From Marsupella aquatica (Eukaryota > Plantae > Marchantiophyta), in assembly GCA_973895155.1 (NCBI GenBank), contig OZ316895.1:13946225-14010224 (forward strand): a stretch of 64,000 nt of DNA, written 5' to 3'. The notes below the pieces were generated by a model that saw only the letters and a list, made by a program, of their open reading frames with translations, had not been told where the DNA came from and did not search any database. The translations under genes were made by a program, and so were the position numbers. Numbering within the stretch: the first letter of the stretch is position 1; the number at the start of each line of letters is the position of its first letter. Positions 1 to 64,000 of this stretch are shown piece by piece.

Positions 1-1621
1 TGAACATGACGTTGATCCCGATGTTGTTTTGCTTACTGAAGATGGAGACCCCTCTAGCTATGAAGAAGCTATGGCCTCTCCAGAGAAGGATAAGTGGTTG
101 GAGGCGATGTTAAAGGAGATGAATTCTTTGAAGAAGAATTCAACTTGGCGCTTAACTGACATGTCTCGCGGAAAAACACTGGTTCCGTGTAGATGGTTGT
201 ACAAGAGGAAGTAGGATGGCACTTACAAGGCACGCCTTGTGGCCAAAGGGTACACCCAAAAGGAGGGCTTGGACTACACGGAGATTTTCTCACCAGTTGT
301 CAAACTCGCCACTATTCGTGTTTTACTTGCGATTGTGGCATTCTATGATCTTGAGTTAGATCAAATGGATGTAATTACTGCTTTCCTGCATGGATTGCTT
401 GATGTAGAGATTTATATGACTCAGCCTCCAGGTTTTATTGACGAGAAGACCAGACACTTGGTGTGTAAGCTCTTGCGATCGTTATACGGATTGAAGCAAA
501 GTCCCAGATAATGGAATAAGCATTTTGATTCCTTCATGTTATCTCAGTGGTTCACACGAAGTGAACATGATTGTTGTATTTACATGAAGGAGATGGAGAA
601 TTACTCACGTTTTGGTTACATTGTGCTGGCATTGTACGTGGATGACATGCTTATCCTGGCTGAGAATAAGTCTGATGTTGCCCATCTGAAAGCAATGCTG
701 AGTAAGGAGTTTTCAATGAAGGACTTGGGTTAGGCCAAGAAGATACTAGGGATGGAGATTCTTCGTGACAGGGAGCAAAGGCAATTATGGTTGTCTCAAA
801 GGCAGTATTTGGAGAAGGTACTTGCCAAGTATGGAATGGAGAATGCAAAACCAGTTGGTACTCCATTGGCCTCCCACTTTAAACTCTCAAAGGATGATTG
901 CCCTTCTAGTGAGAGTGATAGACTGGCGATGAAACATGTTCCCTATGACAGTGTTGTGGGTAGTTTTATGTATGCAATGACATGCACTAGACTTGACATT
1001 GCCCACGCTGTTAGCATTTTGAGCAGATTTATGGCAAATCCTGGTAAGCTTCACTGGGAAGCAGTGAAGTGGGTTTTGCGGTATCTGAAAGGTACCTTAG
1101 ATTGTGGGATCTTATTTGACGGTAAAGCAGACTCTACATTAGAGTTGGAAGGTTTTGTAGATTCAGATTATGCTGGTAACTTGGATAACAGGAAGTCTAC
1201 TACAGGCTATGTGTTTATGCTGGGTGGAGGTTGTATTAGCTGGAAGTCGGCAACTCAATCTTGTGTTGCGTTGTCTACTACTGAGGCTGAGTACATGGCT
1301 GCATGTGAGGCAACCAAGGAGCTGATCTGGCTAAGGAGATTGGTGAGTGATCTGGGTCTTTCACCTGAAAGACCGGTGCTACTGTGCGACAGTCAAAGTG
1401 CTTTGCATCTGGCTAAGAACCCTGTGTTCCATGCCAAGACAAAGCACATTGATATTCGTTATCACTTCATCCGTGAGGTGATTGAGACGAAGCAGATGTT
1501 TCTGGAGAAGGTGGCTTCAGAGGAGAATGCGGCAGACATGCTTACCAAAGTTTTACCTACCAGTAGCTTTAGTCATTGTGTGGATATTATTAATGTTAGG
1601 GCCAAACCGGAGACTATGTAA
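1..1621 (+). mobile_element. Ty1/Copia LTR retrotransposon pol 3' part (reverse transcriptase + RNase H), pseudogenised by three in-frame stops
   Basis: ORFs 29-214, 239-511, 536-733 and 752-1621 share one frame. Copia RT motifs YKARLVAKGYTQKEGLDY, QMDVITAFLHG, SLYGLKQSPR, LYVDDML; RNase H motifs DSDYAG, STTEAEY, CDSQSA, KHIDIRYHFIRE, ADMLTK. 5' part lies outside the window. Confidence 0.97.
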
Positions 1622-1688
1622 ATATGTTACTTAGTTGCATATTGTATATCACCTGACTCATTGTGTGAACTTGAGTCAAGGTGGAGAT

Positions 1689-1984
1689 TGTTAGGAATTG
1701 ACTCCAGTTCTCGACATAATTAGCTTGGTCTTAGTAGGGTTAGTTAACCCTAGATTACATTTGGATAAGATCCGCTTAGTTTAGGCACACTCATCTTGGC
1801 CCCCTTGGGGGGTAAAGGCTGGAGGGAGAGCACTCTCTCCCTCATTCTTCACATGTACTCTCATTTGCTATGGAGCCTTCAGGAGTTTTTCCACTCGGGG
1901 TGTCTTGCCGGTGTAGCGTCTGATTGAGTGAGTCTCTCTCATGTTTCCGCATTGCTGTCTAGTCCGGAGCTGACGGTTCTTACA
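1689..1984 (+). repeat. 3' LTR of the Copia element (~296 bp)
   Basis: Purine tract AAGGTGGAGA (1678-1687) directly precedes TGTTAGGAA; the segment ends TTCTTACA, after which sequence switches to a different repeat family. Confidence 0.8.
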
Positions 1985-2218
1985 CCTTGTGCTTCAAGGA
2001 ATCCACGTTACATGCACACAACCTGGTCAGCCACACCATAGCCACCAAGCTCATGCTCAAAGGTTCAACATTGAAAGATGAGGCCTTTGAGCCAACACAA
2101 GGGGATAACTATCCCTCACACCAACTCAAACTAAACACAGTGCTCATATAGCATACATACAAAACCTCTATACCTAGATAGTACGATATACTTTACTACC
2201 ACTCTAAATGGTGTGACA
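1985..2218 (-). repeat. Partial LTR related to the LTR of the DNMT-carrying Gypsy element, interrupted by the Copia insertion
   Basis: Colinear matches to 58061-58298: CAAGGAATCCACGTTACA, ACCATAGCCAC, TCAACATTGAAAGATGA, ACGATATACT and the terminus AATGGTGTGACA. Confidence 0.85.
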
Positions 2219-2492
2219 TGATAGTAATGATTCCTGTTTTCTTTTTTATAAGGGTTCGGATCCTCCAATTGCATCTTCTCACATTATCAACAGATGTATC
2301 ACTCATTTTACAGTTAGCAAGATATCTGGTCTTGTCTTTTTTGTAGGTTATGATGATCCTTTTTGTTTGCACTCCATGATCAATAATATAACCCTTCAAT
2401 TCTTCAAATGAATCAAAGGTCTGCCCAACTTTTAGTCTACTTTTCCATTCAGAAATATCATGGTGGTTCATTGCCCTACAACAAGAAAGCAA
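2219..2492 (-). pseudogene. MuDR/Mutator transposase N-terminal DNA-binding domain fragment
   Basis: KVGQTFDSFEELKGYIIDH...KKDKTRYLANC...CNWRIR matches the DBD_Tnp_Mut pattern (G..F....E.K...; C...C.W.I); truncated at the LTR terminus at 2218. Confidence 0.8.
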
Positions 2493-3481
2493 CAGTCATC
2501 AAATTCAGCATCTGGAAATTAAAGGTCATAGTGAAAGTGCAAATGTTTATAGAGATTGAATAGCGGTAGCAACCTAAGTGCAACAATTCAATAAGAATAT
2601 GTAGACTTAACACACACACACAAGAATCACAATCCCACAAAGATAATGCAACAATTCAATCACAATCCCACTAAGAAATAGGAGAGTTTACGAAGCTCAC
2701 ATAGTTGAAGATATTGATCACGATTCCTGCCAGATCAATGGCATTTGAATAGAAGTTGCGATTCATTATTGTCTTGTGCTTGAACAGTTACCTATGGAGA
2801 TAGGAGCCAGTTGCTTATGGAGCCATGTTATCCAATCAAAAAATCTCCAAGAAAAATCAGAAAGGCAAAGTCAACAGCCTCTAAAATTCTGGTGAAAACC
2901 GATAGAAATTGCAGCTCAATTTGGGGAGCAATCTAGGGATAAAATGATCTAATGTGGACGTGTGATACCTAGCCAGGAATCACTAGGCCGGTTTACATGG
3001 TAAAGCAAGAGTGTACCCTGGAAACACCTTAGTATAGGAACAAAAACAAGGAAAATATAAACAATTAAGGGTGACTATGGAACCCGGGCCGAGGCCGGAA
3101 GTAAGGACGCCGGGGGAGAGAACATGATTAGGGTTAGGGGGCGCTAAGCGTCGGCGGCTAGGGGTGACCAACGGGAGGGGAGACCAGAGGAGGAGAGGGG
3201 TAAGGACCGCTCGCGAGGAATAGTGGCTCATTTGCAAGAACGAACTGGGTAGACGACTACGGGAGGCCAAATACTGTCAGCTGCTTAGGCAAGCACTCGG
3301 GGTGGGAATAGATACCAACGATCGACTCAAGGAGGGTATGAGCAACGTCAATCAAGCGGCACATTTTTGGGGATGCCTGTTCGAACGGGCAGGTGAGTAC
3401 GTCAAGACTTACGAGGATGAAGAATCGGAGAGAGCAGCTTGACAACGGTAGGAGCTCGCTCGACTCTGGGAACTATAGAAG

Positions 3482-6400
3482 ATGGCTTTCTTAGGAGGAG
3501 AACTTATCAAGGCCGAGTTCTTGTGGACTCCTACTGCCAATCAGCTTGACGACCTTCTGTTTTGCGAAAACAGAATCGTCGGCATCCGGGAAGCCATCAA
3601 TCGCTGCAACGACCTACACTGGGAGTTGAAGGGTAACACAGAGGGGTGGACGAAGGCAACCTTGCTAGGAGAAACATCCACGACAGCCGAGATGAAGAGG
3701 AAAGGAAACAACAACGAAGAGGCCACCCCAACAAAAAGAACGAGGTCGGCGGCACCTAGGAAGCCAGCAGAGCAGCAGAGCAGGACAAGGGGAGAAGCCG
3801 ATGAGGAAGAGGTCGATCCCATCAATGCCATTCCAACAAACGATAACACCTGGAAAGGCTGAGCGGCGACCCTACCGGAGGAAGTGCAATTACACTTTGC
3901 ACGGGAGGAGGATGCATGCTTTACGGCCATGCAGACCAAGAAGTACCAAGGCTTCATGGCCGGATCCGGCTTGGAAACCTTCGTAAGATTACCATGGCTG
4001 AAGCCGAAGGTGCCGGACTCAGACTTATTAGAATTCGTGGGATCATGGGAACCCGAGACCAATTCCACGAGGGTGTATGGGAAGGATTTCTTCCTCACTC
4101 CCCGGGTGATTGCTGAGGTGTTTGGCTTGCCGGTGGGTAATAAGACCAAGGTTGATACCAGGAAGACCTTACCTGACAAGGAGTTCCGGTCGTTCCCAGG
4201 ACCATCAACAAAGAATGGCTTCTTCCGGAACACCTGCACCAACCCGCACATCGGAGAGATGATCGATTTCTTGCGGGTGACCATGCACTGTAACTTGCCG
4301 AGGGCAGAGATCGGCAAGGCTCAGGTCTACCTGGCAGAAAGGCCAGACCCAAGCCGGGATTACAACGGGTACCTCCTCAACCAACTGAAGAAGATCTTGA
4401 AGGAGGAACAGCAGGTGATCGGCTTGGGAAGCATGTCCCAGCTTGGCTATCACATGCCGTTGTTGTGCCGGTATGCCAAAAGTCAAATCTTTGCCCCAGT
4501 ACTTCCCCTATCGGCAAGGGCACCGGAGGAGGTTCCGGAGCAGGGGCCGACACCAGAGAAGCCCAACCAGCCCGACAGTCTGACGATCGAGCAGGTGTTT
4601 TGGCCAAGGAAAGAAGACTTGCCGATGCAGCAACCAGGCATGCAAAATCTGCTGAAATTGCTGGAGAAGGAAAAAAGAATGGCAACGGCAACGGCACCGG
4701 GACCGATACAGGACGCTGCCCCAGAGGTCGGCCTAAGCCAACTCAGAAGGGAAGACCCCTTTACCGGAGCCAAGGAGAGAAGGAGGCCGAAACACAAGCC
4801 GGGAGTACGAATGTACGTGGGAGGCTCAAGCCCCAAATCAGAGGCAGAGCAGCCTAAGGCTCCTTCCCGCGGAGAGCAGAGGGAGACAATAGCCTGGAAA
4901 CCAGAGGAACCAGAGCCCGTGATCTGTAAGGCTGTTTTCACGACTGGACCAGGGAACAAAGGGAGAAGCCGGGAGTCCAAGTAGTGGAGGAGGCGGTGGA
5001 GGACTACAGCAATGATAACTCCGGCTATGGATCGGATCATCATGTTCCAGGAGTAAGGACCTGTGGCCAATTTATCCCCACGCTTCCAAGAGTAGTTTGA
5101 GGGGACCCCACCCAATAGAGTAGCCCCGAGTCTCCCCCACCAGAGGTTGCTCCCTTGAGCTTTGACGGCATAAAGCAGACGGCACAAGAATTTCAGGAGC
5201 GACATAGGGAGGAAGAGAGAGCAGCCCTGGCTAGGGAGAAGGATTTACCAGGAGGAGATTGGCCGGAGGACATCAGGCGGCTTGCCAAAAAACGAAGCAA
5301 CCCTCTTGCCACCGTAGAAGAAATCCGCAAGGCGGCTTGGGAGTAGAGGCCGCGGTGGTTGATGCCGATGACTTCTAGTTACTCCACCTATGCTAAGGAT
5401 AGAGCCATGGAGTACGGGGAGATGTGTGGGGACCTGGCGCTCAACATCTTTGGGGAGGAGTTGGAGTAGGGACCGTTTTTCCAGAGGGAGATGTTGGAAA
5501 AGCACCGATTAGAAGAAGCGGTGGCTTTGGAGAGAAGCAAGAAGGACGAGGTCATCCGACGGCTTAGGGAGAAGGAAGCCGAGGTGGAAGTCCTGCAGGT
5601 GGCCAACAAAGCCCAAGATGAGCTATGGATTAAGCGGCATGAGCTAAACATCATGCAGGGGCAGTTGGATACCGCTCAGTCTGACAATCAGATTATCAAA
5701 GATAAACTGACTCGGACCCAAGGAGAGTTGGCCGGCGCAGTCAAGGAAATAGAGAAATGGAAGCGGGAGCTAAGGGATGCAGAGGAGGCCCACTTAGCAA
5801 CCAACAATCGGGCCATGGCGGAGAACCAAAGAAGGGAGAGGGCGTTGAAAGGAGAGCTCGAAGATATCCGCGGAGCCCTTGAGCAGAAGGAAGCAGAGTT
5901 AGGGAAATCCTATCAAGGGATTATTGCGCTATAGCAGGAGCTTGCGTCCCTAACGGCCAGCTTCAAGGCCGACCTGCGTGAAAAGGATGACCAGCTCGAC
6001 CAGACTTATGCCAAGATGAATAAGATGGAGTCTGTGGTTGTAGCAGAGCTTGACAAGGAGCTAAGAGCAACCCAGGAGGAGAGGGCTACCTTAAAGAAAG
6101 AATTGGAGGAAGCCAATAAAGAGCTAGAGGAGGCGCGCAAGGACCTGGACGAGACCCAGGAGGAGTTGGAGGAAATCACAAGGAAGATGGAGAACCTACA
6201 GCGGCGGGCCGACAACCAAACGGAGCGGCTGAAGACACAAGCCGCAATATTTAAATGCTTGGCTTCATCAGGTCCAACTCCAATTGGGGGAACCCAGTTA
6301 CCAGGGGTAGTATTGGCCGAAGAACAAGCCGAAACACTCACCCCGATGCCAGAGGTAAGTGGCAAGGGGAAGGAACCGGCTGTCAAAATAGGGAAGAAGA

Positions 6401-6780
6401 AGAAGCGAAAACCTTCTAGGTCTGGGAGTTATATGACTTCTCAAGCCGTTGTGACCGAGAAGATAAACCCGGCACCAACCTCCGGCATCGGCACGGCGGT
6501 GGATCCACCAGTCCTAGGAAGTGGAGATGGCAAGGCCGACGCCGGGAGAACCAGTAATGCTGCCGAGGTACCGGGTCCTCCACTAGAACATGTCGGGGAG
6601 GCCGTAGCCGTAGCGGAGGCCGTGACCGATGCTAAGGCCAAAGCCGAGGGTGGACCCAGTCAGGCCGATGAAGAGTTGACTCGGTCAGGGACAGGTAATC
6701 TGTCAAAAGACGGACCAACGGCAGTGGTTGCGGAGGAAGCATTGGGGGCGTCCATTGAGGACCAGCCACCGGTGTCGTGA
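3482..6780 (+). pseudogene. Degenerate retrotransposon accessory ORF (plant transposon-protein-like N-terminal domain plus long coiled coil)
   Basis: ORFs 3482-3862 and 3884-4984 share one frame; 5155-5346, 5491-5934 and 6016-6780 share another (apparent frameshift near 4960). LLEFVGSW...TRVYGKDFFLTPRVIAEVFGLP resembles the domain in extra ORFs of Athila/Tat-type Gypsy elements; E/K/L heptads at ~5500-6240; no introns. Confidence 0.7.
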
Positions 6781-7699
6781 CGGTGTAAGGGTGCTGTCCC
6801 TTTTAGGGAGGGCGGACGTGGAGGTAGGAGGTGTGAGTGGGCAGGGCGGGCGTTGATCTCCAAGTTTAGACTTAGGATCAGGACCAGGAGACGGCCCTGA
6901 CACTTAGATTAGCGGGATTTCGGATCCACGGGTATGGACGACACTTGTGCTCCTGCCTCGCTGTACATAGGTAGATTACAGTAGGTAGATTATGCTTACG
7001 CTACAAGGAATCAGGCGGATCCACAACCAGGATAAGTACCTGGGCTGCAGGGAGTTCAGGGCCTCTTCTTTAGCAAGTTTTTAGTTGCACCAGCAGGGCT
7101 GGGATCAAGTAGTAAGAGAAGCTCTCGGTTAGTTATACAGTGACCCTTGTGTATATTCATGTTTCCTCATACCTAAGAACTGAATAGAGCTGGCCTCACG
7201 GCTTAGTTCGCAGAGCTTGTGTATGAGATGTACTGTTTGTATTGCAAGTGCATGGTATAACTCAGTCAGAAGGAGTCATTTTGCTATTTGTGTGTCGCAT
7301 TAACTTGTGTGAAGAGTGCCCACATCAACAAGTAGAAGGGAAGTAAGCAAGGGAGTGAGAGTTGGATGTGTCGAGCTGAGAGAGGTCTTAGCGGCTTAAC
7401 CAAACCAATTGGGGATCATTCCGGCGGCGGAATCCAAATATACCTAACCAACAAGAGGGAAAGACAAGAGAAGGCCTAGATTAGGCCAACTGCGTATCTC
7501 ATGACCCGATGAAGGATCTGTCCAGTACATGTGTGTAAAATGTTAATAGTAGTAGTAGAAAGGACGTTAGCAGCGTCCCATGCCGCTAAGCCACGGAAAC
7601 GGCCTCGCCGAGCATGAAACCTGTGGGAATCGGCTTTGCGGGGGGGTTTCTTGGGTTTGGGGAGCCATGGGATGCACCACAGGAGGTAGTAAAGGGATG

Positions 7700-8480
7700 G
7701 GAGTGGAGAGGAGGTTATGGAGGGGGAAAGCACAATCCCAACAAGCTACTCCACGCTCATTTTTGCATGCCCAACCCAAAGATATGTCAAATCAAAGTTG
7801 AACACACTATGCTGCTGAAAAAACTAATTTTTGCAGGGAAGTTGCGATTTGAATGTAGTGGCTATGGAGGCAAGACAGGGAGGGGAGTGGAGGGAAGACT
7901 ATGGAGGGGAGAATTGTGGTTCCAACGAGCTACTCCACGCTTGTTTATGTCTATCCAGTCCAAAGATATGCTAATCGAAGTTCAGGTGAACTGTGCTGCC
8001 AAAAAACTGATTTTTTGACAAAAAAGTTGCATTTTCTTTGGGGAAAACACGACTTGAATGTAGTGGCTATGGAGGTAGGAGAGGGAGGGAGTGGAAAGAG
8101 ACTATGGAGGGGAGAATTATGGTTCCAACGAGCTACTCCATGCTTGTTTTTGTCTATCCAATCCAAAGATATGCTAATCGAAGTTCAGGTGGATTGTGCT
8201 ACAAAAAAATTGGTTTTTCGACAGAAAAATTGCGTTTTCTTTGGGGAAAACACGACTTGAACGTAGTGGCTATGGAGGCAAGAGAGGGAGTGGAGGGGAG
8301 GGGAGAATATGGAGGGGGAAGTCATGATTCTAACAAGCTACTCCACGCTCACTTTGACCTACCCGATGCAAAGATATATGACACGGAAGTGGAAGGTCTA
8401 CTGTCACTGTCAACTCCCATTTCCTTTGGCAAAATTGCAAGTCCTGTATTCAAATCGCATTTTCTTTGGGAAAAACATGA
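7700..8480. repeat. Degenerate tandem repeat, ~4 units of ~185-205 bp, probably MULE subterminal
   Basis: Recurring ATGGAGGGG...AAC(A/G)AGCTACTCCA at ~7717, 7900, 8103, 8309 and TTTCTTTGGGGAAAACACGACTTGAA at ~8032 and ~8235. Confidence 0.85.
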
Positions 8481-8689
8481 CTGCAATGTTTGTGTTTTGC
8501 TCCTACCCTAAAAGCAAGGATTAGGAGGCGACGGGATTGATAGGAACGAACCAAGAATACCAGGGAGAGGTTTTTGACAGTGGGAGAGGGCGGGCAGGGG
8601 TGAGCTCACACTAGGCAACGAACCCCTTTAGCTGGGGCAGAACAAGGTGGGAAGAGATTTTTTTGAGGGAAATCCCCGCCATTGGATGC

Positions 8690-8846
8690 AGACATGTGGC
8701 ATGATTTCGGTCGTTGGATGAGTATGAGTTAACCATAGGTGGTTAACTTAACCACTGCTGCAAAAAGGTGGCATTCTAGTAAATAATCTAAAAACCATGG
8801 CAAGGTAATAATTTTGCACAAAAAAGGTGGCAAAACAGTAAATCTC
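8690..8846 (-). mobile_element. Probable Mutator-like terminal inverted repeat end
   Basis: Ends GGTGGCAAAACAGTAAATCTC (reverse complement GAGATTTACTGTTTTGCCACC) with repeated TGGCA motifs; a similar terminus starts at 14140; lies upstream of the minus-strand MuDR fragment. Confidence 0.5.
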
Positions 8847-11407
8847 AGTTTGCATAATATCACGTTATGTGGTTGGATTTTTCTATTTGTTTTCTTTCCC
8901 AAGCAAAGAGGTGTAAAATCAAACCAGACACATAACCATGGTGACTTTCATGAATACTAAACCATGTCCATGTCTGGAAAAAAATAATCTGTCAGGAAAA
9001 CTCACATACATGCTTGGGTGCCTCAATGTTTTGTATCTCTTGCCCAAGGAAAAAGATTTGATGCCCCATTGTTTCTCTTCACAAAGACACAAAAAGAAGA
9101 TTATTACAAGACCATTTGATGAATTGAGATGCGGAAAGGAAGTTTGTGATGATTCTCACAGTCATAGCACACAACAGTCTTTACCCTGAGAAAAACAACT
9201 TGATACAAGTTATGTGATAGACAAACATGCACATTTTTCAGTGCAGCAAGCGGACAACTACAATTCTAGTAGCGAGAGACAACAAGTTATGAATGTGTGC
9301 AATTGACTCAATTTTTCAAGAAGAGAGGTTGAAGTCAGAGTTCAGTTTGGTCTCCGTATGGTTACTTGCATTGGAGGGTTTTGCACATGAATCTATGTGG
9401 AATGAATGGTCAAAGCAAGGGCATAAGCATCAAATAGAGTGTGTTGGGATGAGGAGTGGGTCAGCGTATCAAGGTTTATCTTAGTAGTGGTGGTGAAGCA
9501 TTGGGCCCTCATCTTGGAAAGCCCGTCTTGGAAAGGGTTTAATGTTTAGATTTATAGACAAAAGATTATTTCACATCGTCACTTTCACTCAGTCATCAGC
9601 CAAGACAAATCCTCATTTCAAAGTACATCGTACTTTTAGTCGACCAGTTCTTATGAATTAGAGCTATGTTGAGTTGTCAACATTGTTGCAACACACTTTT
9701 GCTCAGAGTCACTTTTGGGTGTTACAGAGAACTGAAAAGAAGCCATCCAAAGATCTACAATAAGATGGTTAGCTTGAAACAATTCCGTGGTCATGTGGAT
9801 GAATCACATCACGCCACAATGAATGAGAGGGAGGGCTTCAAGTAGAATAGTTTGATTGATCAATCAATCAATGTTGCATGGGAGTGTTGGAGAACCAGTC
9901 AACAAAAATCTGAATGACTTCAATCATTCAATGTGGCAAGGGAGCCAAGAGAGATTGCTCAAGAACCAATAAAAAACCCCTATATAACTTCAATAATTCA
10001 ATGTGGCAGCAAAGTGCTCATTCAGCACAATAGCCGGTATTGATGCACATTAGGGCGACTCAAATCTCTTTGTTTGGCTCCAATTGCGGTCAAAGGCAAA
10101 TTCTTGAGAAAAAATTGGCGGACGGAAAAGCATGTCCACACACTCCTTACCAAAGACAAAAATTGTAGTTTTGGGCCAAGTTTGTTTTTGCAAACTTCAA
10201 GATTTGAGACTCCCTATTAATGCAGCAAGCAGGATAGTGTACGATCAAGCTGACCTCCTTACAGACCATTAGCATTTTGGGCAGTCTATACCCTGATACG
10301 ACCACTGTGTCCCTTATGCTTGGTGTCTCTGGCCACTTTTCCCAAAGAGCAACATTGGGCTGTCCCTACCGGCTTGCACTCCAAGTCCTTGCCACTGGCC
10401 CCCTGGCCCACTATGCCTCATTGGCAAAGTCAACTCCTCATGGGTCGCTAGCTTGGGCACTCTAGCCACACTTTATCCTATGTGAGTCAACTTTGGTACA
10501 ACTTTGCATGCAATGACCCATTTGGTTCCATTCGCTGAAAAATACCCAAGGCAGCACGAAAGTGCATTCCCACCAGGCGCAATTTTCTTGACCTGTTGCA
10601 AGTTGGCTAGCAGTTGTTAGTTTGCTAGTTGATTTTTTGTTGTGAGGCAAATTGAGAGTGTGTGAAATCACCACCATTTTTAATAATTTGCATGGAATGT
10701 TGAGGTTTCTTTCAAAGTTCAAGTAGAAATCTTGTTTTGACATAGGCTTACCCAACATTGTTCCGTTTTTGCAAATAGCCTAGAAGTAAAGTTTGTGTTA
10801 AGTTTAATACAAAGGAGAACAATAAGAAACAATTCCTATCCGTAAGGCAAATTCCATGTCAATGACAACTCTGTTTGATGTGCAGAGTGCCGTCATGAGA
10901 GAGGACACATGTTTTACAGTACCATGGTAGTGTTTTGGTCTTTAATTTTATTGCCACCAATCCTTTTCCAAATGAAAGAAATTTCTCTATTGAGGCTTAC
11001 AAAGGTGATTCAACAAGGTTTGTGTGAGATTTCAATCGAAGATCCCAAAGAGAACCATTGCACGCATGATGCTTTACAAATGGAACCTTTAGTGAATTTT
11101 TTATTTTGACGTATTATTGATGGATGCTACCGTCCATTCTGATTATGGCAAGCCTGCTAAGCAAGCAACAATTTGGGATGTCATGAGAGATTAAGTGGGA
11201 CTCTTCCCTAGTGCATTAGCTTGTATGGAGCCAATTGATCAGTTCTAGGCCATCCATGATTTACAAAGGGCGCGTCGCTTTGCAATGTGAGGTTCTGAAT
11301 TCATGACGGAGTTTTGTCTCTCCATGAGTTGGAGATTGTTTCATCAAACAGTACCTTGTTGTAGTCTCGTCTATGGACCTAGATGTGGACACCGCGGCGA
11401 CAGGGAT

Positions 11408-13087
11408 TGTAAGGTGTCACGTGATTGACATGAATCTTAATACCAAAAATGCCATTATAGGGTGCCAAAACCATTTCCTTGTACCTGTAGATCACAAAGG
11501 AATGCTGTGAAGGTTGGTAAACACCAATTTAACGCCAAATTATTATAGCAAGACTTTGTCACACATCACCCAAGCTCAATCCCAAGGAACCAAGGTTGGG
11601 AATCAGATCTTGTGCTCATGATATTCTGGTAAGAAGGGGTCTTCATATCGGGTCCGTACACACAGGGCCTAGCGCTACGGTGCACATATGTCTATACATA
11701 TGCTTACTGCCATATGTATGTTTCTATTCTATCGCCAGAATGTACCCATAAACTAATGACTCCTGACTGATTCCGGACTTAGGGACTTCTAAGCCATTGC
11801 CCCACTACTTTGCCATTCCACTCCTAACAATCAAAGTTGTGATAGCCCTCACCCTGCCCACTTCAATGCACTCGGTACACCTCTCAATGGCACTGCTAGT
11901 CCCTCATACACTCAGATTGCCACACACACACACACACATCCATGAGAGAAATGAGGCTTGAGAGGAAAACTCAATTAGATTCAAAGATGTGCACAATAGT
12001 TCATTGAGAACATTTGATCTGAACAATAGGCCCGACAGCTATCTACTCACATTGTAATTTGTAAATGCTCCTCCTATTGCCCCTCAATCAGTGTCCCAGC
12101 CTCCCCAATGTGCTCACCGCAAATTAAATTGAAATCCTCCCCACAACTTACAATCACCAACACATCACCTATCACCAAGGCTCTGTATTGGGGGAAAATA
12201 ACCCAATTGTGTTGCCTACTAGAAAGAGCCACAATCCAACTTGCAAACTTGGCCAACTATTGTTGTGAAGCATGGCTGATTACTCCTTGAGTAATAGCAC
12301 AACCAAGTTCTCCCCAACACACAGCTTCCAAGCCCAACCTTCCTTGCACAAAGCTCCTCCTTGTTGCTCAGTCTACTTGAGATCACACAACTGAAGTCCC
12401 CTACTTCTGCTAGGGGGCTGCTCTATATACTCTCACACTGAGCCCAAATGGGTGGATGCTACATTGCTGGAGCCCCATCCCAGCCCTATAGAGCCACCAT
12501 TATCTCTAACTACTAAACCCTAACTCACAACTTTATTTATATCTCAAATTGGCTATGTACTTCGAATTTGGCCCTCCTTCATAGTTTTTGCAAGCTTGCA
12601 CCTCCTCTCCCAATTTCTCTATTCAATCATTTGTTGCATGGATAGAAGCATTGGAAACAGTTTGGGCTCCTCTTTCCAACAAGGTCAATTATAGCCAATT
12701 TGGTCAAATACAGAGAAAGTTATGACTCCGACAACCGAGAGGAGGTACACACTATTGCGCTAACCAGAGTTACATAACTAACCCAAGTTTGTCTAACCTA
12801 GCTATCCTATCTAACCCGAGTAGAGCTAACCCGTGGTCTCAGGTTAGTCCGCTATCCGCTAACCTAGGCTAAGTTGAGCCCGAACCCAAGCTTACCTATG
12901 CTAACCCGAGTTTAGTCTAACCCGGGCTCAGTCTAACCCAAACGCGGGTTAAGCCTAAGCTTAAGCCATGCTGACCTGAGCTAAGCTGAAGCCATGCTCA
13001 CATAAGCTAAGCCGTGGCCCAAAACTAAGCCTTGGCCGAGCTTAGGTTAACCCAAAACCGAAGCCGAACCTGTTAATTCCGGTCACA
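11408..13087 (-). repeat. Probable Gypsy-type LTR (~1.7 kb)
   Basis: Minus strand starts TGTGACCGG and ends CCTTACA; TATA-like GTATATAGAG near 12425; degenerate CTAACC/CTAAGC short repeats at 12770-13070. No matching target-site duplication seen. Confidence 0.45.
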
Positions 13088-14139
13088 AGTAAATATGTCA
13101 CACTAATCAGGCCCTATTTTTCTTAATACACCTTTGTTTCAAGAGTGTTTTATATTGATTTTTCTCGCCTTGATCAAATCTTTCCAATGCTCTTTACAGT
13201 TTCAGATTTGGTGACGTATCGAAAGAGATATGGTCACCAACCACCCACGATATAACTTTTTATTTCCCTAACTTTCTAAGACTAGACTATGAATTACTAA
13301 CCTAACACATAATATGAAGATGCACACAAAAGACATTAAGATTTCATGATGAGAACAATCACCATACCACATAGACTTTTCTTTAGTTGTGGAGACTTGC
13401 TTCCCTAAGTTACCACCCATGCCCCTACACCTGCGTCCTGGAGAGCCTCCATGCTCCATTGTGCTCATCAACACAATAGTATGGTAGAGGAGGTGAATAC
13501 TCTCTTCCCCCGTTGCTTATTTGTGGCCCTGACAATGATTGTCTCTATTATGTTTGCCTCGATTGTGCACTCTTCAGGCTAACCTGCCCTAGTCCTGCTC
13601 TAAACGCCATGATAGCCTTCATTCTTGCCATCTTGCTGATCGTTATGCAGTCTCACAGTTACTTATTGCGTATAACATACTAATTCCATCATATTATTCA
13701 ATAAGGACCATGTCGTCGGCGTCACACAAGGTGCGCACCCATCACCCCACCTAGGGGCTGGTCATGGAGGCACCCAATATTCTGCAACCCACTTGAATGT
13801 GCTTCTGGAAACTTTGACATGTAGAATCATCCCGTTCCCCACCAATGCACAATGCACCATTTTGAAGCCAACACAATCACCAATAATAAAATCTCTTACA
13901 CCAGAGCTACATGAAGTGGGGTAGAAATGTTATACCTGGGACAGGCTGAACACAATGTTGATGGTGAGAAAGAAATCGAGGGCACAACTTCATCCATTGT
14001 CGTTTAGCAGAAGTTTCAGTGCATCATTGGATCATTACTTTGGGCAGAACCGATAGTCTAGAATCATTCTTGCCAAGGATACATACATGGAGATAGTTTG
14101 CTTTTGCAAAGTAGTCTCTTATTTCTTTTTGTAATTTCT

Positions 14140-14330
14140 GAGATTTATTACATTGCCACTCTTTTTTTATCTACATACATACCATGCCACTTTTATTAGT
14201 TTAATTACTATTGCCAAATTTTCCAATATTAATTAGGCAGTTCTAAGGTTAGCTTGAAATAATCACATTGTCAACATCTGGCCAGGTTTCACCATGATTG
14301 ATGTCTTCTACCCAACCACACCACCCTTTC
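14140..14330 (+). mobile_element. Probable Mutator-like TIR start (second element, fragment)
   Basis: GAGATTTATTACATTGCCAC followed by repeated TGCCA motifs, similar to the reverse complement of 8826-8846. Confidence 0.4.
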
Positions 14331-15088
14331 CAACCATTGAAATTGGGTTGGGATTCCTATTTTGCTCCTGTTCGGCTCACTTCTGCTTGGCTGGCCCGCT
14401 CCCACCATGGGACTCCAGATCATTCACCTTTGTCAATGGTGAAAAAGGGTGTTGAGATTACCTTGAAGAAAGTGATGACCATCTGCTGTTGGAAAACTTG
14501 TAATGTTGACCTCATTCTAAATTACCATAGTTACTTTGCTTAATCAGAAAATCAGAGATGAAAACAGATGCAAGTAAAGTAATCCATAATGTAAAGGGGC
14601 CAAAGCCTTGGTCAGATTCCAACCATGTGCTTTCTGGTTTGTTTCCTTAAACTCCCCCAAAGTTCCCCTGCAGCAGTTGAGCAAATAAGCAGGTGAGTTA
14701 AGGGCTTCATCTTGGGAAGCAGCTCAAGATGGAGCTCAGCAGCCTGACGGGCAATGGAGCTTAGCAGCCTGTGATGGATCTCAATAGCTTGCAGCAATGG
14801 AACTCAACAGATCACACTGATGGAGATCAACAGCGGAGCAATGGAGGGGAGGTAAGTCTATGCTTGGGCAGAAATGAAGGGGACCATAGGGCCTGGACAA
14901 TAATGCTCAGGCACAGGCTCCTCCCACCCTAACTCTAGTGAGAAGTGTTGGACTCTGCTAGGGAAACCCAAATTGGGCTTCACCCTGTATTTTGCCCCAA
15001 GTACTTCAAATTGCAATGAATATTATTAACAAGCACAGAAATTTTTAATGTGGTTGGGGAGACCTAAAATGGGTTTCACCCTTCAAAT

Positions 15089-15258
15089 TGAAATAACATT
15101 AAACTAGCCCAGTAATTTTTGATAAAGTCGCGACAAGTCACCTTTAATTGCGCACAACACAAATAACTTTAATGAAATAACATTAAACTAGCCCAGTAAT
15201 TTTTGTTAAAGTCGCGACCAGTCACCTTTAATCACGCACATCACAAATAACTTTAATG
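15089..15258. repeat. Tandem duplication, 2 x 84 bp
   Basis: TGAAATAACATTAAACTAGCCCAGTAATTTTTG...AAATAACTTTAATG starts at 15089 and 15173. Confidence 0.9.
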
Positions 15259-17198
15259 TACTAACCTAAATCCACCTAGAAAGACCGGCAAAAGTATATA
15301 CTTCAACTAAAAGAGTACGGAAACTTATTTTTGCGTTCTTAAAAAACACAACTTGGCGTACGCGTGCTTCCGCTGGATCTCAACTGTAGTAGTAGTATAA
15401 GAAATATAGAATGATCTCCCGGTACTGCTGCAGCAAAGACAGAATGATGCTGTGGGCCTTACAACTACAGGATGTACAGTTCTAGTACCCTAGGAGATTT
15501 GATGCCCTTCACGGTAACACCCGTACAACGGTCTTACAAGTGACGACGCCGTATGCGGGGCCAAAGCTCTGACATGTAACACTTTAGACATACAGACCCC
15601 GCATACGTGTCGGAGCAAGCCAGCCACTCGATACCATGCATGCACGCACGCTCTGTCTCTGACCGGCTCATAACTAAGGGCCGGTTCCCGGTCCCTGAAC
15701 CGGCAGACGCGGTGCCGACCCGATGCCCGGACCGGTGGACGAAGAATAGGAACAGACCGTTCTGCGGGCGTGACCTTTCCGCTCCCTGTTGCTGCTTGGC
15801 CGGCCGGCGATTTCCACCGGTGGGACTGGGGTGGCGCCGGTGATTCAGCAGGGCTCCCAATGTAAGCTGGAGTGTCATCCTGTCCCTCCGTCCCTCTCTC
15901 CGCCAACCGCGGCAGATCTTCTCTTCGACTTTTGGTGTCGTTCTCTCTACGAACTCCAATAATAATCGCGCCATCGCTGCGCTCCAACGAGGAGAGGGGA
16001 GGAGAGGAGAGCGGGCGGATGGCTCATTAGTGCTCGCGAGAACTACTCTAATTTGTACTACTACTGTTGCTGCATCTCTTCGTTGCGCTTCGCTTGTTGA
16101 TTTGTTCTGTCTCGGAGTCTCGCTCACTCGGGGTAGACCAAGGAAATCTGTCGTCCATACGTCGCGAGGGAAGGTACACTCGCTGTTGGACGTCGTCGTC
16201 GTTTGCGCTCGCTGCTGCGGTGCAGTGCAGGGCAGACAGGGGCATTGCAGTTCCGACCACGCAGCAAGCAGAGCACGGAGAGAGAGGCGAGGAGGAAAGC
16301 TTGCTTGCCATCGCCACCACTGCAGGAGTACGAACCTGGGTGCGTCGTTGTGCAGGTGTAATAGCGATACTACACGCGCACGCTGACGGAAACGGTAGTG
16401 GAAAGGAAAGGTGTTGTGGAGCGGCACGAAGCGATTTGCTGTGTGTGTGTGTGTTGTGTGTTTGAGCAGCAGGTGCGGGGCGGAACTGGACTGGTGCTTA
16501 GGTTGTCCGACGGGAGATGTTGGCTAAAGTGCTTTCCGGGTTGAGGAGTGTATTTGTATGAGGCGAGGGGACCTTTGTTGGTATGTAGGGCATCGAGGAG
16601 GAGAGCGGGCTGGATAGGGAGATAGGTAAATAGATTGACAGGTAGGTCGTGAGAGAGGAGGAACTCTCTTTGCGAAACCCGAGAGGGACAGAGCTACAGG
16701 GAGTAGCAGCAGTAGCCAAAGGCAGGGACTATTTGCGTGGACGGGACGGGGTTTTAAGGAACTGCATTCATGTCAGGGTTTGGGACGAGGACGAGGAATC
16801 GGATTCCTCGGGAAGGAGAAGGATGGAGAGAACCCCAATGAACAATTGGTTTATGGACGGAGCGGTGCGCTACAGGGCCGGCGCATTTTTGTTCTCTGCT
16901 CTGGCTTGTGTGGGTGAGAAGTTTACTAGCTACTTGCGACTGGAGGAAAGTCTTGTTTGGGGGATTTCGGAGAGCTGCGAGGTCGTGTTCTGTTGAGGCT
17001 GGCCTAGGTGAAGTGGGCCGGAGGTGTGCGTGAAGGACTATTGGCTCGGCAGATTGTAACTGTATAGTTACGCTCCTTCGGAGCATGAGATGAACTCGTA
17101 AATGTGCTGGGTGCTACCTACGGCCGAGGCAGGGGTTATCGTTGCCGGAGGCCATCTTGGTGGAACCTTTGCCCTGCGTTGAGACAGAGGACGTATAC

Positions 17199-20100
17199 AT
17201 GACCTTCTCGTCAAACCGTTCAAACCCAATGGATTTCAACTATCTGCAGGTATTCTCCCACTTATGAAACTCGCGCACTCTCTCTGTAGGCTCTCGTAAA
17301 CATTCCGCAAGGGAACTGATTGCTTAGCATTGGCACTGATTCTAGTAGACAAATTGTTCTTGTTGAATTTTGATTTTGAGCGCTGGTACTGTTTTCCCCT
17401 CTGTTTCATGAACACATTTATGCTCTACACAACTTCCTGATTCTGGTGCATCCTCCTCGGTCTCGAGTTTCCTCTTGGTTTCAACGGTCTATGCTAATCT
17501 AAAGGGTAATCGGAAATTGATTCTAGCTTGATTCTACAAAAGATGAGACTGGAATAGAATTGTTTTCTGCGAAGAAGAATTTTGTCGTATTCCTGGCTCG
17601 ACATTCCTTTGGGATGGTGTCATTGCAAATGTGGTGTCGGTGGTATCTAGTTTCGAGAGTTGTGTGTTTTGTGGTTTTCATCGTAAGTCCGTAGCTGGTG
17701 CTTACATTCAGAAAAAATACGAGATGGTGGTATTCTCTGGAAATAGAATAGGGTTGGGGTGACAGACCCCTTTATGATGGGGAGGGTGGACACGTCGTAT
17801 ATTTGAAGTAGATCTGAAGTAGACCTACCTCCTGTGTTGCCAGTATTACAGGGTGTTAACTACGGGAAAGGAGAGGAGGTAGGGATAAGAGAATTTGCAG
17901 CCGCATGTTTGTGCAATCATCCTCATCTTAAGGAAATACCTGGATTGTGAGCCACAACTGTCGTAAGCAGACTCCCAACCAGGCAGGGGTTGTGATTGCC
18001 ATGCAAGAGCAGTTGAACATTGTGTTGCAATTTTTGTAGTGGAATGCTTGGCCTAACAAGCATGTTCGCACAACTCTTTGAGGTTAGCTTTGTTTCTTCA
18101 CGCCTTAAGCTTTTGGTTGTTTTGATACTTTTGGTATATGTTGTTCTTGTTGATTGCTGAATTGAGTCCTCTGAGTCTGTCAGACAGAGGTTTCTTACTT
18201 TAAAGCCTCAACGCCGTTTTCTGGTTTCTGCCAGGCCTCTTTAAAGTTTTCCTCATTGCTTCTTTCCCTGTTGGTATTGCTTGCTTGGTTGATCACTTTT
18301 TTTTTATAATCCTGTTCGGCGTATGATTGTACAAAGGTGCCAAGCTGGTGAGCATCCTTCCCTCCTTCCAGTCATACTGGACCTGCAAAGGTCATCATTC
18401 AGGAATAAAAAGAGTCTCGATTACTTAGGGCCTTGCAAGTTTCACTTGCAGCGACTTGAGAACCGGCTGGTGTGATTAACTCACTATTTTTGGTTTAAAC
18501 AGCGTGTGAAGGTCTATCGGTTGAATGACGGAGGAAAGTGGGATGATAAAGGAACTGGGCACGTGTCCCTTGAGTATTTGGAGGTACGTATCTGTCTATG
18601 GACATCTTAATAACTCCTAGTCCTGGGGATGTAAAACCTGGTTCAGGATAATGACAATGGAAGATGCCAAGTATGCGTATGTTGATGTAAGCGCTGTCAC
18701 CCACTGGTCCAGAATTTCGAGAACTGATGATCGATTCTGTTTTCGTCTGTTTCACTCCTTGATAATGGGATAGCAGCGATCTGAGGCTGTTGGACTGGTA
18801 GTCATTGACGAAGAAAACAATCAAACGTTACTCATCCACCGCATATCAGCAGATGATATATACAGGAGGCAAGAAGGTTGGTCACTCCTCGTTATAGACG
18901 TTTGGATGTTTTACATGTTGACTCTGATGAAGTACCAAATTTTGGGAATGGTATAGGACTTGTTGTGTTTGGTGAGATTCTTCGAGTTCATACTTTCCTG
19001 GCATGGCAATATTACTGATATTTTTCTGTTGATTTCATGTGTATTCTAGATACCATCATCTCATGGACGGATCCCGAGGTTGCAACTGATCTGGCTCTTA
19101 GCTTCCAAGAAACTATGAGCTGTTCCTACATTTGGTAGGGTGCAGCCCTCTTTTTATTTGAGCAAAATAATACGTGTGTAGATACTTCGTCTTTACCATG
19201 GCTGCGGGGATTTTATGAACCTAAAGCAGTAAACAAAATAGGAGTTAGTTTGATAATGGTTGGAGGAGCAAACTCAGATTCGTCCAGAATTTCATTTCTG
19301 GGCAGTATGAAAGGTGTGAATTTGTACTTCAGTGGTTTGGAGGACGAGGATGCTACTTATATTGTTGAGGATCAATTTGTTGTCAAGAGTTTACTTCTAG
19401 CTGCGATTAGTTGGGAGCTTTATGACGTCATTTAATTGGTGACGTCCAACTATGACATTAAGTTGTATTTTTGTGCAGGGATCAAATATGTAGCGTTCAG
19501 AGATCAATCCAATTTCCTTCTGTTGGAGGTAAGTCAGCAGGTGTGTCTTTTATTAGTAATTACAACTCTGTGTCCACTAGGCTGAAAGAGTTGTGCTTTA
19601 ACTTTTTTGAATGATGGTTTGCTTTTGGTTTTTTGGGTTGCACTTACATGTTACTCTTTTTCGTATAGCAGCTTTGGATCCTGTACCCCGTCCAATCAAT
19701 GATGATTTGGAGCATTCTGGCACTTGTCAAGATGATGGTAAGCCTGTTAATTCAAAGAATCATAATTCTGCAAGTCAAAACTTTTTGACGCAGGCAAAAG
19801 GAAGTAGTAATGAAAAATATTCAATGCCACCTGTTGATTAAAAGTTCCTCTGGAGTTGATGGCATCCCTTTGCCAGATCTTGAAGGTTGTAGCCACGCTT
19901 CCACGTTTCCTTCTTCAAATCTTTGCTCTGGGGCAGATGATGGATTTTTGTAGAGTGGGTGGTGAATTTTCAGGATTGCCGCCTGTGGAGCTCAGTACAC
20001 TCCCTCAACTGATGAAGGTGGGTCTTTGGCTTTGTCCTCCTGGGACACCATGCTCATAAGCTGTAGCCTGGATTTTGGAGCGCGATGCTATCACATTAGG

Positions 20101-23100
20101 TTTGGATTTAGGTAAAATGGATGGGAGTAGGAAAACTGTTTATGCTTGATGTCTGTGATCCTTAGGGCTTGCTTCACTCAAATGGACAACAGTGGATTCT
20201 TCTAGGTAACCTCACCTTTTCTGCGCTCCCCAGTAACCAAGGCTGAGTGGGCAAGCAGTGTGGTCAAATGATGATTTGTATCAGTGTATTGGCTAGTTGG
20301 AGAAAATGAAGTATGCAATATATGGAAGTGTGAATGCATTTTGCATGCATGGAACACAACCGTTTTGCAGGTCACTCCTCCCGATAGCTAAGGTGTCAAG
20401 AATTCACACTAATAGATAGATGAATTTTGAACTTTTGATTTTACTGCAGACACCTGTTTTTGTCTTCCGCTGTCTCTTTCCAATGTTTTAATGTCTTCCG
20501 TCGATGTCTTTGAAATTGAATTTCTATGGTTTAAATGATGGAAACAGCTTCTTAAAAATCTTGTGACCTCTGCAGGCCGTGGCAGAGGTGCCACATTTTG
20601 ACCGAGACCGTGTGGCAGCTTTGATCCTCCGAGAAGTAAGTCAAAATCTTTCATAACGCAGTATCGCACGCTGGAGCTGCATTCCGAGGCCAGGTTTCTT
20701 TGTCTGATAAATTCGTGGCAAGGATTTTACTTAGTGATTATTTCACAGATGGTGTATTGTCATTTTTTCACTACTGCTTGGCTTTGTCTCATCCAGTGCC
20801 ACTTTCTTTGCACATATCATCTGAACCTTGCTTATTTATGTCGATTTCTAGTCAGTGTCACTGATTACTACGGTCTGGGAATGTTAACGCAGCCAAATTA
20901 CATCCGCAAGATAATTGATTTGTTCAAGGTCTGTGAAGATCTGGAGAATCTTGAAGGTCTTCATATGATGTTCAAGATAGTGAAAGGCATAAGTATGTGT
21001 ACCCCTCCTTCATGAAAATTTGAAGATCTCCCTCGGTATTTTCCTGCAGAGGATTTTGGACATAGATTCTGCCAGACTTCTTGGTTTTCAGAACTCAGCT
21101 TTGTTGACCTTTACAGATGCCGGGGGAATGATAAACATTAATGCTAATTAAGGTTTTCTTTTGTAGTTTCACTGAATGATCATCATATTTTTGATGACAT
21201 CTTTAGCGAAGAGTACATCATGGACATCGTCGGTGCATTAGAATGTGAGTATCCTTTTCTACGTTACGCTCTGACTGTCTGTTTAATTGATATGGCGTTT
21301 CAGAGCAGTGAATGTATTCAAAGTCTGATTCGCATGCTAAGTGTTGTTTGAAATTATGGAGACAATTTTGATAGAATTTCAGTCACTGTTGGAGGGTCAT
21401 GCACCAGTTTCCTTTTGGGAACTTCTGCACCTTAGCACTTTTATTTGAGTAATGTTGGGAAGTGATATTCTCTCTCGATTTTGTGTCATTTGCAGACGAC
21501 CCTGAACTTCCAGCAAAGCAAGAGCATCGGGCTTTCTTGAAGGAGCAAGTGGTATATAAAGAGGTATGTTATGATCACTGGGGAAGTTTATTACTTAGAA
21601 GGCATATCATGGTAGAGTCAGATATGGTTCTTGAATTTGAGTTTATTGTTTTACATTGTTGTCGTTTTGCTATCAAAGACTAGCTTCATTAATTTTACTT
21701 TTTGGTAATACCCTGCTTGTCGGAGGTTATCAAACTTCTTGGCCACCGGAACTCGGAGGATCCTATTACTTGCTTTGCAGCAGAGGACCATTTTTGTAAT
21801 ATAACTTAGATAGAAGACGAATAATTCCCTTCCTGTCCATAAATTCGTATCGAATTAGTCCAAGGCTTTCAGTTTTCTGATAAGCAGAGGTACTTGAATA
21901 TTTCAGCTAAGTTAGGTCTAAGGCCAGACCACGGACGTTTGCAGTAGCATGGTGGTCTCTAACAGTAGAATCCTTGGCTTCAGGTGGTCATAGTGGAATC
22001 ATTGTTCAGGCCTACGACAAATAAAAGTTCTAACATTTATTTTTTCATTTGTAGGTGGTTCCGATACGGGACGCCGCCATCTTGGCTAAAATACATCAAA
22101 CTTATCGAATTGGTTTCATCAAGGTACGGTCATCTTCGAAGCCAATGCCACGACTGCTTGAAGTAAATTAGGGTAATTTGAATGCGTCGTGAAGTAGTCT
22201 TTGATTAAGTTTTATGTGAAGATTGGCGTGGTGTCCGAGTTGCTTTTTTAAATGTCGGTTTACATATAGGAGCTTTTAAAAAAACGAGGTTTTCTTGGTT
22301 CGTAGTATTTTTTGAATAGGGGTGGTCGCTTCATATGTTGGCAAAGTTCTGATCGATAGGGTAGATGTCTTGGTTGGGTTGTTCCTGTTTCTCTTCCCTT
22401 TTTCTTGGACAATAGTGTAGTGTTTGTGAAATGGTGGTCCCTTCATTTCTTGAACAATAGTGTAATGTTTGGGAAAATGTCTCTTACAAACTCTCTATTA
22501 TTTCGGGACCTCAGGATGTTATACTACCGAGAGTTTTGGATGATCAAACTTTTGCTACCTTCAACTCCACAATGCTCTTCAACAACGTGGCGGTATGATA
22601 ACAATCAAGTCTAGAAAATTGCTGTGCGTGGAAATTTATTAGTAGAGTCCAGACCTGGAACGGACCCTGTAGTTTTTCTTAAATCCGTTTAAAGTTGCAG
22701 AGGGTCAAATAGTACTGCTTTTTACAAATCATGGGAGAGTCCACTTCCTAAGGCGTTAGAGACGATTTGCCGGTCTCTATGTCAACTTTATGTCTGTCAG
22801 ACTGAAAGATAGTTTGGAAAATCTTGTGCTTCAATCGCAATGTCTCTTTCGGTTGTTTATGTTCCTTGAAGAAGCTCTTGTAACCATATACAGGTTGTGT
22901 CAGCTCTCCAAAACGATAGTGCTTTCATCAGTGAGTTATTTTCGAAGCTCTGGTCACCAAACACGACAGAACGAGGCAGACGAGATCTGGTAAGGTTTTT
23001 CAAGGCCAAGCTGCTATTGTCAAGGGACTTTGGAGGTAGAATTTGGGAGGGGGCGGGCGGGGCTTGAGATGTTGACAAGGGGTCTGCGTTGTTCCATATA

Positions 23101-26100
23101 ACTTCTTCAGTAACTATTTAACCTTCAAATGGAGTACTGCTGACTGAAAAGATGCTCATTGGCAGATTCTCTTCGTCCAAGAATTCTGCAATCTTAGCAA
23201 ACATCTACAACCAGGTCTTCGAAACCAGCTTTTGGGGTATGTGAACATTGATAATCCATTTGGTAGTCATTTTTCTCGCTTAGAGTTTTATAAAATGCTG
23301 ATTACGTGTTTAGGTCACATGCATTCTGTTCTTAGTTTTGTTAGCTGCGCATGCCCTACTTCTCCTTGCTGTTGCGTATGAGATTCAAATCTGTCGATCA
23401 AATTCTGGGTTGTACTGAAGTTCCCAGGCTCTTTAATTTCAGTGGATAATTGTTGTGGAAGCAACTGTCATTTTCTGGATGGACGACCATTCTTTTTTCC
23501 ATGTGTTTGACCGTCTTTTGCAGCAGTTATAAACAGCAATCGTGAAACAACCTTTCTACACTCCTGTGCAGGTCATTGGTCAACGAGGGCCTCTTTGATA
23601 TTGTTACCAATGCTCTTCAGAGTACTGATGAAACTGTTCGTCTGAGCGGGTATATGTCTCCTTCCTCCTGAAACTGGCAAGCAAATCCGTCGAGGCTCGA
23701 GTTCATGTTTAATCTGTCTGATTTTTCTCCATACCTGCAGTTAGTTATTTTGTAACATTGTAGGATGTCACAATGTTAATAATATGTATGAGGACGTTGA
23801 TGTGAAGGACAATTTAGACCTAGGTTTAATCGTCGGGGCTGTGTTATTTCTGTTGAGTGCAGGAGCGATATATTGGTTGTTGTATCGAATCAGAGTCCAC
23901 CCTTGTTGCGTGCTTTCCTTGTGCAGCAGCAAGACCAAACCCTGTTCACCGTGTTGGTATGATAATAGTTTCTTTCTTGTCCTTGACCCTCGCACTTGCA
24001 AGAACCACGCTGTGCGCTTTTAATATCACAATACTGATCATTCTGGCGGAAGTTACTGATGAAGAATTAATTTGATCTCCTTGACAACATTTGTACATAT
24101 ACTGTTGGGAACCATTCATACACTAGAGAGCACACTGTAAGGACAAATTTAATTCGGTGGAATTACTGGCTAGTTCTGCTTCCTTGGAATATGTTTTCCT
24201 CAAAGCCCTCGTCTGTCACAGAAGTAAATGGATTTTGTAAGTGATATTTGTTTTCTTCTTATGATTACCCTAATTTCTTCTTATGATAACCCATATCTCT
24301 GCCCATTAGGTTATGATTACTGTGATATGACAGAGATATGACATTGGAAATTGTGTTATGACAGATCAAGGGCATGCTTACTCCTGGAGAAGGAGGTTTG
24401 CAATCACAACTTCTTGAGATAATGCGAATGCTTCTCGACTCTGATACAATGGATCCAGTAAGCTTCGCGACTCGCAATCACGTAATTTTGTCCTATTTGG
24501 AGGAATATATGTATATGCACGCTTGGGTATAATTTATGAGAGCTTGCCTAGACTGGATACTTTCTTTTGGAATGCAGATTTTGTCCTCGAACTTACCATG
24601 ATGTGCTGTGGACATGACTGTTTTGAACAAAAAGGCCCAGACGGATAAATTTCTGGATGTGTTCTATGAAAAGTATATCGATCAACTGGTGGAAGTTTTA
24701 ACAGCAGGTTGCCCTCCAAAGGGAACAAGTGCTGAGCAGAACAAGCAACCAGCGCCTTTCCTAGGAGGAACAGTATTGAAGGGGGATATCACTCCCGAGT
24801 TTCTGATGAGCATTTGCGAACTCATGTGCTTCTGTGTTGTGCATCATCGATTCAGAATAAAGTGAGTTGTGATATTTTGCATCTGTAGTAGGGCCTATGG
24901 GTTAGTTTTGTCTTTAGATCATTATAAGCTCGGGCGTCCTGCTAGTACTGTGAAATCACCTTGGGCTTCTGATATAGATTCCCTGTATTGAAAAACTCTG
25001 ATTAGAGATTAGAGCCGTTTCAAGCTGGTTTGGCATAGAGTTGAAATGTAGGATCTAGGCATCAGTCCATGTTACCGAGCTCAAGTTTAGTCACGAATAC
25101 AATTTTTGCTGGGGTGCTTACGTTTGCTTTGGAACTAGGTATTATGTCATGCGGAACAATGTTGTGGAGAAAATCTTGCGGCTTACTCGCAGGAAGGAGA
25201 AATACCTTGTTGTTGCAGCTGTGCGCTTCCTACGGACTTGCATTGCTCTAAAGGTTCCCTCCTTACATCACGATTACTTGGAACATAAATTTACATAGCA
25301 GTGGACGTAATGCTTGTTGCAACCCAGGGACCTGCATGGCTCAAGTTTGGGGTCTTCGCCCGTTTGGCAGCAGTCAGCACCAGTTTTGTTTGTTGTCGTG
25401 GCATTTGTAAGCTTAAAATTTTCACCCGTGTTTCTCAGGGTATCTCGCCCAGCCCAGCTGTCTTGCTTACAATGCGCATTGTGCGGTTGCAGGATGAGTT
25501 CTACAACCGATATCTTGTGAAGAACAATCTGTTCCACCCTGTCATACAATCATTCCTAGCAAATGGCAATCGATATAACCTTCTTAATTCGGCTGTCCTG
25601 GAGCTCTTTGACTTCATCCGCAAAGTATGAATAATTTAGTAGATCTCTTTCATTTATGACGGGGTAGTCCAAGTAGTTCATGATTCTGAAGGCTAGTAAA
25701 GAGCTGCAGTGGCTTTTTCCTTTGGGCTGTTGTTTGCTGGGCGTGGATGTATATATTTCCTTCGTGTAATCTCATCAATGCCAGTGAAAGTTTATTGCCT
25801 TATTTTGTTTAGGGTTCGAATCCCTAAACCCTGAACCTGTTTCTAAATTGTTCAGGGACTGCGTTTTCCTCTCCACCAAACTGACTTGGGGCTCATGGGT
25901 TGTAATTTGTTCAGGAGAATATCACGCTTCTCATGTCACACCTGATAGAAAACTTTTCAGATAAGCTGGATGGTCTCAGTTATGCCGAAACCTTTCAGGC
26001 GCTGAAGATTAAGTATGAACAGGTACGCCACTTTTCAAATACGTGCCTCTTCTGTCTTCGGCTGCATGCTGACAAGTAGTCCTGAGAAGCTCACTTACGT

Positions 26101-28085
26101 TTGATGGGTTTCTGTCTATACTACCTTGATAGATTTAGAAAGATCGGTTACCTTGGTTTACTCCTATTTGTGTAATTTTTCTGTTATTCTTACTAACCTC
26201 GATTTCTTTATATATACAGTCATTGGAAATGACGGCAACCTTTTCGAAAGATCTTGGCTCGGCTGCTGTGAGTGGTGGTCCTATCCATTCTGCACCACGA
26301 GCAGCTGATCGTGTCAATCTAATCGGACCAATGCCTGATCTAAGAAAGCGCAAAGATGACAGAGCTCTAGACAAAGACGAAGAAGACTACTTCAATGAAG
26401 ATAGGTAAGATTCCTGGTACTTTGTATGTGAAGTTAGCGGATAACTGGCCTGGTCTGCACAATGTTAATAGATCTGGGATTTGTGGTGGGTATTGCGAGC
26501 AATGATTGCAATTCCAAGAAACGAACACAGAACAGGGGCTCATCGCTGGCTTTATCTTCCATGGACTTTGTGAAGCTGGATTTTTATATCTCTACAGCAT
26601 TTTTGAGGTAGTTTCTTTGGCTAACTGATTTGCAGTGACGAGGAGGACGATACCGCATCTGCGCAGGTGCCCCCAAGGAGTCCTCCCCAACAAGTTATTG
26701 GCAATGGCAGTGTCCTTGTTGATGTTCCCTTCAGGTATAAATGTTTACGAGCTCCCGAAATTGGACTGTGGCGGTGGATGCTCGTGATCTGTAACTACTT
26801 ATGGTTAGATTCCCAGTAGTTTAGCATCACCTAATTAGTGGATGGGTTAATTTGCAGGGGTGGGCCGTTCGGGTTGGTTGATTACGAGGACGAGGATGAA
26901 GATGCTCCCGCCGGACTCGGCTATAGCAAGGAGGGATCTTCTGAGAGGAAGTCTGAAGGTTTGCTGCTACCAGCTTTACCAATTTCAGACCCCATTTGGC
27001 CTGAGATGGAGGATGTACCCGTCAAACGCAAGATAAGTGCTTCCTCGGACTCTCAAGGTCCTGAGGACGCCACAGCCGTGAAAAGGAGAAAACCGAAGAG
27101 TGAGGGTGGGAACAGCCAGTTAGGAGATTTGACAGTAGTGAGGGAGGGCAAAGAAAGGCCAACACAAGCGCCACTCATTCAGGAGACTCCCTCTGTGAAG
27201 AATGAAGCTAAGTCGGAGGAACCTTTGGAAGAGTCCAAGCAGGAGATGAAACAATCTGTGAATAACACTGGAGGGAAGATAGAAACATTGAATGAGGTGT
27301 CTGAAAAGGAAGCAACGCGACCGATGGAAAAAATACTGGGGAAGGTAGAATTGTCACTGCAAGATTCCGGCAACGCTATGAAGCAATCTACTGGTGAGGT
27401 AGTGGACGAAAAATTGTACCCTAAAGTTAAATCACCGACAAGGACAGCTGCAGAGGTTTCTGGTGTGATTGATGGCAAGGTTTGTGTTGAAGATTCCTAT
27501 TCCCAAGATGCACGGTCTTCAAATGCATCTGAAGCAGGCTTTCCGGCGGTTTATAGTGGTGCTGACCAAGGGACTGTTGAGCCAAAGTCCGAAGTGAAGG
27601 GTCAAGAATCTCCTGAACATGAGCCTACCGTCAGTGACACTATTGCTTCAGAAAAATCTATTCCCACAGGACGATCTCCAGGCACACCTGCTGGGGTCTC
27701 GAATATCCCTGACTCCCGGTCTTCAGACTCACCGCCAGGGGTTTCCAATGTTACTGACACCACGACTTCAGAGTCGAAAAACCAATCCGAGGTTGTTCAA
27801 CCCTTAGCTGAGCCGTCTGGAGTCGCTGCTTGTGCAAGTGGTGCTGAATCTCCTAATGGACATGAGAGTAGGAAAAGGTGTTGTGATGGTGGAAGTGAAA
27901 AGGAGACCAGCGGAAGTGATTGCAACGGATTACGTGAGGACTCCGAGAAAGTAGTTGTGGGAGCTAAGGAAAACAGTCCTCAGCACCTTATTAGCATAGG
28001 TAGTGATACTAAACTGGCAAGCTTAGGAAGTGAGATTCGAAGGGGAGGAACGCAGCCTTCACCAGGGCCGTATACTGTTCGATAG
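17199..28085 (+). CDS. PP4R3: Serine/threonine-protein phosphatase 4 regulatory subunit 3 (SMEK/PSY2-like), multi-exon
   Basis: Exon 1 [17 protein letters not shown] (17199-17249) splices to [21 protein letters not shown] (18503, EVH1 domain). Later exons give [69 protein letters not shown] and [15 protein letters not shown] junctions; long last exon to TAG at 28085. Confidence 0.95.
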
Positions 28086-29639
28086 ATGCGTTTTTGATAG
28101 ATATAGTGGCTAACACGTTTCCTGTTCAACGTCGAAGTCCTTGTACGAGCTTGCAGGGCTGCCCATCATAGTTCATCACTCAGCTTTTTTCTTGGAAATG
28201 AAGAAAAGCTGGTATTTTTGCCAGGGCAGGTTCTGCTTTGCTGAAGGGGATGGGATTTGGATCAAATTTGTGTAGAGTAGGGTTCGAGTACCCTGTGATT
28301 GTTGGGTCAACTTGCTATTGAAGGATATGCTCATGGGATCAGGTCTTAGGAAGCCCTCATTGGGTCATTGTTACCAGTCACAGTAAAGTGGTTGGGTCCT
28401 TTCCACTGAAATTATGGGATCCCTGGAACGGGAATGTATTTACCAGTATGTTCATTGCATAGGTGTGTACAGTACGGGGCACGAGTGTGTCACAAACCTT
28501 TAATGTTCTCTCAGAGGCTTTCACTTCACGTGATAGTGCTATGGCTGGAGATGACCACTATCTATAGCAAGGTGTTCGCTTCTTGCAGAGAAGTCTTATA
28601 GGAGCACAATTCAATTGCTCAAGCCAGAGAAAGAGAAGTCCCTTGCGGAATATGGAAGAATCTTGTTGTTATAATATTTAGGTGTACAAACAATGCCACG
28701 TCTGTCGTAGGAAGTGATTCAGCTCATGACGCGATAGGAAGCTTTAGCCTTGGGTTGGATGCATGGGTTGTCACTAACTCTTAGTCGCAATCACGTTGTC
28801 AAGTTTTCACCATGTCTGTTCCAGATAGGCGTTGTTCATCAGAGCGAAGGACTGGTTCAATCGCATGAGTTCTTGGAAAATCTGTCTGTAAAGATGTTAG
28901 GCTTCAGAAACTTACCGACGATTGAGCAAGGATGCACTCATCGATGGATGTTTTAATAGTATACTGTTTTCTCTGGATACTCACGTGAATGGACATGCAG
29001 AGCCAGATGGGGGCCTCACAAGGTTGTAGGTCGAGATTGCATTCAAGTCATTCTATTTAGAAGTATTTGGGCGACCATAGGACGATCCTTGGGAGAGGGG
29101 ACGCCTAATTGTTTCTAACAGGTCTGTAAGAACGATGGAACGCTTTACCCTTCACAGATGCCTATGGGCCTTTACAGTGCCTTCTACCGAATCCTCCTTG
29201 CAACGAATCCTGCGCAGAAAACAACAACAACGGATTATCGAGACGGGTAAGGATGTACTCCCGTTCCATATGAGAACTTCGTCTCTTTTCAAGCCTGTAG
29301 GTGTTGTGTGCGTTCTACCAATGAATCCGTCGAGAAAGGCTGGTACAATTGAACCTAGGAAGAAAGCTGTTGTCGTAACGCTTGCTGATGAATCTATCAA
29401 TACTCAATTGTACAGCTAAAACCCTTTCGCGGGGTCTGCAAAGGAGGACCGTCTTTTGTCTACAGTCTTGATATTGTATCCGAGGTGGTAAGGAACTATG
29501 GAACTCCATGGTTCTTGGTTTTGTAAGGATGAGGCAAGAAGATTCGTGCAAATACGACGAACAGTAAAGTAAAAATTATAGAGTCGGAATGGATAGGTCC
29601 CAGGACCAGCATTTTCACCCTGCTATAACTATCTAGGAT

Positions 29640-29955
29640 TTGAATGTGTCTGAATGAATAGCACTATGTGGACGTGTTGCAAAAAAGATACTGGCGAGAG
29701 GCAAAGATGTTTTTGAATGTGTATGAATGAATAGCACTATGTGGACGTGTTGCAAAAAAGATACTGGCGAGAGGCAAAGATGTTAAGGCAAGGCAAGGAA
29801 ATGTTGCACAAAAGATATCAAAGCAAGGCAATGATGTTAAGGTGAGGCAAGGAAAGATACCGGCCAGAGGCAAAGATATTAAGGCAAGGCAAGGAAATGT
29901 TGCACAAAAGATATCAAAGCAAGGCAATGATGTTAAGGTGAGGCAAGGAAATGCA
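29640..29955. repeat. Imperfect tandem repeats (GCAAGG-rich; ~77-bp and ~99-bp duplications)
   Basis: TGAATAGCACTATGTGGACGTGTTGCAAAAAAGATACTGGCGAGAGGCAAAGATGTT twice; AAGGCAAGGCAAGGAAATGTTGCACAAAAGATATCAAAGCAAGGCAATGATGTTAAGGTGAGGCAAGGAAA twice. Confidence 0.9.
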
Positions 29956-31709
29956 CACAAGGCCCCTCACAAGGCAAAGAAATGCATATGAGGCAAGGAA
30001 GCTTTAAGGCACCATGTGTCATTGTGGTTATGTTAGTTGGGGGTAATTTTCCATTTTTTCCCCTCCTTTTTCCCCTTTATCCCTTGCTGCACCCTCCCTG
30101 TCTCTTGCTTTGGTCTTGCTCCTTCCGTCCCTCCACCCCACCCCCAAACCTTTCCTTCCCTCCAATGCAATTTTTTAAAAGGCAAAGCAAATGGAGAAAA
30201 ACAAAATCAACACAAAGGAAAAAGGAAATTCTTCTTTCCTATGGCAAAAAGTCAACAAAAATAATAATTTCATAGCAAAGTATTTCACATCTACCAACTA
30301 TATGCCATAAAGTAAGAGATTTCATACCAATGTACTTCTCACCTAGGGGCTGTGTCACAAAGTATTTTATGCTGAGTACTTTATAGAGTAATTGATTCAA
30401 TCAACAATAGGTTTTGGTATCTTGTACCTACTTCCCTCAAAAGCAAGTAGATACCTTGGGCATGCACCTTCTGAGTCAATCCAAGGGTGTCAAAAACCCC
30501 TATAATAAATTTGATGGTACTGGTTTGTTTCCTCCCTTTTGAATTTTGTAAACAAACGATGGGGAGATTTTGGGGGGATCCAGTATTGTGGTGGTTGATT
30601 GATTTGGCATTGTCCAGTGAGTGGTGTCTTTCTATGCTATCAATGTATCAATCATCTCACAACCCATGCACAGCAGTCACCCCAAAGAATGGGAGAGAGA
30701 ACCTTAGGCAACTTCTTGCTGCAGATCCGGAAAGAAGCTGGGCTTGTTGGGGAGGAAATGACTAGCAAATCAGGTCGTGCTAGTGTAATCCGAATGGCTG
30801 CTCCGCTGATGAAGTGTAGAAAAAGTACTCAAACACCTTTTACTTAATGAAATCATAAATCACAAATTGCAGGGTGGGGCCACATTAAATAGCTTGCTGG
30901 ATACTAGCAAGCAAATGAGCATCCACAGGCAAACCAAGAACCTATAGCCAAACTGCCTAACAAATGCTGCCAAAAAAATGGAACAGCATGTAGAGTCTAG
31001 CAGTCTAGATTGTATACAAATTGTAAGGAGTGTGTAATTCCAACACAACAGATGAGGCAAATGAACAAGAGAAGCAAACACTGGTGATGAAGGTAATATA
31101 AATGCTCACTTATCATTTGTAATTGAGTATTGTCATCTCCCCTGTCTACCAAAAGACTTGATGGGGTCCCCTTTGGGAAAAGGGCACCAACAAGTGGGAC
31201 ATACTGTGGCCCCTCTTCCCTTCAGTTTGGCCCTCCCCCTTGCAATTAGCGTCCGTAAAAGGGCAAAAGGGCAGGCAGGCAATGCAGTTTCGACCTGCAA
31301 CAGCACCCCGTAACATAGCTTTGACAATGCATTCATCTCAAATTAAGACAACCGATCAAAGTTGACTGGGAGGAATAAGTGATACACAAAACACTTGTAG
31401 AAATGAGAGTTGAAGTGGAGGTTTCTTTCCCTCACTCTATATGTAATTTCTGTACGGAATGCAAGTTTCACTGCAAGTTTCCAATATATGTGTAACCATT
31501 TTGAAAGGCACTTGCTATTCCCATCATTTGTAGCCATTTTCAAAGCTACCTGCTATTTGCATAATCTATTGCCTGGAAGCAGCCTTTTTCATGACAATAA
31601 TTAGGCACTACAATGAAGGTTTGGGCAAGGGTTCTAGCCTAAAGGTTGCTCCCACAAAGCTCATAAAAGATTCACATTGCGTCACACTTGCCTGCACCTG
31701 TATGGAAGA

Positions 31710-31995
31710 GACTTGAAAGGGGGAAGGGCCGGGCGCGGAGATGAGAGGCCCTCGAAAAGGGGGAGGGCCGGCTGCAGGGACAAAGAGGCCCTTGAAAAAG
31801 GGGAGAGCCGGGCTGCAGGGACAAAGAGGCCCTTGAAAGGGGGGAGGGCCAAGCTGCAGGGACAAAGAGGCCCTCGAAAGGGGGGAGAGCCCGGCTGCAG
31901 GGACAAAGAGGCCCTCGAAAGGGGGGAGGGCCGGGCAGCAGGGACGTAGAGGCCTTCGAAAGGGGAGAGGGCCGGGCTGCAGGGACGAGAGCCCC
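31710..31995. repeat. G-rich minisatellite, ~7 units of ~41 bp, in the MCM2 promoter region
   Basis: Unit approximately GAGGCCCTCGAAAGGGGGGAGGGCCGGCTGCAGGGACAAA repeated head to tail. Confidence 0.92.
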
Positions 31996-32024
31996 GGAAA
32001 GTCCCTCTCTACAGAAAGGTGCAT

Positions 32025-32058
32025 TTTCCCGGAGTCTTTTTGTGCCTTTCTTTCCCGC
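32025..32058 (+). promoter_or_regulatory. E2F-binding sites upstream of MCM2
   Basis: TTTCCCGG (32025-32032) and canonical plant E2F site TTTCCCGC (32051-32058); MCM genes are established E2F targets. Confidence 0.7.
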
Positions 32059-32705
32059 GCTTTTCCCCCACGTTCCCCCAATCTGCACAACGACACACTC
32101 TCTCTCGAGCTAGAGAGAAAGACTGAGAGGAAGAGAGTGAGTGAGCTGAACCCAGTGATTGACCGACGAAGAGTCTGTACCCATTGAGCCGTCATCGCTC
32201 TCCACGAACGGAAGTTGATTACTCGAGAAGTGTTGTCAAGCCGAAATGGTATGATTAGATCAATTTTCTCTTGCATTGACCTGAGACCTGGCCGGGATCT
32301 GATGACATTGATATTTCCTTCAACTTCAGTTTTCAATTTCAGGGAACTCGAACCCACTTTGATTGATGGCAAGAAGCATTGTGGAGTGAGTGAATTAGTG
32401 AATGAATGTGTGCAGGATTGTGAAGACTGAATGAATCTGTGCCTTTCTTTCCTGCGCCTTTCCCCCTCGTTCCCCAAACCAGCACAACAACATTCGAGAG
32501 AGCGTGGGAGACAGATGCCCACTAGAGATTGCCATCCCTAATGTCCATCTCAAATGGACATCTCAAATGGACCTCCCTAATGGCCAACCCCAAGAGAGTG
32601 TGAGTGAGCTCAATTCAGTGATTGGCCGACGAAGTCTCTGTATGCATTGAGCCGTCATCGCTCTCCAGGAACGGATTTGATAACTCGAGAAGTGGTCAAG
32701 CCGAA

Positions 32706-39635
<6,930 letters not shown>

Positions 39636-40009
39636 CTCCCTGTCCCTGATCTTCTAGTGTAAATATCCGATAGGTTGCCGTCGATTGCAATTTCCCTCTC
39701 ACCCAGTTAAGGTTTCTAGAGCCATCCGCTGGGAACCAGCGGCTTGTGAGAGAAGCAAAGCACTGACAATACTCCATACATGGTGCTGAATTCAAAACCT
39801 GGAGCTTCCTGCTCTTGGGTACTACGAGACTTGTAACACAGGCCATCACTGACCATTCCCAGGCTTGCTGTTTCATCAATGTCAGCAATCTGGAAGCCAC
39901 CTGCCTTTGAATTCGGAGCACCAGAGTTGAAAAATAAAAGAATTTGACCAACTTTCACAACTAGTAACACTTCCAAGCATGACACAGTGGATGCACAGGG
40001 TTTGCGGTT

Positions 40010-40940
40010 CAGCTATTAGCACAATTGCTGATTAGTTATACTTGTATCAATCGGTGTGCTCTCAGTAGCACAGGAGTACACGATGTAATCTCTACCATAG
40101 ATCTTACTGTATGACCCTTCATACTGAAGTGACTCTGTGCTACGATCTAATCTCTACCATAGATCTTACTTTATGATCCTTCATAATGAAGTGACTCTTC
40201 AGGTGAAGTGTCACCACTATTCTAGAGACACATTCTATGTTGTCATGAAATCCTTTAGGTAGAGCCTTGGTGAAATGTCTGGCACCATGTCTTCAGTAGG
40301 CAAATGTGAAAGTAGGCAAATGTGAAATTGTAATTTTACCACTTGTTATCTAGTCTTTGATATAGTGGGATTGAATATCAATATGTTTGGACATATTATG
40401 ATGCTTTAAATGTGCAATTGTAATTTCATCACTAGTTATCTAGTCTTTGATATATACTGGGATGAATATCAATATGTTTGGACATATTATGATGCTTTGC
40501 TGATCATAGAGAAATGATGTTTTTTCATCAGAGAAATTTCTATGATTTGTTATGGGTGTCCAATATCACATAGAAATGGCTTCTATACCAAGTCCCACAT
40601 AGAATGTGTCTTTAGAATAGTGGTGACATTATATTTGTGATATTGGACAACCACAACAAATCACATAAATTTTTTGTGATAATAAAATCACAATTTCACT
40701 ATGGGCATCAGCAATCAGCAAAACTTCATAATAGTTCTAACTATATTAGGTCTAAATATATTGATATTCGATAACTATATCAAGTACCAAATAACTAGTG
40801 GTAAAATTATAATTTCACATTTGCCTAATGAAAACATGGTGACATACATCTTCACCAAGGCTCTTCCTAAAGGACTTTTTGACATACATATTTCAGCTTT
40901 AGGATTAGTCTAACCTAATTGATGAATCAATTGGTGTGTA
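40010..40940. mobile_element. Rearranged Copia remnant: LTR fragment plus RNase H C-terminus in both orientations
   Basis: 40012-40210 resembles LTR 40958-41090; KHIDI...SGKI.ISHLP.E.MV..IFTKAL is encoded on minus at ~40260-40390 and on plus at ~40753-40870. Confidence 0.8.
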
Positions 40941-41342
40941 TGTTAGAAATTACCTTCTATTAGCACAATTGCTGATTTGCTTTTACTTAGTATCAATCCT
41001 TGTGGTCTTAGTAGCACAAGAGTAAGATCTAATTTACCATAGATCTTACTTTATGACCCTTTGTACTGAAGTGACTCTTCAGGCTGACGTGTCCTTGGAG
41101 GGACACACTTGTTGGTGTTGTCCATTTTGTAGATTAGCGATTTAGTATTGAGGATCTTGTATTCTTGATTCACTTGTAACACAAATCAATTGAGTAGCGT
41201 TCTTCAATTCTGTGCATTCATTTCATTTCTCTCACACTTGATTACTACTTTCATTGTTCAATTCTGTGCATTCATTCTCTCACACTTGATTACTACTTTC
41301 ATTGAGGAAGAGGAATATTAGGCAGGTTGCAGGTATCTAACA
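40941..41342 (+). repeat. Copia 3' LTR (~402 bp)
   Basis: TGTTAGA...TCTAACA 7-bp inverted termini, just after the RNase H C-terminal coding remnant. Confidence 0.8.
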
Positions 41343-41852
41343 TGGTCAGCTGTTGCACCCACCATAGTTGTTGACCTCAAGTGCCGGGCATCTTTCTTGT
41401 GGGTTTGCAACTTCCAAAGCCTTTACTGGGCCTTAAAATTGTTGCTTCAACAAAATAGTGGAGGTGTGTGCACTTGGGTTCATTGTGAAATTGTAGTCTG
41501 CAGCCTCCATCTTCATGGAGTCAGGGGGGCAACATAAAGTTTTGGAATGGTTTGCTCACAAGCGTCCACCTTGCTCGAAGTGGAGAAACCCTGGCACAAA
41601 CATACATGGTTGCCACCTTTGTTTTTAAGTCTTCATTGTTCCCTCCAACGGTTCAGTTGTTCCCTCCAGCTTAGAGAAGTTTTCAAATTTTGCCCTTCAC
41701 ACGTCTTTGCAGACGAGCTTTGAGTTAGATCATACATCTTTGGGTCAGCAAGGTTCCGAAGATTATGTTGGACAGGTCATCATTCATATTATCCTGGAGT
41801 TGTTGATTTTTTCCAAGCTATAACTTGTCTTCTAGACAAAGATCACACGTCA

Positions 41853-42234
41853 TGTCAGACTCAAGGGACGAAAAATTGAACATAGACGATAGACGCAACG
41901 ATAAACACATGACACATCCAACGATCAAATAATCAACACAGAGAGATACGTGATTCATCTCCACATGAGGCTACATCCACAAGAACACACAAGAACTTTA
42001 CTGCACTCTAGGCCGACCAGCCATACCAAGCTTAACAACAACACAAGCTCTCCCTATCCCTCAATTGCCTCCATAACAATGAGCCTAAATTTCACTTATC
42101 CAAGCAAACACCATTTGGCATAAAGTGTGCATCCTAGTTAACCTAATCACATCTCCAACTACGGTTAGCCTAACTACGGTTAGCCTAACTACGGTTATAT
42201 GTCGTAACCCTAGACCTTGAGTAAATACCTAACA
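41853..42234 (-). repeat. Probable isolated Copia LTR related to 1689-1984
   Basis: Minus strand starts TGTTAGGTATTTACTCAAG (compare TGTTAGGAATTGACTCCAG); shares CGACATA and TTGGATAAG. Left boundary uncertain; no TSD found. Confidence 0.5.
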
Positions 42235-43479
42235 AATGTACATCATTTGAATCTCCATGCATGAAATGTGATTGCATGAAACCATGAAATGTGAAGAAAT
42301 AGCAAGCACAAAAGATAATGGTTTGAACCTTGTAATCCTAATCTGGACAGTGGATTTCTCATCACAGACAATGCATTAGGCAATAAAGCATTTTGGGAGT
42401 GCACACAAGAAAATACAACATTTTGGGTTTTGGGAGTGCACATAGAATCACACATAGCAAGACAAGATTTGGAAAGTTCTAAATCATTTTTCTTAGAAAC
42501 TTCACATAGAGGAAACAACTTTTAAGTACATTGTCACAGGCATCACAGTGCAAGAGACCTGGAGACCTCCCTCTACAATCCAAAAAGACAAAGAAAAAGG
42601 AAATCAGGAGGGCCTGTAACAATGCACGAGGATCAAGGAGAACTCCCTCCACAATCCATGCATAGTAATAATGACAAAAGTTTAATTGTAAGTATTACAT
42701 AGTCAATAGAGTATTGCCTAGTATAGTAATGAGAAGAAGAGGAGACCAAAACCGAGTGAAAAAGAGAACAAGGGGAGGTTGAGGTTTAAAAGGAGATGAG
42801 AAAAAAAATCATTTTGTCAAACTTTTTTGGTTGTCATAACCCGACTTTCACCCAATGATATCTTTTACTTTGCAACATTTTTTGCACATTCAATGATATA
42901 TTTTAATAAACAACTAACTCTTTTATTGAACTATATCTTGCACTATGACATATTTCTCAATGACTCTTTAGCGTAACAATGTCTTTAACTAAATGACATC
43001 CTGTACTTAATGACGCTTTTGCGTAACCATATCTTTTACTTAACGACACCTTCAATATAACGACATGCTTGACGTTATGACATCTTCTGTGCAATGCACA
43101 GGGATTGAACTTGTAGAAAAAGAAATGAGTGTCAAAGGCTTAGTAGGTGGAGGCAGCTCTAATTGGACTCTGAAGAGAATTTTCAGAAACAAGTCAATAT
43201 TGTACTCTATTCCAAAAAATAGAGAAACAAATGAATGTGGTGGAGGCAACTCTAATTATGAGAAGATATACTTAGTGGAACTCCAAACCAAACTTCTTCT
43301 CTTAATGGACCAAAAGATGGACCCAAAGTTGACCTTTGGGCCCACTCCATACGGCAATGTTCTTGTGAAAGTGTTTACCACACAGTTCAGGCTAGTTATG
43401 CAGGTTGATAACACTGTGGTTAGTCAAGTATAGTAAGATCAAAAGATAATTGTGTAGTGATTTAATAACAAAGGCCGTA

Positions 43480-44110
43480 ACCCCTACCCACAATGGAGCA
43501 CCCAAGTGCTGAAGGGAAATTGCCTCCCCGCTTGGTTGAATACATTGTGATTATTGTATTCAAACTAGAAATGAAGGATCTTATGGTCGCATCAGAGTAT
43601 CCAAGCATAGTAGCGAGGCCTCCCAACTTGGTCGAACACATTGTGGCTAATGTATTCAAAGCTCGGGGGGTTAACTAAGTGTATATTTTGGGGTACCACG
43701 TGCGATCCTAGCCTAATATAAATAGACCTATTTTATAAAGAAAATATTCCAAGAATATTCTCTATTTTAAATATTAATAACCTATTTTACTTTATAAAAG
43801 GTATATATTAAAGAATATTCTATAAACATGAGTTTATAATACCTTCTTTTGCCTCCTACGCTTTTTAAAAATTTAGTTAAAATCTGTCAAAAATACCTAT
43901 TTTGGATTGCACGTGGTTCCTAAGATTTTTGATAGTCAACCCCCCGAGATTCAAAGTACAAGATCTTCTGAGCACCACAATGTGGTAGATCTTCTGACCG
44001 CATTGGAGTACGCAAGCGTTGTAGCGCCGCCTCCCAGCTTGGTTGAATACATTCATTGTGGCTGTTATATCCAAACTACAAAGCGTCTATGACTACATTG
44101 AACCATGCAA
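43480..44110. repeat. Degenerate ~96-bp tandem repeat interrupted by the MITE
   Basis: CTCCC..CTTGGT(T/C)GAA(T/C)ACATT recurs at ~43525, ~43620 and ~44030. Confidence 0.7.
43662..43948. mobile_element. MITE (~287 bp) with long imperfect TIRs and an 8-bp TSD
   Basis: CTCGGGGGGTTAACTA...ACCACGTGCGATCC versus GGATTGCACGTGGT...TAGTCAACCCCCCGAG; ATTCAAAG on both sides (43654-43661, 43949-43956); AT-rich interior. A related terminus starts at 56871. Confidence 0.9.
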
Positions 44111-46074
44111 GCACCATAGCTTCCCCAACCTCATTGCCTTTTTGAAGACAATGTGAATATTATATACAAAGTCAACAATTTTTCAAATTGAAATGTGCTG
44201 TCCTTTTTGTGAAACCTTTTAGGAACCTGTTTTTTTCTCATTGCGTTTAAGTTCATTTCTCAACATTTTCTTGTGCCGCTTGTTCTTGTTGTTCCTATTG
44301 GTGTTCTTGCATGTATTCCTCTCCTATGGCTACCCTTTAAGATGTGCAAACTGCAATGAAAGAGCAACCAATAATTATTATTGGGCCAATCCAAGTCTAT
44401 GTTCGCAATTTGGCAGGTCTTACACCAAATACATTCCGCATAATTTATTCTATTGTTTTCAAGATGCATGTATTCATTTTGATTTGACGTGCCTACGCTG
44501 TAGTTTGCCCTAAACTCTAGTCCTCTAACTATGTGTATATATTGTTGTCAATGTATACAAGTTCTAACTACTTTGCTTTGTATCGTGTATCGTGTATCGT
44601 GTTGCGGTCACATGGCAAACGATTCACTTGAACATTGCCGTTGCAATCGTATGCATTTGGTGATGCGATCAGACCTTGGGGGTTTCACTTCCACAAAAAT
44701 GACATATCACGTGCAACGAAAAATATGGTCATTTTATTGGTTCTAAGGAAAAACTTGAAAATTTTTGTAGAAGAACAATAAAATATTTTAAATTCAATTT
44801 TGAGACTTATAATAACATTAGTGTCATTTTAATCAAAATTTTGGATTATTCCAAGAATATTCTAAATTTGTATGGGTTAAAAAATAAAAATAAATCATTA
44901 CATTTTAGGGGATCCGAGACCTAAAAATGTCAGAGGTGATGGGGAGGTCTCTATATAATGAGACCCATGAGGGTCAGACACTCAATAACCAAGAACATAG
45001 GTGTTTAATACTTCTCTTGTTATAAGGACTCAAAATTATGTTATAAGAACTTATGACATGAAATGGTGCCTTTGGTGGGCCCCAAGGTCCATTGGGACAA
45101 ACTATGTATTGTTTGGTTTGTTAAGAGAAAAAGTTTGCACTTGGAGGTACGTTAAGTATATCTCTTATAAAGTTGTTGTTAATATTACAAATTATAACCA
45201 TGACAATGAAGTGTGGGTGACTCTCCAGAAGGATGGGTCAGGATTCAAAAAAGTCTAGTAAATCAAAGTTGAAATCGCAGACATACAAAACTTACTCAAT
45301 TGAGAAAAGAAAAGAAACAGGTGCAAGTGAAAAAAAAGCTCTTCCCATGGAACGAAAGAAAAGAAGAAGAAAAACATGGTTTGGATACACTTCTAAATCA
45401 ACTTCTCATTTCTTACCCACATGTGAAAGTGTCTCGCCGTCGATCCCAGAACGAGAGGTCAGGATGAAAGAAGTCTGACCACATCACAAATCAGACCGAC
45501 CAATCACTCAACAATCAATCAATCAACAATCAATCAATCAACAATCAAACGTTAACAATTGAAAATCTGAAATGGCCATGAATGTACAGGATAAAGAGCA
45601 GACGTGAAAACCCACCTCAGGAAGGAATGTATTCTTGTTTTCTGATCTCGAAATGCGACAGGCACAGATTCCTCTCCTTGCAATCGGAATCGGCAATCTC
45701 TAGTTAGACCTGGCGGAAAAAAGCCGCAATGGCTCGCTTTTTCGAGAGCTTCTCCTTTTTCAAAGATTGGGTTCATTCAGGCCCTCGAGTAGACACAGAA
45801 GGGCTTTTGTTTGATTGATTGATTGTTTGTTGATTGCCTTTTTGCCATGAACGGGAGTCTTCTTTGAGGAAGAGTGGAACAGATCATCGAGACCAAACCA
45901 GAGCAATGGCGACCGCCTTCGATTAGGCCGCTTCGGGGTCCGAAGTTTAGAAGATGCAGTAGAAGTGAATTGAAGATACGGTACGAAGGGCGGCCAAATT
46001 CTGCAGGAGGTTCTTGTGTGAATGTGCTGAGCTGAGCTGAGCTGAGCTGAGTTGAGAGTAGAGTCGAGTAGAGT

Positions 46075-49000
46075 ATGGCGGGTGTCGGATGCCAATTGGG
46101 CAGCTCCTTCCTTCCCAAGACGGGTGTTCGGGATCCCAAGCTCGTATCGAATAATCAAGCTGCTGCTTCTTCTCCTCAATTTCCTCGCCCACCAGGAGCG
46201 GCCAATCTCTACTCCATCAGTGCGTACTTGCACTAGCTCTAGCTCTAGCTCTGTCTGTCTGTGTCTTCTTGCTGTGCATTTGTTTCCATACAACTTTGGC
46301 TGTCACGGTGAGCCTACGCATTTCACACACCTCTAGCTGTGCTCGTGCGTCCCCGAGCGTCGCCTTTGCCTGCCAATTGCCCACTTCTCGTCTCACCTAT
46401 AGAGTTCCGCTTTGAATGGTATATAAACTACATGAAAGTCGAGGCCAATTGAGGAATGTTCTCAGCCCGCTGATCTGCTAATCTGTGTTCTCAGTTCCGT
46501 CAGTCATCTTCAGTTTTGAATTGTTTTGGATGCTACCGTTTGAGCTTTGGATTCTGAAATTGGTTCTCTCTCGCTCTGTCGATCGGCTCTATTTGGGTGT
46601 GCAATTTCCGTGCAATTCCTCGACTAGAAGATGCGGGTCTGTTGTTGAAATTGCATGATGGTTGCGATGATTCTTTCTCAAATTTTATGTCAGTAGTTCT
46701 CACTGACGGCAGATGGGAGAATTAGCTAAGTACGTGAGTGACACCTCTCTCTCTCCAATGTTGCACAATGAACCCAACCGACGACGGAGTTAATGTTTTG
46801 ATGAGCATTTTGTATGCTTTTGAGTTGATAGTCTGAGCGCGGGAAGAATAATGTCCTCAGGGGCATCATCACTGGGGAGTGGAGATCCAATCAGAGCTTG
46901 GATTGTTGGAGAGGGTGGAGCCACCAAGATCACCAAAATCGCCCCCGTTGGCGGTGGTTGCATCAACACTGCCATGCGATATGACACTGATTCGGGTTCC
47001 TTCTTCGTGAAGACTAACAGGCAAGCTTCAAAATAATCAACTCAAGTACAGTAGACATAGTTTGGCCATTTCGTTTTGCCCAACCATGACTTGCTTGATC
47101 GCAGCTTTGGATTTGGAATGCTTTCTGATTCTGGGAACATGATCTCTGACACCCTTGCAAAACAGAGACGTTGGGGCAGCCATGTTTGAAGCAGAAGCCG
47201 TTGGATTGGATGCCATGTATGCCACCGGCGCAATTCGTGTCCCGAAACCTTACAAGGTTTGTCCTACTGACTTTCTTCGAAGAGCATAAGCTAATGAAGC
47301 TACCCTTTAGATCATCAAGCATCTCTGCCATCTTCGTGTGTTAGTGGCAGAAAATAAATTTACTTGAATAGCTGCCTTGATTCTTTCCCTCCCTCACTTT
47401 CAGGCCAGTAATGCAATGAGATGTTTATCTCCAGGTGATGGTAAAGGTTTACCAAGATTGAATTGCTTTTCAGGTAGGGCCGTTGCCAGGAAGAGGATCT
47501 TACATCATCATGGAGCACATAAGCATGGGTGCATCTGTTGGTGGACAGGTAGAATTCTTTACCTAGTGCTAGTCGCAAGGCGTGGGGACTTCTTATTCCT
47601 TTGTGGTTTTATTAATTGGGTGCGAATTTCATTGTATATGCGACAACACAGGCGACAGGAGATCTACAGGCTACAAGAGGTGGTTCATTGTTTTAAAGTG
47701 TCTTGATTTCTCAAAATTACTGGCTAGAAGCGGACTCACCTGATGACGGCTGCTTGTCTAGGTGGAACTGGGCCGGAAACTTGCTGAAATGCATAAAGCA
47801 GGGCGAACTGATAAGGGTTTTGGTTTCGACATGGACAACACAATTGGAAGGTCTGCTTCTGAGTTTTTCAAAGTTCTGAATTGTCGGCAGATGCAAGCTG
47901 TGGCAACATATCATTACAAAAATGGAATGAATACCGTCTCATAGCCTCGATACCATTGAATCTGTACAGTACTTGTTAGATTTGAGAAGCAGAACTGATT
48001 TGTAAGTCTGCGTTGACAAGGTGCAGCTAGCAAGTGGGGTAGCTTCGTTCGTGTGTTCCATGCGTGCTTCGATTGACAAGCACAAGAAAGTACTCCACTC
48101 TTGTGGAGCGGAGTTTCCGTCTGAAAGCTTCATGTTTCAGTCTACTTTCTGTGCTGGTTCTTGCGGTTCGAAAAGGCTTTCTTCTGACCAGTTGATATCT
48201 ATACTACCAGCACGCCTCAAAAGAATCCGTGGACAAGCGACTGGGTTACATTTTTCCGGGATCATAGACTTGGTTATCAGCTCCAGCTGGCTGAGAAACA
48301 ATACCGCGATTTTGATATCGTAGAGAAAGGTCCATACTAGTCACCTAACCAGAGAATATGACCAAATCTGAAAGGCTCTGGTTTGTTGATCCCAAGTAGT
48401 AATTTGTAGCTGTCCTCTTAGGGCAACTATCGCTGGCTGTGAGGGTTATAGTCGCTTATGATCCTGAGAATTTGTTTACTTGAAAGCATCTAGCTAGAAT
48501 TGAAGATATGCCTGCAGAATCAGGTTTCAGGAAAAATGGGTGGATTGCTCACTAAATGTCGAATAGGGGACCGTACACCAAGTCATGCTCATCATAGTGC
48601 TGTAGAGGCCAGCCTAGTTGTGATCTGTAGGACCTCCCCGGTGCAAGTTCTATGTTTATATTTTATAGTTCTATCAGTCCAGACAAAATTTTGAGTTGCT
48701 GCCGAAAGAGCCGATTGAGGTCTTAATATATGTTCTACATTCCAGGAAAGAGGTTGCTCGACAAGCTTCCTTCGATCTTTCGGGACGTGAAGGTCGAGCC
48801 TTGTCTTCTCCACGGGGATCTCTGGAGTGGCAATATTACCGCTGACGAAAACGGGGCTCCTGTTATTCTCGATCCGGCCTGCTATTGTAAGAATCTGCCG
48901 ACAAGAGTAACAGCTTAGTGGGAGTTGGTGTTATGCTTATCAGGAGACCTGAGTTGGAAATTTGGAGTCTAACTGTACATTTCTTACCAGCAAGGGTTGT

Positions 49001-49746
49001 GTCTATTCGTTCTCCCAATATTTTTCTATTGGCCCTCTTGGTCTAGGAGTGGATTAACTGGTGTCTTGTGGGGAATTGAGTCATACTTCTGAAGCGGTGC
49101 GTTTGAGCTCCACTCTAAACCCCGACAGAAAATTGTTTCTTTCCACAGATGGTCACAACGAAGCTGAGTTCGGGATGTCTTGGTGTGCCGGGTTTGGATC
49201 CAGCTTCTACGATGCTTACTTCAAGGTCAATTCTCTTCTGCATGGCAGGCCTTTGGATTGACGTACATGTGATTCCTTGTAGAGAGGCACAATATAGTCA
49301 AAGTAGCCAAGCTTGAATAGTTCTACAGTTTGCTGCTACCAATTATGAGATGACACTTCCATTACTTAAACTCACATTAATGCGTTGCACTTTAATAGGC
49401 GTAGGAAGTGAACAGTTCGTTTTGCCATATTTTTTCAGATAGAGGGGTATGAGCACAAGCCCTAGTTATGAATTTATGAAGAACTTTAGCGAATGTCCAG
49501 TTTGTTTTAGCAAGTCATATCCAAGCTGTCAAAGTGAAACTGGACATCCTGGCCAGGATTCTATGAAATGTCATTCATGTCTTGTGCGAATTTGCGTTCG
49601 TGCAGGTTATCCCGAAGCAACCCGGGTTTGAAAGGCGAAGGGAGCTTTACAGATTGTATCACTATTTGAATCATTACAACCTTTTTGGATCCAGCTATCG
49701 CTCGTCAAGTATGTCAATCATCCAGAGTTTTGTCAATCAATCATAA
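46075..49746 (+). CDS. Fructosamine-3-kinase family protein (protein-ribulosamine 3-kinase, probably plastid-targeted), multi-exon
   Basis: [79 protein letters not shown]; stop TAA 49744-49746. The conserved part starts at 46851; the upstream transit-peptide-like exon from ATG 46075 is tentative. Confidence 0.93.
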
Positions 49747-50836
49747 ATCCCAGTTGAGCCAACGAGGAGGAGATCCAAATTGAGCCAAGTAGGTGGAGAA
49801 TCCAAATTGAGTCGACGAGGAGGAGATGGTCAGAGCGAGTACTATGTAATCGTTGCGCTGAGCATTTAAGCGGTGCCCAAAATTCGTGTAACTTTGTAAG
49901 AGATTGTCATTGTCGGAGGGAGGTGGTGTACGAAATAGTTGAGAAGGCAAAACAGAAGACAATATGGGATGGTGACGTTGTGGACGGGCTTTTGGATTGC
50001 ATTACATCTGAAGTTTGGCAGAGTATAAGGTACTGAATTATGTGTGTTAGTGTTGGCTTCAACCAGGCAGGTGCGGAAACGTGCTGTTTGCTACAAATGT
50101 TCAGAAAGAGAGGGATCAGTTGTCCTTTGCTTCGGTACTTTTGATTATCGCGAGCAGTCATTGTGCGAATGTAAAATTTATGTGTCGGTTTAATGGGTTT
50201 TGTAGATCCTTTTTCAAGTTCTATGTTACCTTTGTCGAGATTATTGTTCATTTTATGGCAGAGGTTGACACGTACCTGTCATGAAAGAAAGAGAACGGAT
50301 TTTGTTCGGACATTTGATGAAGCGTAGAGATTGCAAATTGGCTAACCACTATCAGCTATATTCTCACCGCATTGTATTGGTACTCCGAGGGAACAAAATT
50401 ATATTTCATCCATCCTGATATTGATCTGCTGTACTAACCAAATTACAGAGCTACTTACCAAATTACTGGGCGTATTCGCATACCCACCTTTTCACAAGTG
50501 AGTTTTTTAAATCGAAATTAGTGACCAAATGAAGGAACCCAAAATGCACTTGGTCGACACAATTGATCATATTGTCGATACGGTATATGATCTGCACGGG
50601 TTTTCACCCTTATCGGTGATCAGAAGACGGGAATCAAAAGTCTTGGTCAAGATAATGCGTAAGAAGTAACCTCTGGAACATTTTGATCATTCTTCCCATC
50701 GTTAATGTACGCTGAAAGATATTTGTATTACAAAACTTAATTCCACTTGCTGAATGTGTCCGAAAAGTCTGACTGTCAATATAAATTCCCTCAAGAGAAC
50801 AAATGCCCTCCGAAGTTGTGAGAAATCAACTTCTGA

Positions 50837-52706
50837 TCACAAGAGATGGGTTAGTAACTCGGCGGCAGTGGCAATAGCTCCACCAGTGGCTGCTGAGCGA
50901 ATCATCTTGTCTCGGTTGTATCGACTATCAGCGAATGTGAGGATTGCACCAGTCAATGCTCCCCCCAACATAGCATTTTTCTGCATCATTGCCAAAAGCG
51001 TCAGCTAAGGCGTTGTACAGAACACAGCTTCGCCACCACTGAACGAAACTAATGAAATACTGCGTTGCACTATGAAAGAATCGACACACTAGGATTGGTG
51101 GCTTACCCAATCGTGCTTTCCGCGAGTTTGTTGCATCCCGTATTCCATCCCAGTGTAAACGCCAGCAATAGCACCTACAAAATGAAAATTCAACATGTCA
51201 ACGAACCGCAGCAGTGCTCCGAACAGTGGGAAAAGTCCAGGGAGGAAATTACTCGCTGCCCTTAATGATTACAAAATACGGAAATAATATAAAATCGGAA
51301 ACTTTTCCAGAGGCAGGACGTGCCAGTCACATACCCCATTGAATTCCTTCCTTGACCATCTTCTTGAGTCCTGATTCAATGTCGGCCTTCGATATACTTT
51401 CTGCAGTATCGACCATCTAAGCATGTCACATTACGTCTCGTCTAGCATGGCATAATTGGGTCTCCATTGGGGAGAGCAAGAGCACAAAAAGAATGAGTGA
51501 ACCATTACTGATTGTCGACCATCTACTGATTTTCTAGATTGCATCATCCTTTCACTCCGAAATTTTTTAGTTCATCAGCTAGTTCTCTTCGGGTCCTCAT
51601 AATTCGTGAAGTTTCATTCAATCATCGCATTCGTGATTATTAGATTCTTCACCGAAGGAGCTGAGTCTGGTGTGCGTGTAACGCGTGCCGTTGACTTCTC
51701 ACAGCGATGCAGATGACTGTAGGGTGGAATTTCATGTACCTTTCCTCAAACAGCTGAATGTTTCTTGAACGGCAGCGTGTGACGAGCCAACCTGCGTAAT
51801 CAGCACATTCCAACAGTCCCTTCAGACGAGATAGACTAGGAACCATACAAAAGTCGGCCAAAGAAATCTGTTCTGAAAGAGAGGTATTACATAACGCAGT
51901 TTCTAGCCTTCCACTCCAGTCTTCACAACTTTTGCGAGATTAACGGAGATCAAAACCCCAGTGCCGGATCGGTTGGAGACGACTTGGAGATCGGGATGGC
52001 CAATAAACTCTTAAGGTACAGGTTGCTATGACGGGTTGAGGTACTGCCCCTTGATGCTTGTAAACCTCACTCTTCCAATGTTCGGGAAAAATTGTCCACA
52101 AGCTGCAGTTCACGAGATCTCGATACGTCTCACGACATAATCTTCCGAATTCTGTCTACTATGAACTCTGTTTCCATTGAAGCACCATCGACAAGGTCAT
52201 TCGTTCTAATATTGGCTTAGACCCGGCTACCCCGATGAGATCTCCAACCCAATGTATGCCAGAAATGATCAATTTCCGTCCTAAGAGCCAAGATCTTAGA
52301 AACGTCGATTGTCACTCTCGCTCTGAGTCCCTCGGCCAGAAATGATCAATTTCCGTCCTAAGAGCCACGATCTTAGAAACGTCGATTGTCACTCTCGCTC
52401 TGAGTCCCTCGGCCAGATTTGAGACAACGTTGTGAAGATTAATCCAATCCCTCTTTCGCCCCTCTCGACCGGCCTCACAGAATGGGAACCATGATCCCGG
52501 AAGAGTTAAGAACAACCGAGCATTGGGGGCTCTGCAACAGAATGTGAGGTGGTTGCGAGGGCAGCAGGCATGAAAGCAAAGCTGTGACTTACTATGCCAA
52601 TCTTGAGGAAGCTGTCCACTGTTCTGTTAAAAAAAGGGTGGCCCATGTCGACGAAGACATCCACAGTCGGTGAGTCGAACCGGCTCGCAATCTTTGCTCG
52701 AGGCAT
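50837..52706 (-). CDS. OEP16: Chloroplast outer envelope pore protein 16 (Tim17/22/23 family), 5 coding exons
   Basis: Exons: MPRAK...VDMGHPFFNRTVDSFLKIGI (52706-52593); VGSSHAAVQETFSCLRK (~51790-51740); SISKADIESGLKKMVKEGIQWG (~51400-51335); AIAGVYTGMEYGMQQTRGKHDW (~51175-51107); KNAMLGGALTGA...GGAIATAAELLTHLL* (~50980-50837). GT-AG junctions. Confidence 0.92.
52258..52417. repeat. Tandem duplication, 2 x 77 bp, in OEP16 intron 1
   Basis: GCCAGAAATGATCAATTTCCGTCCTAAGAGCCA...GAGTCCCTCG repeated with one visible mismatch. Confidence 0.92.
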
Positions 52707-54150
52707 CTTGCCCAATTTTCCCCCACTTGATGGATTGGTCTCCTGCGGCTAACTGAACCCCCGCCCTGTCCTCCCCTGGCCTGTTCTTCACCGGTAGCCT
52801 GACGTTCCTTCACTTCTGCACTTTGGAAAACCACGCCATCAAGAAATAAATAAACAACACCACCATTCCTCTAGGAGGGTCCAGTCATTCTTTCAAGATA
52901 CACGCTCAAAGAAACATCCTCTTTTTCTCTGAGGACAGAACGCTCTGCTCTGCAATTATCAATTCTTTTCTGCCTTGAAAATTCCGCTTTTACTTCAATA
53001 AAGGGAAATCCACTCGTCTCGATATGTCATCCAGATCGTGACGGCAAGAAAACATTGCACTACTCGAGACCACACGGGGGGCACTGCCGTCAATTTCTCG
53101 AGAGTGAACACGGGTGCAGGCGAAATGCAAAAACGACCCAACTCTAAGTTCGGCGTGAGAATGCAAAGAATGAATAGACCACAGACATAAACAAATGTCC
53201 AGAGAATCGATTAGCGTAACGGCCAGTCCAGAGTCCGCCTGCCCGTGATCCAGCCCAGGAAACACAAATTTCCAAGGAAGCATTCTAACGCTCACATTGG
53301 AGCATCTCCAACCTCTTTCCCATTACAGCAACCACAACATCATCAACAAAAAACAACAAGACAGCAGCATAGCATTGCATTGCATTGCCTGCGAAACGAA
53401 AACCACCAACCAACGAGCAAACGTGACAAACCGGGTTGAGGCTCGTTACATGATCGATCACTCACCAATTGAAGCGCTAACACAACGAATTCCACAGTAC
53501 AGCACAGGATGTCGTCTTCAATTGAAGCAGGCCGGACGAAGGGAAGCAAGAAAGCGCTCGACCGACAGCGGCGCGGCTGAATTATCTAGAACAACAGTAG
53601 AAATCATAGAGAGCGCGAAGTTGAGCGACGGCATTTATCCATTCCGCCAACAGCAGCGGCGGCGGGATTCTCGTTCAATCCCAGGGCGCGATCCACGATG
53701 CATGCACGCTGATGTCAACGACGGAACGGAGTCTTGACTCTTGAGGGAAATCTTCGGACGGGAATTGAGTGATTTCTGTTTGGTGGGGTCATGAAGCCGA
53801 CGGGGGCATTGAGCGGACCCGCCACGGGAATGTGTCGCCATGGGAGGGGCTCCGAAGCCCGTCTTCGATGTAGCGACCGCCCCTTTCTCTCCGACTCTGC
53901 GGGAATGGGCCTTTCGGAGTTCCCGAGGATGCGCGTCTACGGCTTCGCGGGCGATGGGAGGCCTCAGAGTTTACTGAGATGGGTCTCTTGGAGTTTGTGA
54001 GGATGAGAGTTTGCCGCTTTGCGAGTGATGGGACGCTATAGAGTTTGCGTGGATGGGTCTTTGGAGTTTTTTAGGATGATAGTATGGCTTTCCGGGTGAA
54101 GGGGACCACAGAGTTTGCTGGGATGGATCTTCGGAGCTTATGGGGATTCT

Positions 54151-54266
54151 GACACGCGTCCCACGCCTAATGGATCTTTTTCTTGTCTATTGAGGACGCG
54201 TGTCGTTTTTCGATATGTGGTGCGGCTCGCGTCTGTTTGGGCGGCTTGAGGGCATGACGCGTGTGG
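54151..54266. promoter_or_regulatory. Cluster of ACGCGTG (CE3/CGCG-box-like) motifs upstream of OEP16
   Basis: GACACGCGTCC (54151), GGACGCGTGTC (54194) and GACGCGTGTG (~54257). Confidence 0.45.
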
Positions 54267-56299
54267 AAGACGACATTTTGGACCATGCTGTCCTGAGTCG
54301 AGTCTGTCTTTTACACTGTCCTAGGGGTGTAAGGATAACTATGACAGCCACAGATACTCTACAGTACTTGTTTTGGGTTTCGGACTTTCGGTTTTCTATG
54401 AATAAAGGCACATCAAACACTATCAAATACAATTCCCCCCCCCCCCCCTCCCCCAAAAAAAAGTATATTCTTCCTTTACAAAACGAGGAAAAAGTGAGAG
54501 TCAATCCTAGCCCTTGGTCAAAAATTGAATATTTGTTGATATCATCAATACACCTAGACACTCCTCCTGCCTCAAATTTTGGGTCCAATGCCTGCCCGCA
54601 CCTGCCCAAAATGAAAATTCATTCAATTCGGAAAAGTATGAAAAAACTCTGAATATATAAAATATTATATATATACATACAAATATATATATTCTGAGTA
54701 AACTATTAATAAAATACACTCCCTCATATTGCGCAACCATTCCTGGACACACAATGTATTTGCCCATGCACTAACCTTGCCCTCCTCAACCACAACACTT
54801 TCATAAAAATTAGTTCGTGGACCCCTTGGCTAATAAAATCAGGGGGAGGATTCGATCTGAGCCGTCTCCATTTCTTATCTCCGGAAATCTCGTTCGTCCA
54901 TCATAATGGCCAATCTATGGCTCAAAAGAAAAATCTCAAATAGATCTATGGATGGGTTCTGTCCACTTTGCAAATGGGTTAATATTTTTCAAATGAAAAA
55001 TTAAACAAATCCAAGCCTTCCTAGCCGTCGATTTTGTTGATTTTACGATCTTTGCCATCCATTTTGTAATGTCTCTAGGAATCTTATTCATCCATGTTAG
55101 AAGGCGATCTAGGGTGCAAAAGAAAGATCTCAATGAGATCTACGACTGGGTGTTTTTTGTTTTGAGAATGAGTAAATAGTTTTGAATATAAAATTTGATG
55201 AACTTTCAAGATTCCAACCATTCCTCCTCCCTGATCCTGGGTTTCTATGTGCTCTTCCCAGCATTAATGGCCGTACAATACGAGAGGTCCTTACATAACG
55301 GAAGTTGCGGTTTAACAAGGAAGTTATAAAGTTAGTTATTAGTCATTATTTATTATATGAAAAATACTTTTTATAAATCTTTGAATTTAAGTTTTAAAAT
55401 TGGAAATGTAACTAAAACGGTTACATAATGACAGTTTTAACTGTTTTGCTCTTTGCATTTCCAATGTTTTTACTTTTCTTTTTATGGCACGGTGTCCCAA
55501 AATTTACACCCAAATTGACACAAACACAAATGAAAACTATAAGTTTGATTCACAAAACCGACGAGTCATGTTTGTTGCGGTTGTTGTTGACGTGGCACGC
55601 TGTGGTGCCAAGAATTTTGGAAGGGACCTCTAGTGGGGTCCGTAACAATAACAATGGCCAAAATGACAATATTTTTGTAACACCAACAACCCAACTAAAA
55701 GGAGGAGACTTATACACCCATGAAACATGATAAACACCCCGTGCTTTTTACTTTATCTTAATCATCTTCCAAAATTTGACTTGTTTGTGGGAAGGAAAGA
55801 CTTGGAAGCAAAACATGGAAGGGGAGACCCAACAAAACTGGAAAAAGGGGAGGGGGCAACGATCAAGGAGAAAGGGGGGAGGAAGATGGATGGGACGACA
55901 AGGATCAATGGATGAGGAAAGGGGAACAACTTCCTTTATGCAACTACATCTTTTATATATGAAACAATTTTTTTTACATATCTACATCCTTTGGACAACA
56001 ACAGAATTTTTGCAATAATATTTTTTGTGTCTTTTGCACAAGGACATCTTTTACACAATATCATCTTTTATGCAAGGTCATCTTTTGGATAACAAGGTCT
56101 TTTGTGCAATGCACAGGTATAGATTACACTTTGGGACCAACCCAAGAGCCTTTCTTATTTAACACAATAGCCCAAATACCCTTTCACAGGAAGGGTTTCT
56201 CTTACCTAGACTCCCATTCCCGTCCCTATCACCCTAGTCGCAAGTAGTCTAATATCAACAATTTATCCTACCAGAAAAATTATGGCATATGACTTGCTT

Positions 56300-57500
56300 T
56301 ACAAAGTACCTAGAGCTTGGGGGTTTCACTTCCACAAAATGGCACATGACATGCGACGAAGGATAGGGTCATTTTATTTGTTTTCTATAATTCACAATCT
56401 TAGCAGAGAAATTAAAGTCTATCGCTTTACTCTGGAGTAGGTGACTTAGATTGTGAATTATACTCCAGATAGACATAGATTGACAGATGTGCAGCCTCCT
56501 TGAAGATAGCATAGCCCAAAACCTAAAGCAAGTACTACCTTCTCTAGCTTGATTCACCACTTGTAGCCAAATGAAACGTCATTAAGGAACTGATGGGAAG
56601 GACACTTACTTAGGGAACATTGTAGCTCTTGTTACACTTCTCAAAAGGTTTGAGTTGGCTGCTCATCCCCACATTTTTTATGGTTACACCCATTGTGTTT
56701 ACATCCCTATGATGAGTGACTGGAGATCTAGATTCTCTGGTTAAGTTAGGGTGGGTGACTACATGGAGACCTCGACAGGTGCAAGGGCTTGATTCCAATT
56801 ATCTTCTTGCACGTATTGAACATTTCAAATGATCAATAATTGCAACAAATTAACAAATTGCAACCGGTATCTCGGGGGGTCGACTATCAAAACTTTAGGA
56901 ACCACATGCGATCCAAAATAGGCACTTTTGATAAAAATTAGCTATAGTATTAAAAATTGTAAGATGCAAAAGAAGGTGTTTTTATGCCATTGGATGAGTT
57001 TATAAAGTAAAATAGGGCACCTCATTATTTTTCATTTTAGGAAAAAATAATTTACAAATAGGTGTATTTTCCAGAACATATTACATGACAAATGTCACAA
57101 TTTTATTGGTCCACATGGCATTGTCCTATTAGTCCACATATAAAATGCTTTTAAAATACATAATATATATTTAAATAAATATATATATATATGGATACTT
57201 CATATAATGACATACTGCCAACCTTGGAGCAAGCTTTGGGAGGCGTGAGTAATATTAAATATTCATTCTAGGGTAATATTGTGATAGCACCCTAAAGTGA
57301 TAAGGGCAAAGAGTGGAGGCGGCTCTAATTTTCCAAAATTTGGGCTCAAATTTCTTGGGGGTCTCACTCCGCAAAATCGCTCATCACGTGCTACAAAGTA
57401 AAATGTTCATTAATTGGGTTTTAAGAAAGACTTAAGAAATTTTGTGTAAGAACAATAGGGTCAACTTTATATATTGGGTGGCTTTTAAGAACAATTGGGG
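56300..57500. mobile_element. Cluster of MITE fragments
   Basis: CTCGGGGGGTCGACTA...ACCACATGCGATCC at 56871 (family of 43662); CTTGGGGG(T)TTCACTTCCACAAAA-type ends at ~56317 and ~57354, also seen at ~44675. Confidence 0.65.
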
Positions 57501-57831
57501 TATTAGTATTTTTGACTATGTAGATGGAAGACATACAAGGACGTTAGGATATCTTTGTGCCAGATTATATAAAGTACACGTGTCACTATATGATTGGTAC
57601 ATGTGGCATGCATAAATTTCCAACATGTTTTCTAGAGTCATGTATGCGTTAACATGGCAAGAATTTGGGAATACTTAGTGGGTCTAGTTTTGGGAGGACT
57701 CACTTTGTAGAGTTTGACTCGAGTTTCACAAGTTTAAATTCGCAATTTAAATTTGTCCTAACCTGTTTCATGTGTGTTGTTACCCTCCATTGCCCCTTCT
57801 CAGTCTAATCCCATGTCGTTTCCCTCCACTC

Positions 57832-58298
57832 TGTCGTGCGCATACATATCGCTACACAACATACATCGCTAGTCACATACATCCAGACATAGTCACACTG
57901 CCACATCACAAATACAAGAGAATGGAATACAAGTGGAACTCATGTCCACACATGTCCAAAACCCACAATAATCTCCATACAATCGGCACAACGATCTCGG
58001 TCAACAATACCCCATCGATCCCGCACCGATCCGATCACACACGTATGTCAAGCCAACGCACCTTGCACTACTCAAGGAATCCACGTTACACAAGCGGAGC
58101 TCACAGCCACCATAGCCACACTCAAGCTCCTCTCTCTCCAAGGCTCAACATTGAAAGATGACCTTTCAATGCCTCACAAGTGAGAAGTACCCTCTCACAC
58201 AAACCTGACAGAACCTTATCGACTCCAATAGCACTCATACCAAACGTACATACTCTAATAGCACGATATACTACTACACTACTCAGAATGGTGTGACA
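57832..58298 (-). repeat. 3' LTR of the Gypsy element (467 bp, TGTC...GACA)
   Basis: Minus strand begins TGTCACACCAT and ends GCACGACA; the same start is the terminus of the homologous copy at 2218. Confidence 0.85.
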
Positions 58299-58300
58299 GC

Positions 58301-58438
58301 TGTCGTGCGCATACATATCGCTACACAACATACATCGCTAGTCACATACATCCAGACATAGTCACACTGCCACATCACAAATACAAGAGAATGGAATACA
58401 AGTGGAACTCATGTCCACACATGTCCAAAACCCACAAT
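58301..58438 (-). repeat. Extra 138-bp copy of the LTR 3' end between PPT and LTR
   Basis: Identical by eye to 57832-57969; preceded on the minus strand by the purine tract AGGGGGGCG (58448-58440 region). Confidence 0.95.
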
Positions 58439-58614
58439 CGCCCCCCTAGCTGGGAGTAAGGTCCCCTAACTCTAGCTAGCCATGAGTTCTACAAGGTTGA
58501 TATACACCTTTTTAGGTGTGAAGATCAGGAGGCCGGGTGCAAGTGAGCCCCATCGATCACCTACCTGCAATCCATATCTGCCAAGAGAACACAAATGATA
58601 ACTAGTCGGCTTCA

Positions 58615-58752
58615 CCGACACTGAGGACACAACCATGATCCACTAGGAATCACCTGCAATGGTGGTGTCAAACATGACATGTGCCATCCTCTAGAACACT
58701 TATCACAAATCAACATAGTAGCTGCTCCCTGAGCAGATCCACACAACATACA
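58615..58752 (-). other. PHD finger at the integrase C-terminus
   Basis: CMLC...MLICDKCSRGWHMSC...IPSGSWLCPQC fits C4-H-C3 with the conserved P-x-G-x-W-x-C. Confidence 0.95.
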
Positions 58753-61700
58753 TTTCAAGCCAGCATGAACATGTGCCAAGCTTGGATCTACTGTACCATC
58801 AATGTTGGGAAGGTGACATGGTGCACAGTTGCGCACATGATCCTTCCAAACCATACCATCGCGTCCCTCCAACATCAGGACACCAGAAGGCAACACTTCA
58901 CGCACACGTAAGATTGTCCGGCCTGCGGTCACATCAAGTGTCGTGGGTGCTGTCTGCTGCAAATAAACATAATCATCGGGATGAAATCGTCGAATGCTTG
59001 CACGGTAACCTCCTCCACGAATAGTGGCATACCTCAAAGTATCACGATGTTGGGCAATGGCAAGGTTGTTAAAAGCCATGGGCATCACTCTCTGAAATAC
59101 CCGTGCTCTTTCTGAACACACCTTGACCCAAACATCAGGATCATCCAAGTTCACAACTGGTGCAGCATGACGACGAATAGCTGCTGGCAAATCTGGCTCT
59201 CTACCATAGAGCAAAAAGTAGGGTGAGAAGGATGCAAGTGATGCTTGCCGACTGAAACGGTAGCCCATAGCTAACCAAGGTAGCTGGAGATCCCAATCTC
59301 CTAGATGACCAACCTGCAAGCCATACTTACGCAATCCTCTCTTCACAGTTTGCACAACTCTCTCAGCTAATCCATCTGCCTCAGGATGATCACGAGAGGT
59401 GGTGCGATGATCAATCAGAGCTTGTTCACACAAACTCTCAAACTCTCCACGGAACTCAGTTCCCTGATCAGTCAACACCTCAGCTGGTGCTCCAAAATGA
59501 CTGAGTACACGATCCAAAAATGTAGCAGCAACTCCTCCACTGGCTTTATCTGGCAACGCCACTAGCTCAATCCACTTGGAGAAGTGCTCCACCATGACCA
59601 AAACATACCGATTATGACGTTGGGTAAGAGGTAATGGACCAGCAAAATCCAAACTCCAACGATATCCCAAACCCATGATCGGTAATGGGTGCAACTGGGG
59701 AGTGGGAGCATTAAATGATGCTCTCACTCTGTCACATACCACACACTTAGCTATCAACTGCTGGACATGAGTGTGCATACCACGCCACCAATACTGCGTC
59801 TGCAGCAAGCTGTAAGTGCGCTTCACACCAAAGTGACCCAACTCCTCGTGCGCATGTCGCACCAAATGTACTCGTTGTGATGGTTTTGGTACCACCAACA
59901 TCCTACCATCATGCAGTACTCTCAAAAGATGGTTTCCCTCCCATCGAAACCTCTTGGCTCTCTGTAGAACCCTGTCACGTTCCTTGGCATCAACACTGCC
60001 AACAATAGAACTATTGCGCAGATATTCCAACACTCTCACATCATTGTGAATATCTTGTTGTCCAGAAGTTACCTCACCAACATCCACATCTGAAGACTCA
60101 TCACCCACTCCATCCAATGAAGTAGAGTCCACAGATCCACTGTATGCTGGCACCCAACAAAGAAAGGCAGATGCATGCCATCCTGGCACCATCTCTTTAT
60201 CTGACTCATCATGCCATCTAGCTCCAGTCTCATCCTGCTGACTGGTACATGGATTGCGGCTTAATCCATCTGCATCCAAGTTCACTTTTCCAGGCCTATG
60301 CACCACCTGGAAATCATACTCCTATAACAACAATGCCCATCATGCAAGCTTCCCTGTAAGCTTGTCAGACTCCATTAACCACTTAAGAGGCTGATGATCA
60401 GTGATCAAGGTGAAGGGGTTACCAAACAAGTAGCAACGAAAGTGTGCAACAGCCCACACTGCTGCCAAACACTCTCCCTCATAAGAGCTATACTTAGCCT
60501 CTGCTGAATTGTTTGATCTACTGGCATAAGCCACAACAAACTCATTCCCCTCATCATCCTTCTGAGTCAGCACTGCTCCAAGTCCTACTCCACTCCAATC
60601 AGTGTGTAGCTGAAATGGTCTGCCTGAAATGGGTCTTCTCAAAATAGGGGATGATGTCAACCTTTGCTTCAACTCCTGAAAGGCATGCTCCTGGTCATCA
60701 CCCCAAATCCATTCCTAATCCAACTTAGTGAGTATGGTCAAAGGTTTAGCAAGCTGGCTAAATCCTTTAACATACCTCCTGTAGTAGCTCGCCAATCCCA
60801 AGAATGCACGAACTCTACTCACATCAGTAGGACAAGGAATCTGTGTAATGGCCTCCACTTTAGTCTGTTGTACACCCAATCCCCCTGGGTATATGGTGTG
60901 GCCCAAATACTCAATCTGGTCTTGGAAGAACTTACACTTGCTAGGATGGAGCTTCAACCCATGTGCTCTCAATCTCTCCAACACAGTCTGCAAGTGCTGC
61001 TGATGTTCTTCCACAGTAGAAGAATAGACCAAAATATCATCAATATAACATCTGACAAAATCCAAACCTGCAAGGATTCGATCCATGACTCTCTGGAACT
61101 CAGCTGGGGCATTCTTCAACCCAAATGGTAAGAATAACCATTGATACAAACGATCTTTGCCATAAGAATCAATCCCCCAGAATGCTGTCTTGGACCTGTC
61201 AGCATGCCTAATTGGAAGCTGATGGTATCCTGCCCTCAGATCCAATGAACTGAAAACCTTTGCATGCCCCACAGCATCAAAGATCTCCTCAGGTGTGGGC
61301 ATGGCATATCGATCAGATTTTGTCTGGCGATTAATAGGTCTGTAATCACCACACATGCGCCTATCTGTGTAATTGCCATGCACATCCTTCTTGGCTGGCA
61401 TCACTGTGGCAGATGCATACTCCCCATATAAAATCTCCACCAATCCAGCCTCCAACAAATCTTGAGTTCTGCTTTGAATCAGAGCTCTCTCCATGTCACT
61501 ATAACGGTATGGTCTACGAAAGATTGGCGCATCACTAGCCAATTCAATCTGAATACCAGGGCCCTTCAATGTCCCCAAATCCTTCATGCTGAATGCAAAA
61601 CAATTCCAATAACTCTTCAGGAATCGATGCATGCGACGTCTCTCCTCCCCTGTTAACTTAGGGCCAAGCTGTGGTTCCCAACTCTCCACCAAATTCCTAA

Positions 61701-61924
61701 TATCTCTTTGTAGGGTAGAAGAGATAGCCGATGATTGCTATTTAGCAGTAGATTGAGCAGTCTCTTCCTGCTCAACAATCTGTCCAGCTGCCAATCCTGT
61801 CATAGGTCCATGGACTGTCTGCTCGCCCCCAGCTGTGGTCAATACTGTCTCAGTGGACCGCAAGCTCACCAAGGGACAATCAGTAATTCCGGCAGAGCGC
61901 ATCCGCAACTGTTCAGCTACTCCC

Positions 61925-62877
61925 AAGCTGATAATCCAAGTCAAACAATTCAAATCCATTGCTTGACCAAGAACCTGGCGCCGCAAACCCTCTGACACAG
62001 AGGCAACTATAGTGGTGCCAGTCAAAAATCCCATAGCACGCTCTCTCTCATCAGCAGTAGGCTCCACTAACTGTTGGAGAGCTGTGTCCCATACAAGTCC
62101 AGGGCCACCTGCTCTGAATGCATATGAAGCAGAGTGGCTTACAAGAGTGGGTAATGCACAACGTGGGCACCCAACTGCATTGACCATTGCCAATGGAGGT
62201 CTATCAGGTTGGGTCACACCCTATGCACGACGCCCTGGATCCAAAATATCATCCACCACTAAGGCTGGTGAGCGTGGAATGCTGTCAAATACACGCTTCA
62301 GCACCTCACATGGGATCAAATTAGTCCATCATAAGCGTGGACGATGTGCACGAGAACCCACACGTGCAGCATCCAATAACACAGCAGGTCCAATCCAAGA
62401 CCTCACTTGGTGAACACTGGCAACAATCCGACTACGATCATCACCTAACAATGACACATTCTCCAAAATGTATGTTGGAGACTGTGTCTGATGTAGCTGG
62501 AGGTGACGCAGCACCCATAACATCTCCCAAAACAATGCAGAGTGTGGATCATGAAGTCCATGCCCAATGCCAGCTCTAGATTGGCCCTGACATGGCCAAC
62601 CAGCAATCACCAAATCAATGGGGCCAACACGATGTAGATGATCCGCCCCCAGCAATGAAATATCAGTAGGTAGTGCATGCTGATAACCACGAACAGCATC
62701 CACTGGTAGCAACTATGGATATCTATCCACCAACATAGCCACATGTCGCAATGAGACCCTCCGTGCTGTCTCATCTGTCTCCACATACAAATAACGACGC
62801 ACAGGAATTCCTGCCTGAAGAATAGCAGCCAATCCAGTGCTAATCCCACCAAAAAGATCCAACAAACAAATACCCTC
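61925..62877 (-). other. C5-cytosine DNA methyltransferase domain (DNMT3-like) inside the Gypsy polyprotein
   Basis: Motif I LLDLFGGISTG (~62850); II YVETD; IV DLVIAGWPCQGQS (PCQ 62587-62595); V SALFWE; VI ILENV (62455-62463); VIII LDAARVGSRAHRPRL*WTNL; IX ERERAMGF; X RRQVLGQAMD (~61960). Canonical, non-permuted order. Confidence 0.93.
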
Positions 62878-64000
62878 CGGTGAATATTGCCAAGCAATAG
62901 GAGTGGTATCCAATGGTGAAAGAGTCACAGGTCCATCTGCAAGAGACTGCTCTACTCCTGACTGTGGTGTAAAAGCATGACGCCATGCATCATGTACCAA
63001 TCGTGCTGCTGCCTGTGGCAAGGCTTGTGCAGTGCCCCACACTAGTGGCACAACACTGCCAACAGGTAACCCTCGCATGATGTGCTCCTCATGAGACTCC
63101 TCCAATGGTGGAACATCGGTTGCATGCGCATTACCCTCAATCAAATCATCAGGTCCAGCAATTACACCACTGAATGCTGCCAAAGACAATGGTGTGGATT
63201 TAGAGCCTCCCACAGGTCCACTAAATCTCACTGGCAATTTGCTCAATCGAGCATCTCCTGACTGCCAATCAGGTCTATATGACACTGATTCCTCCCAAAA
63301 ATCAAGAATAAATTCCATGGGGTAGAGCACTGTACATCCCACCAACACATCATATAACTCTGCCTTAGTCAGAATAGCTCGCGCCTGTATCTGTGAGCTA
63401 TCTGTGGTATGACCTTCCTGAATCCTCAAATCAAGTGGTCTCCTGGTGATATGCTGTGTAGGTGTAGGTCCCCCCAATGAAGTCTGAATGGGAAAGGGAC
63501 AATCCTCCAAATCCTCTGGACGCAATCCCAATCCACGTATGGCAGACTTCCCCAACATCAAGGGCTGAGCACCAGTATCCAGTAACACTCTCTCTGGCTG
63601 GTATACTGCTCCAGAAGGCCCAACTAATCGGAAGATACCACTCCGATTATCCAATGACACAACACTAGATTTAAACCTAGTCCTCTCAAATGCAACGCGT
63701 GTTGGTAAATCCACCAACCTCGCTACTGCTGCATGCCATGTCTCACTAGTAGCAGTAGGTGGCATGGTCTTCACTGCATCAACACTGCAAGTTGCTTCTG
63801 CATGGGAAGCAACCACTGGAGTGTCCTCACAGAGTGTAGCTGTCAATCTGAACATTTCTGCAGGACCAACTCCCAAGTTCAGCATGTCTGTCGCTGAAAA
63901 TAATGGGGTGCGTACTATGGCAGTAGCCGCCCCCAGCAAGGTACCTGTCATCCCTGCTGCATCACTACCTGATTCTGCCAACTTACCCACATCAGGGTTT

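Follow-up and report, generated by a model that had tools for sequence, protein, structure and literature searches.

A Ty3/Gypsy-type retrotransposon family of liverworts and other green plants carries a DNMT3-like methyltransferase, here ahead of a conserved stop codon

A 64,000-nucleotide stretch of the liverwort Marsupella aquatica (contig OZ316895.1, hereafter the window) contains a dead member of a Ty3/Gypsy-type retrotransposon family with high copy number, old and abundant in plants, and a DNMT3-like C5 cytosine methyltransferase is a standing part of that family. With somewhat better than even confidence, we take this enzyme to methylate cytosines in the element's own new DNA. A stop codon just downstream of the methyltransferase is conserved among relatives in a viral readthrough context, and Pol is likely made by reading through it, as judged from sequence.

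Organization of the Element

A single minus-strand frame, from 63999 to a stop at 58614-58612, spans 1795 codons without a frameshift and encodes a protease, the methyltransferase, reverse transcriptase (RT), RNase H, integrase, and a PHD finger (Table 1). A Pfam search of this frame, with residues counted in it, matched Asp_protease_2 weakly at 135-183 (E 0.019, under the cut-off), DNA_methylase at 460-529 (E 1e-7, over the cut-off), RVT_1 at 878-1036 (E 2e-34), RT_RNaseH at 1099-1228 (E 9e-35), Integrase_H2C2 at 1373-1427, rve at 1446-1539, and PHD at 1750-1794 (E 2e-10). The protease assignment is supported by a PF13650 match on relatives, and in the full-length relatives P0003, P0017, and P0028 the protease is preceded by ∼600-770 residues with CCHC-like zinc knuckles. 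Six of the seven internal stops look like decay; the seventh is the stop at 61740.

The protease-RT-RNase H-integrase order with a DDE integrase is that of Gypsy elements, and the best solved matches to the integrase include Ty3 Gag-Pol. A chromovirus was rejected, as the integrase C terminus bears a PHD finger and Pfam gave no chromodomain match. The solved structures closest to the PHD finger are those of CHD4, DPF3, ATXR5, KMT2D, KDM5B, PHF21A, and UHRF1. In both X1 and X2, read-contig depth is ∼100 times greater on the element than on the flank and is uniform from domain to domain, although depth does not equal copy number. Selgy was considered as a possible home lineage for the family; a plant LTR classification paper mentions neither PHD, methyltransferase, nor Marchantia. 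A scan of IMG/VR gave 21 pattern matches with none confirmed, and no tRNA genes were found within the window.

Table 1. Features of the element in window coordinates
Feature	Position	Strand	Remarks
Gag-protease linker	63628..63999	-	open frame; gag and 5' repeat A are outside the window
Aspartic protease	63280..63627	-	DTG motif 63585-63565; Asp_protease_2, E 0.019
DNMT3-like C5 cytosine methyltransferase, motifs I-X unpermuted	61906..62886	-	stops at codons 429, 557, and 593 disrupt it in this copy
Conserved in-frame stop, context UAG-CAA-UCA, end of ORF1	61732..61740	-	signal shared by relatives
Reverse transcriptase core	60892..61368	-	RVT_1; YIDD at 61047
RNase H	60316..60705	-	RT_RNaseH; stops in this copy at codons 1095 (just upstream), 1220, and 1226
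Integrase, HHCC zinc domain and DDE core	59383..59883	-	Integrase_H2C2 and rve
Integrase C-terminal region, conserved, without a Pfam family	58765..59202	-	30-83% identity among relatives
PHD finger, C terminus of integrase	58618..58752	-	Pfam PHD
3' UTR with conserved motif 58554-58543 and polypurine tract 58451-58441	58439..58611	-	∼70% identity to related loci over 147 nt
Repeat B, copy 1, 138 nt, GACA end	58301..58438	-	repeat comparison
2-base spacer, internal B/A junction GACA-GC-TGTC	58299..58300	-	identical junction in L026 and L029
Repeat A, 329 nt, TGTCA start	57970..58298	-	second copy predicted at the 5' end, outside the window
Repeat B, copy 2, 3' end of element	57832..57969	-	100% identical to copy 1
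Predicted 3' target-site duplication GAGT	57828..57831	-	based on relatives; partner would lie outside the window

The Methyltransferase Domain

The methyltransferase motifs follow the unpermuted order I (62862), IV (PCQ, 62601), VI (ENV, 62469), VIII (RxR, 62349), IX (62049), and X (61980). DRM identity was rejected on this order and because DRM entries align to the first 128 residues only. Among solved sequences, DNMT3A/B/C match best (E 7.5e-11), with a DRM-type entry (6e-4) and HaeIII (3e-3) ranking lower, and a profile search places DNMT3A at E 4e-25. The predicted fold of P0108, a 72% identical relative (pLDDT 91), also has DNMT3A as its best match (E 5e-20, TM 0.83 of target) and resembles DNMT3-DNA complexes. 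By motifs I, IV, VI, VIII, IX, and X and by this modeled fold, the domain is a C5 cytosine DNA methyltransferase. The first-pass annotation had proposed a Gypsy polyprotein with an unpermuted DNMT3-like methyltransferase, unlike DRM, and both points stand; its estimate of ∼315 codons gives way to ∼327 (62886-61906).

Homologs of the domain number 106 longer and 178 similar-length sequences, from hosts that include Marchantia, Calypogeia, Riccia, Sphagnum, Closterium, and chlorophytes such as Haematococcus. The catalytic Cys, Glu, and two Arg are all retained in 129 of 137 ungapped homologs (146 aligned), so that by its residues the consensus does not appear catalytically dead. The proline of the PC motif is substituted in 40 of 142 ungapped homologs, chiefly distant ones. 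The target-recognition loop is variable, and the methylated context therefore cannot be read from the sequence.

The methyltransferase is under purifying selection, as evidenced by codon comparisons, and its tree tracks that of the RT. Its dN/dS is 0.10-0.26 between families (distant pairs having dS near saturation), 0.14-0.23 between the window and 13 loci, and 0.10-0.13 within a trio of close relatives free of stops (L023, L025, and L026); the RT gives 0.07-0.10 between the window and 11 loci. Among 51 sequences, 15 of the 17 well-supported splits in the methyltransferase tree recur in the RT tree (Mantel r 0.62); both trees were built with FastTree alone and have long branches and weak deep nodes, and the RT tree has an arbitrary root (P0341). 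These results uphold the earlier expectations of a family trait under selection, with dN/dS far from ∼1. All observed copies of the domain are element-borne, and none has its own exons. One low-depth contig omits the entire methyltransferase (joint 61788-63096).

Over codon positions 3-1, the element has 8 CpG observed versus 78 expected, and a Copia-like fragment in the same window has 10 versus 26. CpG is nearly undepleted in two distant GC-rich relatives (0.88-0.89). Host silencing can also account for CpG loss.

A Conserved Stop between Methyltransferase and RT

The stop at 61740-61738 is followed by CAA-UCA, forming the tobamovirus readthrough signal UAG-CAA-UCA. This stop had been taken for decay to be read through, a view that its conservation and its readthrough context in relatives overturn. 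No variants are listed at 61732-61747 in contigs of four sequencing runs, whereas the flanks vary, and the signal recurs in relatives though their linkers have otherwise diverged. In 12 loci (window included) it is the sole in-frame stop between methyltransferase and RT, always as TAG-CAR-YYN. More broadly, TAR-CAR-YYN occupies this place in 33 of 39 loci with sufficient sequence, many of which are of the same family or duplicates, leaving about six linker-identity groups; by comparison, CARYYA follows none of 237 decay stops. The strict UAG-CAR-YYA form is found in the window, L007, L023, L025, L026, L033, L038, L039, L043, and L046. L023 is intact, with ORF1 at 976-5082, one stop, and an in-frame ORF2 at 5086-8226.

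Since the conserved stop lies downstream of the methyltransferase, ORF1 encodes Gag-protease-methyltransferase. The domain had been placed inside pol between protease and RT; it does share the RT frame, continuously so in distant relatives, but here it ends ORF1 upstream of the stop. The same stop explains why gene models at these loci either terminate behind the methyltransferase or are spliced over the stop. The readthrough motif and its efficiency of ∼10% are known from plant viruses (PMC2754532, PMC3159437).

Not all relatives follow this plan. The L005 family, the largest locus family, has CAACCC rather than CARYYA with an ATG directly after, and 7 of the 33 loci with the signal have TAA rather than TAG, making reinitiation possible there. 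The distant relatives L047-L049, P0241, P0271, P0469, P0499, and P0502 have no stop, and some others carry the domain between RNase H and integrase, so readthrough is unnecessary for the family overall. (In the search of 1.84 billion representatives, the profile also contained integrase and PHD columns, so that the totals are no count of methyltransferases, and its hits were used for domain order only.) A long stem 3' of the stop was predicted in all five folded sequences, with z of only -0.4 to -2.5, and one group shows weak covariation, the other none; given these values, no RNA structure is claimed.

Element Ends and Repeats

The element lacks two direct LTRs. Instead, it has an A-coding-B-A-B arrangement (L029; the window 3' end is B-A-B) or an A-coding-B arrangement (L015 and L041), and in L029 the equivalent of repeat A is found again 8674 nt upstream. 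At the internal GACA-GC-TGTC junction, the two terminal sequences of the element abut head to tail. The termini are 5' TGTCA and 3' GACA, and all four loci with both ends (L015, L019, L029, and L041) have 4-bp target duplications; TG...CA, the duplication, and the polypurine tract fit Ty3/Gypsy. No TGG-type primer-binding site was seen by eye after repeat A in relatives, and the window lacks the 5' region. Recombination between two B repeats could be an alternative origin of the A-coding-B copies. Having no terminal repeats, such copies would likely be missed by LTR-based annotation.

Two other assignments were rejected. A DIRS-type element would have a tyrosine recombinase rather than a DDE integrase and target duplications, and Troyka elements have CG...CG termini and a 3-bp duplication and occur in animals only (PMC12440569).

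Relation to Known Elements

Elements of this kind have been in print since 2018; the land-plant variant is new. In a literature search, such elements were described from algae only, whereas the relatives reported here are from liverworts and peat moss. The closest described system is KnitGypsy-Dnmt3 of Klebsormidium nitens (de Mendoza et al. 2018, PMC5890265); the name “Gypsy-DNMT3” of streptophytes comes from a preprint (10.64898/2026.05.21.726589). As set out in the main text of the 2018 paper, KnitGypsy-Dnmt3 has Gypsy domains, an intronless unpermuted DNMT3-like domain under purifying selection, and a DIRS-like A-coding-B-A-B order, all of which the family of the window element shares. The suggested kinship to Klebsormidium elements is supported by repeat order and domain, now in land plants. 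That text describes capture in the K. nitens lineage, whereas the present element is from a land plant and has relatives reaching into chlorophytes; the text does not mention a PHD finger, a readthrough stop, A-coding-B copies, or target duplication. RT-integrase proteins of K. nitens share the wider RT clade of the window element, with P0284, P0300, and P0312 (RT only) joining through weak nodes (0.39-0.78). No K. nitens-named methyltransferase is among the 106 longer homologs or the best 120 of the 178 similar-length ones.

SymbioDIRS-Dnmt3 has a DNMT3 domain and split repeats as well, but it has a tyrosine recombinase instead of a DDE integrase, an unrelated RT, and a dinoflagellate host, according to the main text of PMC5890265. 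EpiLTRs and DAM-LTRs are likewise LTR-type and combine a DNA methyltransferase with a chromatin reader; they differ in a DNMT sister to DNMT4, a DAM domain, and a chromodomain reader (10.64898/2026.05.21.726589). Chlamydomonas Gypsy elements such as Gypsy-7a_cRei also have a PHD finger in the polyprotein, although no methyltransferase is listed and the PHD precedes the integrase in the figure legend; insertions of these PHD-bearing elements favor intergenic DNA (10.1101/2022.06.16.496473). The host enzymes PpDNMT3a/b of non-flowering plants also have an unpermuted DNMT3-type catalytic domain, but carry a C-terminal DUF3444 (PMC6453930), for which the window frame has no Pfam match. Type I (tobamovirus) readthrough uses the same UAG-CAR-YYA nonamer, in frame and before the polymerase part (PMC2754532, PMC3159437), whereas here the predicted site is in a retrotransposon and follows a methyltransferase. 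Some gypsy elements of rice had previously been noted as readthrough candidates (PMC2754532).

Possible Roles of the Methyltransferase

Under the favored reading, translation would mostly end after Gag-protease-methyltransferase, and about one ribosome in ten would continue into RT-RNase H-integrase-PHD, so that the methyltransferase is proposed to reach Gag-like numbers per particle. The element protease would free the methyltransferase, which would act on cDNA inside the particle or as a circle. At the internal GACA-GC-TGTC junction, integrase might then open a circular intermediate, a cut that is proposed to yield both observed end patterns. The PHD finger may steer integration toward nucleosomes without H3K4 methylation, and the new copy would arrive pre-methylated in quiet chromatin. 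The DIRS-borne related DNMT3 domains, SymbioDIRS-Dnmt3 itself included, methylate CG de novo in yeast, as reported in the main text of PMC5890265.

An active enzyme could instead work mainly on host chromatin, whether at the insertion site, at older copies, at competing elements, or at viral DNA, and the host might benefit. The high output predicted on the Gag side of the stop suits such a role, the PHD finger of the readthrough product could tether the methyltransferase before cleavage, and host-benefit and antiviral roles have been proposed (the discussion of PMC5890265, and PMC6338049). We consider this unlikely: co-inheritance with RT across green plants fits benefit to the element, no copy seen stands apart from an element with exons of its own, and most methyltransferase molecules would be without a PHD, which lies after the stop. 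Distinctly unlikely as well is that the domain is kept for something other than DNA methylation, such as binding or shielding cDNA ends or the circle junction, or methylating element RNA. The one KnitGypsy-Dnmt3 domain tried in yeast gave no methylation, a result that its authors call inconclusive in the main text (PMC5890265), and both the altered PC motifs and the two distant relatives without CpG loss point the same way; the near-invariance of the catalytic Cys, the ENV Glu, and the RxR arginines, together with a predicted fold like DNMT3-DNA complexes, argues against it.

Compatible with any of these roles is the improbable case that the stop is a true terminator, with Pol arising from reinitiation or from a separate or spliced RNA. 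The L005 family, with its ATG two codons past the stop, would suit reinitiation, but the window, L007, L023, L026, and L043 lack that ATG and yet keep CAR-YY and the frame. That the domain rides along neutrally, or entered the window copy as a one-off insertion, has next to no probability left. The three stops in the window domain, the contig that skips it, and a dN/dS of ∼0.44 among close decayed copies might suggest this, but RT is equally relaxed in those copies (0.52), and the constraint between families, the hundreds of homologs, and the RT-congruent tree already refute it.

A broader and more doubtful proposal is that these elements form an undescribed ancient green-plant superclade, spanning chlorophytes, liverworts, and peat moss, in which a DNMT3 writer is combined with a PHD reader of unmethylated H3K4, much as in host DNMT3-ADD logic, and integration proceeds from a circle at an att site lying within the LTR. 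In land plants, the superclade would have evolved a viral-type leaky stop that fills particles with methyltransferase, making new copies self-silencing on arrival, and its copy number may be high enough to contribute to bryophyte methylomes.

Implications

A 2019 article held that land plants such as tracheophytes have no methylase-encoding transposons and built a hypothesis on that loss (PMC6338049). The copies in Marchantia, Calypogeia, Riccia, and Sphagnum show that such transposons persisted in bryophytes at least. The role of retroelement methyltransferases was left open in the main text of the 2018 paper (PMC5890265). Methylation mutants in which transposons are released already exist in the genetic model Marchantia (10.1101/363937), which makes this role testable by observation, and the conserved stop predicts methyltransferase in Gag-like amounts. 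Counts of DNMT3 genes in bryophytes may include element-borne domains.

A methyltransferase-bearing Gypsy element

The minus-strand frame of the element, translated from 63999, runs for 1795 codons with no frameshift and seven internal stops. Pfam matches follow one another in the order weak protease, DNA_methylase, reverse transcriptase (RT), RNase H, integrase, and PHD finger. The methyltransferase displays motifs I, IV, VI, VIII, IX, and X in unpermuted order, and its closest solved structures by sequence are DNMT3A/B/C. The predicted fold of a relative, P0108 (pLDDT 91), likewise has DNMT3A as its top structural match (E 5e-20). Domain order, motifs, sequence, and fold thus bear out the first-pass annotation of a Gypsy element with a DNMT3-like, unpermuted methyltransferase ahead of RT.

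Features of the window
Feature	Position	Strand	Basis or remark
Methyltransferase domain of the element	62886-61906	-	DNA_methylase match
RT/RNase H fragment, few stops, presumably Copia-type	2-1621	+	translated motifs; 734-1618 without Pfam match
Intron-split MCM gene, which we take to be MCM2 from its peptides	about 33000-40000	+	MCM_N match in 34221-34691
Intron-split fructosamine-kinase gene	about 47500-50500	+	
Long GC-rich open frames, possibly accessory ORFs of other transposons	3863-6780 and 26835-28085	+	one a coiled coil; no convincing Pfam family
Short tandem repeat arrays	29639-29948, 31718-31986, 52258-52411, 15089-15256		periods 73/96, 41, 77, and 84 nt

The methyltransferase as a family trait

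A search with the methyltransferase domain alone matched 106 longer and 178 similar-length proteins. Organisms named among the matches listed (all 106 longer and the best 120 of the 178) include Marchantia polymorpha (up to 72% over the full domain), M. paleacea, Calypogeia fissa (71%), Riccia sorocarpa, three Sphagnum species, Closterium, and Haematococcus, with liverworts and peat moss the nearest named relatives. This kinship makes a bryophyte host likely, and the intron-split MCM and fructosamine-kinase genes mark the window as plant DNA. An RT-integrase search returned 930 proteins with E < 1e-100, including Klebsormidium nitens, Tetraselmis, and a Coleochaete transcript; in Riccia, the locus tags of the methyltransferase and Pol matches adjoin. 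When 146 near-full domains are aligned, all four catalytic residues are kept in 129 of the 137 that are ungapped at those positions. The number of homologs and the retention of these residues establish the domain as a family trait rather than a one-off insertion.

Selection on the domain, which the earlier reading had proposed to check, is evident in dN/dS (Nei-Gojobori, stop-masked codons). Comparing the window with 13 loci gives 0.14-0.23, and three close relatives free of stops give 0.10-0.13 among themselves, with dS near saturation in distant pairs. RT is lower (0.04-0.10). Among close decayed copies, drift is similar in the methyltransferase (0.44) and RT (0.52).

Three proteins of the plant element (P0123, P0364, and P0107) have database entries assigned to bacteria (Obscuribacterales, Synechococcales, and Spirochaetia), likely from contaminated metagenome bins. 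Remoter PHD-bearing Gypsy polyproteins (P0320, P0330, and P0337) carry other captured enzymes, either a DAM methylase (PF05869) or thymidylate/deoxynucleoside kinases. About one-quarter of the element's words are present in air metagenomes X6-X9 of one study, and contigs of run X6 cover 30 of 30 bins of the element, which fits airborne spores or plant debris.

Two architectures

In type A (the window, bryophytes, Closterium, and Tetraselmis), the methyltransferase lies ahead of RT; in type B (Haematococcus, Scenedesmus, and many unnamed sources), it sits between RNase H and integrase. Among 51 sequences with both domains, the two types form separate clades in the methyltransferase and RT trees, and the RT tree reproduces 15 of the 17 methyltransferase splits that are well supported. 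The pattern is compatible with a single ancient capture and one later relocation. In the arbitrarily rooted RT tree, the window clusters at support 0.99 with Marchantia, Calypogeia, and metagenome loci, and next with Coleochaete; K. nitens proteins attach to this wider clade via weak nodes only.

Both types share the PHD finger, whose top solved matches are CHD4, DPF3, ATXR5, KMT2D, KDM5 PHD1, PHF21A, and UHRF1. Many of these fingers read H3 tails unmethylated at K4. Its position at the integrase tip suggests a role in targeting.

Element ends

Downstream of the PHD finger lie, in order, a conserved 3' region, a polypurine tract, repeat B (138 nt), GC, repeat A (329 nt), and a second B identical to the first. 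A related metagenome locus, L029, has the complete plan A-coding-B-A-B, identical to the repeat order given for KnitGypsy-Dnmt3, the K. nitens element (PMC5890265). In the L029 family, 11 loci start with TGTCA, B repeats close with GACA or a CpG-decayed form, and all four loci with both ends show a 4-bp target duplication. Two loci (L015 and L041) are plain A-coding-B, and three more (L009, L013, and L018) likewise end after a single B.

The internal junction, GACA-GC-TGTC, is both termini head to tail plus two spare bases. The true LTR would be B+A, with an internal integrase site, and integrase cutting of a two-LTR or one-LTR circle could generate the two end patterns. The short form would also arise if the B repeats recombined with each other. 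At window position 57974, next to where repeat B begins, seven contigs of run X2 have dissimilar sequence, a feature not predicted by the end model. The copy in L019 (11619-12510) and L022 breaks off after RNase H and ends with rearranged pieces of repeat A followed by B; its 4-bp target duplication is retained.

A stop codon between methyltransferase and RT

Many type A relatives terminate soon after the methyltransferase; P0002, which is 85% identical, shares its end residue with the window. At 61740 the stop and the two codons that follow are UAG-CAA-UCA. The readthrough consensus of tobamoviruses is UAG-CAR-YYA, with an efficiency of ∼10% in vivo (PMC2754532, PMC3159437). Positions 61732-61747 have no listed variant among 393 contigs of four runs and positions on either side vary; at the premature stops at codons 557 and 593, nearly all depth has another letter (among the 40 of 783 rows listed). 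Of 51 metagenome loci, 43 reach the domain end; with the window added and four too-short loci and one type B locus removed, 39 were scored. TAR-CAR-YYN is present in the linker of 33, and of the remaining six, two contain an insertion, one more is decayed, and three are distant loci without any stop. It is the sole in-frame stop between the two domains in 12 loci and the only interruption of L023.

Stop-bearing loci are not independent, as many represent one family or repeat assemblies, and fall into about six groups. The 150 nt upstream align at only 40-57% between groups, indicating that the nonamer outlasted its surroundings, and CARYYA follows none of 237 decay stops. Several observations count against readthrough: the commonest locus family has CAACCC and then ATG after the stop, seven copies have TAA in place of TAG, and distant relatives have continuous Gag-Pol frames without a stop. 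Taken together, sequence comparisons suggest that the conserved UAG is likely leaky.

Possible function

Self-methylation of new cDNA by enzyme produced at the Gag level is slightly favored. The support is indirect: the catalytic residues are nearly invariant, the methyltransferase is co-inherited with RT, and analogous DIRS-borne DNMT3 domains are active, as reported in PMC5890265. On the other hand, the same paper describes the Klebsormidium domain as inactive in yeast, a result its authors call inconclusive, and the PC-motif proline is altered in 40 of 142 homologs. CpG across codon positions 3-1 is strongly depleted (8 observed versus 78 expected), which also speaks for self-methylation, but host silencing likewise erodes CpG, and two distant relatives have almost no such loss. 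The placement of the methyltransferase ahead of the stop may merely follow from its neighbor, because the protease is likewise on the Gag side.

A literature search, with most subscription papers outside its scope, found no paper on such land-plant elements, their readthrough, or their PHD finger. The Gypsy case has been presented as acquired within the K. nitens lineage (PMC5890265), and land plants such as tracheophytes are said to lack these elements (PMC6338049). Two later papers, including 10.64898/2026.05.21.726589, use "streptophytes" for Gypsy-DNMT3 hosts, wording that may already include bryophyte copies in supplementary trees. The Marsupella element belongs to a land-plant branch of Gypsy-DNMT3 elements in which the conserved stop is likely leaky, the ends are permuted, and the integrase carries a PHD finger at its tip.
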